Below, one piece after another: positions 1-64,000 of a DNA stretch of 64,000 nucleotides. Every line of letters starts with the position of its first letter. Positions within the stretch are counted from its first letter, which is position 1. Origin of the DNA: an uncultured Myxococcales bacterium (lineage in GTDB: Bacteria > Myxococcota_A > Polyangia > Fen-1088); NCBI GenBank assembly GCA_937889515.1, contig CALAOV010000342.1:3993-67992 (forward strand), in the 5' to 3' direction. The position numbers and the translations under genes were made by a program. Under the pieces are notes generated by a model. It made no database searches, had not been told where the DNA came from, and saw only the letters and a list, made by a program, of their open reading frames with translations.

Positions 1-38
1 TCGCGGGTGGAGACGGATCCCCCTGACGACGCGCTATC

Positions 39-512
39 TCAGGATGCGTGGCCCTCGCCCCGCGGCGTGGCTCGAAAGACCTCGCCGGGGTCGAGGCCCA
101 GTTTTTTGACCGTCAGATCGTCGGGCATCCCGGTCGCGGGCAGATTGTTTGCGCGCTGGAACGCCCTCAGCGCCTTGCGCGTCGGATCGTCGAGCTTGCC
201 CGACCGGTCGTCCTTCGCCAGGTCCCCCCTCGAAGCCAGCTTCCCTTGAATGGCTTCGACCGCCTCCGGTTTTAGCAGGCCCACCGGCGACGTCGCGAGC
301 GGCGGGGCGCCCGCGCGCGCGTCGGACTTGAGCGTCACGACCGTGGGGTGGTCGGCTCGGGTCGGGCCTTTGTCTTTGGCGGGTGGATCCTCTTTCTTGG
401 CGGCCGGCGCCGCGCCGGTATCGCTGGCCGTGTGGGTATGACCGCAGCCGAGCACACCACTTCCCAGCAGGGAGGCCGTCAGCAACGTCAAGAGCGCGCG
501 GGTCCACGTCAT
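39..512 (-). CDS. Secreted/lipoprotein with a peptidoglycan-binding domain (PG_binding_1-like)
   Basis: N-terminal signal peptide MTWTRALLTLLTASLLGSGVLGC followed by Cys. The C-terminal motif DDPTRKALRAFQRANNLPATGMPDDLTVKKLGL is typical of PG_binding_1 domains. Its ATG overlaps the stop of the upstream gene (ATGA at 509-512). Confidence 0.6.
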   Translation of the reverse strand: MTWTRALLTLLTASLLGSGVLGCGHTHTASDTGAAPAAKKEDPPAKDKGPTRADHPTVVTLKSDARAGAPPLATSPVGLLKPEAVEAIQGKLASRGDLAKDDRSGKLDDPTRKALRAFQRANNLPATGMPDDLTVKKLGLDPGEVFRATPRGEGHAS

Positions 513-1678
513 GACTTGCTCGGCTGCGCCTTGGGCGGACCCTGGTCCTTCTTCACCGCGTTCTTGGCCTGTTCGAGGACTCCCTCTTTCTTCTCCGCGG
601 TCGGCGGAGGCAAGTTCTCGAAGCCCGAGGCCAACCCTTGCACGAAGGCGTTGCGCATGACCCCCAAGATGGTCGGCCAGAGTTGAACGTCCGGGTCGGT
701 CAGCTTTCCCTTGAGGGGGATGGTGGTGGCCACCGCGTTTCGATCGGGCACCCGATCGGACGCCATTCGAACGGTCTTGTCCGCCAACCAGGCCTTCATC
801 CGATCCCAGACGCCTGCGTCGGTCGGTCGTATCTCGATGTTTTTCAGGACCGGCTTGACGCCGCCCGAGAGCATGCCGTCCTTGGACACGAACTCGGCGA
901 AGACATCGATCGTCCCTTTGCCGGCCTGCAGATGCGTCTTCGGCTCGATGAACTCGTACAGCTCGCCTGCCCTCAACCCTTTTTCAGAGAGCTGACCCGC
1001 GAAGCTCAAGGGACTGGCGAATGGATCGGCCGAGACGAAGAGGTCCAGATCCCCGCTGCGTCCGAGGACCCCGTGCGCGCTCACGCTGGCCGGTCTTCCA
1101 TTGGCCAGACCGGGACGGGTCGCCAGATTCTGGGCGACCAGCTCGAGGCGATGCACCCAGAGCTGCGCCTCCCGCGGGCCCGCCCCTTCGCGAAATAGAA
1201 TCTCGCCGCCCAGGATCTCGATTCGATCGACCTTGAGCGCGGTGACCTTCTGCAGCTGCTCGCTCAGGTCCGGGGCTTTCGTCGATCCGGATGCGGTTTT
1301 TTTCTGGGTGATGATGATCTTCGGATTGACCAGCCGAAGGCCGGCCATCAAACGGAGATGCAAGAGCTCCCGCCAGCTGATTCCAAGATGCGCATGCTCG
1401 ACGTAGACCAGCGGATCTCGATCGGCGACGTCGCTCTTGTCGCCGCCCGCGGGCACCTCGATCAGCTTCAGGTGGTTGATGTCGTAGCCCGGGCTGAAGA
1501 GCGTGACGTGTACGCTCTTGAAGTCCCCGCGGAACCCCTCCATTTGATCGAGTGCCTTGCGGGTTTCGTGCGTCGCCAGCGGATCCAAGATCAGGCGAAT
1601 GACGATCGTGAGACAGACGACGATGCCCAGCGTCACCAGCGGGATCAGGATGCCCTTCGGCATTTTGTGTTTGAGCAC
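509..1678 (-). CDS. Membrane-anchored protein, DUF748/AsmA-like (hypothetical)
   Basis: N-terminal TM helix GILIPLVTLGIVVCLTIVI followed by ...FRGDFKSVHVTLFSPGYDINHLKLIEVPAGG, which resembles DUF748-type proteins. The GTG start lies 1 nt after the kinase stop; an internal ATG (MPKG) is an alternative start. Confidence 0.5.
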   Translation of the reverse strand: MLKHKMPKGILIPLVTLGIVVCLTIVIRLILDPLATHETRKALDQMEGFRGDFKSVHVTLFSPGYDINHLKLIEVPAGGDKSDVADRDPLVYVEHAHLGISWRELLHLRLMAGLRLVNPKIIITQKKTASGSTKAPDLSEQLQKVTALKVDRIEILGGEILFREGAGPREAQLWVHRLELVAQNLATRPGLANGRPASVSAHGVLGRSGDLDLFVSADPFASPLSFAGQLSEKGLRAGELYEFIEPKTHLQAGKGTIDVFAEFVSKDGMLSGGVKPVLKNIEIRPTDAGVWDRMKAWLADKTVRMASDRVPDRNAVATTIPLKGKLTDPDVQLWPTILGVMRNAFVQGLASGFENLPPPTAEKKEGVLEQAKNAVKKDQGPPKAQPSKS

Positions 1679-1679
1679 G

Positions 1680-2987
1680 CTAGGGACTCGTTCCGAGCGA
1701 AAGGTAGGCTCTCGCGTCCTGTGAGGCCTTCGAGATCAGGCGATGGCTGCGCAACGCGCCGCGGTTGGCGCGGACAGCCGCGATGCTTCTCAAGGTGTTC
1801 CAGCCGGCGCTGGCGCGGGTCCGGATCGTCGGAGCGCCCACCGCTGTAAGGTAAGCGCCGAACATCAGCACCATCAGAGCCATGGCCGCCAACCCGACCC
1901 GCGCCCCACGCCGCCGCGGTACCTCCAGAACGGCTTCGAGGGGCACCTCGGCGTGCTTCAGCGAGGCGTCCGGCGAGCTCTTCTTCTTGATCCGGAGCTG
2001 TATCGGCAGGAGGCCCTCTTCGACGAGGGCCCGATCAAGCGCCTCCGAGTAGGCCAGGATCGAGGGGTAGCGGTCCTCAGGCGACTTTGCCATGGCGCGG
2101 AACAAGACGGCCTCGAGCGCCCGGTATTTCCCGTCGTCCGTCAACGCCAAGGGATACTGGTTCGCGACACAGTGAAGAAACTCGACCGGGGTCGTCGCGG
2201 TCCAGGGCAGGCGGGCCGACATCAGTAGATAGGTGATGACCGCCAGCGCGAACTGGTCCGAAGGCGCTTCGACGTCTTCGTGCCGACCCTCCGCCTGCTC
2301 CGGCGACATGAACTCCGGGGTTCCCATGACCATGCCTTTGCTGGTCACGTGGTTGAGGTTCCGCGCCTTGCAGATCCCGAAGTCGATGACCTTTATGAGC
2401 GGGGCCCGGCCGGCGCGGGGAACGACCATGAGGTTCTCCGGCTTCAAGTCGCGGTGCACGATCCCCAACTTGTGCGCGGCATCCAGCGCAGACGCCACCT
2501 GCCGAACGATCTCCGACACCTCCGCTACCGAAAACGTCTTTGTCGTCAGGACCTCGGCCAGATTCTCCCCAGGCAGGTACTCCATCACCAGGTAGGGCCG
2601 CCCATCGGTCGTGAAATTGAAGTCGAGGAGGCGGATGACGTTGGGATGGTGGATGCTGGCCATCACCATCGCCTCGGTGCGGAATCGCGCCGTCGCTTCC
2701 TCGTTGTTGACGACTATATCCGGGCTCAACACCTTCACCACCACTTCGCCGGGCATCTGTGGGTGCGTCGCGACGTGAACATCCCCCATACCCCCGCGGC
2801 CGAGGCACCGGCCGAGTAGATAGGCGCCGCCCAACAGCGTGCCGGGCGCCAGCTGGTGCGCCTCGGGCTTTGCGATCGGGTGCGGGGTGCTCGCGACGCG
2901 AGCGAAAAGAGGGGATGGGACCGACATGGTGCCGAGATCCCTCTCAAGTTCCGTGCCATCGCTGGTGTGGAGACTGGACCTGCCCAC
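1680..2987 (-). CDS. Hanks-type Ser/Thr protein kinase with C-terminal TM segment
   Basis: Gly-rich loop LGRGGMGDVH, VVVKVL lysine, catalytic loop IVHRDLKPENLMV, DFG (IDFGICKA) and APE-like GTPEFMSPEQ. A C-terminal hydrophobic stretch LAAMALMVLMFGAYLTAV is present. The start may be the internal Met (MSVPSPLF). Confidence 0.9.
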   Translation of the reverse strand: MGRSSLHTSDGTELERDLGTMSVPSPLFARVASTPHPIAKPEAHQLAPGTLLGGAYLLGRCLGRGGMGDVHVATHPQMPGEVVVKVLSPDIVVNNEEATARFRTEAMVMASIHHPNVIRLLDFNFTTDGRPYLVMEYLPGENLAEVLTTKTFSVAEVSEIVRQVASALDAAHKLGIVHRDLKPENLMVVPRAGRAPLIKVIDFGICKARNLNHVTSKGMVMGTPEFMSPEQAEGRHEDVEAPSDQFALAVITYLLMSARLPWTATTPVEFLHCVANQYPLALTDDGKYRALEAVLFRAMAKSPEDRYPSILAYSEALDRALVEEGLLPIQLRIKKKSSPDASLKHAEVPLEAVLEVPRRRGARVGLAAMALMVLMFGAYLTAVGAPTIRTRASAGWNTLRSIAAVRANRGALRSHRLISKASQDARAYLSLGTSP

Positions 2988-3134
2988 CGCCCCTCAACTC
3001 GTGCATTCACTTGGCGTGCGGCGCGTCGACCTGGGCCGCGCGGTCACCTCCAGGTAACAGCTCCGCTTGGCGTGTCACGAGTGGGTGGGGACGGTAACGT
3101 TCCGCATCCTGGATATTGGCGAGGGACCCGCGAC

Positions 3135-3147
3135 TCTTGATTCAAGA
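3135..3147. promoter_or_regulatory. 13-bp palindrome TCTTGAtTCAAGA in the divergent promoter region
   Basis: Perfect 6-bp inverted arms around one central base, about 60 bp upstream of the small-gene start at 3206 and about 150 bp from the divergent kinase start at 2987. Confidence 0.3.
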
Positions 3148-3205
3148 AAACCCGGACCTAGGTTGCCGGCTGTAGCTGTCTTGATCACACAACCAAGGAG
3201 ACCAC

Positions 3206-3412
3206 ATGAAGCTCGCCCGTATTTTCGTCATGGCCCTGGCCGTCCTGCTCCCCGCCTCTTGGACCGTCGCGAAGGCCGCCGACGGCGACTCCGACACCAA
3301 GACTGAGACGAAGACCTCGAAGAAGGTGAAGAAGAGCAAGAAGACCGACGGGAGTGGCGAGACGAAGACCAAGACCGAGACCGAGACCGACACCAAAACG
3401 GACAAGAAGTAA
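3206..3412 (+). CDS. Small secreted low-complexity protein with (Thr-X)n / K-T-E-D repeats
   Basis: Good SD (AAGGAGACCAC-ATG). Signal peptide MKLARIFVMALAVLLPASWTVAKA|AD. The mature part is almost entirely TKTETKT...ETKTKTETETDTKTDKK, encoded by about 6 tandem RAGACS hexamers (3359-3400). An intrinsic terminator follows. Confidence 0.6.
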   Translation: MKLARIFVMALAVLLPASWTVAKAADGDSDTKTETKTSKKVKKSKKTDGSGETKTKTETETDTKTDKK

Positions 3413-3444
3413 GACCGACAAGCAGTAAGACCGACAAGCAGTAA
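3397..3444 (+). repeat. 3 x 16-bp direct repeat (GACMGACAAGMAGTAA) spanning the stop codon
   Basis: aacggacaagaagtaa / gaccgacaagcagtaa / gaccgacaagcagtaa. The first copy encodes the C-terminal TDKK*; copies 2 and 3 lie in the 3'UTR and each carries a TAA. Confidence 0.7.
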
Positions 3445-3450
3445 CTCCAG

Positions 3451-3488
3451 GGCCGGGCCCGACCTCGTGTCGGCCCGGCCCTTTTCTT
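3451..3488 (+). terminator. Rho-independent terminator
   Basis: GGCCGGGCCCGAC-ctcgt-GTCGGCCCGGCC GC-rich hairpin followed by CTTTTCTT. Confidence 0.65.
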
Positions 3489-3501
3489 CGACGCCGGGCC
3501 T

Positions 3502-5439
3502 TCACACCCGCAACATCGGACCGAGCAAGACAGCCGCGAAACCCGGCAGGCGCCAACCGCGATCCTCGGATTCGGGCTCGGCGCACCCGCAGCCGCCGTA
3601 TCGGGGATCCTCGCTCGACCAGAGCATCCGCCAGGCGGTGTGGCCAGGCTCGGCGGGCGGCGACAGGAGCGGCTCGGCGGGACACGGAAGGTCCAGATCC
3701 GCGCCCAGATTCACCACCAGCAGGCGATCTTCCGAGTGAGCCCCGGCGGCCGGTCCGTCGACGAAATAGCGCAAAATCCCGCAGGTCGGTGTCAAGGAAG
3801 CGACCTCCAGCGAGACGCCGGCGCGGCCGTATCCCCCCACGGTCGAGTCGGAGCGACGGAGCGCCAGGAGATCGCGATGAAGCTGCAGCGGGCGCTGGTG
3901 CGCCGGCAGCTCCCGTTCTTCCCAGTGCAAGCGGCTGGCCTCGAAGAGCTCCGGCGAGGCGGGGTCCGGCAAGAAATCCCGATCGGCCGCCGCGATCCCT
4001 TGGAACTGCGACATGAAGTCCAGCCGCCCCTGGCGAACCAGCTTGGCCAGCTCCGGCTTCTGATCGGCAAAGTAGTGAAACGGCGACGAGGCGTTCCATT
4101 CTTGCCCCTGAAACAGGAGCGGCGTCCAGGGGCCGAGGCACAGCAGCGCGGTCATGGCCCGATGGCACCCGGGGCTGCTCTCTTGCCAGACCCGCTTGCC
4201 CCAGAGCGAGTTGGCCACCTGATCGTGATTCTCCAGGAACCCGATGAAGGCGGCCGGCGGCAACCCGCGCGTCGAACGACCGCGGCGCATCTTCTGCCAG
4301 GCCGAGCGCTGGCCCTGAAAGATGAACCCGTGCTTGGCGGTCGCCAGCCATTCGTTGGCCGTTCCAAAGTAGTCGCCGTAATAGGCCTGGCGGCGACCGG
4401 TCAGCGCGACCAGCGCGCTGTGGTGAAAGTCGTCGTTCCAGAGCGCGTCGAGGCCATGGCCCCCGACCTCGGGCGAGCGCAGGAAGGTGGTGTCCTGAGG
4501 TCCGTTCTCGCCGATGATCAGCAGGCGGCGACCGCCCGCGACCGCGCGCGCCCGCCGGGTGAGGGCCGCCGCGATGTGCTCGGGAGACTTGTCGTGAAGA
4601 TTCTGGGTCGCATCCAGCCGCAGCCCATCCAGGTGGAACTCGTCGATCCAATAGGCGGCGTTGTCCATGACCAGCGTCCGCACCGGCGCGCAGCTCTCGC
4701 CGTCGAAATTGAGGGCCCGGCCCCACTCGGTGGCCTGCTCCGAACAGTAGTGGGGCGAGACTTTCTCGAGGTAGTTCCCGTCCGCGCCGAAATGGTTGTA
4801 GACGACGTCGAGGATCACCCCCAACCCCAGCGCGTGGGCTTGGTCGACGAAACGCCGGAAATCGTCGGGCGTTCCATAGAGGCGGGTGGGCGCAAACCAG
4901 GCCACGCCGTCGTAGCCCCAACCGTAGCGACCGGCAAACTCGGCCACCGGCATCAGCTCGATGACGGTCGCGCCCAGCTCCTTGAGGGCGGGCAACCTGG
5001 CGGTCGCCCCGGCCCAGTTTCCCTCCGGGCTGAAGGTCCCGACGTGCAGCTCGTAGATGACCTCGCCGTGCAGCGGCAGCCCGGTCCAGGCCAGATCGGT
5101 CCAGACGAACGTCCGCGGATCGACGATCTCCGACGGGCCGTGGGGCCCGTCGGGCAGAAATCGGGAGACCGGATCGGGGAACCCCTCCCCCTCGCCGTCG
5201 AGTCGATATTTGTATCGGGTGCCCGCGCCGATGCCGTCGATCAGGGTCGACCAATATCCGTCGCCCTCCGGGCTCAAGGAACGGACCTTGGCGTCGTTGC
5301 CGAGCAGGAGCTCGACCCGGCGGTGGCCCGGCGCCCACACGCGAAAGTCGACGCCGCTCGAGACCACCTCGGCCCCCTGGGCCAACCGACGCGACCGAGC
5401 TTGCCCCGTCGCGCCGGATTTCGTCGCGCCGGATCTCAC
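3502..5439 (-). CDS. treZ: Malto-oligosyltrehalose trehalohydrolase (GH13)
   Basis: FRVWAPGHRRVELLL, YELHVGTFSPEGNWAGATARLPALKELGATVIELMPV and GVILDVVYNHFG are TreZ signatures. The long N-terminal extension in the ORF track is a frame artefact. The likely start is the GTG at 5439 overlapping the treY stop (GTGA). Confidence 0.85.
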   Translation of the reverse strand: MRSGATKSGATGQARSRRLAQGAEVVSSGVDFRVWAPGHRRVELLLGNDAKVRSLSPEGDGYWSTLIDGIGAGTRYKYRLDGEGEGFPDPVSRFLPDGPHGPSEIVDPRTFVWTDLAWTGLPLHGEVIYELHVGTFSPEGNWAGATARLPALKELGATVIELMPVAEFAGRYGWGYDGVAWFAPTRLYGTPDDFRRFVDQAHALGLGVILDVVYNHFGADGNYLEKVSPHYCSEQATEWGRALNFDGESCAPVRTLVMDNAAYWIDEFHLDGLRLDATQNLHDKSPEHIAAALTRRARAVAGGRRLLIIGENGPQDTTFLRSPEVGGHGLDALWNDDFHHSALVALTGRRQAYYGDYFGTANEWLATAKHGFIFQGQRSAWQKMRRGRSTRGLPPAAFIGFLENHDQVANSLWGKRVWQESSPGCHRAMTALLCLGPWTPLLFQGQEWNASSPFHYFADQKPELAKLVRQGRLDFMSQFQGIAAADRDFLPDPASPELFEASRLHWEERELPAHQRPLQLHRDLLALRRSDSTVGGYGRAGVSLEVASLTPTCGILRYFVDGPAAGAHSEDRLLVVNLGADLDLPCPAEPLLSPPAEPGHTAWRMLWSSEDPRYGGCGCAEPESEDRGWRLPGFAAVLLGPMLRV

Positions 5440-8270
5440 GAGACCGTCTCCAACAGAGCGACGGGCAGATGTTCGAAGACGGACGCCAGCGGCAACCCAT
5501 CGCTGCCCGCGGGCCAGAGGCGTCCCGTCAGGCCGTCGCGGAACCGCCGGCCCGACAGCTCGGGTGGAAGCGCGATGCGCGTGTCGCCCCAGGCCTGACC
5601 GATCGGCGAAGCCGCGCCCAGGGTCGCAAAGAATCGGCCCGCGATCGCCAGCACCGCTTGGTCGCCGTCGGTGCGGGCGAAGGCAAACACATGTTCGGCC
5701 GCCGTCCCCTGGGCCGCCAGCGGCTGGTACGCCCCCCGTTCGAACAGGACGCGGCGGGCCCGGCGGAGCCGCAAGGCCGCCGCGGTGACCCACAGCTTGA
5801 TCCGGCCGTCGGCGGGCGCCGCGAACCAGCCCGCGATCGGCTCGGCGCCCCTGCCCTCCACCTCGCCCAGCATGGCGCGGAGCCAATCGTGGCGTCGGCC
5901 GAAATCGACCAGTCGGCGGTTGTCGGGATCGACCAGCGAGAAGTCCCACAACTCTGTCCCCTGGAAGAAATCGGGTATCCCCGGCGCGGCGATCTTGAGG
6001 ATCACCTGCGACAAGCTGGTACACAGGCCGGCCGGAACAAGGGCCCGCGCGAAGTCTTCGACGCTTTTCAAGAAGACGCCGCTCCGCAGCGGATCGAGAG
6101 CCGCATTCACGAACGCTTCCGCGGCGGCGTCATACGCCGGATCCGGGTTGATCCAACTGGTGCGCACCTTGGCCTCGTGTCGCGCCTTGGTCATGTAGGC
6201 GCGCACCCGATCGGCGAAATCCGGCTCGCTCTCCCAGCCCCCAAGGGGCCAGGCGCCGACCAGCGTTTGATAGAATAGATACTCCTCGGCGCTGTCGGGA
6301 GCCGCCAGGCCGTCGACGTCGGTCCGGTGCTCCCCGTTCAGCGTCGACCAGTGGGTGGCCGCTTTCGCCCACCCCTGCGCGATCTCCGACAGCAGGTAGA
6401 GTCGCGCCCGCAGATCCTCGCCGCGCTTGGTGTCGTGGGTGGCGGTCGCCGACAGCGTGTGGGGCGAACGCGCCTGCCGCGCGTGCAGGCTGCGGTGAAC
6501 ATCCGACGGCGTCCGTCCGGCTCGCCCGGGGTGACACCCGACCTCGTTTTCCGCGACGAGCGGCAGGTAGCGGTAAAAGGCGGTGTCCTCGATCCCCTTG
6601 GCGACGACCGGCCCGGTGAGTTGCTGAAACCGCGTCACCAAGGTCCGTCGCTCCTCGACCTGCGCTGGGTCGAGCTCGGGCGGATCGCGGCAAAGCAGGA
6701 CCGACTCGATAAAATCGAACAGGGAAGCGTTGAGGAGCGGGTTGCGCCGCCGCGCCGCCGCGACGGCGCGCCCGATGACCGCCCGGTCCCCCGCGCTGAC
6801 CTCTCGGTCGTCCCGGCGGATGTAGGTCCTGTACACCGGGAAGGACGCGATGACCTCGCCCAGCGCCGCCTGGAGGTGATTCAAGGTGAAATCTCGCGTG
6901 TACCGATGTTGCTCCGAGACCCGGTCGAGGCGGCGCGCCAGCACCGTCAGCTCCGCCGCCAACGTCGTCTGCAACACGAGGCGCTTGCTCTCCTGCGCCA
7001 CCTCGTCGAACGACGCGGGGCTCCCGAACTCGGCCGCCGTGGCCCGCAGCTGGCGCGCACCGCCCGCCTGAATGAAGAGATCGCCCAGGATGGGGATGAA
7101 GTCGTAGCCGGTGGTTCCATCGGCCAGCCAACCGGGCGGCAGCGTCTCGTCGGGGCCCAGGATCTTCTCCACCACCACGAACGGGCGCGGATCGGCCTGC
7201 CGGCTCAGATTGGCCAGGTACTGCTCCGGATCGGAGAGGCCATCCACGTGGTCGATCCGGAACCCCGTGAAGGCCGGATGGGCGGCGATCTGGAAGGGCA
7301 ACGCATGCACGTTGGCGAAGACCGCCGGATCTTCGACCCGCACGGCCGCCAGATCGTTGATGTCGAAGAAGCGGCGGTAGTTGATCTCGTGCGCCGCCAC
7401 CCGCCAGTTGGCCAGGCGGTAGGATTGCTCGTCCAGCAGCCGTTCGAGGCGATCGAAGCTGCGCGGATCGCCGCGAACGCCGTTCACCTCCTCGACGACC
7501 TTGGCGATCGCGGCCCGGAATGCCTCGCTGCCGTCCGCCAGCGCCGCCAGGCGATGCTTGATGGCCTCTTTCTCGTGGCGGTGCTCTACGAAACGGGTGG
7601 CTCCCGCCCGACGCAGCGGCGCCAGGGTGTGCACCAGCGCGCGCAGGATGCTCTCGAGCTCGATGACCGTCGGATCCTCGCCCGCCAGGCGGGCGCGCAG
7701 CTTTTCCAGCGCCGGTTCGAGGACCAGGCGCCAGCTCTCCGCGCCGAGCGGCAACCGCCTCTGCCCGAAGGCCAGAAAGAAGCGCCCCGCCTCGAACCCG
7801 ATGGCGAGGCCCCCCTCGAGCACCCGCCCGTACTGCTCTTCGAGGAACGGCAGCAACACCTTCCCCACCAGCTCCGGTTTGGGGGGCTCCCAGTCGATGT
7901 CGAAGGTGGCGGCGCACGGCGAATCGCGCCCGTCTTCGAGCACCTCCATCCAGGGACGATTGGCGTCGTCGGCGATGCACATGTGATTCGGGACGACGTC
8001 GAGCAGGATTCCCAGCTCGGCGGCCTGCGCGCCGTCGAGCAATCGCTGCAGCGCCGCGGCATCCCCCAGCTCGGGGTTGAGGCGGGTGTGATCGACGATG
8101 TCGTACCCGTGGATGCTGCCGGGGCGGGCCGCGTAGAGCGGCGACAGATACAGATCGGAGATTCCCAGCAGGCGCAGGTAGGGAATGGCGGCGCCGGCGG
8201 CGGCCAGCGGAAACTCGCGACGGAGCTGGAGCCGATAGGTCGCCGCCGGAATCCGGCCGGGTCGCGGCAT
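5436..8270 (-). CDS. treY: Malto-oligosyltrehalose synthase (GH13)
   Basis: ATYRLQLRREF...LGISDLYLSPLYAARPGSIHGYDIVDHTRLNPELG...LDVVPNHM are TreY signatures. The ATG at 8268-8270 overlaps the glgX stop (TGATG). Confidence 0.9.
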   Translation of the reverse strand: MPRPGRIPAATYRLQLRREFPLAAAGAAIPYLRLLGISDLYLSPLYAARPGSIHGYDIVDHTRLNPELGDAAALQRLLDGAQAAELGILLDVVPNHMCIADDANRPWMEVLEDGRDSPCAATFDIDWEPPKPELVGKVLLPFLEEQYGRVLEGGLAIGFEAGRFFLAFGQRRLPLGAESWRLVLEPALEKLRARLAGEDPTVIELESILRALVHTLAPLRRAGATRFVEHRHEKEAIKHRLAALADGSEAFRAAIAKVVEEVNGVRGDPRSFDRLERLLDEQSYRLANWRVAAHEINYRRFFDINDLAAVRVEDPAVFANVHALPFQIAAHPAFTGFRIDHVDGLSDPEQYLANLSRQADPRPFVVVEKILGPDETLPPGWLADGTTGYDFIPILGDLFIQAGGARQLRATAAEFGSPASFDEVAQESKRLVLQTTLAAELTVLARRLDRVSEQHRYTRDFTLNHLQAALGEVIASFPVYRTYIRRDDREVSAGDRAVIGRAVAAARRRNPLLNASLFDFIESVLLCRDPPELDPAQVEERRTLVTRFQQLTGPVVAKGIEDTAFYRYLPLVAENEVGCHPGRAGRTPSDVHRSLHARQARSPHTLSATATHDTKRGEDLRARLYLLSEIAQGWAKAATHWSTLNGEHRTDVDGLAAPDSAEEYLFYQTLVGAWPLGGWESEPDFADRVRAYMTKARHEAKVRTSWINPDPAYDAAAEAFVNAALDPLRSGVFLKSVEDFARALVPAGLCTSLSQVILKIAAPGIPDFFQGTELWDFSLVDPDNRRLVDFGRRHDWLRAMLGEVEGRGAEPIAGWFAAPADGRIKLWVTAAALRLRRARRVLFERGAYQPLAAQGTAAEHVFAFARTDGDQAVLAIAGRFFATLGAASPIGQAWGDTRIALPPELSGRRFRDGLTGRLWPAGSDGLPLASVFEHLPVALLETVS

Positions 8271-10471
8271 CAGATCTCTTCCGGACCGGGTGGTGGCCGG
8301 CGGAGGACCACCATGGAGCGGCCGCGCAGCGGCAGGCTCGCTTCCCCCGGCAGCTTGGCCGCCACCGGCGCGACCGGGCACGAGGTGTCGACCACGATCT
8401 CCCATTCGTGCCCCCAGTCGAGGTGGGGCAAGGCGAAGGTCAGCTCCTCGTGGTGCGCGTTCAGGAGCACCAGCAGGGTGTTGCCCATCGGGCGGCGTCC
8501 GGCCTTGTCCGGCACCACCAGCGTGTCACCACCCAGCAGGTAGGTCAGCGAGCGGACAAAAGGCACCTGCCAATCCTCGGCCGGCATCTCGTTGCCATCG
8601 GGCCGGAAGAAGGCCAGGTCCTTGAGCCGCGAATCCCAGATGCGGTCGCCGCGGAAGAAGTGATCCTCGCGCAAGACCCCCTCCTTTCGCCGCAGCCGCG
8701 ACAGGCGGGCGGTGAAGTCGAGCAGGGCGCGGCGGCGGTCGTCCAGGTTCCAGTCCACCCAGGAGATCTCGTTGTCCTGGCAATAGGCGTTGTTGTTTCC
8801 GCCCTGGGTCCGGCCCATCTCGTCGCCGGCCACCAGCATGGGCACGCCGCGCGACAGGAACAGCGTGCTCAGGAAGTTGCGCTTGGTGCGATCGCGCAGC
8901 TCGTTGATCCCGGCGTCGTCGGTCTCCCCCTCGACGCCGTGGTTCCAGGACCGGTTGTCGTCCGACCCGTCCCGGTTGTCGTCCTTGTTCGCTTCGTTGT
9001 GCTTGCCGTCGTAGCTGACCAGATCGTGCAAGGTGAATCCGTCGTGGCTGGTGATGAAGTTGATGCTGGCGTGAGGCCGACGTCCGCCCGCCTGAAAGAT
9101 GTCGGCCGATCCGGTCAGTCGATAACCGAGCTCGCCCGCCTGGCTCTCGTCGCCCTTCCAGAAGCGGCGCACGGCGTCCCGGTAGGCGCCGTTCCACTCC
9201 GACCACAACACCGGGAAGCCGCCCAGCTGAACGCCGTTTTCGCCGGTGTCCCACGGCTCCGCGATGAGCTTGAGCGACGACAGCGCCGGGTCCTGGTGCA
9301 CCGCCTGGAAAAACGCGGCATTCTTGTCGAAGGCGAAGGTCGGCCACATCCGACCCAGCGTGGTGGCCAGATCGAACCGGAACCCGTCGACGTGCATCTC
9401 CGTGGCCCAGTAGCGAAGGCTGTCGAGCACCAGCTTCATGGTGTAAAGGGCGCCCAGGTTCAAGCTGTTGCCGCAGCCGGTGAACTCCATGTTGTAGCGA
9501 CGGTCCTGCGGGCTGTGGTGGTAGTAGCCGATGTTGTCGAGGCCCCGAAATGAGAGCGTCGGGCCCATCTGATTGCCTTCGCCCGTGTGGTTGTAGACCA
9601 CGTCGAGGATCACTTCGATGCCGGCCGCGTGGAGCTGCTTGACCATGGTCTTGAACTCCGCGACCTGGGCCCCCGGTGTCGAGGCGCGTGCATAACGCTG
9701 CTCGGGCGCGAAGAAGGCCAGCGTGCTGTAGCCCCAATAGTTGGTCAGCCCCTTGTCGACCATGTACCCGTCGACCAACTTGGCGTGGACGGGCAGGAGC
9801 TCGATGGCGGTGATGCCCAGCTTCTGGAGGTGGGCGATGACCGCCGGATGTCCGATCGCCGCGTAGGTGCCGCGGATCTCTTCGGGCACCTCGGGATGCC
9901 GCATGGTCAGGCCGCGGACGTGCGCCTCATAGATGATGGTGTCGTTCCAGGGAACGTTCGGACGGCGATCCTCCCCCCAGTCGAAATCGTCGACCAGCAC
10001 CACCGACTTCGGGACGACGGCGGCGTCGTCCTGCTCGGAGAACGCCAGGTCGGCGTCGGGCGCGTTGGTCGGATAGCCGTAGATCGGGCCCTTGAAATCG
10101 ATGTCGCCGTGCAGGGCGCGCGCGTACGGATCGATGAGCAGCTTGTTGATGTTGAAGCGCTGCCCCTCGCTCGGCACGAAGGGACCCTCGACGCGGAATC
10201 CGTAGAGGGCGCCGACCCGGACGTCCGGAATCAGTCCGTGGAAGACCTGCGCGGTCCGTTCCAGCAGCTCGTAGCGGGCGATCTCGCGCGCCGGCTCGGC
10301 CGCATCGAAGAGACAGACGAAGGCGCGTTCCCCGTGCTCGGAGAACAGCGCGAAGTTCACGCCCCCAACCATCAAGGTGGCGCCCAGCGGGAACGGGCTG
10401 CCCGGCAGCACCGCGAAGCGAGGATCCGGAGCGGTCTCGGCGTCGGGCTCGAGAACTCTAGCGGTGGACAA
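8270..10471 (-). CDS. glgX: Glycogen debranching enzyme GlgX/TreX (GH13_11)
   Basis: FAVLPGSPFPLGATLMVGGVNFALFSEHGERAFVCLFD, YWGYSTLAFFAPEQRYA and EVILDVVYNHTGEG are GlgX signatures. Confidence 0.9.
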   Translation of the reverse strand: MSTARVLEPDAETAPDPRFAVLPGSPFPLGATLMVGGVNFALFSEHGERAFVCLFDAAEPAREIARYELLERTAQVFHGLIPDVRVGALYGFRVEGPFVPSEGQRFNINKLLIDPYARALHGDIDFKGPIYGYPTNAPDADLAFSEQDDAAVVPKSVVLVDDFDWGEDRRPNVPWNDTIIYEAHVRGLTMRHPEVPEEIRGTYAAIGHPAVIAHLQKLGITAIELLPVHAKLVDGYMVDKGLTNYWGYSTLAFFAPEQRYARASTPGAQVAEFKTMVKQLHAAGIEVILDVVYNHTGEGNQMGPTLSFRGLDNIGYYHHSPQDRRYNMEFTGCGNSLNLGALYTMKLVLDSLRYWATEMHVDGFRFDLATTLGRMWPTFAFDKNAAFFQAVHQDPALSSLKLIAEPWDTGENGVQLGGFPVLWSEWNGAYRDAVRRFWKGDESQAGELGYRLTGSADIFQAGGRRPHASINFITSHDGFTLHDLVSYDGKHNEANKDDNRDGSDDNRSWNHGVEGETDDAGINELRDRTKRNFLSTLFLSRGVPMLVAGDEMGRTQGGNNNAYCQDNEISWVDWNLDDRRRALLDFTARLSRLRRKEGVLREDHFFRGDRIWDSRLKDLAFFRPDGNEMPAEDWQVPFVRSLTYLLGGDTLVVPDKAGRRPMGNTLLVLLNAHHEELTFALPHLDWGHEWEIVVDTSCPVAPVAAKLPGEASLPLRGRSMVVLRRPPPGPEEI

Positions 10472-12542
10472 GGGGCTCTCCTATGGGTTGGGGCTCAGCG
10501 GTCAAACGCCAGGCGCGCAGCAGCTCGGCGACGCCCCAGGCCTGGGCGATGCAACCGCGCGGACGGAACGGAGCCTCGGCATCGAAGATCTCGCTCACCG
10601 AGCCGACGCAGGCCTGACCCAGGTGCGTCTGCAGGCCACGGAGAAGCTGGCGCGCGTTCGAGCGCGACTCGGGATAGACCTTCAACCAGGCATCCACGAA
10701 CGGACCGATGAGCCAGCTCCAGACGGTTCCTTGGTGGTAGGCGGCATCTCGGGTCCGCAGATCGCCGTGGTAGCTCGCCTTGAAATCTGGCTCGCCGGGC
10801 GCCAGCGATCGGAGGCCGACGGGCGTCAGCAGCGCCTCGGCGGCGCCGTCGACGATGGCACGCCAATGCACCGGATCCAGCACCGGATTCGGGAGCGAGA
10901 CGGCGAGGAGCTGATTCGGCCGGAAGGAATCGTCCTGTGCCTCGGCCGGTCCCTGAATGACGTCGAACAATCGATTCTTCGATTCGTTCCAGAACAGGCG
11001 GTTGAAAGATGCCTTCGCCGTCTCCGCCATCTGCCGATAGCGCACCGCCGACTCCGGCGATCGTTCCCCCGCCATCCACTGCCCGATCAGCGTCAGGGCG
11101 TTGAACCACAGCGCGTTGATCTCGACCGCCTTTCCGCGACGCGGCGTCACCACCCAGCCGTCGCAGAGCGCGTCCATCCAGGTCAGCGCGAACCCGTCCT
11201 GGCCCTGCCGGAGCAGGCCGTCGGCGGGGTCGACCCCGATTCCGAAGTCGGTCCCTTTGACGTGGGCGTCGATGATCTGCTCCAGCGTCGGAAGCAGCAG
11301 CCGCAGCGTCACGCGATCCGAGCTGTAGGCCAGATAGCGATCGACCGCGTGAAAGAACCAGAGGGTGGCGTCGGCCGTGTGGTACAGGCCCTCCTGCGAC
11401 CCCTCCGGGAACAGGTTGGGAATCAGCCCATTTCGCGTGTAGCGGGCGAAGCTGTGCAGGATGAAGTGGGCCGTCTGGAGGCGCCCCGTGCAGAGGGTCA
11501 GCCCTTCGAGGCTGATCATCGTGTCCCGTCCCCAGTCGGTGAACCAGTGGTATCCCGCGATGACCGATCGCAGCTCCTCGCCCTGCGCGCGCGCCCGGGC
11601 GGCGTCCTCGGTACGTCCCGCCGGCGCGATCACGAATTGGTCGGCGGCCAGCACCAGCTCGGCGGTCGTGAGGTCCTGGTCGGCCCCGGGGGCGATGTGC
11701 AAAAGGCGCGTGCGACGGTCGTTTTCATAGCGCCAGGCCCGATCGGGATCGATGGCACCCATCGTCTCCCAGGTCTCGGCGGAGGCCACCAGCGTGACCG
11801 GTGTGGCGCGCGTCAGCGTGACCTTGAACTGCCCGGGGCTCCAGAGCGTGCCGTGCGCTTCGTAGCCGCGATCCGCCTCCCAGCGGTAGTTGACCCTCTC
11901 TTGTCGTTCCGGAAAGAACTCGAAGGTCGGGCTCTGGCCGTCGACCTGGATCTTCAGGGATGGCAGGAGGGATCCGGTCGACACCTCGAATCGGTTGCCT
12001 GTCAGCGACAAGGTGTACGGATCGAAGGGGCGGGAGACCGGAGCGTCGTGGGGGCGAAAATGCATCGCCGGGCGCAACGACATCGCGATCCCCGGATGCG
12101 CCCTGTCCGTGCCCGGCGCATCCAGCAGGCTGTACCTCAGATAGACCGTATTCTGGCAGTAGGCGAGCACGATCCGCTTCTCGATGACCACGTTATCCAA
12201 CCGGTAGGTCCAGATCGGCAGCCCCATCTCCAGCCGAAACTCCTCGAGGTGCTCGGTTCCGTGCATCGCGGTTCCGGCGTCGGTCTCCTCGGCGCTGAGC
12301 CGGCGCGCGGAGCCGTCGGGGAGCCGAAGGTGCTCGACCAGGTGGTCCAGCATCATCGTGCGCCCGAAGGGGTTGGGCAGCGCCGCCACCAGCAGGCCGT
12401 GGTAGCGACGCCGGACCATGCCGGCCAGGGTGCCGGAGGCATAACCCCCGAGGCCGTTGGTCACCAACCACTCGCGGTCGACCAGGGCTTCGTTCGCATT
12501 TGGCTCGTCGCTCTGCCAGCCGACGCGAGAGACCTGAATCAT
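10458..12542 (-). CDS. Amylo-alpha-1,6-glucosidase, bacterial GDE-like (GDE_N_bis + GDE_C)
   Basis: N-terminal REWLVTNGLGGYASGTLAGMVRRRYHGLL is typical of bacterial glycogen-debranching-enzyme-like proteins. It overlaps the glgX start by 14 nt. Confidence 0.8.
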   Translation of the reverse strand: MIQVSRVGWQSDEPNANEALVDREWLVTNGLGGYASGTLAGMVRRRYHGLLVAALPNPFGRTMMLDHLVEHLRLPDGSARRLSAEETDAGTAMHGTEHLEEFRLEMGLPIWTYRLDNVVIEKRIVLAYCQNTVYLRYSLLDAPGTDRAHPGIAMSLRPAMHFRPHDAPVSRPFDPYTLSLTGNRFEVSTGSLLPSLKIQVDGQSPTFEFFPERQERVNYRWEADRGYEAHGTLWSPGQFKVTLTRATPVTLVASAETWETMGAIDPDRAWRYENDRRTRLLHIAPGADQDLTTAELVLAADQFVIAPAGRTEDAARARAQGEELRSVIAGYHWFTDWGRDTMISLEGLTLCTGRLQTAHFILHSFARYTRNGLIPNLFPEGSQEGLYHTADATLWFFHAVDRYLAYSSDRVTLRLLLPTLEQIIDAHVKGTDFGIGVDPADGLLRQGQDGFALTWMDALCDGWVVTPRRGKAVEINALWFNALTLIGQWMAGERSPESAVRYRQMAETAKASFNRLFWNESKNRLFDVIQGPAEAQDDSFRPNQLLAVSLPNPVLDPVHWRAIVDGAAEALLTPVGLRSLAPGEPDFKASYHGDLRTRDAAYHQGTVWSWLIGPFVDAWLKVYPESRSNARQLLRGLQTHLGQACVGSVSEIFDAEAPFRPRGCIAQAWGVAELLRAWRLTAEPQPIGEPLVHR

Positions 12543-12702
12543 CGTCGTTCGGAAGAGTTCAAGGTGCGTGCCAAGCGCACCCGCCCGCGCAATGCACCAG
12601 CTTCGCGTTCTTGAAGGCCTCTCGTTACCCGCCCGTAACGTCCGCGGGGAGCTGTAACGATCCTGGATCCTGCGCGGACGTTCTAGGAACCCCGCGCGCC
12701 GG

Positions 12703-14484
12703 TCACAGGATCTCCGACCAGGACGGAGATGTGGCGAAGGCGGCGTTGATCAAACCGGCGTGCGAATAGGCCTGCGGGAAATTTCCCCACAGGCGCCGCC
12801 CGATCGGATCGTAGTCCTCGGCCAGCAGACCGAGCGGCGACAGTGCCGGACGAACGCGCTCCAGCAGAACGCGGGCCTCGTCGCGTCGACCCATGAGTGC
12901 CAGCGCCTCCGCCAGCCACAGCGTGCAGATGACGAAGGCGACGGTGGGCTGCCCGAATCCGTCGTCGTGGGCATATCGAAACAGCCAGCCGTCCCGCCCG
13001 AGCCCGTTCGCGATGGCCTGGATGCTCGAACGCATGCGCGGATCGTCGAGCGGCAAGAAACGCAGCTTGGCCAGCTGAATCAGCGAGGCGTCGAGCGTCT
13101 GGTCCAGATTCTGGCCGCCATACGACGAGACGAACGCGCCCAGGGTGGGGTTCCAGGCCTGCTCGACGATTTGATGGTGCAGCCGATCGGCCGCAGCGCG
13201 CATCTCCGCGGCTATGGCTGGGCGATGAACCGCGGCGATGCGGGCCGCGCGGTCGGCCGCCGCCCAGCACATCACGCTGGAGAAGGTCTGCGGCGTCCAT
13301 TCGGTCCTGAGCTCCCAGATCCCTGCGTCCGGCGTGCCCGCCACGGCGACCGCCCGGCGTGCCAAACGCTCGATCAGATCCAGCGACTCCCGCGTCCGCT
13401 CGTTCTCGAACCGGCTGTCGAGAAAGACCGGCTCCAGCGCCAGCACCAGCTCGCCGAACAGATCGTGCTGCTTGTGCAGGGCGGCGCCGTTCCCCAGCCG
13501 CACGGGACCTTCGCCCCCGAACCCGGCCCAGTTGGACAGGACCGTCTCCTCGAGGTCGCTGCTGCCGTCGATGCGGTAGAGGGGCGAGAGATCCAGCTCC
13601 GGGTTTCCGCCCGCGATGTTCAGCAGGTACTTCAGAAATCCTTCGCGCTCCTCGAAGTGGCCCAGCATCCGAAAGGCGTCCAGGACGTAGTAGGCGTCCC
13701 GGAGCCAGCAGTAGCGATAGTCCCAGGTTCGGCCGCTCCCGGGCGACTCCGGGATCGCCATGGTCGTCGACGCGACGATCGCACCGGTGTCCTCGTAACA
13801 GTGCAGCTTGAGCGCGAGGGCCGACCGGATGACCTCGTTCTGGAAATGCGGCGGAACGTCGCAATGCTTGACCCAGACCTGCCAGTAGCGAACCGTCTCC
13901 GACAGATGGCGTTCGCAGCGCGCCGGCAGCGGCTCATCCGGTGGCGGGCCCCAGGTCAGGATCAGGTGGTGCCGCTGGGTGAGCGCGAACGGCGCGCCCG
14001 TGAGAAAGGTCTGCGGGATGTCGGAGGTCAATCGCAGCGGTCGCGGATAGCCCAAAAAATCGATGTGGCCAGAGGATTCCAGACGCTCGGGGCGCTTCTT
14101 CGACCAGCCGAGTCGGGGCTCGCAGCGAACGGTGATGCGCGGCATCCCCTCGATCGGCTCGACGATGCGAACCAGCTCCGTCGGCGTGATGACCCGCTGC
14201 TGGACGAAATAGCGCGGCGCCAGATCCAGGACCCGAAAGGCCCCCTCGGCGGTGCGGAAGGTGGTCTCGAGGACGTTGGTGTTGGGCAGATAGCGCTGCA
14301 CCCCCGGGGTCCCCGCGGCAGACCCGACCTCGAACGTGCCGCCGTCGGCCTCATCCAGCAGCGCCCCGAAGACGGGCTCGCCGTCCAGGCGCGGGAGGCA
14401 ACACCAATTGACGGCGCCGCTCCGATCGACCAGCGCTGCGAACTGACAGTTCCCGATGAGGCCGAGATCTTCCAGCTTTGGCAA
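12703..14484 (-). CDS. Glycoside hydrolase family 15 (glucoamylase/glucodextranase/trehalase-like)
   Basis: N-terminal LGLIGNCQFAALVDRSGAVNWCCLPRLDGEPVFGALLD is the conserved GH15 N-terminal domain. The (alpha/alpha)6 catalytic region follows. Confidence 0.8.
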   Translation of the reverse strand: MPKLEDLGLIGNCQFAALVDRSGAVNWCCLPRLDGEPVFGALLDEADGGTFEVGSAAGTPGVQRYLPNTNVLETTFRTAEGAFRVLDLAPRYFVQQRVITPTELVRIVEPIEGMPRITVRCEPRLGWSKKRPERLESSGHIDFLGYPRPLRLTSDIPQTFLTGAPFALTQRHHLILTWGPPPDEPLPARCERHLSETVRYWQVWVKHCDVPPHFQNEVIRSALALKLHCYEDTGAIVASTTMAIPESPGSGRTWDYRYCWLRDAYYVLDAFRMLGHFEEREGFLKYLLNIAGGNPELDLSPLYRIDGSSDLEETVLSNWAGFGGEGPVRLGNGAALHKQHDLFGELVLALEPVFLDSRFENERTRESLDLIERLARRAVAVAGTPDAGIWELRTEWTPQTFSSVMCWAAADRAARIAAVHRPAIAAEMRAAADRLHHQIVEQAWNPTLGAFVSSYGGQNLDQTLDASLIQLAKLRFLPLDDPRMRSSIQAIANGLGRDGWLFRYAHDDGFGQPTVAFVICTLWLAEALALMGRRDEARVLLERVRPALSPLGLLAEDYDPIGRRLWGNFPQAYSHAGLINAAFATSPSWSEIL

Positions 14485-14700
14485 GAGATCCAGTTGGAGA
14501 CGGTAGTCATCCCCGACGGGGCGGCAAGCGTCGCCCGTCCAGATTGAGACCGGTTACGACACCGCGCGCCCGCTGGAGCCGTGTCTCGGTTTCGTAACGG
14601 TTGGCCCTGCGGGAGGGGACGCGAGCGGCCCGACCGGCCGGAAAAAGCGGCGACGAAGACCCGCCCGTCGGCTGGCACGCGATTTGATGGATGTCTCGCC

Positions 14701-15150
14701 ATGACGAATCAGACAAACGATTTTTCGACCGGCCCCCGTCCCCGGGGAACGCTGAGAATCAAACGGCTTCTGGCCACCCAGCTCAAGCTGTTCCGGCTGG
14801 ACCTGGTCGGACAGGATCACCCCGCCCTGGTTCGCGTGGGCGCGCTGCTGATTTTTGGCCCGTTCTTGCTGGTCGGCTATGCCTTCGCGCTGGCGGCGGC
14901 GGTCCGCATTCTGGCCATCCGCCTCGGCTGGGGAGTCGGGTTGCTGCTGATCGGGCTGATTCACCTGGCCGTGGGCGCCTGGGGAATGAAGCGGAGTCGC
15001 GCGATCGCCTTCGCGCAGAGCTACGACGTCGTCGTGCCCGAGTGCGAACCGGCGCGCTCCGCTCACCTCGGATTCGACGACGCGGTCACCCTGCCCAGCC
15101 TCTATCGACCGCTGCGACCCAAAGCCCCGGCGCCCCACCGCCCCGTGTGA
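14701..15150 (+). CDS. Small 2-TM membrane protein, Holin-X/DUF1469-like ('phage holin family protein' type)
   Basis: Amphipathic N-terminal helix (RIKRLLATQLKLFRLDL), two hydrophobic helices (GALLIFGPFLLVGYAFALAAAV / GVGLLLIGLIHLAVGAWG) and a basic tail. This architecture is typical of PF07332-like proteins. The ATG at 14701 was chosen over the upstream alternative start. Confidence 0.45.
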   Translation: MTNQTNDFSTGPRPRGTLRIKRLLATQLKLFRLDLVGQDHPALVRVGALLIFGPFLLVGYAFALAAAVRILAIRLGWGVGLLLIGLIHLAVGAWGMKRSRAIAFAQSYDVVVPECEPARSAHLGFDDAVTLPSLYRPLRPKAPAPHRPV

Positions 15151-15192
15151 TGACCCTTCCGGTTGAGCCATCCATGTCCATATTCCGCAAAG

Positions 15193-17319
15193 ATGAATCG
15201 GCTTCGTGCGGGCCTCCCCGGTGCCGGCTTTCGGTGCCGCGGCGGCGGACGTGCCGTCGTCTCGGTCGCCTGCGTTTTGGCGGGGAGCGTCTTGCTGGGT
15301 TGCGCTGGGCACCAGAAGAAGGATCTGCCCACCGTGAAGGACCTGAAGATCTCGGGCAACCGTGAGGTCTCGTCGCGCGAGATCAAGAAAAGGATCCTGA
15401 CTAGCAAGACGGGGTGGTGGCCGTTCGCCAGCAAGGAGCTCTACGATCCGGTGGCCTGGCAGGCCGATCTCAAGCGGATCGAGCGCCTCTACACGGCCAA
15501 AGGCTTCTACCAGGCCGAGGTCGTGAAGGACGAGGTCGTTCCCCGGCCGCCCGATGGCGTCTCGCTGGAGGTCCAGGTTAGCGAGGGACCGCAGACCCGG
15601 ATCGGCCAGCTCCAGATTAGCGGGCTCGAGGCGCTGCCGGCGGCCGACCGGGAGGCCGCGGTCAGGCGCCTGCCGCTGACCGTGGGCGCCGTCTTCGTCG
15701 AATACGACTGGGCGGCCGCCAAGGAAAAGATCGCGGCCGCCTTGCGCGACCGGGGCTATGCCAAGGTCGCCGTCGACGCGCAGGCGCTGGTCGACGTCAA
15801 GACGCACCTGGCGTCGTTGACGCTCTTCGTGCGACCCGGGCTGCGGTACACCTTCGGCGCCATCGAGATCACCACCACGCCCGACGCGCGCATCGCGCCG
15901 GTCTTGGTCTGGGAGCAGGCCCGGATCGCCATTCCCGAGGGGAAGCACACCAGCGACGACGCGCTCGACGAGGCCCAGCGGCGGATCCTGGCGATGGGCG
16001 TCTTCGCGACGGTGAAGGTGACCACCGGCGACGCCGACGACCGGACGGCCCGGATGCCGGTGCGGGTCGACGTGCGCGAGGCGCCGTTCCGGACCTTGCG
16101 TTTGGGCGGCGGCGGCAAGATCGACGAGATCCGCAACGAGGTTCGTCTCCTCGCCGAATGGACCAACCGCGACTTCCTGGGCGGCATGCGCAAGCTGACC
16201 GCCCACGCCGAGGCCGGCTGGGCGTTCATTCCCAACTTCTATACGGCCACCACCGGCGACGCCACCAGCGGCGCGCGCAACGGGCCGATCGCCGACCTGA
16301 GCCTGCAGTTCGAGCAGCCGCGCTTCCTCGGCCGTCCCTCCTTGCGCGAGCAGAGCAAGATCGAGGTCCAGCGCACCCTCGAGCTGACCTACGACGCGAT
16401 CAGCACGAGCCTCACCAACGGCGTCATCTGGACGCCGCGCGCGCGGCTGTCGATCTTCCCGTCGTACCACCTGGAGGGCGACTACCTGAACGGACCGCCG
16501 GTCAGCAGCGCCGCCACCGCGCCGCTGACGCTGGGTTGCGACACCACCAGCGACCACTGCTTCGTCTGGCTCTCCTACCTGGAACAGGTGGTCACCTGGG
16601 ATCGGCGCGACCATCCACTCGAGCCGCGGAACGGCGCCTACGCCAGCCTGTCGTTGCAGGAGGGCGGAGGACCGCTGGGCGGGGACTTCAACTACTTCCG
16701 GGTGCTGCCCGATCTGCGCGGCTACATAAGCTTTGGCGAGGACGACGTGCTCACCTTGTCGGCACGCTTGCGCGTGGGCGAGCTCTGGCCGACCTCCGGC
16801 AATCCCGAGCAGAGCGCGGTGGTGACCCGCTTTTACGGCGGCGGAGCCGTGTCGATGCGCGGCTTCAACGACCGCCGCCTCTCGCCGCTCCTGCTGGTGC
16901 CGGCGCCCGGCGCGGCCCCCGGCGTCACGCTCAGTCTCCCCATCGGTGGCGACGGGATGATCGACGGCAGCTTCGAGGCGCGCTACTCGCTGACCGAGGT
17001 CCTGCGCCTGGCCGCCTTCGTCGACTACGGACAGGTGACGACCGCGCAGGTCACACCGGGCGACGCCGCCCGGCTTCTTTGGGCGGTCGGCCTGGGCCTG
17101 CGCTACCTGACGCCGATCGGACCAATCCGCCTGGACGTGGCGCGCCGGCTGCCCTTCGGGCGACTGCCGCCGCTTTACGCCGCGAACGCGGGCGTCATCG
17201 AGCTGCAACCCGCCTACCCGGTCGACACGAGCTGCTTCGGTCTCTTTGGGTCTCAACCGCTGACCCCGGTCACCGACGGTCTGTGCGTCTTGCAGATCTC
17301 GATCGGCGAGGCGTTTTGA
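15193..17319 (+). CDS. tamA: Omp85-family outer membrane protein, TamA/BamA-like (POTRA + beta-barrel)
   Basis: Lipoprotein-like signal (VLLGCAG), POTRA-like repeats (VKDLKISGNREVSSREIKKRI...) and a C-terminal Omp85 barrel (GGGAVSMRGF...GIELQ). The start may be ATG 15193 or TTG 15163. Confidence 0.85.
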   Translation: MNRLRAGLPGAGFRCRGGGRAVVSVACVLAGSVLLGCAGHQKKDLPTVKDLKISGNREVSSREIKKRILTSKTGWWPFASKELYDPVAWQADLKRIERLYTAKGFYQAEVVKDEVVPRPPDGVSLEVQVSEGPQTRIGQLQISGLEALPAADREAAVRRLPLTVGAVFVEYDWAAAKEKIAAALRDRGYAKVAVDAQALVDVKTHLASLTLFVRPGLRYTFGAIEITTTPDARIAPVLVWEQARIAIPEGKHTSDDALDEAQRRILAMGVFATVKVTTGDADDRTARMPVRVDVREAPFRTLRLGGGGKIDEIRNEVRLLAEWTNRDFLGGMRKLTAHAEAGWAFIPNFYTATTGDATSGARNGPIADLSLQFEQPRFLGRPSLREQSKIEVQRTLELTYDAISTSLTNGVIWTPRARLSIFPSYHLEGDYLNGPPVSSAATAPLTLGCDTTSDHCFVWLSYLEQVVTWDRRDHPLEPRNGAYASLSLQEGGGPLGGDFNYFRVLPDLRGYISFGEDDVLTLSARLRVGELWPTSGNPEQSAVVTRFYGGGAVSMRGFNDRRLSPLLLVPAPGAAPGVTLSLPIGGDGMIDGSFEARYSLTEVLRLAAFVDYGQVTTAQVTPGDAARLLWAVGLGLRYLTPIGPIRLDVARRLPFGRLPPLYAANAGVIELQPAYPVDTSCFGLFGSQPLTPVTDGLCVLQISIGEAF

Positions 17320-20300
17320 AACCGCCGCCCCAGCTGGGCCGGTTGGCCCGCACCATCGCCAAGGTGGCTCTGGTGGCCGTGGCGGCGGTCGCGCTCCTGG
17401 TCGGGGGCGCCTGGTTGTTCCTACAGACGCGCTGGGGCGGTCGGGTGGTCCGACACTTCGCCTTGCCCAGGATCAACGCGCAGATCGCCGGCAAGCTGGA
17501 GCTCGGGCGCTTCCGCTTCGGCGGTGATCATCTGGCGCTCACGGAGATCGTCCTGCGGGATCCTGCGGGCACGGTCGTCGCGCGGATCGCGCAGATCGAT
17601 CTCAGCTTCTCGCGGAGCGCGCTCCTGCACCGGCACCTGGATCTGAGAGATCTCGCGGTCGCGCGGCCGGAGCTCTGGCTGGTGCAGGACGAAAATGGGC
17701 TGAATTTGGGTCGCGCGCTGGCGGCGCGAAGGCCCGAGGTGGAAAAGCCGCCGCGGTCGGGATCGACGGGTCCCGGGATGATCATCGATCTGCGCAAGCT
17801 GACGATCCGCGACGGGACGATCGATCTTCGGTCGACGGCGGCCGATCCGCCACGCCACCTGCACGTCGCCGCGCTGGCGGTCGATGGCGCGGCGCACTAC
17901 GACGCGGGCCAGTCGCGGGTTTCACTGGACCTGGCGGTCGACGCGCGGGGCGGCCATCTCGACGCGCGGGGGAATTTCGATCTCCTGCAACTGCGCGCGC
18001 TCGCTCCCGGTCTGGCGGTTCACGTGCGCGATCTGGATTTCTCCCAGCTGGTCGAGGGGGCGCCGTCCTCGACGCTGGCGTTCGAGCTCTCCGCGCTCGG
18101 GGGCGGACGTGACCTGACGTCGCTGGACGGATCGCTCGATTTCGCCCTGCCGGCCGGGCGCTTGGCCGAACGATCGTTCGGTCCGATTTCGCTGCGCGCA
18201 CGGGCTTCCCAGGGCCTGATCACGCTGGCGGATCTCCGCGCCGTGTTGCCGGGCGTCGAGATCACGGCCAAAGGCACCGCCAGTGCCGCGACGATCGACC
18301 TGCGGGCGCGCGTCGACGCGGACGATCTCGCAGCCCTCGCGCAAAGCCTGGTCCCCTGGGGAATCGAGCCGCCAGCGCTGGCCGGCCATGGGCGCCTCGA
18401 CCTCGCGGTCGGCGGGCGATTGGACGCGCCGTCGTTGCGGATGACCGGTGACCTGCCCCGGCTTCGGGTCGGCACGAGCTCGGTCGAGAGCCTGACCCTG
18501 ACCGCGTTCGTGCCCGACCTGCGCTCTCCCGAGGCCGCCGATGTCGATCTGGCCGCCCCCCGTGCCTTCCTGGGTGGACAGACGTTGCGCGGCCTCACCT
18601 TGTCGGTTCATGCCGGCGGCACCCTCCTGTCGGCCAGCGCCCGGACCCGGGCACCGTTTCCGATGACGCTCGCCGTTCGGGGCTTTCGGGGATCGTCCCC
18701 CTCTGCTCTCACCATCGACGCGCTCGATCTCCGCTATGCAGAAGCGAGCTGGTCGTTGGTGCGGCCGGCGCGGCTGGAATTCGGCGGCGGTCGCTTCTCC
18801 GTCGAGGGGTTCGCGCTGCGCTCCGGTCGGGAGCGGATCGAGGCCGACCTCTCGCAGAGCCAGCGCGGCATCCGCGGTCGCCTGGTCGTCGCGAAGCTCG
18901 ACCTCTCCCGCCTGCCACGCGCCTTCGTGCCGCCCGCGCTGGGCGTGGCCGGAATGGTCGACGTCGACGCGCGCCTGGCCGGCAGCGCAACAGATCCCCG
19001 CCTCGACGCCCGGGTTTCTCTGTCCGGCGGTCGCTTTCACGGGTACCGCGATCTTTCGTTGACGCTCGACGCGCACACCGCGGCGGCGCGCGCACGCGGG
19101 CGACTGGACGTGCGCGGCCTCGGCGCCGCGATCTCCACCCGCTTCGACCTCCCGGCGGCCTGGCCGATCCGCGATGGCCGCGCGCCATTGCTCCTGGATC
19201 TGACGCTGGCGGAGATCGATCTCCCGAGCACGATCCAGGCGCTGGCGACCGCGACCGGCCGGCCGATTCCCGCCCACCTGCGCGGTCGGGGTCACCTGAC
19301 GGCGCGCCTCGACGGCACGCTGCAGGAACCTCGCCTTTCTCTGGCGATCGGTGCCAAGGCCCTGGTCGTGGAAGGTCAAACGGTCGGTGACGTCGACCTG
19401 GCGATTCACGGCGACGGCGACCGTCCACTGGAAGCACACCTGCAGGTCACCACCAGCGGGGCGGGCGGTGCGCACACGGCGATCGACCTGACCACGCCCC
19501 TGTCTCTGCGGGCCGCCCTGCGTCGCCCGCCCACCCCCGACACGCTGGTGCGCACGCCGATCGAGATGCGGGGCGAGGTCGATCGGCTCCCGCTGGCCGT
19601 ACTGGCGCAGCTCGCCCGCTATCGCCCTGCCGTCGGCGGAACGCTCAGCTCCCACCTGGCCTTCTCCGGGACGGCGCTGGAACCTCGGGGCACCCTCACC
19701 GCCGACGTCGTCGGGGCCACCGCCCAGGGCGTGCCAGCCACCGACGCCCGCCTGGAGCTCGAGCTCGAGCGCCGCGCGATCGACGCGCACCTGCGGGTGC
19801 TGCGGCAAAAGCATCCACTGTTGGCGCTCGAGGCGCACCTGGGTGCGGGGGGCTCCGTATGGCGCAACCCCGCGCGGCTGGCGGATGCGCCCCTTCGAGT
19901 GCGCGCCGTGGTGGGTCCGCTCGAGATCCAGCGGCTCGGCCTCCCCCCGCTCAGCGATCGCGATCCCCCGCGCGCGCTCAAGGGACGGGTCCACCTGGAT
20001 CTGACCGTCGACGGAACCTTGCGGGCGCCGCGGGTGGTCTGGCACACCGACGCCGACGACATCCGCCTCGACAGGTCGCTGGTGGGTGTGGCGCACCTGG
20101 CAGGCACCTACGCGGATCGCCGAGCGACCGTGAACGCGCGCCTGGTCACCGTCAATCAAGGCGAGCTGAATGCGGTCGCGGTCACCACCGCCGATCTCGG
20201 GTATCCCCAGATCACCCGCGGCCTCGACGTTCACCATCTCCCGCTCGACGTGCGCCTCGACGCGCAGCGCTTCGACGTACAGGGGCTCTCGGGCGTGACG

Positions 20301-21644
20301 CAGGGGCTGCGCACGGTGGGCGGCCTCTTCTCGGCCTCCGCGAACGTGCGCGGCACCGTGGCCGATCCCCGCGTCAGCGGGCGGCTCGAATGGACCGACG
20401 GGCTCCTCGCCATCACGGGCCTCGGCGAGTACCACGACATCCACCTGGCCGTGCACGGCGACGATCAGAAGCTGATCCTCGACGAGCTCCGCGCCCGAAG
20501 CGGCAATGGAATGGCGCGGGTCACGGGAGACGCCTCCCACGCCGCGGGGGCCTATCATTTCTCTGCCCGCGCCGACGTCGCCCGTTTCCCGATCTACCAG
20601 GAAGGCCAGCCCCTGGCTCAGGTCTCGCTCAGCACGACGCTGACAGGGACGACGGCACCGTTCGACACCCGGGCCGACGTCCAGATCGACAACGCGCGGA
20701 TCGAGCTCAGCGACGCCAAACGAAAGAATCTCCAGTCGCTGGCGAGCCCGGCCGACGTCGTGCTGGTCGATGCCGGCCAGCCGCTCAACCGGTCCCAGGC
20801 CGAAAGGCTGCGGGCACTCCTGGCGGCCCGTCCCAAGCCGAAAGGCGGGCCAGCGTCTGCGGCCGGCGCTCCGGCGCCGCCACCGATCGCCGCGGTCAGC
20901 GCCGTGCGGGTCACCGTGAACGCCCCGCGGAAGATCTGGGTCACCGGCAAGGACGCCTATTTCGAGATCGGGCTTGGTCCGGGATTTCGTGTCTCGATGA
21001 CCGACCGGACGCGGGTGGTCGGTCAGGTCGTCGTCAAGCGCGGGCGCATCGACATCTTCGGGCGACGCTTCGACCTTCGGGCAGACTCGACGCTCGAGTT
21101 CAGCGGCTCGCCCGATCATCCCCGGCTGGACGTGACCGCCCAGTACCAGAACCAGCTCGAAAACATCACCGTCGTGCTGACCGCCAAGGGCCCGCTCGAG
21201 CATCTGACCGTCACGGTGACGTCGCCCAACCGTCCCGAGCTCACCGAGTCCCAGCTCTACACGCTGGTCATCACCGGCCACCTTCAGCTCGGCAGCGGGA
21301 CTTCGGGGTCGTCGACCCCCACGGCGGAGGCGGCATCGCTGCTGGGCGGGGCGCTGGCCGCCCGCCTGCAGAAGACGCTGGCCAAGAAGCTGCCCCTCGA
21401 CGTCCTCACCGTCGACGCGGGGGGTGGCGAGGGGCTGACCGGAACCCAGCTCGAAGCGGGGCGCTATGTCGCCGACAAGCTCTACGTTGGGTACGTGGGC
21501 CGGGTGGGGGCCGATCCCAACCTCTACCAGAACCGCAACGCCGTCCACGTCGAGTACCAGCTCAGCTCCCGTTGGGGCGTCGACGGGGAATACGGCGATG
21601 TCGGCACCGGCTCGCTCGACCTCACCTGGAAAAAGAACTACTGA
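17316..21644 (+). CDS. tamB: Translocation and assembly module subunit TamB (AsmA-like N-terminus, DUF490 C-terminus)
   Basis: N-terminal TM anchor IAKVALVAVAAVALLVGGAWLFL. Repetitive beta-rich body. The C-terminus LYVGYVGRVG...VEYQLSSRWGVDGEYGDVGTGSLDLTWKKNY resembles the DUF490 end. The TTG start at 17316 (SD GAGG 5 nt upstream) overlaps the tamA stop (TTGA). The 5' part of the 1828-aa ORF overlaps tamA and is rejected. Confidence 0.8.
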   Translation: MKPPPQLGRLARTIAKVALVAVAAVALLVGGAWLFLQTRWGGRVVRHFALPRINAQIAGKLELGRFRFGGDHLALTEIVLRDPAGTVVARIAQIDLSFSRSALLHRHLDLRDLAVARPELWLVQDENGLNLGRALAARRPEVEKPPRSGSTGPGMIIDLRKLTIRDGTIDLRSTAADPPRHLHVAALAVDGAAHYDAGQSRVSLDLAVDARGGHLDARGNFDLLQLRALAPGLAVHVRDLDFSQLVEGAPSSTLAFELSALGGGRDLTSLDGSLDFALPAGRLAERSFGPISLRARASQGLITLADLRAVLPGVEITAKGTASAATIDLRARVDADDLAALAQSLVPWGIEPPALAGHGRLDLAVGGRLDAPSLRMTGDLPRLRVGTSSVESLTLTAFVPDLRSPEAADVDLAAPRAFLGGQTLRGLTLSVHAGGTLLSASARTRAPFPMTLAVRGFRGSSPSALTIDALDLRYAEASWSLVRPARLEFGGGRFSVEGFALRSGRERIEADLSQSQRGIRGRLVVAKLDLSRLPRAFVPPALGVAGMVDVDARLAGSATDPRLDARVSLSGGRFHGYRDLSLTLDAHTAAARARGRLDVRGLGAAISTRFDLPAAWPIRDGRAPLLLDLTLAEIDLPSTIQALATATGRPIPAHLRGRGHLTARLDGTLQEPRLSLAIGAKALVVEGQTVGDVDLAIHGDGDRPLEAHLQVTTSGAGGAHTAIDLTTPLSLRAALRRPPTPDTLVRTPIEMRGEVDRLPLAVLAQLARYRPAVGGTLSSHLAFSGTALEPRGTLTADVVGATAQGVPATDARLELELERRAIDAHLRVLRQKHPLLALEAHLGAGGSVWRNPARLADAPLRVRAVVGPLEIQRLGLPPLSDRDPPRALKGRVHLDLTVDGTLRAPRVVWHTDADDIRLDRSLVGVAHLAGTYADRRATVNARLVTVNQGELNAVAVTTADLGYPQITRGLDVHHLPLDVRLDAQRFDVQGLSGVTQGLRTVGGLFSASANVRGTVADPRVSGRLEWTDGLLAITGLGEYHDIHLAVHGDDQKLILDELRARSGNGMARVTGDASHAAGAYHFSARADVARFPIYQEGQPLAQVSLSTTLTGTTAPFDTRADVQIDNARIELSDAKRKNLQSLASPADVVLVDAGQPLNRSQAERLRALLAARPKPKGGPASAAGAPAPPPIAAVSAVRVTVNAPRKIWVTGKDAYFEIGLGPGFRVSMTDRTRVVGQVVVKRGRIDIFGRRFDLRADSTLEFSGSPDHPRLDVTAQYQNQLENITVVLTAKGPLEHLTVTVTSPNRPELTESQLYTLVITGHLQLGSGTSGSSTPTAEAASLLGGALAARLQKTLAKKLPLDVLTVDAGGGEGLTGTQLEAGRYVADKLYVGYVGRVGADPNLYQNRNAVHVEYQLSSRWGVDGEYGDVGTGSLDLTWKKNY

Positions 21645-21708
21645 ACCACCGGACCTGATGTGCCCCCCCTTGCCAACCCGATTTCAGTGCCCACAAAAGA
21701 AGGAGACG

Positions 21709-22086
21709 ATGAGCGCGTCCATCCAGGCCGACATGGATATGGATCTCGGGCCGATCCCCATCCTGAGCAGCCGATTCTCCCGGCAGCGAGAGCGGCGTCA
21801 GGTCGACCGGGCGCAGCTGCGGCTCCAGCTCAGGGTCGTTCAAGAGATGCTGGGGGACCTGCAGGCGCAGACTCTGGTCGGCCAGCGGCACACGATGGAC
21901 AAGATGATCGGGGTCCTGCGGGAACAGGTGAACCGGGGCCTGTTTGCGGTGGGCACGCGTAACCAGCAGATGTTGCGGGATCTTCTGGAGCAGCTCGCGC
22001 GGGAGGCGGGACGTCCGGTCCCGCAGTTCGGGTACTTCCGGGATCGGGCCGAGCCTCTGGTCGCCCTCCTGATGGCCTCGACGTAG
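21709..22086 (+). CDS. Hypothetical protein (125 aa)
   Basis: Strong SD AAGGAG 6 nt upstream of the ATG at 21709. No recognisable motifs. Confidence 0.5.
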   Translation: MSASIQADMDMDLGPIPILSSRFSRQRERRQVDRAQLRLQLRVVQEMLGDLQAQTLVGQRHTMDKMIGVLREQVNRGLFAVGTRNQQMLRDLLEQLAREAGRPVPQFGYFRDRAEPLVALLMAST

Positions 22087-22144
22087 TCCTCGACGACCCC
22101 GCGTCGCTCGCGAGCTGCCGTACAATCGGTAGGCCCTTCAATCC

Positions 22145-22828
22145 ATGTGCTTCTCGGCGACAGGGAGCTTCGCGGCCTCGGGGGTCCTGACCGGCCTCGG
22201 CGTCGCATCTATGGTTCGCAACTCATCCGGGGCGCACCGGATGTTCGCGGCGATACCGCTGGTCTTCGCGACCCAGCAAGCGGCCGAAGGGACCGTCTGG
22301 GTGACGATGGACGGAGACCCCCACGCGGTGCTGCACCGGCTCGCGGTGAACCTCTTTCTCGGCTGTGCGCTGGTCATCTGGCCAACCTGGCTGCCGGTTT
22401 CTCTGCGGGCGGCGGAGACCAATTCCACCCGCCGGCGCGTGCTCACGGCGCTCTCAGCGTTCGGCCTGCTCTTCTCGGCCTGCGCGGCGGTCGTGCTGAT
22501 GCGGGGACAGCCGCTGGCGCAGATCGCCGGACACAGCATTCGCTACGAATACGGGGGGAGCGGAAACGCTTCGCAGCATTTTTTCTATCTCGTCGCGTAC
22601 GTGATCCCCGTCGTCGCACCCCTCTTCGTCTCGACGACGGAACTGTCGCGGACCATCGGAACGCTGCTCATCGTGTCGCTCGCCCTCACGGCCTTCACCG
22701 AGAGGGATACTCTGACCTCTGTCTGGTGCTTCTTCGCCGCCCTGCTGAGCGGCCTCATCTGGGTGGCCGTCGAGCGCACCCGATCCCGCACCTCGACCCC
22801 ACAGATGGGGCCCAGCGGCGCGCGTTGA
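22145..22828 (+). CDS. Hypothetical polytopic membrane protein (~7 TM)
   Basis: Six to seven hydrophobic helices. No conserved motif recognised. Confidence 0.45.
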   Translation: MCFSATGSFAASGVLTGLGVASMVRNSSGAHRMFAAIPLVFATQQAAEGTVWVTMDGDPHAVLHRLAVNLFLGCALVIWPTWLPVSLRAAETNSTRRRVLTALSAFGLLFSACAAVVLMRGQPLAQIAGHSIRYEYGGSGNASQHFFYLVAYVIPVVAPLFVSTTELSRTIGTLLIVSLALTAFTERDTLTSVWCFFAALLSGLIWVAVERTRSRTSTPQMGPSGAR

Positions 22829-22836
22829 CATCCGCC

Positions 22837-23100
22837 TCAGGTGAGCGGCACCAGAAAGGCGATCGCGATGAAGGCGATCGACAGCGCCAGGCACCAGAGC
22901 ACCGTCACCACGGTCTTCCGGCGCCTCTGATGGCGTATCCACCGCTCGCCGACGAGCTCCAGCTTTGGATTGTCGAGCCGAGGATACGGCACACGGGACG
23001 TTCTGCCTGGTCGCCGCAACCGGCCGCCCCAAAAAAGATCCGCCCCCTGCCGGCCTATCGACCCCCCACTCGTCCCGGATGAAAGTCCCGTGTGCCTCAT
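22837..23100 (-). CDS. Possible small membrane protein (C-terminal TM)
   Basis: C-terminal helix TVVTVLWCLALSIAFIAIAFLVPLT. No SD seen. Could be noise. Confidence 0.2.
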   Translation of the reverse strand: MRHTGLSSGTSGGSIGRQGADLFWGGRLRRPGRTSRVPYPRLDNPKLELVGERWIRHQRRRKTVVTVLWCLALSIAFIAIAFLVPLT

Positions 23101-23160
23101 TCGATAAGCTCTCTATGCCGGTGGGTGAATACAATCGCTGTGCCAAGGTCAGATAGACGG

Positions 23161-23249
23161 GCGACGCCGCGGACTTAGCCGGGCCCGCCCGGCCCGGAGG
23201 GCCTGCCGGCGTCGCCGTCTGGTAACACCGCGAGAGCGGGTGTTACCAG
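23161..23249. terminator. GC-rich nested inverted repeats in a convergent intergenic region (possible bidirectional terminator)
   Basis: GCGACGCCG...CGGCGTCGC (23161-23216) encloses the GC-palindromic gccgggcccgcccggcccggagggcctgccggc. A perfect 11-bp stem follows: CTGGTAACACC-gcgagagcg-GGTGTTACCAG (23219-23249). No U-tract. Confidence 0.4.
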
Positions 23250-23286
23250 ATCGAAAAGACGAGGGCGCCGGGACTCTTCGATAATT

Positions 23287-23334
23287 CATCCGGTCATCGG
23301 GTCATCGGGTCATCGGGTCATTGGGTCATTGGGC
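23287..23334. repeat. 6 x 8-bp tandem repeat TCATYSGG
   Basis: tcatccgg tcatcggg tcatcggg tcatcggg tcattggg tcattggg. It lies immediately 3' of the ccp stop codon (23326-23328) and partly overlaps it. Confidence 0.8.
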
Positions 23335-24507
23335 GATCCGTCGATACCTGGCATCCGTCAGTGTCCGCATAAAGGCCACGATCGCGTCGACCTCTTGATC
23401 GTTCAAGACCGGGGGGTCGCCCGCCCGTCGGTTGTACGGTGGTGACGTCACGTTGACCTGTCCGCGGTACTTCTTGGGCGCATCGTCAAACTTCACGCCC
23501 GAGCGGTACCAGCGCCCAGGGTTGGTGTCGCGCGTCGCGTAGAAGGCGACGGCGTCGCGCAAGCGGGTGAACGCGCCGTTGTGCATGAAGGCGCCCCGCA
23601 CCGCCACGTTGCGAAGCGACGGGGTCCGGAAGTTGATGCAATACATCGGATCGGCGGAGGGCGTCGTCTGGTCGGTTCGCTCGCATAGTCCGAGGTCGGG
23701 CTTGCGCTTCTCTCGGACCTTTGGGTTGCCGGGGACGGCGGCGGCATCGTAGCCGTAGTCGGTGAACATCGACGAGGTCGGGTCCTTCGCCGTGTCGGAG
23801 AACGCATGGCAGCCGAAGCATCCTCCCTTGGCCGGATCCTGGAACAGGCGGAGGCCCTGCATCTCGACGGCCGTCAGCCGGTCGCGCCCGCGAACGACTT
23901 CGTCGTATTTCGACGAGAACGGCGCCATCTCGTCGGAGAGCAGAAATGCCTCCAACGCTCTTCCAACCGAGGCCAGCGTGATCTCGGGGTCCCGGGGTCC
24001 GGGCCCGAACGCGCGCACGAAGGCCTTGGCGTAGCTCCCGACCGCGATCTTGCGGGCGATGCTGCGACCGTCGGGGTTGTTCATCTCGTCGGGATTCAGG
24101 AGCGGCTGCCGCGCCAGCTCCCGGATCGTGTCGACTCGTCCGTCCCAGAAGAGCCCTCCGAACGGCGCCAGCCGGGGATCGTCGCATTCTTGATAGTAAC
24201 GAAACGCCGGCACGTACTTGAGATAGAGAAGGGAGGGCGAGGTCCGGCGCGCGAAGTGGTCGGGGCGGCTGCCGCGCGGCACGCCAATCGTCGATCCGTG
24301 GCTGCCGGAGAACGCTTGTTCCGGATCGTGGCAACTGGCACAGCTGGTTCCCTTCGGCTCGGAGAGGTTCGCGTCGAAGAAGATCGCCCGGCCGAGCTCG
24401 ACCAGCTCGGCCGGAGTCGCCGTCGTCTCGGCGCGAAGCCGCGGCCCCATCAGCGCGATGAAGAAGCCCACCAGTGCGGCGCCCTGCCTGCGCCACCCGC
24501 GGCGAAC
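23326..24507 (-). CDS. ccp: Di-haem cytochrome c peroxidase (CCP/MauG family)
   Basis: Two CxxCH motifs in the expected context (GTSCASCHDP and GGCFGCHAF). A probable GTG start gives the signal peptide VRRGWRRQGAALVGFFIALMGPRLRA|ET. The longer annotated ORF N-terminus is unlikely. Confidence 0.8.
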   Translation of the reverse strand, partial: VRRGWRRQGAALVGFFIALMGPRLRAETTATPAELVELGRAIFFDANLSEPKGTSCASCHDPEQAFSGSHGSTIGVPRGSRPDHFARRTSPSLLYLKYVPAFRYYQECDDPRLAPFGGLFWDGRVDTIRELARQPLLNPDEMNNPDGRSIARKIAVGSYAKAFVRAFGPGPRDPEITLASVGRALEAFLLSDEMAPFSSKYDEVVRGRDRLTAVEMQGLRLFQDPAKGGCFGCHAFSDTAKDPTSSMFTDYGYDAAAVPGNPKVREKRKPDLGLCERTDQTTPSADPMYCINFRTPSLRNVAVRGAFMHNGAFTRLRDAVAFYATRDTNPGRWYRSGVKFDDAPKKYRGQVNVTSPPYNRRAGDPPVLNDQEVDAIVAFMRTLTDARYRRIAQ

Positions 24508-24813
24508 ATCTGCAGGGCTCTGGTGATCACCGCGACGTCGCGCCACGTCTCGGGCGTAGCAATTTCCGAACCGCGCCCGGACGGAAGCACCGCCGCAGCT
24601 CCAACGGTCGGCCGACCTCCCGAACTGTTCGAAATCCAGAACGGAGCATCTGGTTTTCGAATAGTGGGGCACGGGCTCGTTGGGATGCGCTGGCCTACTG
24701 GGCCGCATGAAACCGCCGCCTTGGTGGCACACCGTTCATTGGAACTCGCCTTGCAGAACGGGACGGTCGGCGCAGCAGCTCTCGCCAGCAAGCCAGCAAG
24801 AAAGAAGACCGAC

Positions 24814-27648
24814 GTGCAAAAGCAGCGAACCTCTCTCGTTTCCCTCGCCCTAGCGAACGTTGTCACCGCATTGGCCATCGCCTTGGTCTCGGGCGCCTGT
24901 TCGCCCACCGCCGGCTCCGGCAGCGCAGACCCCACCAGCTCGGTCGAGCTCGCTCTTCACGCCGGCGGCGTTTCGATCAACACGGTCAGCTACTCGATCG
25001 TGGGTCCCAGCTCGTTTTCGAAGACCGGCACCATCGATGTCGGGCAGAGCGCCGCAGCGTCCGCCATCATCGGGCCACTCCCGATCGGATCGGGATTCTC
25101 CATCACCTTGACGGCGGTCTCGCTCGACGGGACCGAAACCTGCGCCGGCTCGGCGGGCTTCGCGGTGGTGGCGCAGCAGACGATACCGGTGCCGGTCGCC
25201 CTGCTCTGCCACCAGGCGCCGGGTACAGGGAGCGTGCTGGTCAGCGGCACTGTGAACTTGTGCCCCCAGATCGACGCCGTGGGAGCCAACCCGGCCGAGG
25301 TGCTGGTGGGCGGATCCGTCGGTCTGACCGGGACGGCCCATGACGTGGACGGCGCTCCGTCTGCCCTCTCCTATCGCTGGACGGCCAGCTCCGGCGTGCT
25401 GGCCGATGCGTCGGCCCAGAACACGCGCTTTACCTGCACCGCCGCCGGCACCGCGACCATCACCCTCACGGTGTCGGACGGCGACGCCACCGCCGGTTGC
25501 CCCGCCACCGGCAGCGTAACCGTCGCCTGCACGGCGCTCACGGCCGATAGCGGCTGCGCGCTCGGCAATGGCGCCGGTCCAATAAAGCACCTCATCTACC
25601 TGCAGTTCGACAACACGCACCTGCAACGCGACCGAGCGGGCGTCCCTTCGGACCTCGAGCAGATGCCGCACCTGCTCGATTTCATCCGCGGCAACGGCAC
25701 GCTCATGGCCAACGATCACACCGTCCTCATCTCGCACACCGCCGGCGGCATCCTCTCCTCGTTGACCGGCGTCTACCCCGACCGTCACGGTCAGACCGTG
25801 ACCAACAGCTACGTCCGCACCAGCGCCACCGGCAGCTTCTCGTTTCCGAGCTCGTTCGCCTACTGGACCGATCCAACCGTCGCCGGAAGCACGATTCCCA
25901 ACATGGTCACCCCCGACGGCTCCAACGTCCCCGCGCCCTGGGTCGCCTTCACGCGCTCGGGGTGCGATGTCGGCGCTGTCGCGGCGGCGAACATCGTGCT
26001 CGAGAACACAGGCACCGGATCGAACGGAGACGTCTTCAAGGTGTTCGGCCCGGGAACACCCCAGTTCGCGGAAGCCCAGGCTTCAGGTGCGGCGTCGTCG
26101 GACTCGGCCGCGCGCAACCTGGCGCAGACCGATTTCGTCGGCTTCGCCGTCCACTGCGCGCAGGGATCCGCGCGATGCGCGGCGGGTGAAAACGACCTCC
26201 TCCCCGGAGAGCCGGGTGGCTATGTCGGCTACAAGGGGCTCTTCGGCGCGCAGCAGATCGATCCGCTTCTGACCGGGCAACCGGCCAGCGTTCCGCTGAC
26301 CGATCTCCTCGGCAACCCGATCGTCGATCCCTTCGGCCAGCCGGGCTTCCCGGGCTTCGACGGCATGGAGGCCGCCGTATCGCTCTCCTACGTCGCGGCG
26401 ATGCAGGAGCAGGGCATCCCCATCACCTATGCTTACATCTCGGACGCGCACGACTTCCACGGCGTCTCCGGCAACGCGCACACCGCCTACGGACCCGGCC
26501 AGCCGGGCTACGAGCAGCAACTGCGGGACTACGACACCGCGTTCGCCAACTTCTTCACCCGTCTGGCGGCCGACGGCATCGACAAGACCAACACCCTGTT
26601 CGTCATCACCGTCGACGAGGGAGATCATTTCGTCGGCGGCACGCCCACGCCCCCCGACTGTGACGGCGTGAATGTCCCCTGTGACTGGACCACCCAGAAC
26701 CAGGTGGGCGAGCTCAACTCCAACATCGACACGCTCGTCCAGCATCAGTTTCCGGCACTGTTCGCCAGCTTCCTGGCCGCGACGGGACCGAACACCTTCA
26801 CCGTTCACGGGGACGACGCGCCGCCCTTCTATCTGGCAAAGAAGGGCGCTGGCCCGCTGGGGCAGACCGACCCCGACACGCGCACCTTCGAGCGGACCAT
26901 CGCCGGGCTGACGGCCGTCGATCCCTATACCGGCGCGACCGATCACCTGCTGACGCAGATGGCCGATCAGACCGGAATGAAGGCGCTCCACATGTTCACC
27001 ACCGGCGATCCAGCCCGCAACGCGACCTTCGCGTTCTTTGCGGACGCCGACTACTTCATCACCGACTTTCCGACCTCCACCTGCGAGACCTGCATCAATC
27101 CGGCGTTCGCCTGGAATCACGGCGACATCCAGAAGGAGATCGGTCAGACCTGGGTCGGCTTCGTCGGTCCCGGGGTGGCGTCCCAGCCCGACCAGACCAT
27201 CTTCACCGACCACACCGACGTCCGCCCGACGATCAATGCGCTCCTCGGATTGCGCGACGTCTACCAGGCCGACGGCCGGGTCATCACCCAGGCCCTGGTC
27301 GGCAGCGCGCTTCCATCGGCATTGACGGTCGACCAGGCTACCGTCGAGGCCCTGGGCAGCGTCTACAAACAGATCAACGCGCCCTTCGCTCAGTTCGCCA
27401 GCGACATGCTGATCACCTCGACCAAGGCGCTCGAGGGTGCAGACACCGGCGACCTGATCTACAGCTCCAAGGAGACCTCGATCGCGAACCTGACTGCGGC
27501 GCGAGATGCCCTCGCGGCGCAGATTCGCGACGCCCTCGACGCTGCGGCCTTCGCGGACCAGATGGTCGATCCGCTGCAGGCGGCCGGCTGGATCGCCCAG
27601 GCTCAGGCGCTGCTGTCGGGCGCGGACGCCCTCGCGTCGGCTCCGTGA
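24814..27648 (+). CDS. Large lipoprotein with N-terminal Ig-like (PKD/Big-like) repeats and a C-terminal phosphoesterase/alkaline-phosphatase-superfamily-like domain
   Basis: The GTG start gives a lipoprotein signal ...LALANVVTALAIALVSGAC|S. Ser/Thr/Gly-rich beta repeats are present (SYRWTASSGVL...TITLTVSDGDATAG). The motif IKHLIYLQFDNTH parallels IKHVIVILGENRSFDH in the next gene. The 5' part of the 1280-aa ORF is antisense to ccp and is rejected. Confidence 0.6.
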   Translation: MQKQRTSLVSLALANVVTALAIALVSGACSPTAGSGSADPTSSVELALHAGGVSINTVSYSIVGPSSFSKTGTIDVGQSAAASAIIGPLPIGSGFSITLTAVSLDGTETCAGSAGFAVVAQQTIPVPVALLCHQAPGTGSVLVSGTVNLCPQIDAVGANPAEVLVGGSVGLTGTAHDVDGAPSALSYRWTASSGVLADASAQNTRFTCTAAGTATITLTVSDGDATAGCPATGSVTVACTALTADSGCALGNGAGPIKHLIYLQFDNTHLQRDRAGVPSDLEQMPHLLDFIRGNGTLMANDHTVLISHTAGGILSSLTGVYPDRHGQTVTNSYVRTSATGSFSFPSSFAYWTDPTVAGSTIPNMVTPDGSNVPAPWVAFTRSGCDVGAVAAANIVLENTGTGSNGDVFKVFGPGTPQFAEAQASGAASSDSAARNLAQTDFVGFAVHCAQGSARCAAGENDLLPGEPGGYVGYKGLFGAQQIDPLLTGQPASVPLTDLLGNPIVDPFGQPGFPGFDGMEAAVSLSYVAAMQEQGIPITYAYISDAHDFHGVSGNAHTAYGPGQPGYEQQLRDYDTAFANFFTRLAADGIDKTNTLFVITVDEGDHFVGGTPTPPDCDGVNVPCDWTTQNQVGELNSNIDTLVQHQFPALFASFLAATGPNTFTVHGDDAPPFYLAKKGAGPLGQTDPDTRTFERTIAGLTAVDPYTGATDHLLTQMADQTGMKALHMFTTGDPARNATFAFFADADYFITDFPTSTCETCINPAFAWNHGDIQKEIGQTWVGFVGPGVASQPDQTIFTDHTDVRPTINALLGLRDVYQADGRVITQALVGSALPSALTVDQATVEALGSVYKQINAPFAQFASDMLITSTKALEGADTGDLIYSSKETSIANLTAARDALAAQIRDALDAAAFADQMVDPLQAAGWIAQAQALLSGADALASAP

Positions 27649-27789
27649 GACAGCCGTCACCGTAGGTGGCTCCGCGCAACGATCGTTTTGCGGAGACGAC
27701 ACCACGCTGGCACACGCCGGGTGGTACAGCGGTTCTGCGCTCATTGGGCGCGCAGAGCATTTGCACGACATGCACGAAAGGACTCATTC

Positions 27790-29805
27790 ATGCGCAAACG
27801 ACTTGGCCTTCGGATCTTCACAGCAACATCGATGCTCGCCGGCTGTATGTCGGGGAGTGGCGCTCCGGCACCAGATTCGACCTCGGTCGATGTGGACCTC
27901 GCGGCGGGTTCTACCTTCGCGGGAAGCGGGGACAATCAAACCCAGTCGCCGATCAAACACGTCATCGTCATCCTCGGCGAGAATCGTTCGTTCGACCACG
28001 TCTTCGCGACGTATCAGGCCAAACACGGTCAGCACGTCGACAATCTTCTCTCCAAGGGGATCGTCAACGCGGACGGAACGCCGGGACCAAACTTTGGTCT
28101 CGCCACCCAGTTTTCAGCGGTGGACTCGAACCCGTCGGGCACCTCGCCCCCGCTGGCGGATCCGCTGCCGCCGGGATTCCAGGTCAGCCCGGGGGAAAAG
28201 ACGCCCTACACCAAGCTCCCGCCGCCGGCCGCCGGCGGCCCCGCCGTGCCCTTCATTTCGTCGGTTCCGGTGGCCCAGGCCTTCGAAAATGGCCTCGAGC
28301 CCCAGGACGCAGTGCTGCTCACTACCGGCGGCACGGGAATCGCGCCCCTAGACGTCCCGGATACCCGCATTCCGTTCGTCAACGACCTTCCGCCCGGCCC
28401 CTTCCAGTTGACCCCGGGGGTTCCGTACGACGCCTACGCGGCGAGCCCCGTCCATCGCTATTATGAAGCGTGGCAACAGCTCGACTGCAACGTTCTCTAC
28501 GCGACGGCGGCCAACCCCTCCGGTTGCCTGAATGACCTGTTCTCGTGGGTCGAGGTCAGCATGGGGGCCGGCAACAATGGCCTGCCGCAACCCGTCGGCT
28601 TCAACGACCTTTCGACCAACGAGGGTTCTACCGCGCTGGCCTTCTATAACGTCCAGCAGGGCGACGTTCCCTACTTCACGTCGATCGCGAACACCTATGC
28701 GATGAGCGACAACTATCACCAGGCCGCCCTGGGCGGCACGGGCGCCAACCACGTCATCCTCGGTACGGGCGACGAGGTCTACTACAGCGACGGGAACGGC
28801 ACCGCGGCGACACCCCCGGCGGCCGAGATCGAGAACCCGAACCCGCAGCCCGGGACGAACAACTGGTATACGGAAGACGGGTACGGGACCACGGACGCCA
28901 GTGGTAATCCCGTCGGAGGCGGCTCCTACAGCGACTGCTCGGACTCCGACCAGCCCGGTGTGGGCTCGGTCCTCGGCTACCTCGCGTCGCTCCCCTACGA
29001 GGTCGACCCGAAGTGCGTTCCCGGTCACTACTTCCTGCTCAACAACTATGCGCCGGGGTACTTCGGCGACGGCTCGGTCAATACCGGTGCCGTCAATGCC
29101 TTCACCGTTCCGCCCTCGATGATCCCGACCATCGGCGACCAGCTCCGCGCCAAGGACGTCTCGTTCGCCTACTTCGGCGACCAGTTTAGCCGGTATGTCC
29201 AGGACCCGAACTACACCAACCCTGCCAACACCTATTGCGACATCTGCAACTTCTTCCAGTACAGCAGCCGGATCATGACCAACACCGCGGCCCGCCAGGC
29301 GCACCTCAAGGACACGACCGACCTTTACGCGGGCATCGCGGCCGGCCAGCTGCCGGCCGTCTCGTTCGTCAAGCCGAGCGGCGCCGTCGACGGACACCCG
29401 GCTTCGTCGAAGCTCGACCTCTTCGAGGCCTTCACCAAGAAGATTGTAGATCTGGTTCAAAGCCAACCGAACCTCTGGAAGGACACGGCCATCCTGGTGA
29501 CCTTCGACGAAGCCGGCGGCTACTACGATTCCGGGTACGTGCAGCCGGTCGACTTCTTCGGCGACGGCAGCCGCGTTCCCATGCTCGTCGTGTCGCCGCT
29601 GGCGACCGGCGGCCGGATCTCACACGACTATTCGGATCACGTTTCGATCCTGAAGTTCATCAATCGCAACTGGAGCCTGTCTCCGGTATCCAAGCGCAGC
29701 CGGGACAACCTTCCCAATCCGACGCACGACAGCTCGAACCCGTACGTGCCAACGAACTCGCCGGCGATCGGCGATCTCTTCGACCTGTTCAATTTCGCGC
29801 ACTGA
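27790..29805 (+). CDS. Phosphoesterase family lipoprotein (PF04185; non-haemolytic phospholipase C / AcpA acid phosphatase-like)
   Basis: Lipoprotein signal MRKRLGLRIFTATSMLAGC|MSG. Hallmark N-terminal motif SPIKHVIVILGENRSFDHVFATY. Confidence 0.8.
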   Translation: MRKRLGLRIFTATSMLAGCMSGSGAPAPDSTSVDVDLAAGSTFAGSGDNQTQSPIKHVIVILGENRSFDHVFATYQAKHGQHVDNLLSKGIVNADGTPGPNFGLATQFSAVDSNPSGTSPPLADPLPPGFQVSPGEKTPYTKLPPPAAGGPAVPFISSVPVAQAFENGLEPQDAVLLTTGGTGIAPLDVPDTRIPFVNDLPPGPFQLTPGVPYDAYAASPVHRYYEAWQQLDCNVLYATAANPSGCLNDLFSWVEVSMGAGNNGLPQPVGFNDLSTNEGSTALAFYNVQQGDVPYFTSIANTYAMSDNYHQAALGGTGANHVILGTGDEVYYSDGNGTAATPPAAEIENPNPQPGTNNWYTEDGYGTTDASGNPVGGGSYSDCSDSDQPGVGSVLGYLASLPYEVDPKCVPGHYFLLNNYAPGYFGDGSVNTGAVNAFTVPPSMIPTIGDQLRAKDVSFAYFGDQFSRYVQDPNYTNPANTYCDICNFFQYSSRIMTNTAARQAHLKDTTDLYAGIAAGQLPAVSFVKPSGAVDGHPASSKLDLFEAFTKKIVDLVQSQPNLWKDTAILVTFDEAGGYYDSGYVQPVDFFGDGSRVPMLVVSPLATGGRISHDYSDHVSILKFINRNWSLSPVSKRSRDNLPNPTHDSSNPYVPTNSPAIGDLFDLFNFAH

Positions 29806-29944
29806 GCCGAACGACCCAAAGCACCGGCACCTCCCCACCACCTGTTCCGCCGCGGCCGAATATTCCGCCCGCGAGGGCGGTCGGGGGGTGGGGGCTCCTC
29901 TTTCTGGAGACGACGCCTCCCCACCCGTATTGTCTCCAGGCGGT

Positions 29945-30985
29945 ATGCCCGAGCTTCACAAACCTGTCGCCCCCTGGTGGCTTCCTGGGGCGCATCTGCA
30001 GACGCTTTGGGCGCGGCTTGCGCGTTCGCGACGCCTCATCACGTTCGAGCGCGAGGTCCTCACGACGTCGGACGACGACGACCTGATGCTCGACCATGCG
30101 GCCGGGCCGGCGGGCTCGCCACGGGTGCTCTTGCTCCACGGCCTGGAGGGCAGTGCGCACTCGCTCCACACCCAGGGCCTGGCCGTGCTGGTGGCCCGCG
30201 GGGGATGGCGCAGCACCGTCCTCAACTTTCGTTCCTGCGCGCGGGATCCCCTCGACATCAAGCGCCGACTCCAGAACCGTCGGCCGCGGCTCTATCATTC
30301 GGGCGAGACCGGCGATCTGGACCTGGTCGTGCGCACGCTGGCCGCGCGCGAGCCGGAGGTGCCTCTCTACGCGATCGGCTTTTCGCTGGGCGGCAACGTC
30401 CTTCTGAAGTGGCTCGGCGAGGCAGGCAGCGAGAGCTTCATCCGCGCCGCCGCCACCATCTCGGTGCCCTACGATCTCGCGGAGGCGGCCCACTACCTCG
30501 AGCGGCCGGTCGGCCGGATCTATGCCGCCCACTTCCTCAGAAGGCTCAAACCCAAGGCCCTCGATCTGATCGCGCGCTTTCCGAAGGAGACCCCCTTCCT
30601 CGATCCCGAACGCATCCGTCTGGCCCGAACCTTCGGCGAGTTCGACCAGTGCGTCACCGCGCCTCTCTATGGGTTCCGCAGCGCCGACGACTACTACCGG
30701 CACTCGAGCGCGCTCGGGTATCTCCCGCGCATCCGGATCCCCACCCTCTGCATTACCGCCGAGGACGATCCCTTCTTTCCCGCCGCCGCGGTGGCCCCCG
30801 CGCGGGCCGCGGCGTCGGAGGAGGTTCGGTTTGCGGTCTCGACCTGGGGCGGACACACCGGATTCGTGGCCGGACGCTGGCCCTGGAGCCCCCAGTACTG
30901 GGCGGAGGACGAGGCTGTCGCCTGGTTGGCGCAGCAAGCCGGCGCCGCCGGATCTCGAGCCGCCGCGGAACCGCGCGCCCCGTAA
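29945..30985 (+). CDS. Alpha/beta-fold hydrolase, YheT/COG0429-type
   Basis: RVLLLHGLEGSAHS. Nucleophile elbow AIGFSLGGN. Typical length. Confidence 0.8.
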   Translation: MPELHKPVAPWWLPGAHLQTLWARLARSRRLITFEREVLTTSDDDDLMLDHAAGPAGSPRVLLLHGLEGSAHSLHTQGLAVLVARGGWRSTVLNFRSCARDPLDIKRRLQNRRPRLYHSGETGDLDLVVRTLAAREPEVPLYAIGFSLGGNVLLKWLGEAGSESFIRAAATISVPYDLAEAAHYLERPVGRIYAAHFLRRLKPKALDLIARFPKETPFLDPERIRLARTFGEFDQCVTAPLYGFRSADDYYRHSSALGYLPRIRIPTLCITAEDDPFFPAAAVAPARAAASEEVRFAVSTWGGHTGFVAGRWPWSPQYWAEDEAVAWLAQQAGAAGSRAAAEPRAP

Positions 30986-31042
30986 CGCAACCGTCACCGT
31001 TGTTGCAAAGCGTTCTCCCGATGGACGGGGACGCTGTATCGT

Positions 31043-31915
31043 TTGTTGCCGCCGGACCACAACGTGCGCACACTCGCCGCGGTGCCGGAGACTACTTCGA
31101 CGGGGATCGCCGTTTGGACCACTTTCCTAGCGGTCGTCAGCGCGTTCAACATCTGCGCCTGGTTCCTGGTGGCCGCGCGGCTGGTCCGCAGCAAGTCCTC
31201 TGTGAGCCCGGCTCTCTACGCCGTCCGCAGCCGGCAATTGGTCCTCTCCGCCCTGTTCGTTGCGGGGTGCGCCTTCCGATCCATCTGGCCGAGGGCCGAC
31301 GTTCAGCGAATCTGCTTTCACGATTCCTGGCTGTCCAGCGTGGCGGTGGGACGCTCGGTCGCCTCGGTGGCAGAGATGGCCTTCATCGCGCAATGGGCCG
31401 TCTTGCTGCGCCAGGCCGCCCCCGGCGCGAACGCGTACGCGGGGGCGGTGACACGCATCTCCCGACTTCTGGTTCCCCTCATCGTCATCGCCGAGCTTTT
31501 TTCTTGGTATGCGGTGCTGACCACCAACTACTTCGGCAACGTCCTCGAGGAGTCGACCTGGACCATCGCCTCGGCCCTGGTTTTGGTGGCCTTCCTGATG
31601 CTCTGGTTCCAGCTCAAAGGCAGGCTACGGACGTTCATGCGAACGTCGCTGTTTCTCCTGGGAGCCTATTTCGTGTTCATGTGCGCCATCGAGGTGCCCA
31701 TGTACGTGTCGCGCCACCGGGTGGACACCCTGAACGGCCGGCCGTATCTGACGCTTCGGCAGGGCCTGCTCGACTCCGCGCTTCGGCGGGTGGTTACCCG
31801 CAGCTGGGACGACTGGAACGGCGAGATCCCTTGGATGTCGCTCTACTTCAGCACCGGGGTCTGGGTGAGCCTCTCCCTGGTCGGCGCGCCCATGCGGCAA
31901 GCGGAGGCGTCGTGA
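31043..31915 (+). CDS. Hypothetical 7-TM integral membrane protein
   Basis: Seven hydrophobic segments. TTG/GTG start uncertain. Confidence 0.45.
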   Translation: MLPPDHNVRTLAAVPETTSTGIAVWTTFLAVVSAFNICAWFLVAARLVRSKSSVSPALYAVRSRQLVLSALFVAGCAFRSIWPRADVQRICFHDSWLSSVAVGRSVASVAEMAFIAQWAVLLRQAAPGANAYAGAVTRISRLLVPLIVIAELFSWYAVLTTNYFGNVLEESTWTIASALVLVAFLMLWFQLKGRLRTFMRTSLFLLGAYFVFMCAIEVPMYVSRHRVDTLNGRPYLTLRQGLLDSALRRVVTRSWDDWNGEIPWMSLYFSTGVWVSLSLVGAPMRQAEAS

Positions 31916-31996
31916 CTAGAACGTTGCGATAACGTCGCTGTCGAACTCGGCGCAACGGGTCGACACTGAGAATGCCAACCGACACAGGAGACTTCA

Positions 31997-32602
31997 ATGC
32001 GAGGATTCTTCGACGCCCTCTCCGAGCAACGCTGGGATGACCATCGCTACTATCACCACAGCCGCATCAATCAGTCGCTACACCTGGTGAGCGCGATCAG
32101 TTTCGTCGTCACCTACGTGCTGCTGTTCACGCACCCGGTGGTGGCGGCGCTCTTCGGCTGGACCTTCGCGATGTGCATCCGCCAGGTCGGACATTTTTTC
32201 TTCGAGCCCAAGGGCTACGACGACGCCAATCAGGCCACACACGAGTACAAGGAGAAGGTCAAAGTTGGCTACAACCTACGGCGCAAGGTCATCCTGCACG
32301 CCGTCTGGGGGCTGACGCCCCTCTTGCTCTATATCCAGCCGACCTTCTTCGGTGTCTTCAAGGCGCCCTACGTCGGCCTGACCGGCTACCTGCAGGACCT
32401 GTCGCAGATCTGGATCGCGCTGGCTGCGGGCGCGCTGCTGTTTCGAACCATCCACCTCTTCTTCCTGCGGGACGTGAAGACAGGCCTGGTCTGGTTCACC
32501 AAGATCCTCACCGACCCGTTCCACGACATCATGCTGTACCACAAGGCGCCGCTCTATCTTCTGCGCGGCGAGCTCGTCGAGCCGTCGAAGCAGACCGCCT
32601 AG
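31997..32602 (+). CDS. Membrane protein, DUF962/Mpo1-like (tentative)
   Basis: SD AGGAGA 6 nt upstream of the ATG. The N-terminus MRGFFDALSEQRWDDHRYYHHSRINQSLHLVSAISFVVTYVLLF follows the DUF962 pattern (His/Asn-containing N-terminus, then TM helices). Confidence 0.55.
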   Translation: MRGFFDALSEQRWDDHRYYHHSRINQSLHLVSAISFVVTYVLLFTHPVVAALFGWTFAMCIRQVGHFFFEPKGYDDANQATHEYKEKVKVGYNLRRKVILHAVWGLTPLLLYIQPTFFGVFKAPYVGLTGYLQDLSQIWIALAAGALLFRTIHLFFLRDVKTGLVWFTKILTDPFHDIMLYHKAPLYLLRGELVEPSKQTA

Positions 32603-34299
32603 GGCGCAAACCCGGATTGACCGGATTGGCCGGCTTGATCGGATCGGCGCGATCGCATGGACCAAGCCGACAGCATCTCGCGCACGATCCGGCGCCTGAT
32701 CGACCTGTTGCTCAACGCCGCCTCGGTCCACCAGAACCCGTCCTGTTGCATCGCGCGGGCGGCCGCCACGAACTTGTTTGCGACGGCCTCGAAATCGGCG
32801 TCCGTATAGTTGAGGCTGAAGATGAGGCGACCGGTTCCCACCCAGCTCAAGGCCAACCCCTCGGCCCGCAGATAAAATTGAAGCATCCAATTGTAGCGCG
32901 AGGGCTGCGTGTAATAGACGGTCCAGATGGACGACAGATTCGCCACCCGGACCGGCAGCCCCTCATCGACCAAACGCCGATTGAGCTGTTCCGCCCGCCC
33001 GTTCCAGCGCGTATCGAGGCCCTGGTAAAGACCGCGAATCTCCGGGGTCTCGAGCGCCAACAAGAATTCGTGCATCGCCCCCATCACGTATGGATGCGAG
33101 TTGAAAGTGCCGCGCGCGAAGCAGATGTCGGCCGGCCGGTCGTCGCGGAATCGCTTCATGAGCTGCCGGCGACCGCACAGGACGCCGACCGGCAGCCCGC
33201 CACCCAGGGTCTTGCCGTAGGTGACCAGGTCGGCCCGCACGCCGAAGTATTCCTGGGCGCCCCCGGGGGCCAGCCGAAACCCCACGAACACCTCGTCGAA
33301 GATGAGCGGGATCTCGCGCTCGGTGCAGACCGCGCGCAGCTTCTCGAGCCATTCCGTATAGGCCACCCGGTCGAAGCGCGCGCTTCGACCGCTGTCGACC
33401 AGCATCGAATCGCTGGGGGCATTCGCGTTCGGATGCATGGCCTGCAGCGGATTCACCAGCACGCAGGCGATGTCGCGCCGCCTCTGCAAGACCCGCAACG
33501 AACGGTCGTCCATGTCCTTCAGGGTGAACGTCTCGTGCGCCGGCGAGGGGTTGCCGACGCCGGGCTGAACGTCGCCCCACCAACCGTGGTACGCGCCGCA
33601 GAAACGCACCAGGCGGGAACGCCCGGTGTGGTAGCGCGCCAGGCGCACCGCCTGCATGATCGCCTCGGTGCCCGACATGTGAAACGACACCTCGTCGAGC
33701 CCCGAGATCGCCTGCAGCCGCCGGACGTTCTCGGCGACCAGCGGGTGATAGGCGCCCAGGACCGGTCCCAGCGCCCGGACCCGTTCACTTCCCCGCTCCA
33801 GGCACCCTTTGTAAAAGTCCTGACCGAAGACGTTGACGCCGTAGGCGCCGGTCAAGTCGAAGAGCTCGTTTCCGTCCAGGTCGGTGAGCTGGACGCCCGC
33901 CGACGAGCGAACGAACGAGCCGGCCGACAGGTGCTGGCGCACGAAGCGGCTGTACTGGAACGGCACCCGGTAGTGACTGGTGAACTGCAGGTCGGAAAGG
34001 CCGCCTTCGACCTCCCGGGTCAGCGCGACGGTCTTGGCGAAACGGTCGCGGTAGAGATCCGCCAGGCGCATGAACCCGGCTCGACGGCGGTCGGCGACCG
34101 CGGTCGGGGCGTCGTCGGAGCGGAAGAAACGGGCCTCGTCGTATTCGTAGTAGGGGACCAGCGCCGCGAACCAGCGCGAGATCCGGGAGTGGCCGCGCAA
34201 GGAGGGGTGTTTGGCCCGCGACAGCGCGAGGCGGCTTGTCATCCGGGGCAACGACGCCGTCAGCGCCACCGCGCCCAGCGCGTAAAGGACCGCAGTCAT
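32599..34299 (-). CDS. Class-III (PLP-dependent) aminotransferase with ~130-aa N-terminal hydrophobic extension
   Basis: HMSGTEAIMQAVRLARYHTGR, IFDEVFVGFR and YGKTLGGGLPVGVLCGR (PLP-lysine) are typical of GSA-aminomutase-like class-III aminotransferases. The N-terminal MTAVLYALGAVALTASL is hydrophobic. Confidence 0.8.
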   Translation of the reverse strand: MTAVLYALGAVALTASLPRMTSRLALSRAKHPSLRGHSRISRWFAALVPYYEYDEARFFRSDDAPTAVADRRRAGFMRLADLYRDRFAKTVALTREVEGGLSDLQFTSHYRVPFQYSRFVRQHLSAGSFVRSSAGVQLTDLDGNELFDLTGAYGVNVFGQDFYKGCLERGSERVRALGPVLGAYHPLVAENVRRLQAISGLDEVSFHMSGTEAIMQAVRLARYHTGRSRLVRFCGAYHGWWGDVQPGVGNPSPAHETFTLKDMDDRSLRVLQRRRDIACVLVNPLQAMHPNANAPSDSMLVDSGRSARFDRVAYTEWLEKLRAVCTEREIPLIFDEVFVGFRLAPGGAQEYFGVRADLVTYGKTLGGGLPVGVLCGRRQLMKRFRDDRPADICFARGTFNSHPYVMGAMHEFLLALETPEIRGLYQGLDTRWNGRAEQLNRRLVDEGLPVRVANLSSIWTVYYTQPSRYNWMLQFYLRAEGLALSWVGTGRLIFSLNYTDADFEAVANKFVAAARAMQQDGFWWTEAALSNRSIRRRIVREMLSAWSMRSRRSDQAGQSGQSGFAP

Positions 34300-34319
34300 G
34301 ACGTCCCCTTTATAACGCC

Positions 34320-35195
34320 ATGAGCATCCAATCCATTCGATCCGTTCTGGCCCGGTTCGCCCAGCAGGAGGATTTCAATTTTCTGCTCACCAACCGCCTT
34401 CCGCGGCGGCTGGCCACCCAGTTCATGGGGCGGTTCGGCAAGATCGAGCATCCGCTGGTCCGCGATCTGTCGATCGCCATCTGGCGGCTCTTCGCCAGTC
34501 CCGACCTGGAGGAGGCGGCCGAGAGCGAGTTCGCCAGCCTGCACGACTGTTTCATCCGCGCGCTCAAACCCGGCGCCCGCCCGATCGATCCGGATCCGGC
34601 CGTGCTGGTCAGCCCCTGCGACGCGATCGTGGGCGCCTCCGGCCGGATCGAGGGAACCGAGCTGCTGCAGGCCAAGGGCTTCCCCTATACGCTCCAGGAT
34701 CTGCTGGGCGATCCCGCGCTGATTGACCTGTACCACAACGGTCGCTACGTCACCTTGCGGCTCACCTCCAGCATGTATCATCGCTTTCACGCGCCGCACG
34801 ATTGCCGGGTCGAGCAGGTGGCCTATTTTTCGGGCGACACCTGGAACACCAACCCCATTGCGATCCACCGGGTCGAGAAGCTGTTCTGCAAGAACGAGCG
34901 GGCCGTCGTGCGGACCACCTTGGCCGCGGGCGGTCACACCATCACCCTGGTGCCCGTCGCATCGATCCTGGTCGCCAGCATTCGATTGCACTTTCTCGAC
35001 GTCCTCCTCCACCTCGAATATGCCGGGCCGCGGTTCATCGCCTGCGATGCCCCGTTCCGCAAGGGCCAGGAGATGGGCTGGTTCGAGCTCGGTTCGACCA
35101 TCATTGTCTTCGCCCCCGATGGATTTTCACTCTGTCCGGACGTCCGGCCCGGCACCACCATTCGCATGGGCCAGCCCCTGCTGCGGTTGCCCTGA
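34320..35195 (+). CDS. psd: Phosphatidylserine decarboxylase proenzyme
   Basis: YVTLRLTSSMYHRFHAPHDCRV and the C-terminal autocleavage motif GWFELGSTIIVF (LGST). Confidence 0.85.
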   Translation: MSIQSIRSVLARFAQQEDFNFLLTNRLPRRLATQFMGRFGKIEHPLVRDLSIAIWRLFASPDLEEAAESEFASLHDCFIRALKPGARPIDPDPAVLVSPCDAIVGASGRIEGTELLQAKGFPYTLQDLLGDPALIDLYHNGRYVTLRLTSSMYHRFHAPHDCRVEQVAYFSGDTWNTNPIAIHRVEKLFCKNERAVVRTTLAAGGHTITLVPVASILVASIRLHFLDVLLHLEYAGPRFIACDAPFRKGQEMGWFELGSTIIVFAPDGFSLCPDVRPGTTIRMGQPLLRLP

Positions 35196-35201
35196 GCGCC
35201 C

Positions 35202-36347
35202 TCAGAACGCCGGGACCGCTTGGGGAAGCACGAAGGGCGTCTCGGGCCGCCAGGGCACGAGATGCGCGCGAAACACGTCGTGGCCCGTCCGCAAGGTCCG
35301 GCGGACGATGCTCGCCCGCGACCGCTCGCGCGAGCAGTGAACGGCCCGCAGGCACGCCTCGAATAGGTTGTCGTCGAGCGCTCCATTGACGCCTTCCTCG
35401 ATCAGATCGATCGGGCCCGGCGCCGGCACCGAAGCCACCGGCAACCCAGAAGCGAGCGCTTCCAGGATCACGTTCCCGAACGTTTCGGTGCGTGAGGGAA
35501 AGACGAAGCAGTCGGCGCTGGCGAAGTGTGCCGACAGGTCCTCTCCGAAGCGGTACCCGCGCCACACGACGTCCGGGAAGCCACGCTGCAGCTGCTCCCG
35601 GGCGGGGCCATCCCCGACGACCACCTTGGTTCCCGGCAGCGGCAGCTTCAGAAAATCCTCCAGGCTCTTCTCGACGGCCACCCGGCCCACGTAGAGCCAG
35701 ATCGGTCCCGGGAGGGCATAGACGTCTTCGCGCCGGCGGTCGGGGTGAAAGCAGTCCGCGTCGACGCCACGGGGCCAGTGAATCAACCGGCGCCCGACCC
35801 GCCTGCCCTCCAGCTCCCGGAGCAGCGACATAGAGCTGACCAGGGTGTGCTCGGCCCGCCGGTGAAACCACCTCACCAGCTGGTATCCCCATTCGAGCGG
35901 CACCGGCGCCCGCGCGCTCAGATACTCCGGATAGCGGGTGTGGAAGCTGGTGGTGAAACGCAGCCCACGGTAGCGGAGCCAGGCGATCGTAGAAAACCCG
36001 AGGGGCCCCTCGGTGGCGACGTGGACCGCGTCGGGCTCGAACGCGCGGATCCGATCGATGGCTTTCCAGGGGTCGCAAGCCACGCGGATCTCGGGATACG
36101 ACGGACAGGGAATCGTGAGGTGGGCATCCGGCGACAGGACCAGCACCTCGACGCCCTGGGCTTCGAGATACTTCACCAGACGCACCAAGGTCTTGACCAC
36201 CCCGTTGGTCTGGGGCAACCAGGCGTCGGTCACCAGAGCCAACCTTCGCAACGTCGAGCCACCTCCACCGAGACGGCGGGCGTTGCGCCGCGCCCGGCCC
36301 GCGGGTGGTTCCCCAACCTCCTCGTATATCGGCTGTGCGAGTGCCAT
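35202..36347 (-). CDS. Glycosyltransferase family 4 (GT-B fold)
   Basis: LRRLALVTDAWLPQTNGVVKTLVRL and C-terminal ETFGNVILEALASGLPV (E-x7-E region). Confidence 0.8.
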   Translation of the reverse strand: MALAQPIYEEVGEPPAGRARRNARRLGGGGSTLRRLALVTDAWLPQTNGVVKTLVRLVKYLEAQGVEVLVLSPDAHLTIPCPSYPEIRVACDPWKAIDRIRAFEPDAVHVATEGPLGFSTIAWLRYRGLRFTTSFHTRYPEYLSARAPVPLEWGYQLVRWFHRRAEHTLVSSMSLLRELEGRRVGRRLIHWPRGVDADCFHPDRRREDVYALPGPIWLYVGRVAVEKSLEDFLKLPLPGTKVVVGDGPAREQLQRGFPDVVWRGYRFGEDLSAHFASADCFVFPSRTETFGNVILEALASGLPVASVPAPGPIDLIEEGVNGALDDNLFEACLRAVHCSRERSRASIVRRTLRTGHDVFRAHLVPWRPETPFVLPQAVPAF

Positions 36348-36748
36348 CGCTTACGTTCATAGGTACTCCTTCCATTCGTCGATCGCTCCAACGAGACGTC
36401 AACGACTCGGTGAAGGATTGCGCCGTTATCAATCGAATGTGAGTCGATTGTTACGAACGTGCAATCAACGGCGGCGTCGGGCCCGAAAATACGGGCGCAA
36501 TGCCCCCGCGCCGCCAGCAGCATCACCGACCAGTTAGCGCAACCGTGATCGATCCTGCCTGGCCGTGGCCCGCGAAGAGCTGCCCGGGGAGACCGATCGT
36601 CGGCCCCGCCACGTAGCCCTGGCCGCCAGCAACAAAACGTTGCGACAATGATACGTAGCAGTTTCGCGCCGATTTTCGGAACGCGGTATCAAGGAGAGAG
36701 AAATGTTCGGCGCGAACGAGGTGCGACCTAGCCGGCGTCCCCCCGTCG

Positions 36749-37882
36749 TTGGTGCCACCGTTGGATGAAAGCATCCTGGCCGATACGGCGGCGCCCGCCG
36801 CAGACGCGGGTACGCCTCCCACCGCCACGCGCCCGCGGCGGCTGATCCCGCTTTTGCGTTTCGGGCTCGCAGCGGCGGCCCTCTTCGCGCTCACCCGGCT
36901 CATTCATCCGGCCGACATTGCCCACGCCAAGGCCCTGGTCGCACGGGTCGGCTGGCCGCTGGCGCTGGTTCTGCTGCCGACGTTGTTCACCATGGCGATG
37001 GACGCGGCTGGCTGGCGCCTCATCCTCGCCGTTCTGGGTCGGCCCGTCCCCTGGCGCCGGATGCTGGAGCTCCGGCTCTCGGTCGAAGCCGTGGGGCTCG
37101 CGCTGCCGGGGGGATCGGTCGCCGCGGAGGCGATCAAGCTGGCGCTCCTCGACCGACGGCTCGGTGTCCCCATCGCCCCGGGCGGCGCCAGCCTGGCGCT
37201 GGGCAAGGCCTATCTCATCGGCGCCGAGGCCATCTACCTGGCGGTGGCGGCGGTCTGGTTGCTGCTCGGCCGGGGGACCGAGACCGGACAGACATCCGCG
37301 GCAGCCGGACCGGCGCTGGCAGCGGCGGGCGGCGCCCTTGTGACCACCCTGATCTCCGGGACGCTCCTGATTGCCCTCAGGCAGGCCACCTGGGTGAGCC
37401 GAATTGCGCGCGCGTTGATGGCGCTGCCGAGCGCGCCCTTGCGGCGCTGGATCGAAAGCCGCCAGAGCGGGATTCGCGCACTCGAGGGCGCGGCGCGCGA
37501 ATTTTTTCGGGCTTCGTTTGCGCGCCGGCTGCGCTGCTTCATTCCGTTCCTGTTCGAGTGGGTGGCCGAAGCCGTCGAGACCTGGCTCATCCTGCGCTGC
37601 CTCGCCGTCCCCTTGGGCCTGGGCGGAATCCTGGGCCTCGATGCGATCGGATCGCTGTTGCGGGCGCTGGTCTTCTTTCTGCCGGCCGGACTCGGCGTAC
37701 AGGACGCCGCCCAGGTGCTGGTGTTGAGCGCCCTCGGCGTTCCGGACGCGGTGGCGGTCGGTGCCGCCTTCATCTTCGTCAAACGATCGAAGGAGATCTT
37801 CTGGATCGCGGCGGGGGCGTTGTTCTTGGCGGTCCGAAGGGACCTGTGGCAGCGGACCGCCGACCAGCGCCCGGTGGTTTGA
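36749..37882 (+). CDS. Lysylphosphatidylglycerol-synthase TM-domain (UPF0104/flippase-like) membrane protein
   Basis: Multi-TM protein with the pattern RLIPLLRFGLAAAALFALTRL...LALVLLPTLFTMAMDAAGWRLIL...EAIKLALL, typical of the PF03706 flippase-like domain. No aminoacyl-transferase domain. The start is ambiguous (TTG 36749 or GTG 36752; see the out-of-frame SD+ATG at 36703). Confidence 0.65.
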   Translation: MVPPLDESILADTAAPAADAGTPPTATRPRRLIPLLRFGLAAAALFALTRLIHPADIAHAKALVARVGWPLALVLLPTLFTMAMDAAGWRLILAVLGRPVPWRRMLELRLSVEAVGLALPGGSVAAEAIKLALLDRRLGVPIAPGGASLALGKAYLIGAEAIYLAVAAVWLLLGRGTETGQTSAAAGPALAAAGGALVTTLISGTLLIALRQATWVSRIARALMALPSAPLRRWIESRQSGIRALEGAAREFFRASFARRLRCFIPFLFEWVAEAVETWLILRCLAVPLGLGGILGLDAIGSLLRALVFFLPAGLGVQDAAQVLVLSALGVPDAVAVGAAFIFVKRSKEIFWIAAGALFLAVRRDLWQRTADQRPVV

Positions 37883-37984
37883 GGCCGCCGCCGGCCGCAA
37901 GGCGGCCCTCTCGCGGGCAGTTTGCTCAGCTGTAACCACACCGACACCAATCCGTCTGGACCGGGGTTGTAGTCTGTCGCCCCG

Positions 37985-39244
37985 ATGGAGATGCGCGTTA
38001 CCCACCGAGGCCTTCTGTCGTCGATCTGGCTGATCTTGCCGGGCCTGCTGGCACCGGCAGCCGGTCGCGCCGCACCGGAGCTGCTGCTGGCACCCCGAAG
38101 CCCGTCGGCCAGCGTGGCGCAGACAGTCGGCATCACGACCATCACGGTCGACTACAACAGCCCCGCGGTGGCGGGTCGAGCGATCTGGGAAGCCGTCGCG
38201 CCGCCCGGGGTCCCCTGGCGACCGGGCGAAGGCCCGGTTCCCAAGATCACCTTCAGTCGCGACGTGGTGTTCGCGGGCACCGCCGTCTCCGCGGGCAGTT
38301 ATGCCCTGCTCGCGATTCCCTCGGCGACCGATTGGATCGTCATCCTGAACCGGGACACCCAGCTGACCGCCATGGCCGACTACCGCCCCACCCGGGACGT
38401 CGTGCGCGGCGTCGCCCCGGTGCAGCCGGTGCCGCACCGGGAACGGTTGACCTTCCTGTTCGCCGACTTCTCCGACGAGGAAGCATCCCTCGCTCTCGAA
38501 TGGGGCGACCGTCGAATCTGCATTCCGATCCGGGTCCACACCACCGAGCAGATCGAGAGCGCCATCCAGGCGCTGGACGACGGGTGGCGCTGGTACGCGG
38601 ACGCGGCGGTTTACTCGCTCGAGACCAAGAAGGACTACGAGGGCGGTCTGCGGTTCATCGACAAGTCGCTGGTCCTCACGGAGAACTGGCAAAATCTCTG
38701 GATCAAGGCGTCTCTGCTGGCGGCGACGGGAAACTACCCGGAAGCGCACCAGGCGGCCGATCGCGCCTATCAGATGGGTCGAAAAGAGGGCAACGCCTTC
38801 ACCATCGAATCGAAGGTGCAAGCGGCGCTGGCCTCGTGGAACCGTCCGGCCATCGGCGACCCGCCCGCGCCCTCGCCGCCGGAGCTGACGGACACAGCCC
38901 TCCCCGAGCGTCCGGTCCAGGTGCACGGATCGAACCGCTCGACGGCACTGCTCAGGGCCCCCAGAGCGGCGGAGATCGGCCCGCGCATCAAGAGAGGCAG
39001 GCCGGAGCTCCAGACCTGCTATCAGCGCGCGCTCCGGCAGGACCCGACGCTGACCCGCGGGCGAATCGCCGTCTCCGTCGACATCGGCACTTCGGGGATC
39101 GTCAAGAAGGTGGTTCTCGATCCTCCGCATGTCTCGGGTGGGCTCGATGGATGCATCACGGACACGGTCTCGCGCTGGGTGTTTCCGCTCTCGCCGGTGG
39201 AGTACGCCGCCGAGTTTCCCGTCGTGCTGCGCGGCAAGGACTAG
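37985..39244 (+). CDS. Secreted protein: N-terminal DUF2911-like beta domain + TPR-like region + C-terminal AgmX/PglI-like Cys-containing domain (tentative)
   Basis: Signal peptide. VGITTITVDYNSPAVAGRAIWEAVAPPGVPWRPGE resembles DUF2911. The C-terminus ELQTCYQRALRQDPTLTRGRIAVSVDIGTSGIVKKVVL...GCITDTV has the conserved Cys pair of a myxobacterial C-terminal domain. Confidence 0.5.
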   Translation: MEMRVTHRGLLSSIWLILPGLLAPAAGRAAPELLLAPRSPSASVAQTVGITTITVDYNSPAVAGRAIWEAVAPPGVPWRPGEGPVPKITFSRDVVFAGTAVSAGSYALLAIPSATDWIVILNRDTQLTAMADYRPTRDVVRGVAPVQPVPHRERLTFLFADFSDEEASLALEWGDRRICIPIRVHTTEQIESAIQALDDGWRWYADAAVYSLETKKDYEGGLRFIDKSLVLTENWQNLWIKASLLAATGNYPEAHQAADRAYQMGRKEGNAFTIESKVQAALASWNRPAIGDPPAPSPPELTDTALPERPVQVHGSNRSTALLRAPRAAEIGPRIKRGRPELQTCYQRALRQDPTLTRGRIAVSVDIGTSGIVKKVVLDPPHVSGGLDGCITDTVSRWVFPLSPVEYAAEFPVVLRGKD

Positions 39245-39320
39245 GTCCGTCCGGGCGAGGACACTTGAAACGGCGTCCGACGCGGCGCATGCCTACGGGC
39301 TTCAACCCGAAAGGACCGTC

Positions 39321-39875
39321 ATGAAAACGATGCTCGCTCTGACGCTTTCCCTCCTCAGCCTGGCCGGTCTGGCCGCCGCCGCGGAACCCGCCGCGCCAAC
39401 CAAGGCGGCCGCCGACGCCGCCGCCGCGCCGAAGCTCCCCGCCCGCTCCAAGATCGACTGGGAGAAGATGAACGACGGTCAGCGCAAGAAGTACATGAAG
39501 GCCACGGTGCTGCCCGAGATGAAGAAGCTCTTCGTGGCCTTCGACAAGAAATACAAGAGCATGAGCTGCCAGACCTGCCACGGCAGCAAAGCGGCCGAGA
39601 CCAAGTTCAAGATGCCCGGCGGCGAGCTGCCCAAGCTACCGCAAGCGACCGATCGCCCGGGGTTCATGGCGCTGGCGCAGAAGAAGCCAGAGGCGGCGAA
39701 GTTCATGGGCACGCAGGTCAAGCCGGCGATGGCCGCGCTCCTCAACCTCGACGAGTCGAACCCGACCAACCCCAAGGGCTTCGGCTGCTACTCGTGCCAC
39801 ACGGCCGAGGGCGCACCGACCCCCGCGGCAGCCCCGGCAGCCCCGGCCGCCAAACCCGCCGGCGGCGGCTGGTAG
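39321..39875 (+). CDS. Small secreted di-haem c-type cytochrome
   Basis: ATG with AAAGGAC upstream. Signal peptide MKTMLALTLSLLSLAGLAAAA. Two CxxCH motifs (CQTCHG, CYSCHT). Pro/Ala-rich C-terminal tail. Confidence 0.75.
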   Translation: MKTMLALTLSLLSLAGLAAAAEPAAPTKAAADAAAAPKLPARSKIDWEKMNDGQRKKYMKATVLPEMKKLFVAFDKKYKSMSCQTCHGSKAAETKFKMPGGELPKLPQATDRPGFMALAQKKPEAAKFMGTQVKPAMAALLNLDESNPTNPKGFGCYSCHTAEGAPTPAAAPAAPAAKPAGGGW

Positions 39876-39890
39876 ACCCGGACGTTCCGA

Positions 39891-39924
39891 CCGGCGCGGT
39901 CGCGCTCAACAGCGACCGCGCCGG
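39891..39924. terminator. Perfect 13-bp GC hairpin between convergent genes (bidirectional terminator candidate)
   Basis: CCGGCGCGGTCGC-gctcaaca-GCGACCGCGCCGG. No U-tract. Confidence 0.45.
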
Positions 39925-39943
39925 ACAGGGCGCCCGACTAACG

Positions 39944-41776
39944 TCAGTACGACAGCCCGAAGCCGTACGGAAAAAGCGGATCGGTGCTGGCGTCGCCGTC
40001 ATTGATCGGAATCTGCGTCAGCTCCCGCGGCCAGCTGTGCGAGAGCTTGCCGGTCGGCTTGAAATCGCCGGTCAGGACGTCGGCCACCCCCTCCCCTTCG
40101 CTTCCGGGGAGCCAGGCGACGACCACCGCGTCCGCGTGCTTGAAGATCGAGGCGACCAGCAGCGGCCGCCCCGTGAGCAACACGACCACCACGGGCTTGC
40201 CCGCCGCCTGGGCGTCGACCACCAGAGCCTCGTCTGCCTTGGTCAGCTCCGGGATGTTGCGATCGCCCCGCCCCTCGGCATAGGGCTCCTCGCCCACCAC
40301 GACGACGTTGACGTCCGCGCGCGCCGCCTCCGGTCCGACCTCGTCGCCCGAAAATGTCACCGCGGCGGGCGTGGTGGCCGCGCTCCGGATTGCTTCGAGG
40401 ATGGTCGTGCCGGCGGTCGTGCGGCCGCGCTTGCCCTGCCACCCGACGGTCCAGCCGCCGCACTGGGCGCCGATGTCGTCGGCCTTGGCGCCGACCACGT
40501 TGATGCGGGCCGCCTTCGACAGCGGCAAAACGCGTCGATCGTTCTGGAGGAGCACCAGGCTCTCGCGAACCGCCTGGCGCGCGATCTCCCGGTGCGGCCT
40601 CGAACCAATCGCCGCGGTCAATCGCCGATCGGTGAAGGGATGCTCCCACAGTCCGAACCGCGCCTTCTGGCGGAGGATGCGGCGGACGGCGTCGTCGACG
40701 CGGGCGATCGGAATGCGACCGGCCGCCACCAGCTCCCTCATCGTCGTGATGAAGTCGCGGAAGTTCGTCGGCACCATCACCATGTCGATGCCGGCGTTGA
40801 TGCTGGTCTCGACCTGCTGTGAATAGTCGCCCGGAAGCTTGTTGATCGCCTCCCAGTCGGTGACCACGAAGCCGGTGAAGCCGAGCTCGCCCTTGAGGAC
40901 GTCGGTGATGAGCCGCCGGTTGGCGTGCATGGGCGTGCCGTTCCAGCTGCTGTAGGAGACCATGACCGATCCGACCCCGGCGGCAATGGCCGCCGCGTAG
41001 CCGGGCAGATGAATCGCGCGCAGCTCGGCCTCGGAGATCACGGCATCCCCCTGGTCTTTGCCGAACATCGTGCCGCCGTCGGCCAGGAAGTGCTTGGCGC
41101 AGGCGAGGACGCCGCCGCCGCTGTCGGTCTCGCCGACCTTGGGCGTCGCCTGTTGCAGCCCGCGCACCACCGCCGGCCCCATCAGGGCCGCGAGCGCGGG
41201 CGTCTCGCCGAACCCCTCGTAGGTGCGCCCCCAACGTTCGTCGCGCGGCACGGCGATGCAGGGCGAGAAGGCCCAGCGCGCACCCGCGCCCGTCACCTCC
41301 AGCGCCGTCGTGCGCGCGACGCTCTCGACCAAAGCGGGATCGCGGGTGCAGCCGAGGCCGATGTTGTGGGGAAAGATCACGGCGCCCCGGACGCCGCCCA
41401 TCCCGTGGACCGCGTCGGTGCCGTAGAGGATCGGAATCGCCAGGCGGGTGGCCAGGGCGGCGGTTTGAAAGACGTCGATCGAGTCGGCCCACACGGCCGG
41501 CTGGTTGGGCGTCGGCAACGACTCGCCCCCGTTCAGGATCGATCCCAGAAAGAAGTCGGTGATGTCGCCGGGCGAGGCGATCGCCGTGCGGTCGATCTGG
41601 GTCATCTGCCCGATCTTCTCGTCCAGCGTCATGCGCGCCAGCAGCGCCTCGAGGTCGGGCGCCGGGGAGCCCCTCTGGGCGGGCAGAGAGACAGACGCCG
41701 GCGGCGCGGGCGGGGGCAGACCCGCGCAACCGAACGCCACGGCGAGCCCAAAGAGCGAGAGACCTCGATGAATCAC
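39944..41776 (-). CDS. bglX: Periplasmic beta-glucosidase, GH3 (BglX-like) lipoprotein
   Basis: Lipobox AVAFGC. The motif LDEKIGQMTQIDRTAIASPGDITDFFLGSILNGGES and the catalytic-region GFVVTDWEAI are GH3 signatures. Confidence 0.85.
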   Translation of the reverse strand: MIHRGLSLFGLAVAFGCAGLPPPAPPASVSLPAQRGSPAPDLEALLARMTLDEKIGQMTQIDRTAIASPGDITDFFLGSILNGGESLPTPNQPAVWADSIDVFQTAALATRLAIPILYGTDAVHGMGGVRGAVIFPHNIGLGCTRDPALVESVARTTALEVTGAGARWAFSPCIAVPRDERWGRTYEGFGETPALAALMGPAVVRGLQQATPKVGETDSGGGVLACAKHFLADGGTMFGKDQGDAVISEAELRAIHLPGYAAAIAAGVGSVMVSYSSWNGTPMHANRRLITDVLKGELGFTGFVVTDWEAINKLPGDYSQQVETSINAGIDMVMVPTNFRDFITTMRELVAAGRIPIARVDDAVRRILRQKARFGLWEHPFTDRRLTAAIGSRPHREIARQAVRESLVLLQNDRRVLPLSKAARINVVGAKADDIGAQCGGWTVGWQGKRGRTTAGTTILEAIRSAATTPAAVTFSGDEVGPEAARADVNVVVVGEEPYAEGRGDRNIPELTKADEALVVDAQAAGKPVVVVLLTGRPLLVASIFKHADAVVVAWLPGSEGEGVADVLTGDFKPTGKLSHSWPRELTQIPINDGDASTDPLFPYGFGLSY

Positions 41777-41831
41777 GCGGGGACCATATTCGGATCGACC
41801 GGCCAGCGCGAGGTCCGACCAGGATTCTGAC

Positions 41832-41849
41832 TAGTATCATTTGATACTA
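41832..41849. promoter_or_regulatory. AT-rich perfect palindrome TAGTATCA-ttt-GATACTA directly upstream of fic (operator candidate)
   Basis: 8-bp perfect inverted arms with a 2-nt spacer, 15-30 bp upstream of the fic start. It stands out in a ~70% GC background. Confidence 0.45.
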
Positions 41850-41863
41850 TCGTCTTGCCGTCG

Positions 41864-42844
41864 ATGAAACCGCCGTTTCGAATCACACCGCGTATCTTGA
41901 CGCTCTCCACCGACATCGCACGGTTGGTCGGACGCTGCGAAGGGCTGAGCGGGACACAGCCGCAACCGCAACTCCGACGCCAGAACCGAATTCGAACCGT
42001 GCAGGGATCGGTCGCTATCGAGGGCAACACCCTCTCGCTCGACCAGATCACGGCGATTCTGGACCAGAAGACCGTCCGGGGTCCCCGCCGCGAGGTCACC
42101 GAGGTGCGCAATGCGATAGCGGCCTACGATCGGGCCGCCGCCTGGCGGGGAGGCGCGATGCGAGATCTGCTGGCCGCCCATGGTGTCATGATGGCTGGCC
42201 TCGTGACCGATGCGGGTCGCTGGCGATCGCGGGACATCGGGGTCATTCGCGGCTCGAAGGTGGGCCACGTGGCTCCGCGCGCCGGGCGTGTCCCCGAACT
42301 GATGCGGGGCCTGTTTTCGTTCTTGGCGCGCGATCGGGCCACACCCACGATCGTGAAGGCCTGCGTGTTTCACTACGAGCTGGAATTCATCCATCCCTTC
42401 AGCGATGGGAATGGCCGCCTGGGACGCCTCTGGCAACACGTCATCTTGCTGGGCGAGAGTCCGGCCTTCGCGAACGTGCCAACCGAATCTGTCATCAAGC
42501 GGCGCCAGGGCGACTACTACGCGACCCTCGCGACGTGCGATCGCGCCGGGGACTCGACCTCCTTCGTCGAGCTCATGCTCGACGCCCTGCTGGAGGCGCT
42601 GGCCGAGCTCGCCTCCGAGCTTCGCCCGGCGGCGCCCGACGCGGGCGAGCGGCTCGCGGCGGCGGGCCGGCATTTCGGCGACGCTGTATTTTCGCGCAAG
42701 GACTACTTGGCGCTACATCGAGGGATCGGAGCGGCCACCGCCAGTCGGGACCTTCGCCGCGGCGTCGATCTCGCCCAGCTGAGGGTCACCGGCGAGCGCG
42801 CAACGGCGAGATACCGCTTCCGCGGTCGCGGGCGGGCCTCGTGA
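41864..42844 (+). CDS. fic: Fic-family protein (AMPylase), class II with N-terminal inhibitory motif
   Basis: Fic motif HPFSDGNGRLGR (HxFx[DE]GNGRxxR). The N-terminal SVAIEGN matches the [ST]xxxE[GN] auto-inhibitory helix motif. Confidence 0.85.
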   Translation: MKPPFRITPRILTLSTDIARLVGRCEGLSGTQPQPQLRRQNRIRTVQGSVAIEGNTLSLDQITAILDQKTVRGPRREVTEVRNAIAAYDRAAAWRGGAMRDLLAAHGVMMAGLVTDAGRWRSRDIGVIRGSKVGHVAPRAGRVPELMRGLFSFLARDRATPTIVKACVFHYELEFIHPFSDGNGRLGRLWQHVILLGESPAFANVPTESVIKRRQGDYYATLATCDRAGDSTSFVELMLDALLEALAELASELRPAAPDAGERLAAAGRHFGDAVFSRKDYLALHRGIGAATASRDLRRGVDLAQLRVTGERATARYRFRGRGRAS

Positions 42845-42900
42845 TACCGCCTGCGTGGCGGAGGAGTCGAAACTCCAATCGGCTCGCCTCCGCACCTCGA

Positions 42901-43740
42901 TCAACGTTGGTGGTCGCGCGCGGCCTCCGCCTCCTGGACTGCCTGGCCAGCGCGCTCCGACTCGAGCCGCGCCCGGCGGAGACGATCCTCCGCTTCGCTC
43001 AACGCCTGCCGCGCGGTCTCGACGTCCCGCTCCCCTTTCTCCAGCGTTCGACGCGCCCGATCGGCTTCGTCCCGCAGCGCGCGGCTCCGACGTTCCGCGT
43101 CCGCCCGCGCGCGGACGCGCTCCGCCTCCGCCCGGGCCCGTGTCTTCGCCTCTTCGGTCGCGCGGGCCGCGACTTCCCGAGATCCGAGGTCGGTATTCCG
43201 CGGCGCGGTCGGCGGCGCGGCGGTCCCCAAATCGGACGGCGGCCCGAGCAGGCTCAGGAAGTCCTCGTCCCCGACATCCTGAATCAGCCGCCCGGACTCG
43301 ATCGTCTGGCGAATCTCCTCGCTGGCCATGCCGACCCGCAGGTTCCGCACGACGCGCTCGAGGATCTGCGGACGCGCCGCCTGTCCCGATGCGACCAGGA
43401 TCTCTTCGGCGCGGGCGCGGAGGCGTTTGAGCGCATCGCGGTGCGCCGCCATCGCCTCCGCGGTGTCGTCGCCCCGCTCGGCGCCCGCGACCGGCCGCTG
43501 CGCCCCCCGCAGACGGGCGGTGGTCTCGGCGAACAGCCTGAGAAGCGGCGCTTCCTGCCGCGCGAGCTGATTGACGATCCAGGCCGACACGCTGGGCCGC
43601 TGGATCTTCTGGACCTCCTTGGCTTCCTTCGCTTGCCCGGCGGCCTTGAGCGCATCGGACAAGAGCTTGCGCTCCGGGACGAACGTCTTGAGCGACGCGG
43701 CAAACAGTCGATCGAGATCCAGTGGCACCGGTCCGCTCAC
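42901..43740 (-). CDS. Coiled-coil hypothetical protein (Arg/Glu/Ala-rich C-terminus)
   Basis: The GTG at 43740 overlaps the TGA of the upstream BNR gene (GTGA). The C-terminal 100 aa are highly charged heptad-like (RARAEAERVRARADAERRSRALRDEADRARR...). Confidence 0.5.
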   Translation of the reverse strand: MSGPVPLDLDRLFAASLKTFVPERKLLSDALKAAGQAKEAKEVQKIQRPSVSAWIVNQLARQEAPLLRLFAETTARLRGAQRPVAGAERGDDTAEAMAAHRDALKRLRARAEEILVASGQAARPQILERVVRNLRVGMASEEIRQTIESGRLIQDVGDEDFLSLLGPPSDLGTAAPPTAPRNTDLGSREVAARATEEAKTRARAEAERVRARADAERRSRALRDEADRARRTLEKGERDVETARQALSEAEDRLRRARLESERAGQAVQEAEAARDHQR

Positions 43741-44888
43741 GGCTCGACGTATCGCCAGAGCCCCTGATCCCACATGAGCCCCACGAACACGTAGTGACTT
43801 CCGTCGTTGGTCACCACCACGCTATTCGGCCCGATCACCAGCTCGTCGGGCACGGTCGCGGTGGCCCAGGCGGTCCCGGGTTGCGGCGCGATCTCGAACT
43901 GCGTCCCCAGATCGCAACCCGAGCAGGCCCAGGCGTACATCGCGTAGACATTCGTCGGCGTCCCCCAAACCACCGCTTCGGGCGTCTGGCCGCTGTCGAC
44001 GCGCGACCAATTCGCGCCGAGATCGGTGCTGCGATAGACGCCCTGCCCGTCGGGTCCGCTACCGCCCGCCACGAAGAGGGTCGACCCGTTCTGATAGATC
44101 TGCGAATTGCCGTGCGGGTGCTGCAGGCCGGCGAGGCCGTTCGGAATGGTCCAAGTCGCCCCGCCGTCGCTGGTCACGATCGCGCTGGCGCCGTCCTGCG
44201 CGATGGCGAACCAGGTCTTCCGGGTCGTCGCGGCGCTGCCGGTGTCGATGAAGTACGGGTACCAGGAGATTCCGCCGCTGGGGAAACCGCTGCCGCCGAG
44301 CATCTGCCAGGTCGCCCCGCCGTCGGTCGACTCCACGATCCCGTCGGCCTCGTGCAGTCCGCTCACCAGATGGGTGCCGTCGTACGGATCGATCTTCAAC
44401 GAGTAGAGGCTGACGGGCAGGGCGGTCTGCGTGAACGTCGCGCCGCCGTCGATCGATTTGTAGATGGTGTTGTAGCCGGCCGCCCAGATCGTGGCCGGCG
44501 TCGTCCCGGCGACGGCGATCACCGTGCCCCGCGGGACGTCCGGGAGCGTGTCGTTGATCTGCGTCCAGGTGAAGCCGTAGTCGGACGACTTCCAGAGACC
44601 CGCGCTGCTGCCCCCGACATAGAGATCGCTCGGCCGCGCCGGATCCCCCACGATGCTGCCCGGGCCGAAGATGTTGGCGGTCGGCCGGAGAACGGCCGCC
44701 GGCATGTCGCTGGGCGTGACGTTGATCCAGACGCCGGGCGGACAGGTCCCCGCGGCGACGCAGGGATCGGGCGGAAGCGGGCCGGCGTCGTTGTGGGTGG
44801 TCCCACCGTGGGAGGCGCCACACGCCAGCAGAAGCGAGGCCGCCGCGGCGAGACACCCGACGCGATCCCCGACCGTCGACCGCTTCAT
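43737..44888 (-). CDS. BNR/Asp-box repeat lipoprotein (sialidase-like beta-propeller)
   Basis: Lipoprotein signal MKRSTVGDRVGCLAAAASLLLAC|GA. Multiple Asp-box repeats (SIDGGATF, STDGGATW, TSDGGATW, STDLGANW). Its ATG overlaps the upstream gene's stop (ATGA). Confidence 0.7.
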   Translation of the reverse strand: MKRSTVGDRVGCLAAAASLLLACGASHGGTTHNDAGPLPPDPCVAAGTCPPGVWINVTPSDMPAAVLRPTANIFGPGSIVGDPARPSDLYVGGSSAGLWKSSDYGFTWTQINDTLPDVPRGTVIAVAGTTPATIWAAGYNTIYKSIDGGATFTQTALPVSLYSLKIDPYDGTHLVSGLHEADGIVESTDGGATWQMLGGSGFPSGGISWYPYFIDTGSAATTRKTWFAIAQDGASAIVTSDGGATWTIPNGLAGLQHPHGNSQIYQNGSTLFVAGGSGPDGQGVYRSTDLGANWSRVDSGQTPEAVVWGTPTNVYAMYAWACSGCDLGTQFEIAPQPGTAWATATVPDELVIGPNSVVVTNDGSHYVFVGLMWDQGLWRYVEP

Positions 44889-46147
44889 GGGCTCACCGAT
44901 TGTTCCCAAAAGACCACCTCCCCGTCGCGGTTGGCGACGAAAGACACGCCTCCGTCGTGGGAGATGACCAGCGCGAGACCGGCGGGGTGATCGTGGACGA
45001 AGCGGTAGGCGGCCCGGTGGCGGGTGCCCACACTCTCGATGTCGTCCGGCTCGCGCTGCCGGCCTTCGATGTCGAGGGCGCGCCAGACCCGCGCGGGCCC
45101 GGGGAGCTCGGCCGAGACCTCGGCGCCGAAGCCGAGAAGCCTGAATCGTTTGTCGACGACCACGGCGCCGTCGATGGCGGTGAGGTTGGCGATGAGGCGG
45201 CTCAATTCGAAGATCGCCTGCTCGAGCTTCTCGAGGCCGGGGCTCGAATCCTGCGCGAAATCCTGCCACCCGACCGACGCCTTCGAGGTGGCGACGGCCA
45301 CACTTTCGAGGATCTGAAAGAGCAAGGTCCGGTAGCGGCCGGGGGGCTCATCCCGGTCGAACCGGTACTTGAGTCGGACGCCGTCCAGGCCGTTCGCGGT
45401 CTCACTGGCGGCGGGATCCACCACCAAGATCATACCGCCGTGGCCGAGGCCCCGGACCAACTGAATGGCGCGGCGGAACATATGCTGGCCCACCCGCCCC
45501 ACCAGCGACGGGTCCGCCAGCGTCGGCGAAGACGTCTGGGCTTGCCGCGCGGCGTGCTCGGCACGAACTTCATCCCGTTCCCGGGCGAACATCGCCGGGA
45601 GCCACTCGGAATCGAACACGTCTATCAGCGCGTCGACCAGCAATCCCCGCTCGAGCGCCCCCACCAATTTTCCGGCGCAGCGGACCGCGATGTGCCCCGG
45701 ACTGGTCACGTGGATGATCGGATCGTAGGTCCAGTTGGGAACCAGGCTGCGTCCGCCCCAGGTGGGCGCGAGCCAGGCCGGTCCCGAGTGCGCCAGTCCC
45801 CAGATCCGGAGTTTTCCCTCCTCGACGGAGGCACCGATGAGCGAGGTCTCGAACGGCACCGACGGACTGAGGCGGCGCAGCTCGTCCGCGCTCAAGGCCC
45901 GGCTGTGATCGAAGCGCAGCCGCAAGACCCCCTCGTTGGGAACGCCGGTGGCGGGCAATTGCTCGGGCGGCGTGAGCAGAAGACGAAAGCGGGTCGGGCG
46001 GGCCTCTTCCGAGGTCAGGGACGCCTGGAACGCCACCGAGAGGGCTTCCCGAAAAGCATCGCGGGGCACCGACAGCGCTCGGTCAGCGGGCCAATGATCC
46101 TCCACGTACTGGGCGAGGTCCGGTGGATAGGCGTGCTCGCCAGGCAT
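44885..46147 (-). CDS. Protein with C-terminal diadenylate cyclase (DAC/DisA_N)-like domain and uncharacterised ~250-aa N-terminal domain
   Basis: The C-terminal region shows DAC hallmark motifs in the correct order and spacing: GGMILVVD (cf. GALIVIE), IDGAVVVDKRFRLLGFGAEV (DGA motif) and GTRHRAAYRF (RHR motif). VISHDGGVSFVA sits where CdaA has VVSEETGGISLA. No TM segments or HhH domain. Confidence 0.65.
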   Translation of the reverse strand: MPGEHAYPPDLAQYVEDHWPADRALSVPRDAFREALSVAFQASLTSEEARPTRFRLLLTPPEQLPATGVPNEGVLRLRFDHSRALSADELRRLSPSVPFETSLIGASVEEGKLRIWGLAHSGPAWLAPTWGGRSLVPNWTYDPIIHVTSPGHIAVRCAGKLVGALERGLLVDALIDVFDSEWLPAMFARERDEVRAEHAARQAQTSSPTLADPSLVGRVGQHMFRRAIQLVRGLGHGGMILVVDPAASETANGLDGVRLKYRFDRDEPPGRYRTLLFQILESVAVATSKASVGWQDFAQDSSPGLEKLEQAIFELSRLIANLTAIDGAVVVDKRFRLLGFGAEVSAELPGPARVWRALDIEGRQREPDDIESVGTRHRAAYRFVHDHPAGLALVISHDGGVSFVANRDGEVVFWEQSVSP

Positions 46148-46161
46148 CGCCCTAGCATGCC

Positions 46162-47700
46162 TCAGGTCGCGTTCGACGCCAGGCGCCGTTCCAGCCGCCG
46201 GGCCAGACGGGCGAACGGATAACCGAGGGCAAAATAGAGCGCGGCGCAGAGCGCGCCCGGGAGCAACCAGCCCCGGGCGTCGACGGCGGTGATGGTCATC
46301 CGCTTGGTCAGCTCGACGACGGTAAGGACCGAAACCAGCGAGCTGTCCTTGAGCAGCGAGATGAAGTCATTGGTGACGCCCGGGATGGCCAGCCGGAGTC
46401 CTTGCGGCAAGACCACCGTGCGCAGCGCCAGGCGGCGCGACGCGCCCAGCGCCAGCGCCGCCTCCCACTGGGCGCGGGGTACGGCGCCGATCGCGCCCCG
46501 GTAGATCTCCGCCTCGTAGGCCGCGTAGTTGAGGCCGAGTCCGAGAATGGCGGCGGTCCAGGGGCCGAGCGACACGATGCCGGAGAGGCCGTAATAAAGG
46601 AGATAGAGCTGCAAGAGGACCGGTGTCCCGCGGACGATCTCGATGTAGGCGGTCGCGAAGGGCCGCAGGCGTGGGCTCTCCAGACGCACGAGCGCCAGCG
46701 CCAGACCGAGCGGCACCGCGATCGCCATCGCGGCCAGCGAGATGAGGAGCGTCACCAGCGCGCCCTGCAGAAACAGCGCGATCTGGCGGGGGGTCAGCGG
46801 ACGGGCCGCCGCGGAGGTGGAGACGGAGAGGAGAGAGCCCGGGCCCGCCGCGACGCGCGCCGGAGCCGGAGTGGGCGATAGCGCCAGGGCCGCCTCGCGA
46901 TCCCCGTCGAGATTCCAGCGCGCCAGCGTCTTGCGCCAGGCGCCGGAGGCGATCGTCTGGGCGAGCGCCTGGTCGAGCGCGGCCCGCAGATCCTCGTCGG
47001 CGGGGCGCAGCGCGACGGCGTAACGCCCTTCGGCCACGTCGCCGACCGCCACCAGCGTCGGATGTCGCCCGAGATAGCGCGCGACGATCACGTCGTCGAG
47101 GAGGACCGCGTCGGTCCGACCGCGCTCGAGATCGATGAGGGGCTCGTCGACGCCCTCGTAGGGCAAGGCGACGGCGCCGGCCTCGCGCAGGAGATCCCAG
47201 GCCAGGCTGTTGGCCAGCGTTCCCACCCGCAGACCGCTCAACGACGCCAGATCACGAACGCGCGCGTCGGCGCGGCGCGCAACCAGTCGCTCGGAAAAGA
47301 GGTAGTACGGGCGGGTGAAGGCGACCCGCGCCGCGCGCGCCGGCGTCACCTCGATCCCGTTGAGCGCGACGTCGAAGGTCCCGCGCTCGAGCGACGGGAT
47401 CAGGGTCGACCAGTCGTTCTGCACCAGCCGCGCGCGAACCCCCAGCGCCGCGGCCAGCGTGTCGGCGAGCTCGACCTCGAAGCCCACCAGCGCCCCGTCC
47501 CGATCCTCGTAGACATACGGCTCGCCCCCTTGCACGTCGGCGCCCCAGAGCAACTCGCCGCGCGCCCGAATTCTGTCGGGGGCGCTGTCAGACGCAGGCC
47601 CGGCGGGCGCGCACCCCGCGATGGCGGCGGCGCCGGCCACGGCGAGGCCCGCGGCCATCGCCAGCGGTCCGAGCACTCGAGGCGGGGCCGGCCAATACAT
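46162..47700 (-). CDS. Amino-acid ABC transporter, fused periplasmic substrate-binding domain + permease (polar amino acid/opine family)
   Basis: N-terminal SBP_bac_3-like domain. C-terminal permease with the EAA-like loop EAALALGASRRLALRTVVLPQGLRLAIPGVTNDFISLLKDSSL. It ends 14 nt upstream of the DAC-like gene. Confidence 0.8.
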   Translation of the reverse strand: MYWPAPPRVLGPLAMAAGLAVAGAAAIAGCAPAGPASDSAPDRIRARGELLWGADVQGGEPYVYEDRDGALVGFEVELADTLAAALGVRARLVQNDWSTLIPSLERGTFDVALNGIEVTPARAARVAFTRPYYLFSERLVARRADARVRDLASLSGLRVGTLANSLAWDLLREAGAVALPYEGVDEPLIDLERGRTDAVLLDDVIVARYLGRHPTLVAVGDVAEGRYAVALRPADEDLRAALDQALAQTIASGAWRKTLARWNLDGDREAALALSPTPAPARVAAGPGSLLSVSTSAAARPLTPRQIALFLQGALVTLLISLAAMAIAVPLGLALALVRLESPRLRPFATAYIEIVRGTPVLLQLYLLYYGLSGIVSLGPWTAAILGLGLNYAAYEAEIYRGAIGAVPRAQWEAALALGASRRLALRTVVLPQGLRLAIPGVTNDFISLLKDSSLVSVLTVVELTKRMTITAVDARGWLLPGALCAALYFALGYPFARLARRLERRLASNAT

Positions 47701-47761
47701 TGGCCCCAGTATCTACGAGTGCGCGAACCGCTGTGCAGCGGAGTTGTCGGCCCGACCGTGC

Positions 47762-49300
47762 CTACTGGAGCAGCACCTTGGTGGGGCCGAAGGCGTCGTT
47801 GTTCGTGCCGTCGCCGATCTCGCCGAATCCGTTGTATCCCCAGCACCAGATCCCCAGGGCCGCCGTGAGGACACAGGTATGGTTGTACCCGGCGCCGATG
47901 CTCTGCACGACGTCGTTGCCGAGATTGACAACCACCGGCGTCAGCCGATTGGTCGTGGTGAGATCTCCGATCTCACCCTCGGCGTTGTACCCCCAGCAAG
48001 CCACCTGACCGCTGGTCAGCAGCGCACAAGAGTGATCGGCGCCGATGGCCAGCTGCTTGGCGGGTCCCGGAAGGCCGACCACGGCGGTCGGCGTCAGATG
48101 ATTGGTGGTCGTGCCGTCGCCGCCTTCGCCGACCACGTTTTGGCCCCAGCACCAGACCGAGCCGTTCGCGTGAAGGGCGCAGGTGTGGGCCGAGCCGCCG
48201 GCGATCGCGATCTCGCTCGAGTCGGCGTAGGAGTACGTCGCCGTGGTCCGGTTGGTGGTCGTGCCATCGCCCAGCTGGCCGACGTTGTTGCTGCCCCAGG
48301 CGAGGAAGCGCCCGTCGCCCATCGTGGCGAGGGAGTGAAAGGCTCCGGCACCCAGCGATCGGATGGCCGCGCCGTTGAACGAGATCCCGGTGATGCCGGA
48401 AACCTGCACCGGCGTCGCGCTGTTGACGGTGGTGCCGTTCCCCAGCTCTCCGTCGCCGTTGTACCCCCAGCAGAACACCGCCTGAGCGCTGGAGTTGTTG
48501 GCCGGGCCGGGCCGGTAGGCGCAGGTGTGGTAGAGGCCGGCCGCGATCATGGTGAACGCGCCCGTGAGCGGCACCTGCACCGGCGTCGAGCTGCCGCCAC
48601 CGACGGCAATGCCCGGTCCCGCCCCACCGTAGTAGCTGGTCCCCCAGCACCAGACCGTTCCGTCGGCGTGCAGGGCGCAGGCATGGTAGGCGCCGGCCGC
48701 GATCGCGGTGACGGCCGTGGCGGGCCCTGGCAGCGCCACCGGCACGTCGTTGAACGCCGCCTGGCCCCACTCGAGCGGGGCCGCGCTGGTGAGCGCGAAC
48801 GAGTTGTACCCGCCGGCCGCGATGGACAGCACGTTGGTAACGAAGTTCACGCTCACCGACGCCGGGTTGTTGGGGCGGAAGGTGAGCGCGACCGTGGTGA
48901 CGACGCCCGAACGGACCAGGGCGGTGACGGGGTCGGCGGTGTAGGTCGGCGCGGACGACCCGATCCCCGTGCAGGTGGCGGCGTACGCCGCGCCGGTGAC
49001 GGCATCGTTGCCGACCGGAAGCGAGCCCAGCGACAGGCTCGCCGTCGACGCGCCCGCCGTGAGCGTGAAGCTCTGGATCGAAGCGGTCCCCGACGGCGGC
49101 GTCACGGTGATGCGGACACACTGCGTGCCCGTCGGTACCGCCGTCAGCTGCGCGGTGACCTCGGTGGTGCTCCCTTCGTCCGTTCCAGAGCCGGCGCCCG
49201 TCGTCCGCTCGGGAGCCCCGCATCCCAGATTCAACGCCACGCCCAAGAGCGCAGCAACCGTCGTTGTGCCTTTGGATCCACCACAACCGTTTCGCTTCAT
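47762..49300 (-). CDS. RCC1-repeat (beta-propeller) lipoprotein
   Basis: SD GGAGG 10 nt upstream. Lipobox LNLGCGA. Seven or more RCC1-type repeats (GxxHxCAL...G.VWCWGxNxxGxLGxG). Confidence 0.8.
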   Translation of the reverse strand: MKRNGCGGSKGTTTVAALLGVALNLGCGAPERTTGAGSGTDEGSTTEVTAQLTAVPTGTQCVRITVTPPSGTASIQSFTLTAGASTASLSLGSLPVGNDAVTGAAYAATCTGIGSSAPTYTADPVTALVRSGVVTTVALTFRPNNPASVSVNFVTNVLSIAAGGYNSFALTSAAPLEWGQAAFNDVPVALPGPATAVTAIAAGAYHACALHADGTVWCWGTSYYGGAGPGIAVGGGSSTPVQVPLTGAFTMIAAGLYHTCAYRPGPANNSSAQAVFCWGYNGDGELGNGTTVNSATPVQVSGITGISFNGAAIRSLGAGAFHSLATMGDGRFLAWGSNNVGQLGDGTTTNRTTATYSYADSSEIAIAGGSAHTCALHANGSVWCWGQNVVGEGGDGTTTNHLTPTAVVGLPGPAKQLAIGADHSCALLTSGQVACWGYNAEGEIGDLTTTNRLTPVVVNLGNDVVQSIGAGYNHTCVLTAALGIWCWGYNGFGEIGDGTNNDAFGPTKVLLQ

Positions 49301-49420
49301 CACGGAGGCCTCCTTGCGCTCGAGCGCGCGCCCCGTAAGTAACGCGGCCGCTCGACGCGCAGGGACAGGTTGATTGCCGAACCTCCGCGCGGATGCTTGC
49401 AACCGCGGGCGGAAATCCGC

Positions 49421-50347
49421 TCAGCCGCCGTCGTGAAAGGTCGAGCAGGCCGCCGGATCGCCGCTATCCATTCCGACGCCGAACCACTTCTGCCGATCGG
49501 CCGCGCTGCCGTGGGTGAAGGTCTCGGGGCGCACCCGACCGGTCACCTCCTTTTGAATGCGGTCGTCGCCCACGGCCGCCGCGGCGTCCAGCGCCTCGGC
49601 GATCTCGGCGCGGCCCACCTTGCCGGCGGCGTAGGCGGCGTTGCCCCACACGCCGGCGTAGCAGTCCGCTTGCAGCTCCAATCGTACCGACAGCGCGTCT
49701 CGCTGCTCCGGGTGCTCCTCCTGTGCCTGCCGCACCCGCCGTTCGATGCCGAGGACATCCTGGACGCGGTGGCCGTACTCGTGCGCCACCACGTAAGCTT
49801 CGGCAAAGTCGCCGCCGCGCGCGTGAAAGCGCTGGTGCAGCTCCTCGAAAAAACCGAGATCCAGATAGACCCGGTCGTCCTCGGGACAATAGAAGGGGCC
49901 GGTCCGCGCGCTGGCCACGCCGCAGCCGCTGCGCGTCGCCTCCGTGAACAGCACCAGCCGCGCCGGCCGGTAGCCATTCCCGGCCGCGGCGAGCTGCCGC
50001 CGCCAGAACGACTGCACGTTGCTTTCGACGCAGACCACGAACTTCGCCGGGTCGCTGGTCGAGGTGACACCGGCGCAGCTCCCGCCGAGCTGACTTCCCG
50101 AATTTGCAGAGCCGCGCGGCACCGGTGGCCCCGTCTGGACGCCGCGCTGGCTCTCCTCGATCAGCCGGCCGACGGCGGCGGCGGTGGGGCTGCCGTTGCT
50201 GGCCATCACCTGCACGATGAAATAGATGACGCCGCCCGCCAACCCGAGGCCCCCCACGCCCATCCCTACCCCGCCGCCCGGGAAGCGCATCCCGCGGCGA
50301 TCCTCGACCTCGGAGCTGTCCGCCCGATCTTCCTCGTCGAATTTCAT
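49421..50347 (-). CDS. Putative neutral zinc metallopeptidase, YpfJ family (PF04228)
   Basis: N-terminal TM, then YVVAHEYGHRVQDVLGI (HExxH-type zinc site in the YpfJ-characteristic context). Confidence 0.75.
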   Translation of the reverse strand: MKFDEEDRADSSEVEDRRGMRFPGGGVGMGVGGLGLAGGVIYFIVQVMASNGSPTAAAVGRLIEESQRGVQTGPPVPRGSANSGSQLGGSCAGVTSTSDPAKFVVCVESNVQSFWRRQLAAAGNGYRPARLVLFTEATRSGCGVASARTGPFYCPEDDRVYLDLGFFEELHQRFHARGGDFAEAYVVAHEYGHRVQDVLGIERRVRQAQEEHPEQRDALSVRLELQADCYAGVWGNAAYAAGKVGRAEIAEALDAAAAVGDDRIQKEVTGRVRPETFTHGSAADRQKWFGVGMDSGDPAACSTFHDGG

Positions 50348-50383
50348 GATCGAATGACCAAGCCTAGCCGATACAATTGACCC

Positions 50384-52462
50384 GTGATCGATCGGATACG
50401 GCTCGTCGGTTTCGCCGCGCTATCGCTGGGCTTCGTGGGCGGCTGCAGTCCGTCCGCGGCCGGCGGCCCAGACGGCGGCGGTCCCGGCGCCGGCGGTCGT
50501 GCCACGGGTGGCACGGGCGGGGCGACCTCCGGCGGCACGTCTGGTGGCACGTCGGGTGGTACGGCAGGCGCGTCCGGGGGCGCCGACGGGGGCACGATCG
50601 TCGCATCGCAGCCGCTCAGCCCCAACATCGTCGTCGATCAATTTGGTTACCGCACGACGGCCGAAAAGATCGCGGTCGTTCGCAGCCCGCAACGCGGGTT
50701 CGATTCGACCGCGACCTTCACGCCGGGCGCGAAGTACGCCCTGGTCGACGCGCATTCGGGGCAGATGGCGCTGGAAGCCGCGCCGGCGGTCTGGAACGGC
50801 GGCGCCGTCGACAGCTCTTCGGGCGACAAGGCCTGGTGGTTCGACTTCTCGGCGGTCACCGCCGCCGGCGACTACTTCGTCCTCGACGAGACCAAAGCCG
50901 TTCGCTCCGACGTCTTCAGCATCTCCGACGCGGTCTACCGCGCCGTCCTGACGCAGGCCGAGCGGATGCTCTTCTACCAGCGCGACGGCTTTGCCAAGAC
51001 CGCCCAATACGCGGGCGCCGATTGGGCCGACGGCGCCGCGCACCTCGGGCAGTGCTACCTCTACAGCGACGCCGCCAAGACCTTGAACAAAGATCTGCAC
51101 GGCGGCTGGTGGGACGCCGGCGACTTCAACAAGTACACCAACTGGGGCGCCAGCGACGTCATCGAGCTCCTGCACGCCTACGCCGAGAGCCCCGCCGCGT
51201 TCGCGGACGACACCAACATCCCAGAATCGGGCAACGGCGTCGCCGATCTGCTCGACGAGGTGAAGTGGGAGCTCGACTGGCTGGTGCGCATGCAGCAGAG
51301 CGACGGCTCGGTCCTCAGCATCGTCGGCGAAGCGGCGGCGCCCGCCCCCGCCTTCGGCAATCCGGCGAACACCGCGCCGTCGCTGGTGACCGATCCCTGC
51401 GCCTACGGTCCCGCCTCGACCTCCGCGTCGCTGAGCGCGGCCGCCGCCTACGCGTACGCCTCGGTCGTGCTCGGTTCGGCCGCCGGATTCGGCGCGGCCT
51501 ATCCCGGCTACGCCGCCGGGTTGGTGACGCGCGCCCAGCAGGCCTGGGCCTGGGCCAAGGCCAACCCGGCCGTGTTCTTCTACAACTCCACCTCCAACCC
51601 GACGGTCGGGTCCGGGGAGCAAGAGGTCCCCCAGAGCGATCCCGACCGCAGCTACGCGCTCCTCGTGAAGCGTCTGCAGGCGGAGCTCTACCTCTACGAG
51701 GCGACCGGCGACACGACCGCCCGCGACTTCTTCGACGCCAACTACGCCGGCGTCAACTTCATCTCTCAGAAGTACATCGACGGCTCTCACGGCGAGGAGC
51801 AGGAGACGCTGCTCGAGTACACGCTGGCTCCGAATCCGACCGCGACCGTGGTGCAGAAGATCAAGTCGGCCTACCTGTCGTCGCTGCAGAGCAGCCAGAA
51901 CCTGGGCGCCATCCAGGCGACGACCGATCCGTACCTGGCGTACCTGCCCCAGTACTTCTGGGGGAGCAACCAGATCAAGAGCGACCAAGGCAACCTGTTC
52001 TACGACGTGGTGACCTTCGCGATCGACGCCTCGACCAGCGTGCAGGCCGCCAAGGGGGCCGAGCGCTACATCCACTACCTCCACGGCGTGAACCCGCTGC
52101 AGATCGTCTATCTGTCCAACATGGGCGCGACCGGCGCGTCGAAGTCGGTCACCCGCTTCTTTCATTCCTGGTACGCCACGGGCTCGCTGTGGGACGCGGC
52201 CGGCGTCTCGAAGTACGGGCCACCGCCCGGTTACCTGACCGGCGGGCCCAACCCCAGCTACACCTGGGACGGCTGCTGCCCGAATGGGTGCAGCGGCTAT
52301 TCGTGCGGCGCCGCACCGCTGTCGCCGCCCACCGGCCAGCCCGACCAGAAATCGTACGCGGATTTCAACGATGGCTGGCCGCTCGATTCATGGTCGGTGA
52401 CCGAGCCGGACGACGGCTACCAGGCCAAGTATCTCCGGTTGCTGTCCAAGTTCGTGCACTGA
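50384..52462 (+). CDS. Glycoside hydrolase family 9 (endoglucanase-like) lipoprotein with Gly/Thr/Ser-rich linker and N-terminal Ig-like (CelD_N-like) domain
   Basis: Lipobox LGFVGGC. Linker GGTSGGTSGGTAGASGG. GH9 signature DLHGGWWDAGDFNKY (cf. GGWYDAGDHVKF). (alpha/alpha)6 catalytic region. Confidence 0.8.
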   Translation: MIDRIRLVGFAALSLGFVGGCSPSAAGGPDGGGPGAGGRATGGTGGATSGGTSGGTSGGTAGASGGADGGTIVASQPLSPNIVVDQFGYRTTAEKIAVVRSPQRGFDSTATFTPGAKYALVDAHSGQMALEAAPAVWNGGAVDSSSGDKAWWFDFSAVTAAGDYFVLDETKAVRSDVFSISDAVYRAVLTQAERMLFYQRDGFAKTAQYAGADWADGAAHLGQCYLYSDAAKTLNKDLHGGWWDAGDFNKYTNWGASDVIELLHAYAESPAAFADDTNIPESGNGVADLLDEVKWELDWLVRMQQSDGSVLSIVGEAAAPAPAFGNPANTAPSLVTDPCAYGPASTSASLSAAAAYAYASVVLGSAAGFGAAYPGYAAGLVTRAQQAWAWAKANPAVFFYNSTSNPTVGSGEQEVPQSDPDRSYALLVKRLQAELYLYEATGDTTARDFFDANYAGVNFISQKYIDGSHGEEQETLLEYTLAPNPTATVVQKIKSAYLSSLQSSQNLGAIQATTDPYLAYLPQYFWGSNQIKSDQGNLFYDVVTFAIDASTSVQAAKGAERYIHYLHGVNPLQIVYLSNMGATGASKSVTRFFHSWYATGSLWDAAGVSKYGPPPGYLTGGPNPSYTWDGCCPNGCSGYSCGAAPLSPPTGQPDQKSYADFNDGWPLDSWSVTEPDDGYQAKYLRLLSKFVH

Positions 52463-52546
52463 GATCGGCGCGGCGTCGGGACAGCGCGGCAAGCGTCCAA
52501 TTCGGATCGTGATCGTCGGTCGACGCGAGCGCGTATACTCCCCCGA

Positions 52547-53626
52547 ATGCTGCATGAGTTCCTCGTCGTCAACCGTGACGAGATTCTCGGTCGCTCGCGT
52601 ACCAAGCTCGTCGCGCGCGAGGTGCCGACCCCTACCGAGGCCGAGCTGCGGGACGGACTGCCCCTCTTCCTCGATCAGTTGGTCGCCATCCTGCGCGCGG
52701 GGAAAGGCCAGCGGACCGACGGGCACCGCGGCGTCTCCGACAGCGCGGCGCTACACGGTGGCGAGCTGCTGCGGATGGGACTGACGGTCGGTCAGGTCGT
52801 CCACGACTACGGGAGCATCTGCCAGAGCGTCACGGAGCTGGCTACCGAGCACGACCTGGCGATCACCGCCGACGAGTTCCAGACGTTCAACCGCTGCCTC
52901 GATGACGCCATCGCCCAGGCCGTCACCGAGTACGAGCATCAGCGCGACCGATCGGCCGACCGTCCCGGGGTGGCGCACCTCGGCTTTCTGGCACACGAGA
53001 TGCGCAACCTGCTCACCACCTCGATGCTGACGTTCGACGCGCTCACCCGGGGCAGCGTCGGCGTCAACGGAAGCACCGGTGCCTTGCTCGGGCGCAGCCT
53101 GCGGCGGATGCGGGTCCTCATTGATCGGACCCTGGCCGAGGTACGCCTGGGCGCGGACACCCAGAGGACGGAGCGCGTGTCGGTGGCCGAGCTGCTCGAA
53201 GAGATCGAGATCGTCGCAAAGATCGAGGTCAATGATCGCGATGTCCAGCTTTCCGTGGATCCCGGACCCCACGACCTGGCCGTCGAAGCGGACCATCAAA
53301 TCCTCGCGGCGGTCATGGCGAACCTGGTTCAGAACGCCTTCAAGTTCAGCCGATCCGGTGGACAGATTGCGGTCCGCGCCCGGGCGGCAGACGAGCGCGT
53401 GCTGATAGAGGTGATGGATGAGTGCGGTGGACTGCCGCCAGGCAAAGCCGAGGATCTGTTCCGTCCGTTCGAGCAGCGCGACCTCGATCAGAGCGGCCTC
53501 GGCCTCGGTCTCACCATCAGCCTGAAGGGCGTTCGGGCCAGCGGGGGCGAGATCCGCGTGCGCGACCTACCCGGATCGGGATGCGTGTTCACGGTCGACT
53601 TGCCGAAAGCCGCGCCGGCGGCCTGA
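52547..53626 (+). CDS. Cytoplasmic sensor histidine kinase (HisKA + HATPase_c), paralog 1
   Basis: H-box LGFLAHEMRNLLTT. N, G1 and G2 boxes present (NLVQNAFKFS, DECGGLPP, GLGLTIS). No TM segments. Confidence 0.85.
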   Translation: MLHEFLVVNRDEILGRSRTKLVAREVPTPTEAELRDGLPLFLDQLVAILRAGKGQRTDGHRGVSDSAALHGGELLRMGLTVGQVVHDYGSICQSVTELATEHDLAITADEFQTFNRCLDDAIAQAVTEYEHQRDRSADRPGVAHLGFLAHEMRNLLTTSMLTFDALTRGSVGVNGSTGALLGRSLRRMRVLIDRTLAEVRLGADTQRTERVSVAELLEEIEIVAKIEVNDRDVQLSVDPGPHDLAVEADHQILAAVMANLVQNAFKFSRSGGQIAVRARAADERVLIEVMDECGGLPPGKAEDLFRPFEQRDLDQSGLGLGLTISLKGVRASGGEIRVRDLPGSGCVFTVDLPKAAPAA

Positions 53627-53709
53627 GGGTGCGGTCGAGCTTGGTCAGGGTGCTCGCGGAAGTGTCGGTGGAGGCAACCGCAAGGTCCCACGATGACTAT
53701 GTTCGCCGC

Positions 53710-54840
53710 GTGCTCCACGAGTTCCTGATCGCCAACCGTCGTGAGATTCTGGCGCGCTCGCGCGAAAAGCTCGCAGCCCGAGAGGTTCCCGTCCCCACCG
53801 AATCCGAGCTGGCGGACGGATTGCCCCTCTTCCTGGATCAGCTGATCGCAATCCTGCGCACTGGAAAGGGCGAGCGGAGCGGTGGGCAACACCGCGTAGT
53901 AGCGAGCGCGGCGCATCATGGTGGCGCGCTGCAGCGACTCGGACTGACGGTCGGTCAGGTGGTGCAGGACTACGGCAGCATCTGTCAGAGCGTCACCGAG
54001 CTCGCGGACGAACGCGATGTGGCGATCACCGCCGACGAGTTCCACACGTTCAACGGCTGCCTCGACGACGCCACCGCCCGGGCCGTCACGGAGTACGAGC
54101 ACCGGCGGGACAAAGTGGTAGCCGATTCGAGCACGGCGCACCTCGATTTTCTGGCGCACGAAATGCGCAATCTGCTGACCACCTCGATGTTGACGTTCGA
54201 CGCCCTGAGGAGAGGCAGCGTTGGAATTCAGGGCAGCACCGGGACCCTGCTGGCGCGCAACCTGCGGCGGATGCGCGCCCTGATGGATCGGACGCTGACC
54301 GAGGTGCGCCTCGGATCCGGCGCTCCCAGGCCGGAGCGCGTCTCCGTCGCCGAGCTGATCGAAGAGATCGAGATCGTGGCGACGATCGACGCCCAGGATC
54401 ACGACGTTCAGCTCGCCATCGACGCCGGTCCTTCCCAGCTGTCGGTCGAGGCCGATCACCAGATCCTGGCGTCCGCCGTCGCAAACCTCCTTCAGAACGC
54501 CTTCAAGTTTACCCGGGGCCATGGCCACGTCGCTGTCCGCGTCCGGACGATCGGCGAACGCGTGCTCATCGACGTCGAGGACGGGTGCGGCGGGCTTGCC
54601 CCGGACAGGTTCGAGGAGCTGTCGCGCCAGCTCGATCAGCGCGAGGGCGGAGAGGCCGAGTCCGGCCTCGGGCTTTCGATCAGCCTCAAGGGCATTCGGG
54701 CCAGCGGCGGTGAGATCCGCATTCGGGACCTTCCCGGCTCGGGCTGCGTCTTCACGGTCGATCTGCCGAGAGCACCGGCCATCCACCCTCCGCGGACGCC
54801 GATCGGTTCACGCCCCGAAGTGATCCCGCACGACGCCTAG
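53710..54840 (+). CDS. Cytoplasmic sensor histidine kinase, paralog 2 (tandem duplicate)
   Basis: Near-colinear with paralog 1 from (V)LHEFLIANRREIL to IRIRDLPGSGCVFTVDLP. GTG start at 53710 inferred from alignment with paralog 1; upstream in-frame GTGs are possible alternatives. Confidence 0.8.
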   Translation: MLHEFLIANRREILARSREKLAAREVPVPTESELADGLPLFLDQLIAILRTGKGERSGGQHRVVASAAHHGGALQRLGLTVGQVVQDYGSICQSVTELADERDVAITADEFHTFNGCLDDATARAVTEYEHRRDKVVADSSTAHLDFLAHEMRNLLTTSMLTFDALRRGSVGIQGSTGTLLARNLRRMRALMDRTLTEVRLGSGAPRPERVSVAELIEEIEIVATIDAQDHDVQLAIDAGPSQLSVEADHQILASAVANLLQNAFKFTRGHGHVAVRVRTIGERVLIDVEDGCGGLAPDRFEELSRQLDQREGGEAESGLGLSISLKGIRASGGEIRIRDLPGSGCVFTVDLPRAPAIHPPRTPIGSRPEVIPHDA

Positions 54841-55146
54841 GAGATCTTTGACCTGGTACGGCTTGGCAAGAACCGGGACGGTGACGTCGGTCCGCCGGGA
54901 GGGCTCGACGCCGGTCATGAAAACAAACGGAGGCATGGCGCCTCCCAGGAGCTCGCGCGCGCCCGTGAGGAACGTTCGGCCGTCCATGTCGATCATCGAG
55001 AGGTCGGCGAGGACCAGAGCGGGCACGGTCGCTTCCATCATGCGGAGCGCAGCCCCGCCACCGGGAAGGGCGACCGCCAGGTAGCCCGCGTTCTGGAGCA
55101 CGTCAACGACGATGGCGCGAATGTCCTCGTCGTCGTCGACGATCAT
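54808..55146 (-). CDS. Single-domain response regulator (CheY-like receiver)
   Basis: MIVDDDEDIRAIVVDVL...LVLADLSMIDMDG...LAKPY carries the receiver D-D-K signature positions. The 3' end overlaps the kinase 3' end by 33 nt. Confidence 0.8.
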   Translation of the reverse strand: MIVDDDEDIRAIVVDVLQNAGYLAVALPGGGAALRMMEATVPALVLADLSMIDMDGRTFLTGARELLGGAMPPFVFMTGVEPSRRTDVTVPVLAKPYQVKDLLGVVRDHFGA

Positions 55147-55272
55147 GACCCACTTGGCCGCTTCCTCCCCCACGGCTCTGGACGATAGCGGATGGCTGAC
55201 GCGATACGAGAGATATCAGCAGCTCGACCATTTCAGGACACCGCGCCAAGCGGCTGGCCGCGCCGGCCGTGC

Positions 55273-55509
55273 TCAAGCTTGAAGCTCGACCATTGAATCG
55301 ATGCTTTCGGCCGCGCGGGCCTTCAGCTCTCGGATCTCTGCGTCAAGGTTCTTGACCTCGGTCTCCAGGCGGGCGATCAGCCCCTTCGGCGCCGCTGGCT
55401 CCGCCTGGGCCCCGAAGAGACGGGCTCTGAGAGCTTCCCGCCGGTCCTCCCGATCCCGGATCGTCCTGGCATCCTGATCGACTGGCTCGTTCGTTGCCGC
55501 GATGGTCAT
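55273..55509 (-). CDS. Possible small coiled-coil protein
   Basis: 78-aa charged helical ORF with no clear SD. Confidence 0.25.
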   Translation of the reverse strand: MTIAATNEPVDQDARTIRDREDRREALRARLFGAQAEPAAPKGLIARLETEVKNLDAEIRELKARAAESIDSMVELQA

Positions 55510-55581
55510 GCCGCGAAGCTGAGGCCGAACGGATGTAGGCGCCAGGGCGGATCGAATGCCCGACGGGTGGGGTGGGCCAAT

Positions 55582-57414
55582 TCAAGCCCCGCTCGACGCA
55601 GACGCGCCCGTCACCAGCCCGGGCGGGAAAGGTGTGGTGGAGCTGAGGACCACGCGATTCCTTCCGGCGTGCTTCGATTCGTACATCGCGGCGTCCGCCG
55701 CCTCCACCAGCATGAGCGGCGTAGGCGTCGTCTCCGCCGAGAACCCCGCCACGCCGAAGGAAGCCGTGATCCCGGCCATCGCGCCCGAGCTGAAATGCTG
55801 CTCGATGCGCTGGCGGACCCGTCCCGCGAAGAGCATCGCGTCCTCGGCGTTGGTCTCGCGCAGCAGGATGCAGAATTCCTCACCCCCATACCGATACGCG
55901 CTATCGGTCGCGCGCAAGGAGCCCGATATGACCTCGGCCACCTGTTGCAGTGCCGCGTCTGCCTGGGGATGTCCGTGGATGTCGTTGAACTCCTTGAAAT
56001 GGTCGACGTCCAGCATCACGAAGGCCAGCGGTCGTCCGTAGCGCACACAGCGCTTACATTCGGTCTGGATGTCTTCCTCGAACCGGCGGCGGTTGAAGAG
56101 CCGGGTCAGGGCGTCGACGTGGCTCCGCTCCTCGATGACTTCGTGCATGCGGGCCGATTCGATGGCGGTGGCCGCGTGGGTGGCCAGCGTCTCGAGCACC
56201 TCGATCACCTGTGTGGTCGCCACCCTCGGCTCGGTGTGACGCGCCTCGAGCGTGCCGACGATCCGCGCGCCCACGATGAGAGGAACGGCGATCGCACACA
56301 CCGGGCCTATGTTGTTGCTGTCGCTGAATCGCACCTGCCCGGCGGGCCCTTCGAACGTGATGCGTCCGGATTTGGCCGCCCGCCCCGCGAGTCCCTGCCC
56401 CATCTCGATGCGCGGACCGGGGGATCCGGCTTCTCCGGCCTGAACCAGTCGTTTCTGGTCCTCGTCCATGAGCCAAACGATCACGCGCGCATAGCCACCG
56501 ACGGCCGCGGTGCTCTCCCGTACGGCCCCCACGACATAGGCGAGGTTGAGACTCTCCGAGAACTCGCGGCTCGCATCGAGGATCAGCCGCAGCTGAACCG
56601 AATGCTCCCGCAAGGTCTCGTCCCGGGAGACGGCGGACGCTCGCGCCGCGGCAAGGGCGCGCACCATCTCGTTGAGGCCCTCGGCGAGGTCGGCCAGCTC
56701 GCGCGGACCGGCGCCGTCGACGGTCGTCTCCAGCTGTCCGTCGCGAATTCGACGAATATGACGCAAGAGCGCGGCGACCGGCACGACGATGGCGGCGCGG
56801 AGCGCGCGATGCTGCTGTACCGCGAGCAGGAGCACCGCGAAGAACACCGCGAGCTCGAGGGTGACGCCGGCGGCGATCACGCGCTGCTCGCGCAGGGACA
56901 AGACGGCGGAGTGCTGATCGAGGGCGTCCGCGAACGCGCTTTGCCCGCTCCGATAGGCGTCGAAAAGCGCCTGGCCTTCGATCATCGATGGACCTGCCGC
57001 GTCGAAACGGGTGGTCGCGGCAAGTCCAGCCCAGCGCTCGCGGCACCTTTCCTCGGCCAGGCGCGTTGCCAGCATCACCCCCGCGAGCTCGGGGACGGAA
57101 CCGGCCGTGGCCGTGAGGATCTTGTTGGCTCGATCCAGCGCAACCTCGCCGCGGGTGTAGGCCGCAAGGAAGCGGGCATCGCGGGTGGTCAAGTAGGCCT
57201 GCAGACCGATCTCCTCGTCCAGCATCGCCGCGAGGGCCGCGTTCTCGGTCCTCACGGCCAGTCGGCTTCGCGCCACGGCGGGTGTCAGCCAGGCGCGGCT
57301 GACGCCGAACCCGAGCGCAGCCACCACGAACGCCGCCCCGACGAGCGTACCGAAGAACGTGAATGCCCCGCTGAGCTGCTGGGCGAGCGTGCGGTCTTGC
57401 AGAGCGGGATTCAC
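55582..57414 (-). CDS. Sensor diguanylate cyclase: TM-periplasmic (CHASE3-like)-TM-HAMP-GAF-GGDEF
   Basis: Two TM helices flank a ~150-aa periplasmic region, followed by a HAMP-like linker, a GAF-like domain and GGDEF with active site RYGGEEF. The I-site RATD lies 5 aa upstream. Confidence 0.85.
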   Translation of the reverse strand: MNPALQDRTLAQQLSGAFTFFGTLVGAAFVVAALGFGVSRAWLTPAVARSRLAVRTENAALAAMLDEEIGLQAYLTTRDARFLAAYTRGEVALDRANKILTATAGSVPELAGVMLATRLAEERCRERWAGLAATTRFDAAGPSMIEGQALFDAYRSGQSAFADALDQHSAVLSLREQRVIAAGVTLELAVFFAVLLLAVQQHRALRAAIVVPVAALLRHIRRIRDGQLETTVDGAGPRELADLAEGLNEMVRALAAARASAVSRDETLREHSVQLRLILDASREFSESLNLAYVVGAVRESTAAVGGYARVIVWLMDEDQKRLVQAGEAGSPGPRIEMGQGLAGRAAKSGRITFEGPAGQVRFSDSNNIGPVCAIAVPLIVGARIVGTLEARHTEPRVATTQVIEVLETLATHAATAIESARMHEVIEERSHVDALTRLFNRRRFEEDIQTECKRCVRYGRPLAFVMLDVDHFKEFNDIHGHPQADAALQQVAEVISGSLRATDSAYRYGGEEFCILLRETNAEDAMLFAGRVRQRIEQHFSSGAMAGITASFGVAGFSAETTPTPLMLVEAADAAMYESKHAGRNRVVLSSTTPFPPGLVTGASASSGA

Positions 57415-57579
57415 ATCGGCCTACCACTACGACCCTAAGATCCTTAAGGCGGGGTACCGGCAAGACAAGGCGCGATCGCCCGGAAAACGCGAAAGGTTCG
57501 GACGACCGGCGATTCGCGGGGGCGATCCTCGGGGCCGATCCTCGGGGCCGATCCTCGGAATGATGGCTAGCTTCTCCAC

Positions 57580-58815
57580 GTGACACCAAACCGCGGCCAC
57601 GACGACCGCAGCCCAGCCGTCGCCGCTGCGCCGCCGACCGTCGGCACCGTCCTGAGGGGAACCTACCGGATCGTGCGCCAGTTGGCGGAAGGTGGTTGCG
57701 GCGATGTCTACGTCGCAACCCACGTGCGTCTGGGCAACGAAGTGGCCGTCAAGATTCTTCACGCCGCCTTGGGGGGAAACGACCCCGTCCTGGTCCGCTT
57801 TCGGCACGAGGCCGACATCATGTCCGCGCTGCGGCATCCGCACATCGTGCAGATCCTGGACTTCGACATCACCGAGCAGGGCGTTCCATTCCTGGTGATG
57901 GAGCTCCTGGTGGGACGATCGCTCAGCGAGGGTATGGCGGCGGGGACGCCGTTCGAACCGCGCGCCGCCTTCCACATCATCGATCAGATCGCGCAGGCGC
58001 TCACGGCCGCGCACGCATATGGCATCGTCCATCTGGACCTCAAGCCGGACAATGTCATCCTGGTGTCGACCGATGGCCGCGACGATTTCGTCAAGGTGAT
58101 CGACTTCGGGATCTCGCGGGCAGGCCGAGTCGCGCGTCCGGCGAGCGAGGCCCGGATGAGTGGCACGCCCGAATACATGGCCCCCGAACAGGCGGCTGGG
58201 CTGACCGAAGACATCGACCATCGCAGCGATCAATTCGCTCTGGCCGGCGTCGCCTACAGGCTGCTCACGGGCCACGATCCCTTCAGAGGCCTCGACCCGC
58301 TGGCCCTCCTTTATCGGGTCATAAACGGGATGCAGCATCCGCCGTCGGAACGGGCGCCCTGGCTGGGCCCGGGGGTGGATGTGGTCATTGGCCGTGCGAT
58401 GTCCAAGCGCCCAGCCGATCGCTACCCCGATGTCGCGGCCTTCACAGAAGCGCTCCGTGGCGCAATCGATGTCGTCGCGATCGATAGGCGGGGCGTGACC
58501 GCGGCGGCGACGGCACGCGCCTTCGATCGGCGCGCGGCGGAGGAGGCCAAAGATTTCGAGACGCCCGCGCAGCCGGTCGAGGGCGACACGCTGCCGTTCA
58601 TCCGGACACCGCGAAGGACCGGCCGCCGGCTGAGGCCCGGGTCGGTCCTCCTGGCGCTCGCGGCGGCGGCCGCGGCCGTCTGGTTCTTTCCCGCGACCCG
58701 AGGCACCACCCGCGCCGCGTGGGACCGCGCCGGTGCCAGGGCGCGGAGCGTGGTCGGCGCTGTGACGCCCGCCACGACCAAACCCTCGCGTTCGGGCAAT
58801 GTTTCGATGCCGTGA
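57580..58815 (+). CDS. Hanks-type Ser/Thr protein kinase (non-RD: HLDLKPDN) with C-terminal TM
   Basis: LAEGGCGDVYVATH, AVKIL, GIVHLDLKPDNVIL, DFGISRA and GTPEYMAPEQ. C-terminal hydrophobic LLALAAAAAAVWFF. Confidence 0.9.
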   Translation: MTPNRGHDDRSPAVAAAPPTVGTVLRGTYRIVRQLAEGGCGDVYVATHVRLGNEVAVKILHAALGGNDPVLVRFRHEADIMSALRHPHIVQILDFDITEQGVPFLVMELLVGRSLSEGMAAGTPFEPRAAFHIIDQIAQALTAAHAYGIVHLDLKPDNVILVSTDGRDDFVKVIDFGISRAGRVARPASEARMSGTPEYMAPEQAAGLTEDIDHRSDQFALAGVAYRLLTGHDPFRGLDPLALLYRVINGMQHPPSERAPWLGPGVDVVIGRAMSKRPADRYPDVAAFTEALRGAIDVVAIDRRGVTAAATARAFDRRAAEEAKDFETPAQPVEGDTLPFIRTPRRTGRRLRPGSVLLALAAAAAAVWFFPATRGTTRAAWDRAGARARSVVGAVTPATTKPSRSGNVSMP

Positions 58816-58876
58816 GCGACCGCGGCCCATTGGCAGGGCGGCATGGCGTGGCTATCACTGGCGGGTCGATTTTCTC

Positions 58877-59185
58877 ATGAAACATCTAATTTCCGCCGAC
58901 AGTCACAACATCCTGGATGACCTGGACGTTCTTCAGGTCGAAACACGCTTGCTGCTCGACGTGGCCAGCCCCGACGCGCGCGCGGAGTGGGAGAAACTGG
59001 AGAGCCGATTCCCCTCCGCCGTCGAGATTCGAGCGGGATTCATCTCTCTTTCGAATCCCGAGCTTCACGAGATGCGATCGAAGGTCAGACGGTTCCGAGA
59101 CATCCTCTCGAATCAACCGGGCGCGCCGTCCGTGGGCCAATCGGCGTCGCGCACGGCGCCGGCGCGGAGATCGCGAAGCGCGTAA
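58877..59185 (+). CDS. Hypothetical small protein
   Basis: 103-aa ORF from the ATG at 58877. Its 3' end overlaps the convergent GT2 gene by ~70 nt, which lowers confidence. Confidence 0.3.
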   Translation: MKHLISADSHNILDDLDVLQVETRLLLDVASPDARAEWEKLESRFPSAVEIRAGFISLSNPELHEMRSKVRRFRDILSNQPGAPSVGQSASRTAPARRSRSA

Positions 59186-60333
59186 CGGGTACCCCGCCAG
59201 ATCACGGCGCCGCGGAGCGTCGCGAGGAGCGCGCTCGCGAGCGCGACGAGCGCCAGGCAGATGCCCAGCAACGGCAGCGGTAAACCTTCGTATCCGCGTC
59301 CCCCCGCGAGGCGGCGCGCAGTCGCGCCGAGGAGGGCCATCGGCAGCGCGACCGCCAGCGCCGCGACGGCGAGCGCCCCGGCGCGCGGCGGCAGCCAGAC
59401 CGACGCCGCCAGATAGACGGCGGGAAAGGTGGTCACGAGCGGCACCAGGACCGCCGTCCGCATCGTCGTGAGCCAGCTGTAGTCGGAGCCGGCAAAGAAA
59501 TTCTTCAAGAGGCCACGCATCGACGCCGCGAATCCCCGCTGCCAGCGCACCCGCACCAACCCGCCCGAATCGGCGCACCCCTGCCGCACGCCGCTCCGGC
59601 GCAGCACCAGGCCCAGCTTGACGTCGTCGGCCACCTCGAGGCGTAGACGCTCGTGCCCTCCGATCGCCAGGTAGCTATCGCGGCGGACCAGATTGAACGC
59701 CCCGATGCCGACGTGCGCCGCGCTGCCGGGCCGGCGCAGCTCGTCGACGCGGAGGTGCAGCAGAAGGAACAGTCCGAAGAGCGAAACGAAGCCACGCTCC
59801 AGCAACCCCGGCGCGATGAAGCGCGGCAGGGCCACCGCGTGCCCGAGGCCGTCCTGCACCGCCCAGCCCACCGCCCGCCGGAGCGCGTTCGGGGTGAACA
59901 CCACGTCGGCGTCGGTGAACAGGATCCAGTCTCCGGTGGCCTCGGCCGCGCCCCGGTGGAGCGCGTTGGTTTTCCCCAGCCACCCGGACGGCAGGACATC
60001 GACGCGCGCGACCCGCAGCGCGGGGTGCGAGGAGCCGAGCTCGCGCAAGATCGCGCCCGTCGCGTCCTCCGATCGATCGTCCACGGCGATGACCTCGAAC
60101 AGCTCCGGCGGGTAGTCCTGCGCCAGCAACGACGCGAGCGCCGTCCGGATCGCGGCCTCTTCGTTGCGGCAGGCCACCACCACCGACAGCCGGGGCCAGA
60201 CCATGCCGTCGGGCAGCTCCGCCGGCGCGCGCGCCAGGTTCGGCAATCGCGCGATCCGAGACAGCACCCAGGCGAACTGCAGCCAGACCAGCAGGATCCC
60301 GCTCGAGAGGACCGTCGCGACCGGGGCCAGCAC
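59113..60333 (-). CDS. Glycosyltransferase family 2 integral membrane protein
   Basis: N-terminal TM, then LSVVVACRNEEAAIRTALASLLAQDYPPELFEVIAVDDRSEDATGAIL and ILFTDADVV (DxD region). C-terminal TM helices. Confidence 0.8.
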   Translation of the reverse strand: MLAPVATVLSSGILLVWLQFAWVLSRIARLPNLARAPAELPDGMVWPRLSVVVACRNEEAAIRTALASLLAQDYPPELFEVIAVDDRSEDATGAILRELGSSHPALRVARVDVLPSGWLGKTNALHRGAAEATGDWILFTDADVVFTPNALRRAVGWAVQDGLGHAVALPRFIAPGLLERGFVSLFGLFLLLHLRVDELRRPGSAAHVGIGAFNLVRRDSYLAIGGHERLRLEVADDVKLGLVLRRSGVRQGCADSGGLVRVRWQRGFAASMRGLLKNFFAGSDYSWLTTMRTAVLVPLVTTFPAVYLAASVWLPPRAGALAVAALAVALPMALLGATARRLAGGRGYEGLPLPLLGICLALVALASALLATLRGAVIWRGTRYALRDLRAGAVRDADWPTDGAPG

Positions 60334-60418
60334 GCCCAGGTTCTACCCCGGTTCTCTCAGCGGGATGCCGATCGGGACAGGCGCGCCCTCTGCCGCGCGC
60401 CCACCCCGATCGCTGCGG

Positions 60419-60586
60419 TCAGGTCGTTGCGGTCGCGGTTCGTGGGGCGAGGGCGCGACGGGCGCCGGCGCCAACCCGCACGCCCTCCAGGCCCGCCAGC
60501 GCGAAGGCCCCCGCCGCCAGCGCGAGATCGCGCACGGCGATGTCGAACATGCGCAGGCTCACCAGGTTGATGGCGATGCAGACCAT
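60419..60586 (-). CDS. 55-aa hydrophobic micro-ORF with strong Shine-Dalgarno upstream of GT2 gene
   Basis: GGAGG 9 nt upstream of the ATG. It encodes MVCIAINLVSLRMFDIAVRDLALAAGAFALAGLEGV... It is too short to appear in the ORF track. Confidence 0.35.
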   Translation of the reverse strand: MVCIAINLVSLRMFDIAVRDLALAAGAFALAGLEGVRVGAGARRALAPRTATATT

Positions 60587-60672
60587 GTCGGATATCCTCC
60601 TCTCTCTGCGATACAGAGACGGATCGCCCCCCTGCCGTTACAGCTCATCCGTGTGCTAGGAGAGGATCCGCC

Positions 60673-61341
60673 TTGGCACCAGCCGATTTCAATGACGGTC
60701 GCCTCCTCCGGGCGCTGGCGCTGCTGACCTTCGCCACGGGATTGGTAGATGCCGCGAGCGTGCTCGGTCTCGGCCACGTGTTCACGGCGAACATGACCGG
60801 CAACGTCGTGTTTCTCGGCTTTTCATTCGCAGGCGCCGGGCGGGTCGCGACCTCGGACTGCGTCGTCGCCCTGGCGGCGTTTCTGGTCGGCGCATTGGTC
60901 GGGGGACGTCTGGCCGCCGTCGGCGTCTCCTTCAAGGTGGCACTGGCGCTCGAGGCCGCGCTCTTGACGGCGGCCACCGCCGTGGCCTGGGCGCACGGAG
61001 ACCTGCCCCCTCAGCGCATTCCCGAGATCGCCCTTCTGGCTTCGGGTATGGGAATTCAGAACGCGTCGGTGCGAAAGCTGGGCGTCCCCGACATGACGAC
61101 CACCGTCCTCACCCTGACGCTGACGGGCCTGGCGGCCGACTCGTCGCTGGCGGGCGGCAGCAACCCCCGCGTGGGCAGACGCCTGCTCTCGGTCGCGTTG
61201 ATGCTGCTCGGCGCTCTGGCGGGAGCCCTGCTGCTATTGCGCGGCGTTCGATGGGCCATCGGCGGCACCGCGCTCATCGCTCTGTCCGCCTGCCTGATTT
61301 CCCCAGGCGGCGTGCGCGCACCGCCGGCACATCCGGCGTAG
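60673..61341 (+). CDS. YoaK/DUF1275 (UPF0700) family membrane protein
   Basis: TTG start with AGGAGAGGA upstream. Family pattern LALLTFATGLVDAASVLGLGHVFTANMTGNVVFLG with ~6 TM. Confidence 0.7.
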   Translation: MAPADFNDGRLLRALALLTFATGLVDAASVLGLGHVFTANMTGNVVFLGFSFAGAGRVATSDCVVALAAFLVGALVGGRLAAVGVSFKVALALEAALLTAATAVAWAHGDLPPQRIPEIALLASGMGIQNASVRKLGVPDMTTTVLTLTLTGLAADSSLAGGSNPRVGRRLLSVALMLLGALAGALLLLRGVRWAIGGTALIALSACLISPGGVRAPPAHPA

Positions 61342-61354
61342 GGATCCGCCGAAT

Positions 61355-61657
61355 CTAAGTTTTGGGGACGTCGGGAGCGGGGCGGGCGTGATCGTCTTTG
61401 GGCGGCCGAAACGCTTGTCCCACACGTAGCCGGCAAGCCGCGAGGGCGACCGGCGACAGGTCGGTTCCGTAGAGACGGGTCACCAGGGCTGGCCCGATCT
61501 GCTCGCCCGTGAGGCCGGCGCACGCCAGGCTCTGTCGAACGATCGCCCGCGCCGTGTCGGACATCTGGAAACACATCACGACCCGCTGCTGGGGAGAGCG
61601 CGACATGAACAGGCGGGCGTAACGCCGCTCGATCTCCGGGGAGGTATCCGCGCTCAT
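61355..61657 (-). CDS. Possible small hypothetical protein (100 aa)
   Basis: ORF MSADTSPEIERRYARLFMSRSP... with no SD and no motif. Low support. Confidence 0.25.
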   Translation of the reverse strand: MSADTSPEIERRYARLFMSRSPQQRVVMCFQMSDTARAIVRQSLACAGLTGEQIGPALVTRLYGTDLSPVALAACRLRVGQAFRPPKDDHARPAPDVPKT

Positions 61658-62577
61658 GGTCGTATTGCGCTGCCGCCCGAGGAGGAGATGAGCAGTCGTT
61701 CCAGGCTCTCCAGCACCTGGCAGGCCGAGGCGGAGATCTTCGTGTGCGCCAGATCGTCGCCGCGCGTGGGGCCGATGTTGACGACGGCGATCGGAAGGTC
61801 GAGCTCGCGCGCGCGCCGCACGAACCGGAAGCCCGAGTAGACGGTCAGCGACGATCCGACCACCAGCAACACGTCGCCTTGCTCGAACAGCTCCCAGGCG
61901 GCGGCCAGCGTCCGTTCCGGCACGTTGCCGCCGAAAAAGACGACGTCCGGTTTCAGGTCGCCCCCACAGGCGCGGCAACCGACCACGGTGAACCCCGCGA
62001 CGACGTCGGCCGGCAGATCGGAGTCGCCGTCGGGACGAAGGTGGATCTCCGCCGCGGTCTCCAGCCAGCCCGGGTTTTCCTGCAGGAGGCGCGCCTGCAC
62101 GGCGTCTCGGTCTTCGCCGGCGCCGCAACGCAGGCAGAGGACCTCGGCCAGCGCGCCGTGCAGCTCGACGACCCGCCGACTTCCGGCGCGGTGGTGGAGA
62201 CGATCGACGTTCTGGGTGATCACGCCGACCAGCGGTCCGGCGGCCTCCAGCGCGGCCAGCGCGCGGTGGGCGGCGTTGGGCTCGGCAGAGCGAAACCGTG
62301 CCCAGCCGACGGTGGCGCGCGCCCAGTACCGCTGGCGGACCTCGTGTCGGCGTAAAAATGCATCGTGCTGGATCGGATTTCGCGGCCCGGTCCGCCCGCC
62401 GCCGCGGTAGTCCGGTATCCCGGACTCCGTGCTGCACCCGGCGCCGGTGAGCGCGACGAAGCGCCGGCCCGCCAGCAGCGCGAGCAGAGGGGCGAGGAGA
62501 TCGTCCGTCGCGATCGCCTCGCCGGCTGGGTCTGGAGGCATCGGGACAGACATCGGGGCGGAGATTGTGACGGACAT
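61654..62577 (-). CDS. cobB: NAD-dependent protein deacylase, Sir2 family (CobB-like)
   Basis: Sirtuin motifs: ALTGAGCSTESGIPDYRGG, QNVDRLHHRAG and Zn ribbon CLRCG...CRACGG. The longer 507-aa ORF N-terminus overlaps the AKR gene and is rejected. ATG at 62577. Confidence 0.85.
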   Translation of the reverse strand: MSVTISAPMSVPMPPDPAGEAIATDDLLAPLLALLAGRRFVALTGAGCSTESGIPDYRGGGRTGPRNPIQHDAFLRRHEVRQRYWARATVGWARFRSAEPNAAHRALAALEAAGPLVGVITQNVDRLHHRAGSRRVVELHGALAEVLCLRCGAGEDRDAVQARLLQENPGWLETAAEIHLRPDGDSDLPADVVAGFTVVGCRACGGDLKPDVVFFGGNVPERTLAAAWELFEQGDVLLVVGSSLTVYSGFRFVRRARELDLPIAVVNIGPTRGDDLAHTKISASACQVLESLERLLISSSGGSAIRP

Positions 62578-62606
62578 CGTGACGGACCTGGCGGCGGGCC
62601 CCGCGG

Positions 62607-63659
62607 CTACGGCTTCGCCGTGCTGGCGAAGCGCTTCTCGGGGGAGATCGCTTCCAGCCGGTCGCGGCCCTGCACGGTGATCATCCAGCCGGGGTATTCT
62701 GGCGGCAGCGCGCTGGCGGTGTCGAGGCGCTCGAGCTGCGCGGCCGAGAGCTTCAACTCGGCGGCCGCCAGGTTGTCGCGCAGCTGGGTCTCGTTGCGGG
62801 CGCCGACGATGACGCTGGTGGTGACCTTCTGGTGCAATAGCCAGCTCAGGGCCACACGCGCCACCGAGACCTCGTGTTCCCGCGCCACCTCGGCCAGCAC
62901 GTCGAGGACGGCGTAGCCGCGCGTCTCGTCGACCGGCGGGAAATTGAAGCTCACCCGTCGGGCGCCCTCGGGTCCCTTCCGATCGCGCGCGAACTTCCCG
63001 CTCAGAAAGCCGCCCGCGAGCGGGCTCCAGATCAGGAGCCCCACCCCCTCCGATTCCATCAGCGGGACGAGCTCCCGCTCCAGATCGCGGCCGGCGATCG
63101 AATAGTAGGACTGGATCGTCTCGAAGCGCGCCAGGCGGTCGCGCTCGCTGATGCCGAGCGCCTTCATGAGATGCCACGCAGCCAGGTTGGACGCGCCGAT
63201 GTAGCGGACCTTGCCCGCCCGCACCAGATCGTCGAGGGCACGCAGCGTCTCTTCCCAGGGCGTGAGCGCGTCGTAGCCGTGGATCTGGTACAGGTCGATG
63301 TAGTCGGTCCCGAGCCGCCGCAGGCTGCCGTCGATCGCGTCCAGAATGTGGCCCCGCGACAGCCCGACGGCGTTGGGTCCCGGGCCGACCCGCCCGCGCA
63401 CCTTGCTGGCGACCACCAACTCCTTGCGCCTGGCGCCGAGCGCCTTGCCCAGGATCGTCTCGGCGTTCCCCATCGAGTAGGTGTCGGCCGTGTCGAAGAA
63501 GTTGATGCCGGCGTCGAGGCAGATGCCCACCAGCCGGTCCGCCTCCGCCTGCGCGGTGCTGCCGATCGCCTGGTAGATCCCGTCGCCGCCGAACGTCATC
63601 GTGCCGAAGCAGAGCTCCGAGACCCGCAGACCGGTTCTACCCAAGGACCGTTGGTTCAT
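62607..63659 (-). CDS. Aldo/keto reductase (Tas/YajO-like)
   Basis: MNQRSLGRTGLRVSELCFGTMTFGG, DTADTYS, IDLYQIHG and IGASN. An alternative ATG lies 12 nt upstream (63671). Confidence 0.85.
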   Translation of the reverse strand: MNQRSLGRTGLRVSELCFGTMTFGGDGIYQAIGSTAQAEADRLVGICLDAGINFFDTADTYSMGNAETILGKALGARRKELVVASKVRGRVGPGPNAVGLSRGHILDAIDGSLRRLGTDYIDLYQIHGYDALTPWEETLRALDDLVRAGKVRYIGASNLAAWHLMKALGISERDRLARFETIQSYYSIAGRDLERELVPLMESEGVGLLIWSPLAGGFLSGKFARDRKGPEGARRVSFNFPPVDETRGYAVLDVLAEVAREHEVSVARVALSWLLHQKVTTSVIVGARNETQLRDNLAAAELKLSAAQLERLDTASALPPEYPGWMITVQGRDRLEAISPEKRFASTAKP

Positions 63660-63732
63660 GCGCCCAAACATGGATCACGACGGCGGGCCGTGCCCGTTCG
63701 AGATGCGCGTGGCCCTGGCGAGCGCGCCGGGG

Positions 63733-64000
63733 CTACTGGCAGCCGATCGGGCCCGACGAGAGGGCGACGTCGTCGTACCAGAGGGTCAGGGCGCCGGCGC
63801 CGTAGCTGTCCCAGCCGACGTTGAAATCCGCCAGCATCGTGTAGCGGGAGAGCGAGGCGGTGCTGCCGACCCAGCTGTCGTCGACGTCGGGGGTGGAGAC
63901 GCCGTCCTCGGTCAACCCGGCGATCGAGTTGCCGTCGACCGACACGTTGAGGTGCCCGTTGGTGTTGATGGTGAGCTCGACGCAATACCAGGTGTTGGCG
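63733..64000 (-). CDS. C-terminal part of a probable secreted beta-sandwich (lectin/CBM-like) protein, 5'-truncated by the window edge
   Basis: The frame is open from the window end to the stop at 63733 (...TWYCVELTINTNGHLNVSVDGNSIAG...LWYDDVALSSGPIGCQ*). No start is present in the window. Confidence 0.4.
   Translation of the reverse strand, partial: ANTWYCVELTINTNGHLNVSVDGNSIAGLTEDGVSTPDVDDSWVGSTASLSRYTMLADFNVGWDSYGAGALTLWYDDVALSSGPIGCQ

Follow-up and report, generated by a model that had tools for sequence, protein, structure and literature searches.

The window, that is, the whole 64,000-nucleotide stretch of DNA that was analysed, carries what is on balance probably one copy of a widespread, uncharacterised module acting on membrane-lipid head groups. 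We lean towards a core made up of an Mpo1/DUF962-like membrane metallo-oxygenase, a membrane-anchored, AMT-like aminotransferase (AT), a dedicated phosphatidylserine decarboxylase (PSD) paralogue and a lipid-type GT4 glycosyltransferase, and the product is probably an undescribed amine-bearing membrane lipid. The module is carried by hundreds of soil and freshwater bacterial species, and we found no description of it in curated families or in the literature searched. The features of the locus are as follows:

27790..29805, + strand: phospholipase-C/acid-phosphatase family lipoprotein (PF04185, 176 bits; lipobox LAGC after MRKRLGLRIF...)
29888..30985, + strand: YheT-like alpha/beta hydrolase (PF00561; PRK10985, 233 bits against a cut-off of 267)
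31043..31915, + strand: multi-pass membrane protein, 290 aa, directly upstream of the Mpo1-like gene
31997..32602, + strand: Mpo1/DUF962-like His-rich membrane protein, 201 aa (PF06127, 22.1 bits against a gathering cut-off of 24)
32599..34299, - strand: class-III PLP aminotransferase (AT), 566 aa (PF00202, 98 bits; AMT/GSAM-like clade)
34300..34319, no strand: AT/psd divergent spacer, 20 nt (gacgtcccctttataacgcc; palindrome TTATAA)
34320..35195, + strand: long-type PSD paralogue, a pyruvoyl enzyme of 291 aa (PF02666, 188 bits; TIGR00163, 162 bits against a cut-off of 112)
35202..36347, - strand: GT4 glycosyltransferase of lipid-GT type (PF13439, PF13692, PF00534)
36749..37882, + strand: LPG_synthase_TM (MprF-flippase/HpnL-like) membrane protein (PF03706, 82 bits)

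A first-pass annotation had named four genes here (AT, psd, GT4 and the flippase-type gene), and all four are present among the open reading frames of the window, as are the LGST autocleavage motif of psd (residues 257-260) and the 20-nt spacer between the divergent start codons at 34299 and 34320. It had overlooked the Mpo1/DUF962-like gene at 31997-32602. This gene adjoins AT in convergent orientation in 78 of 80 loci and is the most faithful AT partner. In the window, the 3' ends of the two genes overlap by 4 nt.

Synteny was counted over 80 species genome loci and over an independent set of 64 metagenome loci. The 80 species loci hold AT (80), the Mpo1-like gene (78), PSD (77), GT4 (59), a PmtA-like methyltransferase (37) and LPG_synthase_TM (15). 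The psd gene is divergent from AT and lies beside it in 77/80 loci, and a GT4 with 33-81% identity is nearby in 59/80, which bears out the proposed functional linkage of AT, psd and GT4: their neighbourhood recurs in other genomes rather than joining unrelated operons. The proposed four-gene block holds for these three genes and not for the fourth, as LPG_synthase_TM is an accessory rather than a core gene, found in 15/80 genome and 18/64 metagenome loci, always divergent from GT4; the window copy had no tblastn match to the copies in other loci. A frequent layout in the metagenome set is PSD< AT> Mpo1< MT< GT4< LPGTM>. The core genes are co-inherited, and they are sometimes fused and sometimes united in one operon. 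In a distant lineage (L094), they form a co-directional operon of overlapping genes (Mpo1-like>AT>PSD>GT). Another operon (L092) comprises an acyl-ACP synthetase/acyltransferase, a HAD protein, GpsA, an AT-Mpo1 fusion, a DprE1/sugar-lactone-oxidase-like FAD enzyme and PSD, with GT4 on the opposite strand. An Mpo1-like domain is fused to the AT C-terminus in four proteins (P0127, P0164, P0185 and P0186), and such fusions occur in Methylomirabilota (a 90% cluster with 78 members) and in other lineages. In Methylomirabilota, GT4>AT-Mpo1 forms a two-gene operon with no adjacent PSD.

Three further genes of the window run co-directionally with the Mpo1-like gene. This run begins with the phospholipase-C-family lipoprotein (671 aa in the public gene call) and ends in the Mpo1-like gene. 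Acid phosphatase and PC-PLC models match the lipoprotein below cut-off, no homologue was seen in the other 80 loci, and we infer its membership of the module from position only. The YheT-like hydrolase, also present in three Polyangia loci (L001, L003, L014), is a possible lipase or esterase accessory. The 290-aa membrane protein has 4-6 hydrophobic segments, no Pfam or NCBIfam match, and homologues in Polyangia loci (L001, L002, L003, L014) as well as some loci of Burkholderiales (L019, L023, L081), and is possibly a lineage-specific accessory.

The AT carries its PLP lysine at K363, within YGKTLGGG, and an FDEV motif at 334, and is laid out as an anchor (residues 1-17), a helical subdomain (about 37-125) and a PLP core (128-517). 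Its N-terminal extension is not a mis-called start, since 12 homologues (75-85% identity) align from residue 1-2; homologues of 68-85% identity are spread across phyla, and even with relatives at only 32-54% identity the alignment still begins at about residue 17-50. The first-pass annotation had described an extension of ~130 hydrophobic residues. The extension is real, and hydrophobicity is confined to residues 1-17 (Kyte-Doolittle 1.8 over 17 residues), the rest being a mostly soluble helical subdomain: no 19-residue window of the extension reaches 1.6, and residues 19-127 hold 20 K+R and 11 D+E. A confident AlphaFold2 model (pLDDT 87.8) shows a long helix (2-29) and, after it, a subdomain of helices (37-123) that packs against the PLP core. 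The hydrophobic anchor is conserved across the AT family, and relatives carry transmembrane-like segments just before the catalytic region, which supports the earlier suggestion that the enzyme is membrane-tethered. The nearest solved structure is the AMT domain of the mycosubtilin synthase MycA (6kfm; sequence E 1e-46, fold TM-score 0.84).

The public annotation of AT is 'glutamate-1-semialdehyde 2,1-aminomutase', but we reject an identity with HemL: on HemL models, whose cut-offs are 398-527, AT reaches 167-171 bits, and the protein has an extra subdomain, an anchor and lipid-gene synteny. That annotation, together with the alternating strands of the module genes in the window, would suit a chance neighbourhood in which AT is a HemL paralogue for tetrapyrroles, psd a housekeeping PE enzyme, and GT4 and the flippase-like protein serve unrelated envelope functions. 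We regard this as very improbable, as it is contradicted by the HemL scores and by synteny in 77-78/80 species from several phyla, with fusions and operons; the conserved membrane anchor and extra subdomain of AT and the second PSD at one locus (L081) also speak against it.

The window PSD matches E. coli Psd (7cnw) at E 7e-28. Equivalents of D90, H144, H147 and S254 are invariant in 53/53 module PSDs, whereas the phosphate-contacting Tyr137 of the E. coli enzyme is replaced by Arg, and Asp142 by Met, in all 53. Identities among the module PSDs are 57-75%, and these proteins make up a conserved clade of their own. Besides its module copy, L081 has another PSD of the short kind about 7 kb away, and L040 likewise has a short-type PSD match in the vicinity; with such a second enzyme nearby, the module PSD is a dedicated paralogue at these two loci. 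The Arg at the phosphate contact fits ordinary PS as well as any analogue.

The Mpo1-like proteins share conserved motifs including H-x3-HH...NQ..H, RQxGHFFFEP and TDPFHD. The fusion domain of P0185 scores 38.6 bits with PF06127, and the window protein matches the C-termini of fusions by BLASTP (E 5e-18 and 3e-13). As to the GT4, the public gene call starts later (346 aa), and the true start may lie near 36242. Among NCBIfam models, it comes closest to those of lipid glycosyltransferases (GlcNAc-PG synthase, monoglucosyl-DAG synthase), without reaching any of their cut-offs; between lineages the GT4s are only 25-48% identical and may not be orthologous. The methyltransferase best matches the phospholipid N-methyltransferase PmtA (136 bits, full length), and LpxH/PlcP-like metallophosphoesterases adjoin GT4 in about 10 loci. 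By their sequences, the core proteins are all of membrane or interface type, with intact catalytic motifs.

With moderate confidence, we propose that the module remodels lipids under phosphate limitation, oxidation, transamination and decarboxylation yielding an amine head group that is N-methylated in many lineages. We infer this chemistry only from family membership. Under phosphate limitation, the Mpo1-like enzyme would oxidise a lipid-bound head group of the 2-hydroxy-acid type to a 2-oxo acid, which AT would turn into an alpha-amino acid still bound to the lipid, so that the head group resembles serine. By decarboxylating this head group, the PSD paralogue would leave a primary amine and hence a lipid like PE, and in many lineages the PmtA-like enzyme would N-methylate the amine. 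The Agt-like GT4 would provide a glycolipid scaffold or a companion anionic glycolipid, and the LPG_synthase_TM protein, where present, would act as the flippase that brings the amine lipid into the outer leaflet. The scaffold could be phosphatidyl (e.g. with a PG head group) or a phosphorus-free diacylglycerol or glycosyl lipid. Each step matches known family chemistry, PSD acting on a membrane-bound alpha-amino acid and Mpo1 on 2-hydroxy acids (Pfam description). An amino- or glyco-lipid outside the canonical PE pathway, as first suggested, remains the best reading.

Several observations were counted against this pathway. Yeast Mpo1 decarboxylates its substrate and does not stop at the keto acid, and the substrates of AMT domains are beta-keto thioesters rather than 2-oxo acids. 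No gene for attaching a hydroxy-acid head group was evident in the module loci, and PssA was not recurrent among module neighbours. The borderline PF06127 score, the divergence of the GT4s and the Methylomirabilota operon lacking PSD were counted likewise, as were the Arg of the module PSDs at the phosphate contact, the Pho-box-like layout, for which the window spacer has no room, and a possible other OmpR-family regulator; the last two are described below.

That Methylomirabilota operon would be easier to understand if the GT4 made an Agt-type glycosyl- or glucuronosyl-diacylglycerol whose sugar hydroxyl were oxidised to a ketone, by the Mpo1-like enzyme or by the DprE1-like FAD oxidase of L092, and then aminated by AT to give a cationic or zwitterionic, phosphorus-free amino-sugar glycolipid, with PSD and the methyltransferase adjusting PE and PC in parallel. 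Oxidase and aminotransferase pairs are the standard route to amino sugars (ArnA/ArnB, GnnA/GnnB), the sugar-1,4-lactone-oxidase/DprE1-like enzyme of L092 comes after the AT-Mpo1 fusion, and the GT4s are nearest to lipid glycosyltransferases. We nevertheless judge sugar amination unlikely: it leaves no role for a near-universal PSD (77/80 loci, and within the operon in L092 and L094), DegT-type rather than class-III enzymes normally aminate sugars, and the known substrates of Mpo1 are 2-hydroxy acids, not sugars.

The link of the proposed remodelling pathway to phosphate comes from promoters and neighbours, a context absent from the first-pass annotation, which mentioned neither Pho-box-like promoters nor the pst/phn neighbourhood nor PlcP-like neighbours. 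The window spacer is 45% A+T, against about 33% for the window, and contains a Shine-Dalgarno-like AAGGGGA on the AT strand, 5-11 nt before the AT ATG. As this element fills the spacer, AT transcription must start at or beyond the psd start codon; of the proposal that each promoter lies inside the opposite gene, the AT part is therefore reasonable. Homologous spacers are also short (median projected length 41 nt), and those of proteobacteria carry Pho-box-like repeats and a -10 element upstream of AT. When 73 loci were anchored on the psd start codon alone, GTCAT-N6-TGT(A/C)A emerged with 11-bp phasing, and TA came after it at +24/25 in 58/73. Scored over two hexamers, 29/79 spacers came to 10 or more out of 12, against 1.1% of control windows, and a similar motif in the GT4-LPG_TM spacer scored at least 9 in 15/28 loci, against 4.9% of controls. 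The PHO box consists of two 11-nt direct repeats with the core CTGTCAT (PMC4415409). In base pattern, PhoB-dependent promoter anatomy is seen in proteobacteria both upstream of AT and ahead of the GT4-methyltransferase-Mpo1 operon. In Methylomirabilota, pstSCAB and phnCDE-GHIJKLM flank the GT4>AT-Mpo1 operon, and ppk is in the vicinity. The LpxH/PlcP-like enzymes beside GT4 and the phospholipase-C-family lipoprotein of the window are counted with this evidence. The module looks to be under phosphate-starvation control. The 20-nt spacer of the window is too short for the proteobacterial layout; myxobacterial phosphate regulators may be different, and the regulator that uses the direct repeat could be some other member of the OmpR family.

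Phosphate starvation and the PlcP-like or phospholipase-C neighbours would also suit a salvage of head groups, in which aminophospholipids are dismantled: PSD would convert PS to PE, an AT-like deaminase or phospho-lyase would act on PE or phosphoethanolamine, and PlcP or a phospholipase C would free diacylglycerol for GT4 to make a glycolipid. Class-III-fold enzymes include ethanolamine-phosphate phospho-lyase, and the module PSDs retain an anion-binding Arg at the phosphate-contact position. Such salvage seems improbable to us: the Mpo1-like partner, which is fused to AT in some lineages, would have no function in it, and the same holds for the PmtA-like methyltransferase and for the flippase-like protein. 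Moreover, AT is nearest to AMT, GSAM and beta-transaminases, not to AGXT2-like lyases.

Compared with known systems, the AT shares with HemL the class-III fold and the GFR...YGKxxGGGxP PLP-lysine region, and differs from it by about 100 extra N-terminal residues and the membrane anchor, by lipid-gene synteny in place of a tetrapyrrole context, and by scores far under the HemL cut-offs. The AMT domain of MycA (PDB 6kfm, 6kfu), its top match in sequence and fold, aminates the keto group of a long-chain lipid intermediate. However, that domain sits in a PKS/NRPS megasynthase and uses an ACP-tethered beta-keto thioester, whereas the window AT is stand-alone, anchored, only about 27% identical and has no carrier protein nearby. 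E. coli Psd and the module PSD have in common the LGST self-cleavage site, the D90, H144, H147 and S254 equivalents and a monotopic membrane enzyme family; the module PSD differs by its separate clade, the Tyr137 to Arg and Asp142 to Met changes, and, in L081, the presence of another PSD alongside it. Yeast Mpo1 (2-hydroxy fatty acid dioxygenase, DUF962/PF06127) is likewise a small, His-rich, multi-pass membrane protein, and the Pfam match spans the N-terminal His motif region. The similarity of the window protein is borderline (22.1 bits against 24), and the module reaction may end at the keto product; Mpo1 is not known to have an aminotransferase as a partner, either as a separate protein or in a fusion. 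The LPG_synthase_TM protein belongs to the same transmembrane family (PF03706) as HpnL and the MprF flippase domain, which flips an amine-bearing lipid, lysyl-PG. As first noted, it lacks the aminoacyl-PG synthase half. It falls below both model cut-offs (21.8 against 600 for bifunctional MprF, 83 against 196 for HpnL), the annotated neighbourhoods of module loci showed no hopanoid genes, and it is an accessory member of the module. The PlcP-Agt remodelling of SAR11, Sinorhizobium, Pseudomonas aeruginosa and Methylosinus replaces phospholipids by means of two enzymes only, yields glucosyl- or glucuronosyl-diacylglycerol, and lacks an aminotransferase, an Mpo1-like protein, a PSD paralogue and an N-methyltransferase. 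The module resembles it in apparent Pho-type regulation, in the pairing, at some loci, of a GT4-type lipid glycosyltransferase with an LpxH-like metallophosphoesterase and, probably, in phospholipid replacement as a purpose.

The genes under study lie in a region of the window with a G+C content of ~67%. The same genes are held by a 20 kb public metagenome contig, and the nearest genome relatives are Polyangia and Myxococcales MAGs. The gene coordinates, the LGST motif of psd (residues 257-260) and the sequence of the 20-nt spacer between the aminotransferase (AT) and psd, as given by a first-pass annotation, were all exact.

Genes of the region, from an ORF listing and family scans (coordinates in the window, strand, description).
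27790-29805, + strand, PLC/acid-phosphatase-family lipoprotein
29888-30985, + strand, YheT-like alpha/beta hydrolase
31043-31915, + strand, 290-aa multi-pass membrane protein of no family (ORF listing; no Pfam or NCBIfam match)
31997-32602, + strand, Mpo1/DUF962-like membrane protein, 201 aa
32599-34299, - strand, class-III aminotransferase (AT)
34320-35195, + strand, psd
35202-36347, - strand, GT4
36749-37882, + strand, LPG_synthase_TM protein (LPG_TM)

As listed, the PLC/acid-phosphatase ORF (27688-29805) starts 34 codons 5' of a clear lipoprotein signal (MRKRLGLRIFTATSMLAGC), and the public call is a shorter form of 671 aa. The starts of GT4 (381-aa ORF, 346-aa public call) and LPG_TM (377 vs 373 aa) are ambiguous, and the spacer between them is therefore given as ~400-520 nt, against the far shorter 47-110 nt of alphaproteobacterial loci. 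Directly downstream of the flippase-like LPG_TM gene, a DUF2911 protein (37985-39244) combines a TPR-like stretch with a C-terminal AgmX/PglI tail of the myxobacterial gliding-motility type. The convergent AT and Mpo1-like genes overlap at their 3' ends by 4 nt (32599-32602) with no sign of an intrinsic-terminator-like site, so that their transcription may interfere. A scan of 27.2-38.2 kb for sigma-70 consensus promoters yielded nothing exceeding the shuffled expectation.

AT relatives are present in at least 582 of ~185,000 species-representative genomes, and their carriers include Alpha-, Beta- and Gammaproteobacteria, Polyangia, Holophagales, Chthoniobacterales and Dormibacterota. Several gene families recur around them.

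Partners of AT in the best 80 species loci among the at least 582 genomes with an AT relative.
Mpo1-like gene, 78/80 loci, convergent with AT
psd, 77/80 loci, divergent from AT, the three absences being at contig ends
GT4, 59/80 loci
PmtA-like methyltransferase (MT), 37/80 loci, top NCBIfam match phospholipid N-methyltransferase PmtA (136 bits)
LPG_synthase_TM, 15/80 loci, divergent from GT4 in every case
LpxH/PlcP-like metallophosphoesterase, ~10/80 loci

The four-gene block of AT, psd, GT4 and flippase proposed earlier thus holds for psd and GT4, but the flippase-like gene is found in only 15 of the 80 loci. The complete arrangement PSD< AT> Mpo1< MT< GT4< LPGTM> is frequent in an independent set of 64 metagenome loci, most of which come from peat and soil, and on a Sphingomonas chromid the annotated order is asd<, AT>, hypothetical<, methyltransferase<. 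Between classes and phyla the module proteins keep 68-85% identity, a level suggestive of strong constraint combined with horizontal spread. The 290-aa membrane protein also recurs beside the module in Polyangia and some Burkholderiales loci; its 289-aa homologue in L081, a Burkholderiales locus, adjoins psd. When the window LPG_TM, PLC and DUF2911 proteins were searched by tblastn against the 80 genome loci, no match was obtained; membership of LPG_TM is accordingly based on family-level recurrence, and that of the PLC gene on position alone. Two further candidates were discarded. PssA, considered as a recurrent partner, occurs only in L081-L083, all copies of a single locus, apart from a match in L023 that is weak and partial. 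A hopanoid link was dropped because HpnL scored under its cut-off and the annotated neighbourhoods showed no hpn genes.

A search of 1.84 billion representative proteins revealed AT proteins with an Mpo1-like domain fused at their C-terminus in several lineages, among them Methylomirabilota, where a 90%-identity cluster has 78 members. In a distant locus (L094), an AT relative of 33% identity belongs to an operon of overlapping genes in the order Mpo1-like>AT>PSD>GT. Another locus (L092) starts with an acyl-ACP synthetase/ACP/PlsC-type acyltransferase set, a HAD phosphatase, GpsA and an AT-Mpo1 fusion, and ends with a DprE1/sugar-lactone-oxidase-like FAD enzyme, a PSD and a second FAD enzyme, with GT4 on the opposite strand; this cluster looks like a self-contained path from glycerol-3-phosphate to a modified lipid. 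It spans 529-12368 of its contig (Logan SRR32818062) in an A+T-rich organism, and both FAD enzymes are FAD_binding_4 oxidases. Synteny and fusions contradict the reading that these genes are neighbours by chance. The fusions and operons therefore define the functional core of the module as the Mpo1-like protein, AT, PSD and GT.

AT is a class-III (fold-type I) PLP aminotransferase, scoring 98.3 bits against PF00202 (gathering cut-off 30.5), with the PLP lysine K363 in YGKTLGGG and the pyridine-N aspartate D335 in FDEV; in our alignment D335 never varies and K363 is conserved in at least 90% of sequences. In public annotation it is named HemL, an assignment that we reject because its scores lie far under the cut-offs (TIGR00713 167.3 vs 527.3; NF000818 171.4 vs 398). 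The closest solved protein is the aminotransferase (AMT) domain of mycosubtilin synthase MycA, both by sequence (E 1e-46, the best GSAM being at ~1e-36) and by fold (TM-score 0.84). In mycosubtilin synthesis, this domain transfers an amino group to a beta-keto acyl intermediate with a long chain. Although the domain is the nearest solved relative, AT was not retained as a PKS/NRPS AMT domain, being a stand-alone protein of 566 aa and not part of a megasynthase, and no carrier protein or KS domain was found among the genes scanned (27.7-39.2 kb). The family is large and highly conserved: at least 8000 candidate members were scored, all with E ≤ 1e-10, the best 120 at 75-85% identity.

The first-pass annotation had described a hydrophobic N-terminal extension of ~130 aa on AT. 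The extension is genuine, but its hydrophobic character is confined to residues 1-17, the remainder being basic and amphipathic. A mis-called start at an internal Met is contradicted by the alignments, in which homologues of 75-85% identity match from residue 1-2 and relatives of 32-54% identity from ~residue 17-50 on; the latter keep R72 and D103 in at least 90% of cases. An AlphaFold2 model built on 12 sequences of 75-85% identity was discarded (pLDDT 40), whereas a 34-sequence alignment including the relatives of 32-54% identity gave a confident one (pLDDT 87.8, pTM 0.87), in which residues 2-29 form one long N-terminal helix and residues 37-123 a helical subdomain packed against the PLP core. 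One or more transmembrane-like segments precede the catalytic region in almost all relatives, eukaryotic ones included, so membrane tethering is common to the whole family. In some relatives (P0129, P0133, P0134, P0138 and P0160, one from Euglena and the others eukaryote-like), the N-terminal region is long and multi-transmembrane. P0134, a 1189-aa protein of Euglena mutabilis, unites a weak GT2-like domain, transmembrane segments and AT in one protein, and shares with P0133 an N-terminal domain without family assignment.

The window Mpo1-like protein scores just under the PF06127 gathering cut-off (22.1 bits, cut-off 24), and the fused Mpo1-like domain of P0185 exceeds it (38.6 bits). The homology of the fused domains to the 201-aa protein extends along their whole length (BLASTP E 5e-18 and, for P0185, 3e-13), and 52 sequences share the conserved His, Glu and Asp motifs. 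The PSD belongs to the phosphatidylserine decarboxylase family by score (PF02666 187.6 bits vs 22; TIGR00163 162.1 vs 111.75), LGST motif and D-H-S triad, the equivalents of D90, H144, H147 and S254 being invariant in 53/53 module PSDs. In these same 53 proteins, two residues of E. coli Psd are replaced, the phosphate-contacting Tyr137 by Arg and Asp142 by Met; the Arg variant at the former position is reported for 15% of PSDs (PMC7952604). With its catalytic residues invariant and Arg in place of Tyr137, the module PSD should be active and bind an anionic group beside the serine moiety, and the Arg appears compatible with PS and with other anionic serine-type head groups alike. A second, short PSD lies within ~7 kb of the module in L081, and L040 has a short-type PSD match near the module, so that the module copy is a dedicated paralogue in these two genomes. 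In both loci (L081 16099-17522) a Methyltransf_24 gene precedes the short-type PSD; in Burkholderiales these two make up a further small pair of lipid genes, a few kb away from the module. GT4 carries GT4 Pfam domains, and its top NCBIfam matches, GlcNAc-PG synthase and Mgs, all fall under their cut-offs of 400-480; against the GlcNAc-PG synthase model, the window protein scores 51 bits and its relatives in L086 and L081 score 131-134. LPG_TM is a flippase domain lacking the synthase half, as had been proposed: PF03706 alone matches (81.8 bits), and assignment to MprF fails for want of a C-terminal aminoacyl-PG synthase domain (NF033480 21.8 vs 600).

Several contexts link the module to phosphate. 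The Methylomirabilota GT4>AT-Mpo1 operon is flanked by pstSCAB with a PhoU-sized gene and by phnCDE-phnGHIJKLM, with ppk nearby. Burkholderiales have the Mpo1-like gene in the same orientation as metallophosphoesterase, GT4 and DedA genes, and PPK2 and Ppx lie near the module. When the psd-AT spacers of 73 loci from several proteobacterial classes were aligned by the psd start codon alone, GTCAT was found to overlap this codon, followed by 6 variable bases and TGT(A/C)A; the half-sites are 11 bp apart, with 57-60 of the 73 spacers agreeing at each of their G, T and A, and TA stands at +24/+25 in 58. Two-hexamer scores of at least 10/12 were reached by 29/79 spacers vs 1.1% of control windows. 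A PHO box consists of two 11-nt direct repeats with the core CTGTCAT (PMC4415409). The repeat in the proteobacterial spacers matches this published architecture and is a putative PhoB site; the Pho regulon criterion applied was a PHO box ~10 nt upstream of the -10 element. The distance between box and -10 element is as in E. coli phoA. In the GT4-LPG_TM spacer a related motif, xxTCAT-N5-TGTAAC, is oriented toward GT4, with scores of at least 9 in 15/28 loci vs 4.9% of controls. In loci L004-L080, the first half-site overlaps the psd start codon (GTCAT being ATGAC on the psd strand); an AT-activating regulator bound there would sit on the psd start, which raises the possibility of opposite regulation of AT and psd. 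The window's own psd-AT spacer (34300-34319) has no equivalent of this layout, 20 nt being too short, and we therefore infer phosphate control in this organism from context only, namely the PLC-family lipoprotein gene heading the co-directional run.

The module genes are co-inherited, fused or in operons, their proteins act at the membrane and their catalytic motifs are intact; relatives carry a predicted Pho-type promoter anatomy. We read the module as a probable variant form of phosphate-starvation lipid remodelling. In the scheme that we propose, the Mpo1-like enzyme would oxidise a lipid-bound head group of the 2-hydroxy-acid type, AT would form a lipid-bound alpha-amino acid, the PSD paralogue would decarboxylate it to an amine and the PmtA-like enzyme, where present, would methylate this amine; GT4 would provide a glycolipid scaffold or partner lipid, and LPG_TM would flip the amine lipid. 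Each recurrent gene would thereby perform the chemistry expected of its family. Of two rival readings, one, in which an Agt-type glycolipid is aminated on its sugar, would leave the PSD unexplained; the other, salvage of aminophospholipid head groups, would leave the Mpo1-like protein and the methyltransferase unexplained. We claim none of the candidate products (DGTA/DGCC betaine lipids, fatty amines, Ara4N-type glycolipids, serinol lipids), which the evidence does not separate. It is a tentative proposal that the module represents a route, not known before, to a membrane lipid of the amine or choline type, in which on-lipid oxidation/transamination would form a serine-like head group for later decarboxylation and methylation; we consider a new lipid class or head-group pathway possible, though less likely than not.

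Phosphate limitation shapes soil and freshwater microbial communities. If correct, the on-lipid route would supply many soil bacteria with a phosphate-starvation surrogate for PE and PC or, alternatively, a phosphate-neutral means of turning a different lipid head group into PE and PC. As some carriers can be cultured, the product of the module is directly testable; once identified, it could extend the known lipids by a class or reveal a new logic of head-group biosynthesis, would give bacterial DUF962 proteins a function and would put right the widespread 'HemL' mis-annotation. Neither AT nor the Mpo1-like protein has an NCBIfam equivalog, and no description of the module was found in the literature searched (full text). 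To our knowledge, only a few lipid-remodelling pathways have been described, namely PlcP-Agt glycolipids, the betaine lipid DGTS and ornithine lipids, and an AMT-like transaminase, an Mpo1-like oxygenase and a PSD paralogue have never been described together. The proposed route would be independent of the DGTS, ornithine-lipid and PlcP-Agt systems. The transaminase differs from its nearest solved relative: the MycA AMT domain is part of a megasynthase and takes an ACP-tethered beta-keto substrate, whereas the window AT stands alone.

Follow-up and report, generated by a model that had tools for sequence, protein, structure and literature searches.

A predicted soluble DACNV-type diadenylate cyclase from Polyangia with a DAC-like, apparently catalytically dead N-terminal half and a gene neighbourhood limited to close relatives

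Among the described diadenylate cyclases (DACs), CdaA/DacA and CdaM/DacM carry N-terminal transmembrane helices and CdaS has a two-helix YojJ module of its own, and the motif SEETG is found in CdaA, CdaM and CdaS. DisA has its DAC domain at the N terminus, joined by a helical linker to a DNA-binding HhH domain at the C terminus. The CdaG/DS-2C proteins (DACNG-DACNH-DAC, CBASS-associated) are multi-domain soluble DACs of about 550-575 aa, in which the DACNH domain has been reported to be distantly related to the DAC domain without retaining its catalytic residues. A further group, the DACNV-containing diadenylate cyclases (PF21751 combined with PF02457), is reportedly among the DAC families listed in Galperin's catalogue (J Bacteriol 2023). 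Those DS-2C proteins that have been tested make c-di-AMP in vitro (10.64898/2026.08.10.743927), and Galperin 2023, which is cited in two preprints (10.64898/2026.08.10.743927 and 10.64898/2026.08.10.743972), reportedly covers the N-terminal DAC-associated domains and a set of 22 DAC families.

The window analysed here, meaning the whole stretch of 64,000 nucleotides from an uncultured Myxococcales bacterium, encodes a 420-aa protein (Table 1) that shares the domain signature, the approximately 420-aa architecture and the invariant motifs of the DACNV-containing DACs. Nothing was found to set it apart from that family, its position 397 being H where the majority have Q. Unlike CdaA/DacA and CdaM/DacM, it has no N-terminal transmembrane helices, the three-helix arrangement of CdaA being absent, and the YojJ module of CdaS is likewise missing. 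Its DAC domain stands at the C-terminal end of the 420-residue chain, in contrast to the order of domains in DisA. Where CdaA, CdaM and CdaS have SEETG, its family has SQ/HDG, and its own DAC domain carries extra insertions. It resembles CdaG/DS-2C in being a multi-domain soluble DAC, and the fold predicted for its N-terminal half parallels what has been reported of DACNH, but it is shorter, lacks their C-terminal helix bundle and is encoded outside the CBASS/defence context of those proteins, having no defence island and no PADLOC or NCBIfam membership; no Pfam match to DACNG or DACNH was obtained in the 420-aa protein at E values up to 1. The reading that best joins these observations, to which a probability of roughly 0.7 was assigned, is that of a soluble DACNV-type cyclase with a predicted live C-terminal DAC domain and a dead N-terminal pseudo-DAC, lying in a cluster that reflects the synteny of a narrow clade.

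Table 1. Positions in the window of the four clustered genes and of the domains and motifs of the predicted cyclase
Feature	Position	Strand	Remarks
SBP-permease fusion gene	46162..47700	-	512 aa; upstream neighbour of the DAC gene
DACNV-family predicted diadenylate cyclase gene (pseudo-DAC and DAC in tandem)	44885..46147	-	ORF, 420 aa
N-terminal half (residues 1-207), DAC-like fold predicted to be catalytically dead, including the DACNV region	45527..46147	-	
Pfam PF21751 DACNV match (residues 29-120)	45788..46063	-	E 1.1e-22, 80.4 bits against a gathering cutoff of 27; translation checked
C-terminal predicted catalytic DAC domain (residues 213-416), with insertions relative to canonical DACs	44900..45511	-	
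HGG (236-238), start of the first DAC strand	45434..45442	-	G237 invariant; H236 and G238 at least 90% conserved
DGA motif (D326-G327-A328)	45164..45172	-	D and G in 53/53, A in 50/53; coordinates verified
GTRHR motif (374-378)	45014..45028	-	G374, R376 and H377 invariant; T375 and R378 each in 51/53
SHDGG (396-400), counterpart of SEETG	44948..44962	-	S396 and D398 invariant
BNR/Asp-box (Sortilin-Vps10-like) lipoprotein gene	43737..44888	-	383 aa; downstream neighbour
Coiled-coil-like protein gene	42901..43740	-	ORF, 279 aa from GTG

Family membership was indicated by the PF21751 match, which exceeds its cutoff and lies N-terminal to a DAC fold at residues 213-416. A preliminary description of this DNA had spoken of a novel N-terminal domain and of about 250 aa of unrecognised sequence ahead of the DAC domain; the stretch in question is about 210 aa long, residues 29-120 of it match DACNV (80.4 bits against 27), and the domain had already been named by NCBI and JGI, both of which label homologues 'sensor domain DACNV-containing protein'. 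The DACNV names given by NCBI in Planctomyces and Hymenobacter (Planctomycetes and Bacteroidota) agree with the assignment. A total of 1394 homologues of the 420-aa protein were collected, the best 120 of which were all at least 75% identical to it. The family comprises 2433 clusters at 50% identity, spans Myxococcota, Planctomycetota and Bacteroidota, and keeps the architecture of about 420 aa. Judged by its sequence, the protein is a further member of the catalogued family of predicted c-di-AMP synthases, and its gene product would be a soluble cytoplasmic enzyme of the DACNV type. Searches of the literature for DACNV, CdaV and pseudo- or tandem DACs returned nothing relevant and no experimental study of a DACNV-family member; the DAC family to which the gene is assigned is known, widespread and, in the literature covered, experimentally untouched.

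Within the protein, the segments HGGMILVVD (236-244), IDGAVVVD, GTRHRAAYRF (374-383) and SHDGG (396-400) were located in that order, confirming by position the DGA, GTRHR and SHDGG motifs that had been noted previously. Conservation was counted over 53 family representatives with 27-67% identity, in all of which D326, G327, G374, R376, H377, S396 and D398 were invariant; position 397 was Q in 47 of the 53 and H in the remaining 6. Among these, D, G, G and R are the four residues reported to be shared by every curated DAC (10.64898/2026.08.10.743972). GTRHR aligned to the GTRHR of CdaA and CdaS, and the SHDGG segment to VVSEE of CdaA. When the family profile was compared with the PDB, 15 of 16 matches were DAC chains aligned on GTRHR...VVSEE, all of them weak and sub-significant, and a single-sequence phmmer search of the 420-aa protein against the PDB found nothing. 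The AF2 model (pLDDT 93.4, pTM 0.89) was globular, its top 50 Foldseek matches were all DAC proteins, and the modelled DAC alpha/beta fold superposed on DisA at 2.5 Å. Because the top fold matches were only to DACs and the motif residues were invariant in the family, the DAC assignment was judged to lie far beyond chance. The DisA_N-type domain of the preliminary description, which was to be checked by profile search and structure prediction, was thus upheld by fold matches and invariant motifs: the predicted C-terminal fold was that of a DAC, whereas the Pfam DAC profile (PF02457) scored 21.8 bits, below its cutoff of 27, and covered residues 368-406 only. Some orthologues carry a precomputed PF02457 match. 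The DAC domain is enlarged in two places: about 50 extra residues follow the first strand ahead of DGA, and about 18 more lie between DGA and GTRHR. No hydrophobic segment was detected in the 420-aa protein (maximum KD19 = 1.29), and the chain ends 4 residues past the DAC fold, in keeping with the earlier statement that the CdaA transmembrane, DisA HhH and CdaS modules are all lacking.

It was also considered that the DAC-like domain might have degenerated and lost catalysis, the protein then binding nucleotides as a regulator or receptor instead of acting as a cyclase. The Pfam DAC match below threshold, the presence of SHDGG in place of SEETG, the large insertions and the company of one apparently dead DAC-like domain in the same chain would all suit such a protein. 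It was nevertheless regarded as unlikely, since seven residues invariant over 53 representatives down to 27% identity are expected of a selected active site, the replacement of the canonical E by D in the third motif is conservative, with D398 invariant in the family, and the modelled fold superposes on DisA. The earlier worry that SHDGG might signal degeneracy was similarly not sustained, S396 and D398 being family-invariant and H397 a minority variant of Q. With the divergent S-H/Q-D-G segment, metal binding or the choice of substrate could differ from the canonical one. Under the preferred reading, the C-terminal half would be a complete DAC domain keeping every universally conserved catalytic residue, and two such domains, placed head to head, would most likely condense two ATP into 3'3'-c-di-AMP, by analogy with DisA and CdaA. 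A different product, such as cUA or another mixed dinucleotide, or operation as an asymmetric pseudo-dimer, might follow if the divergent third motif and the attached dead DAC domain imposed asymmetry, and a break in active-site symmetry is reported to let minimal DACs produce 3'3'-cUA (10.64898/2026.08.10.743927). Given that DGA and GTRHR, which bind adenine and phosphate, have their canonical form and that the tested DS-2C proteins, which also have extra N-terminal domains, make c-di-AMP, this alternative was held to be improbable.

In the AF2 model, the order of secondary-structure elements was identical in the N- and C-terminal halves, so the N-terminal half appears, in the model, to be a copy of the cyclase fold without any of the catalytic residues. 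Profile-profile comparison of the two halves with hhalign gave a probability of 0.2% (E 0.3) and no sequence-level support for a duplication, which is therefore based on predicted structure only. The Pfam DACNV model covers residues 29-120 and does not reflect the DAC-like nature of the whole of residues 1-207, for which no statement was found in the literature outside the Galperin 2023 catalogue. The N-terminal half would consist of the Pfam DACNV region and about 90 further residues in a DAC-like fold, and the dead domain would most plausibly serve as a regulatory or sensor module, governing either how the active face of the live domain is reached or whether that domain dimerises productively. 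A dead DAC-like domain as the proposed regulatory module would distinguish the modelled protein from CdaA, CdaM and CdaS. Extending this, we tentatively suggest that DACNV cyclases may be intramolecular pseudo-dimers in which an ancient, catalysis-dead DAC duplicate gates c-di-AMP synthesis by the live DAC to which it is attached, a model-based possibility that remains doubtful. Gating is proposed to occur by blocking or templating of the head-to-head dimer, or through a nucleotide-like ligand at the vestigial site; were this so, the Polyangia protein could be a principal, vertically inherited c-di-AMP synthase, and its product might instead be asymmetric. The structural hint of a dead-DAC 'sensor' half thereby offers a concrete and testable idea of how the family is regulated.

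The gene lies in a cluster of four on the same strand, in which the DAC stop codon overlaps the start of the BNR lipoprotein gene by 4 nt (ATGA), the BNR stop codon overlaps the GTG start of the coiled-coil gene by 4 nt (GTGA), and 14 nt separate the stop of the ABC transporter gene from the DAC ATG. These positions agreed throughout with the preliminary description. The upstream substrate-binding/permease fusion that it had proposed was recognised by Pfam as SBP_bac_3 (2e-29) and BPD_transp_1 (2e-21), consistent with a polar-amino-acid-type ABC transporter, and in NCBIfam it matched families of permeases and SBPs, in no case reaching the equivalog cutoff. The BNR-repeat lipoprotein has Pfam matches to Sortilin-Vps10 (34.7 bits) and BNR (26 bits), a lipobox (LLLAC|G), four strict Asp-boxes and one T-variant; no family-level match was obtained for it in NCBIfam. 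The coiled-coil-like protein has a charged, Ala/Arg/Glu-rich C-terminus and matched no family in Pfam, NCBIfam or PADLOC. A promoter and terminator scan of the cluster gave matches at chance level only, and no Rfam family, hence no c-di-AMP riboswitch, was found in the whole window.

The tight packing had led to the suggestion that the ABC transporter, DAC, BNR lipoprotein and coiled-coil protein form an undescribed, dedicated signalling or transport module. c-di-AMP controls osmolyte and K+ uptake, which would fit such a module, as would the overlaps and the short spacer, and the four-gene order with its 4-nt overlaps recurs in L024, an 89%-identical relative. The full order was, however, confined to the window genome (L022/L023) and L024, in which the fourth gene (unannotated, 318 aa, with a 4-nt overlap at the BNR stop) was matched by position alone. 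L021, also 89% identical, has no BNR gene; its ABC gene does lie beside the DAC gene, and it carries a coiled-coil homologue at 65% identity. Adjacency of the SBP-permease and DAC genes was seen in just three genomes, those of the window, L021 and L024. A further 18 loci from Polyangia/Myxococcales, at 68-85% identity and with flanks that could be read, contained none of the three neighbours, three distant family members (Hymenobacter, Planctomyces and a third) had unrelated housekeeping genes as neighbours, and clustering of all neighbour ORFs from 20 loci yielded no recurrent partner. No ATPase gene adjoins the SBP-permease gene, and neither an ABC ATPase nor a CBS subunit, the usual c-di-AMP target, was found nearby. 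Conservation in related Myxococcota thus did not extend beyond close relatives, and a dedicated module is very unlikely; by sequence comparison, there is no conserved DAC-transporter-propeller module, the link between neighbours being found only in very close relatives. In the preferred reading, Polyangia would have inherited the DAC gene vertically as a strongly conserved singleton, its close packing with the ABC, BNR and coiled-coil genes being a local synteny of a narrow clade, which may give co-transcription in the host and would not be evidence for shared function. The significance of the finding is modest, and includes the removal of this false lead.

DAC proteins also occur in defence systems (10.64898/2026.08.10.743927 and 10.64898/2026.08.10.743972), and a role in anti-phage defence, as for CdaG/DS-2C or PanS, might be read from a Fic gene located two genes away in the window and from a giant SIR2-TPR gene farther downstream in L021 and L024. 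Such a role was considered extremely improbable: PADLOC gave no match for any of the four cluster proteins, the NCBIfam DS2_3 match had an E value of 0.3, and no effector partner, whether 2TM-beta, CD-NTase or another, was present. Moreover, many Polyangia species keep the DAC gene, at 68-89% identity and in contexts that vary and are not those of defence, and the GC content (0.69-0.70) equals that of the surrounding genome. Among the remaining neighbours, a Ser/Thr kinase gene directly adjoined the DAC gene in just two loci, L001 and L006, and a GH3 gene lay close by in three, L019, L021 and the window.

The 420-aa protein was found to belong to a known family that is computationally catalogued and experimentally uncharacterised. 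Its residues 29-120 gave a strong match (1.1e-22, 80.4 bits) to Pfam PF21751, 'Probable sensor domain DACNV', and the N-terminal region, called novel in the preliminary description, is therefore an already named domain. The Pfam diadenylate cyclase (DAC) model PF02457 scored below threshold over residues 368-406 (21.8 bits vs a cutoff of 27). A word-indexed database held 1394 homologues, the best 120 of which were all at least 75% identical; within these 120, organism-named entries were Polyangia or Polyangiaceae metagenome-assembled genomes, and several carried the JGI names 'sensor domain DACNV-containing protein' or 'DisA ... nucleotide-binding'. When representatives at 50% identity were searched exhaustively, 2433 clusters were recovered, 162 of them with E no higher than 1e-30, and a full-length layout of about 410-450 aa was kept down to ~27% identity. 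Named members include WP_075095895.1 (Planctomyces sp. SH-PL14) and WP_173241776.1 (Hymenobacter sp. BRD67), both entered by NCBI as 'putative sensor domain DACNV-containing protein / diadenylate cyclase'. Galperin (J Bacteriol 2023) is cited in 10.64898/2026.08.10.743927 and 10.64898/2026.08.10.743972 for a scheme of 22 DAC families and for the sibling N-terminal domains DACNG and DACNH.

An AlphaFold2 model of the protein, built with 53 diverse family members, was confident (pLDDT 93.4, pTM 0.89), and its top 50 Foldseek matches in the PDB were DAC proteins only (CdaS-like 2fb5, CdaA, CdaM, DacA and DisA). The motifs originally claimed were all present, namely HGGMILVVD (residues 236-244), IDGAVVVD (325-332), GTRHRAAYRF (374-383) and SHDGG (396-400). 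In the 53-sequence alignment, E48, G237, D326, G327, G374, R376, H377, S396 and D398 were invariant, with A328, T375, R378 and G399 conserved in at least 90%; exactly the D, G, G and R that 10.64898/2026.08.10.743972 reports as shared by every curated DAC are among these invariant positions. The family profile set GTRHR...V(I/V)S(Q/H)D against GTRHR...VVSEE of CdaA, so that S396 corresponds to the Ser of the canonical SEETG segment and D398 to its second Glu. The family consensus at this place is SQDG, and the SHDGG of the window protein is the less common form, with H in 6/53 sequences. HGG lies 90 residues from DGA, and DGA 48 from GTRHR, against roughly 40 and 30 in CdaA, and the low Pfam DAC score was attributed to insertions in the domain. 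That the catalytic residues stay unchanged over this much divergence speaks for an active enzyme. Given the model, the Foldseek matches and the catalytic residues, the original DAC assignment holds: the C-terminal half is a real DAC, which we infer from its conserved residues to be probably active.

In the same model, residues 29-171 run through helix, strand, insert, helix, hairpin, helix and three strands, an order of elements also seen in the DAC half; the Pfam DACNV model spans only the first half of this fold. The N-terminal half has none of the catalytic DAC residues and conserves a different set (Y7, P8, E48, R50, W116, G117, G122, W125, P150, G151 and W182). A profile-profile comparison of the two halves was not significant (probability 0.2%), so a duplication is read from the predicted structure only. 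Passages of the preprints of August 2026 make a comparable statement for DACNH of the CdaG proteins (distantly DAC-related, without catalytic residues), and DS-2C proteins (DACNG-DACNH-DAC) are described as making c-di-AMP in vitro (10.64898/2026.08.10.743927). Together, the mirrored predicted fold and this precedent suggest a tandem of pseudo-DAC and DAC, with the dead copy as the presumed regulatory module and its mode of regulation conjectural. That the DACNV half may itself be a degenerate DAC fold is, on the model, the sole possibly new point. Within this half, E48 is invariant and R50 kept in at least 90% family-wide (residues 48-50, window 45998..46006, minus strand); they are candidates for a ligand-binding site or an interface in the presumed regulatory domain.

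A defence role, as for the defence-associated DS-2C and CdaG proteins, is unlikely for the DAC protein, since PADLOC gave no match, NCBIfam DS2_3 matched only at E 0.3, the GC content of the locus equals that of its surroundings, no effector partner was found at the locus, and the gene is conserved vertically across species.

Features of the DAC locus and its surroundings in the window
Feature	Position	Strand	Evidence or remark
GH3	39944..41776		
Fic/DOC-family gene	41855..42844	+	Pfam Fic 1e-18; between coiled-coil and GH3 genes, opposite strand
Coiled-coil-like protein	42901..43740	-	ORF; C-terminus charged
Asp-box-repeat (BNR) lipoprotein	43737..44888	-	Lipobox LLLAC|G; Pfam Sortilin-Vps10 34.7 bits, BNR 26 bits
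420-aa DAC protein	44885..46147	-	ORF
SBP and ABC permease fusion	46162..47700	-	Pfam SBP_bac_3 (family-3 solute-binding protein) 2e-29, BPD_transp_1 2e-21
RCC1-repeat protein, 546 aa	47762..49402		Directly upstream of the fusion gene
Putative neutral Zn metallopeptidase	49421..50347		
GH9 cellulase with CelD_N	50384..52462		
1828-aa ORF	16158..21644	+	Lies in the window's highest-GC stretch (0.73 at 18-20 kb)

ORF calling placed four tightly packed minus-strand genes between 42901 and 47700, and re-reading of the sequence reproduced both start/stop overlaps (ATGA and GTGA) and the spacer of 14 nt; in this organism the four genes may well share a transcript. The coiled-coil-like protein had no match in Pfam, NCBIfam or PADLOC families, and no ABC ATPase or CBS subunit gene adjoins the fusion among the window ORFs. 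The neighbours were compared with those at 26 other orthologue-carrying loci (L022 and L023 being the window's own genome). The complete gene order (GH9 - Zn peptidase - RCC1 - ABC - DAC - BNR - 318-aa gene - ... - GH3) recurred in L024 (89% identity), with the same 4-nt overlaps and an unannotated 318-aa gene at the coiled-coil position; L021 (89%) has ABC - DAC - coiled-coil - GH3, BNR and Fic genes both missing. ABC, BNR and coiled-coil neighbours were found at 0/18 further Polyangia/Myxococcales loci with readable flanks (68-85% identity; 16 from GTDB species genomes, plus L001 and L002), and the neighbourhood of L026 (82%) also differed. Distant members (Hymenobacter, Planctomyces and a third lineage) have the housekeeping neighbours dprA, thyA, gyrA, adk, rpsD and ubiD. 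Absence of the neighbourhood from every related genome, which would have counted against the original proposal, is escaped only narrowly, through two very close relatives. Clustering of all flanking ORFs gave no recurrent partner of the DAC gene, and the proposed new signalling or transport module was not borne out: the cluster is synteny at the level of the genus rather than a functional module that has been conserved. A convergent Ser/Thr protein kinase gene lies immediately 3' of the DACNV gene in L001 (9253..10464) and L006 (9282..10871); with 2 of ~20 loci, and Myxococcota being kinase-rich, this is probably chance.

The block from 47762 to 52462 is syntenic with L024, and together with GH3 looks like a polysaccharide-degradation neighbourhood. 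L024 has an additional 183-aa gene between its RCC1 and SBP-permease genes. The Fic position is empty in L021 and holds an unrelated 565-aa gene in L024, and the window Fic gene looks like a recent insertion. Beyond GH3, both 89% relatives encode a giant SIR2_2 and TPR protein (~1600 aa; L021 12214..17112, L024 15123..17263), whereas in the window genome (L022) this place is taken by a 184-aa gene, DUF2911 and LPG_synthase_TM.
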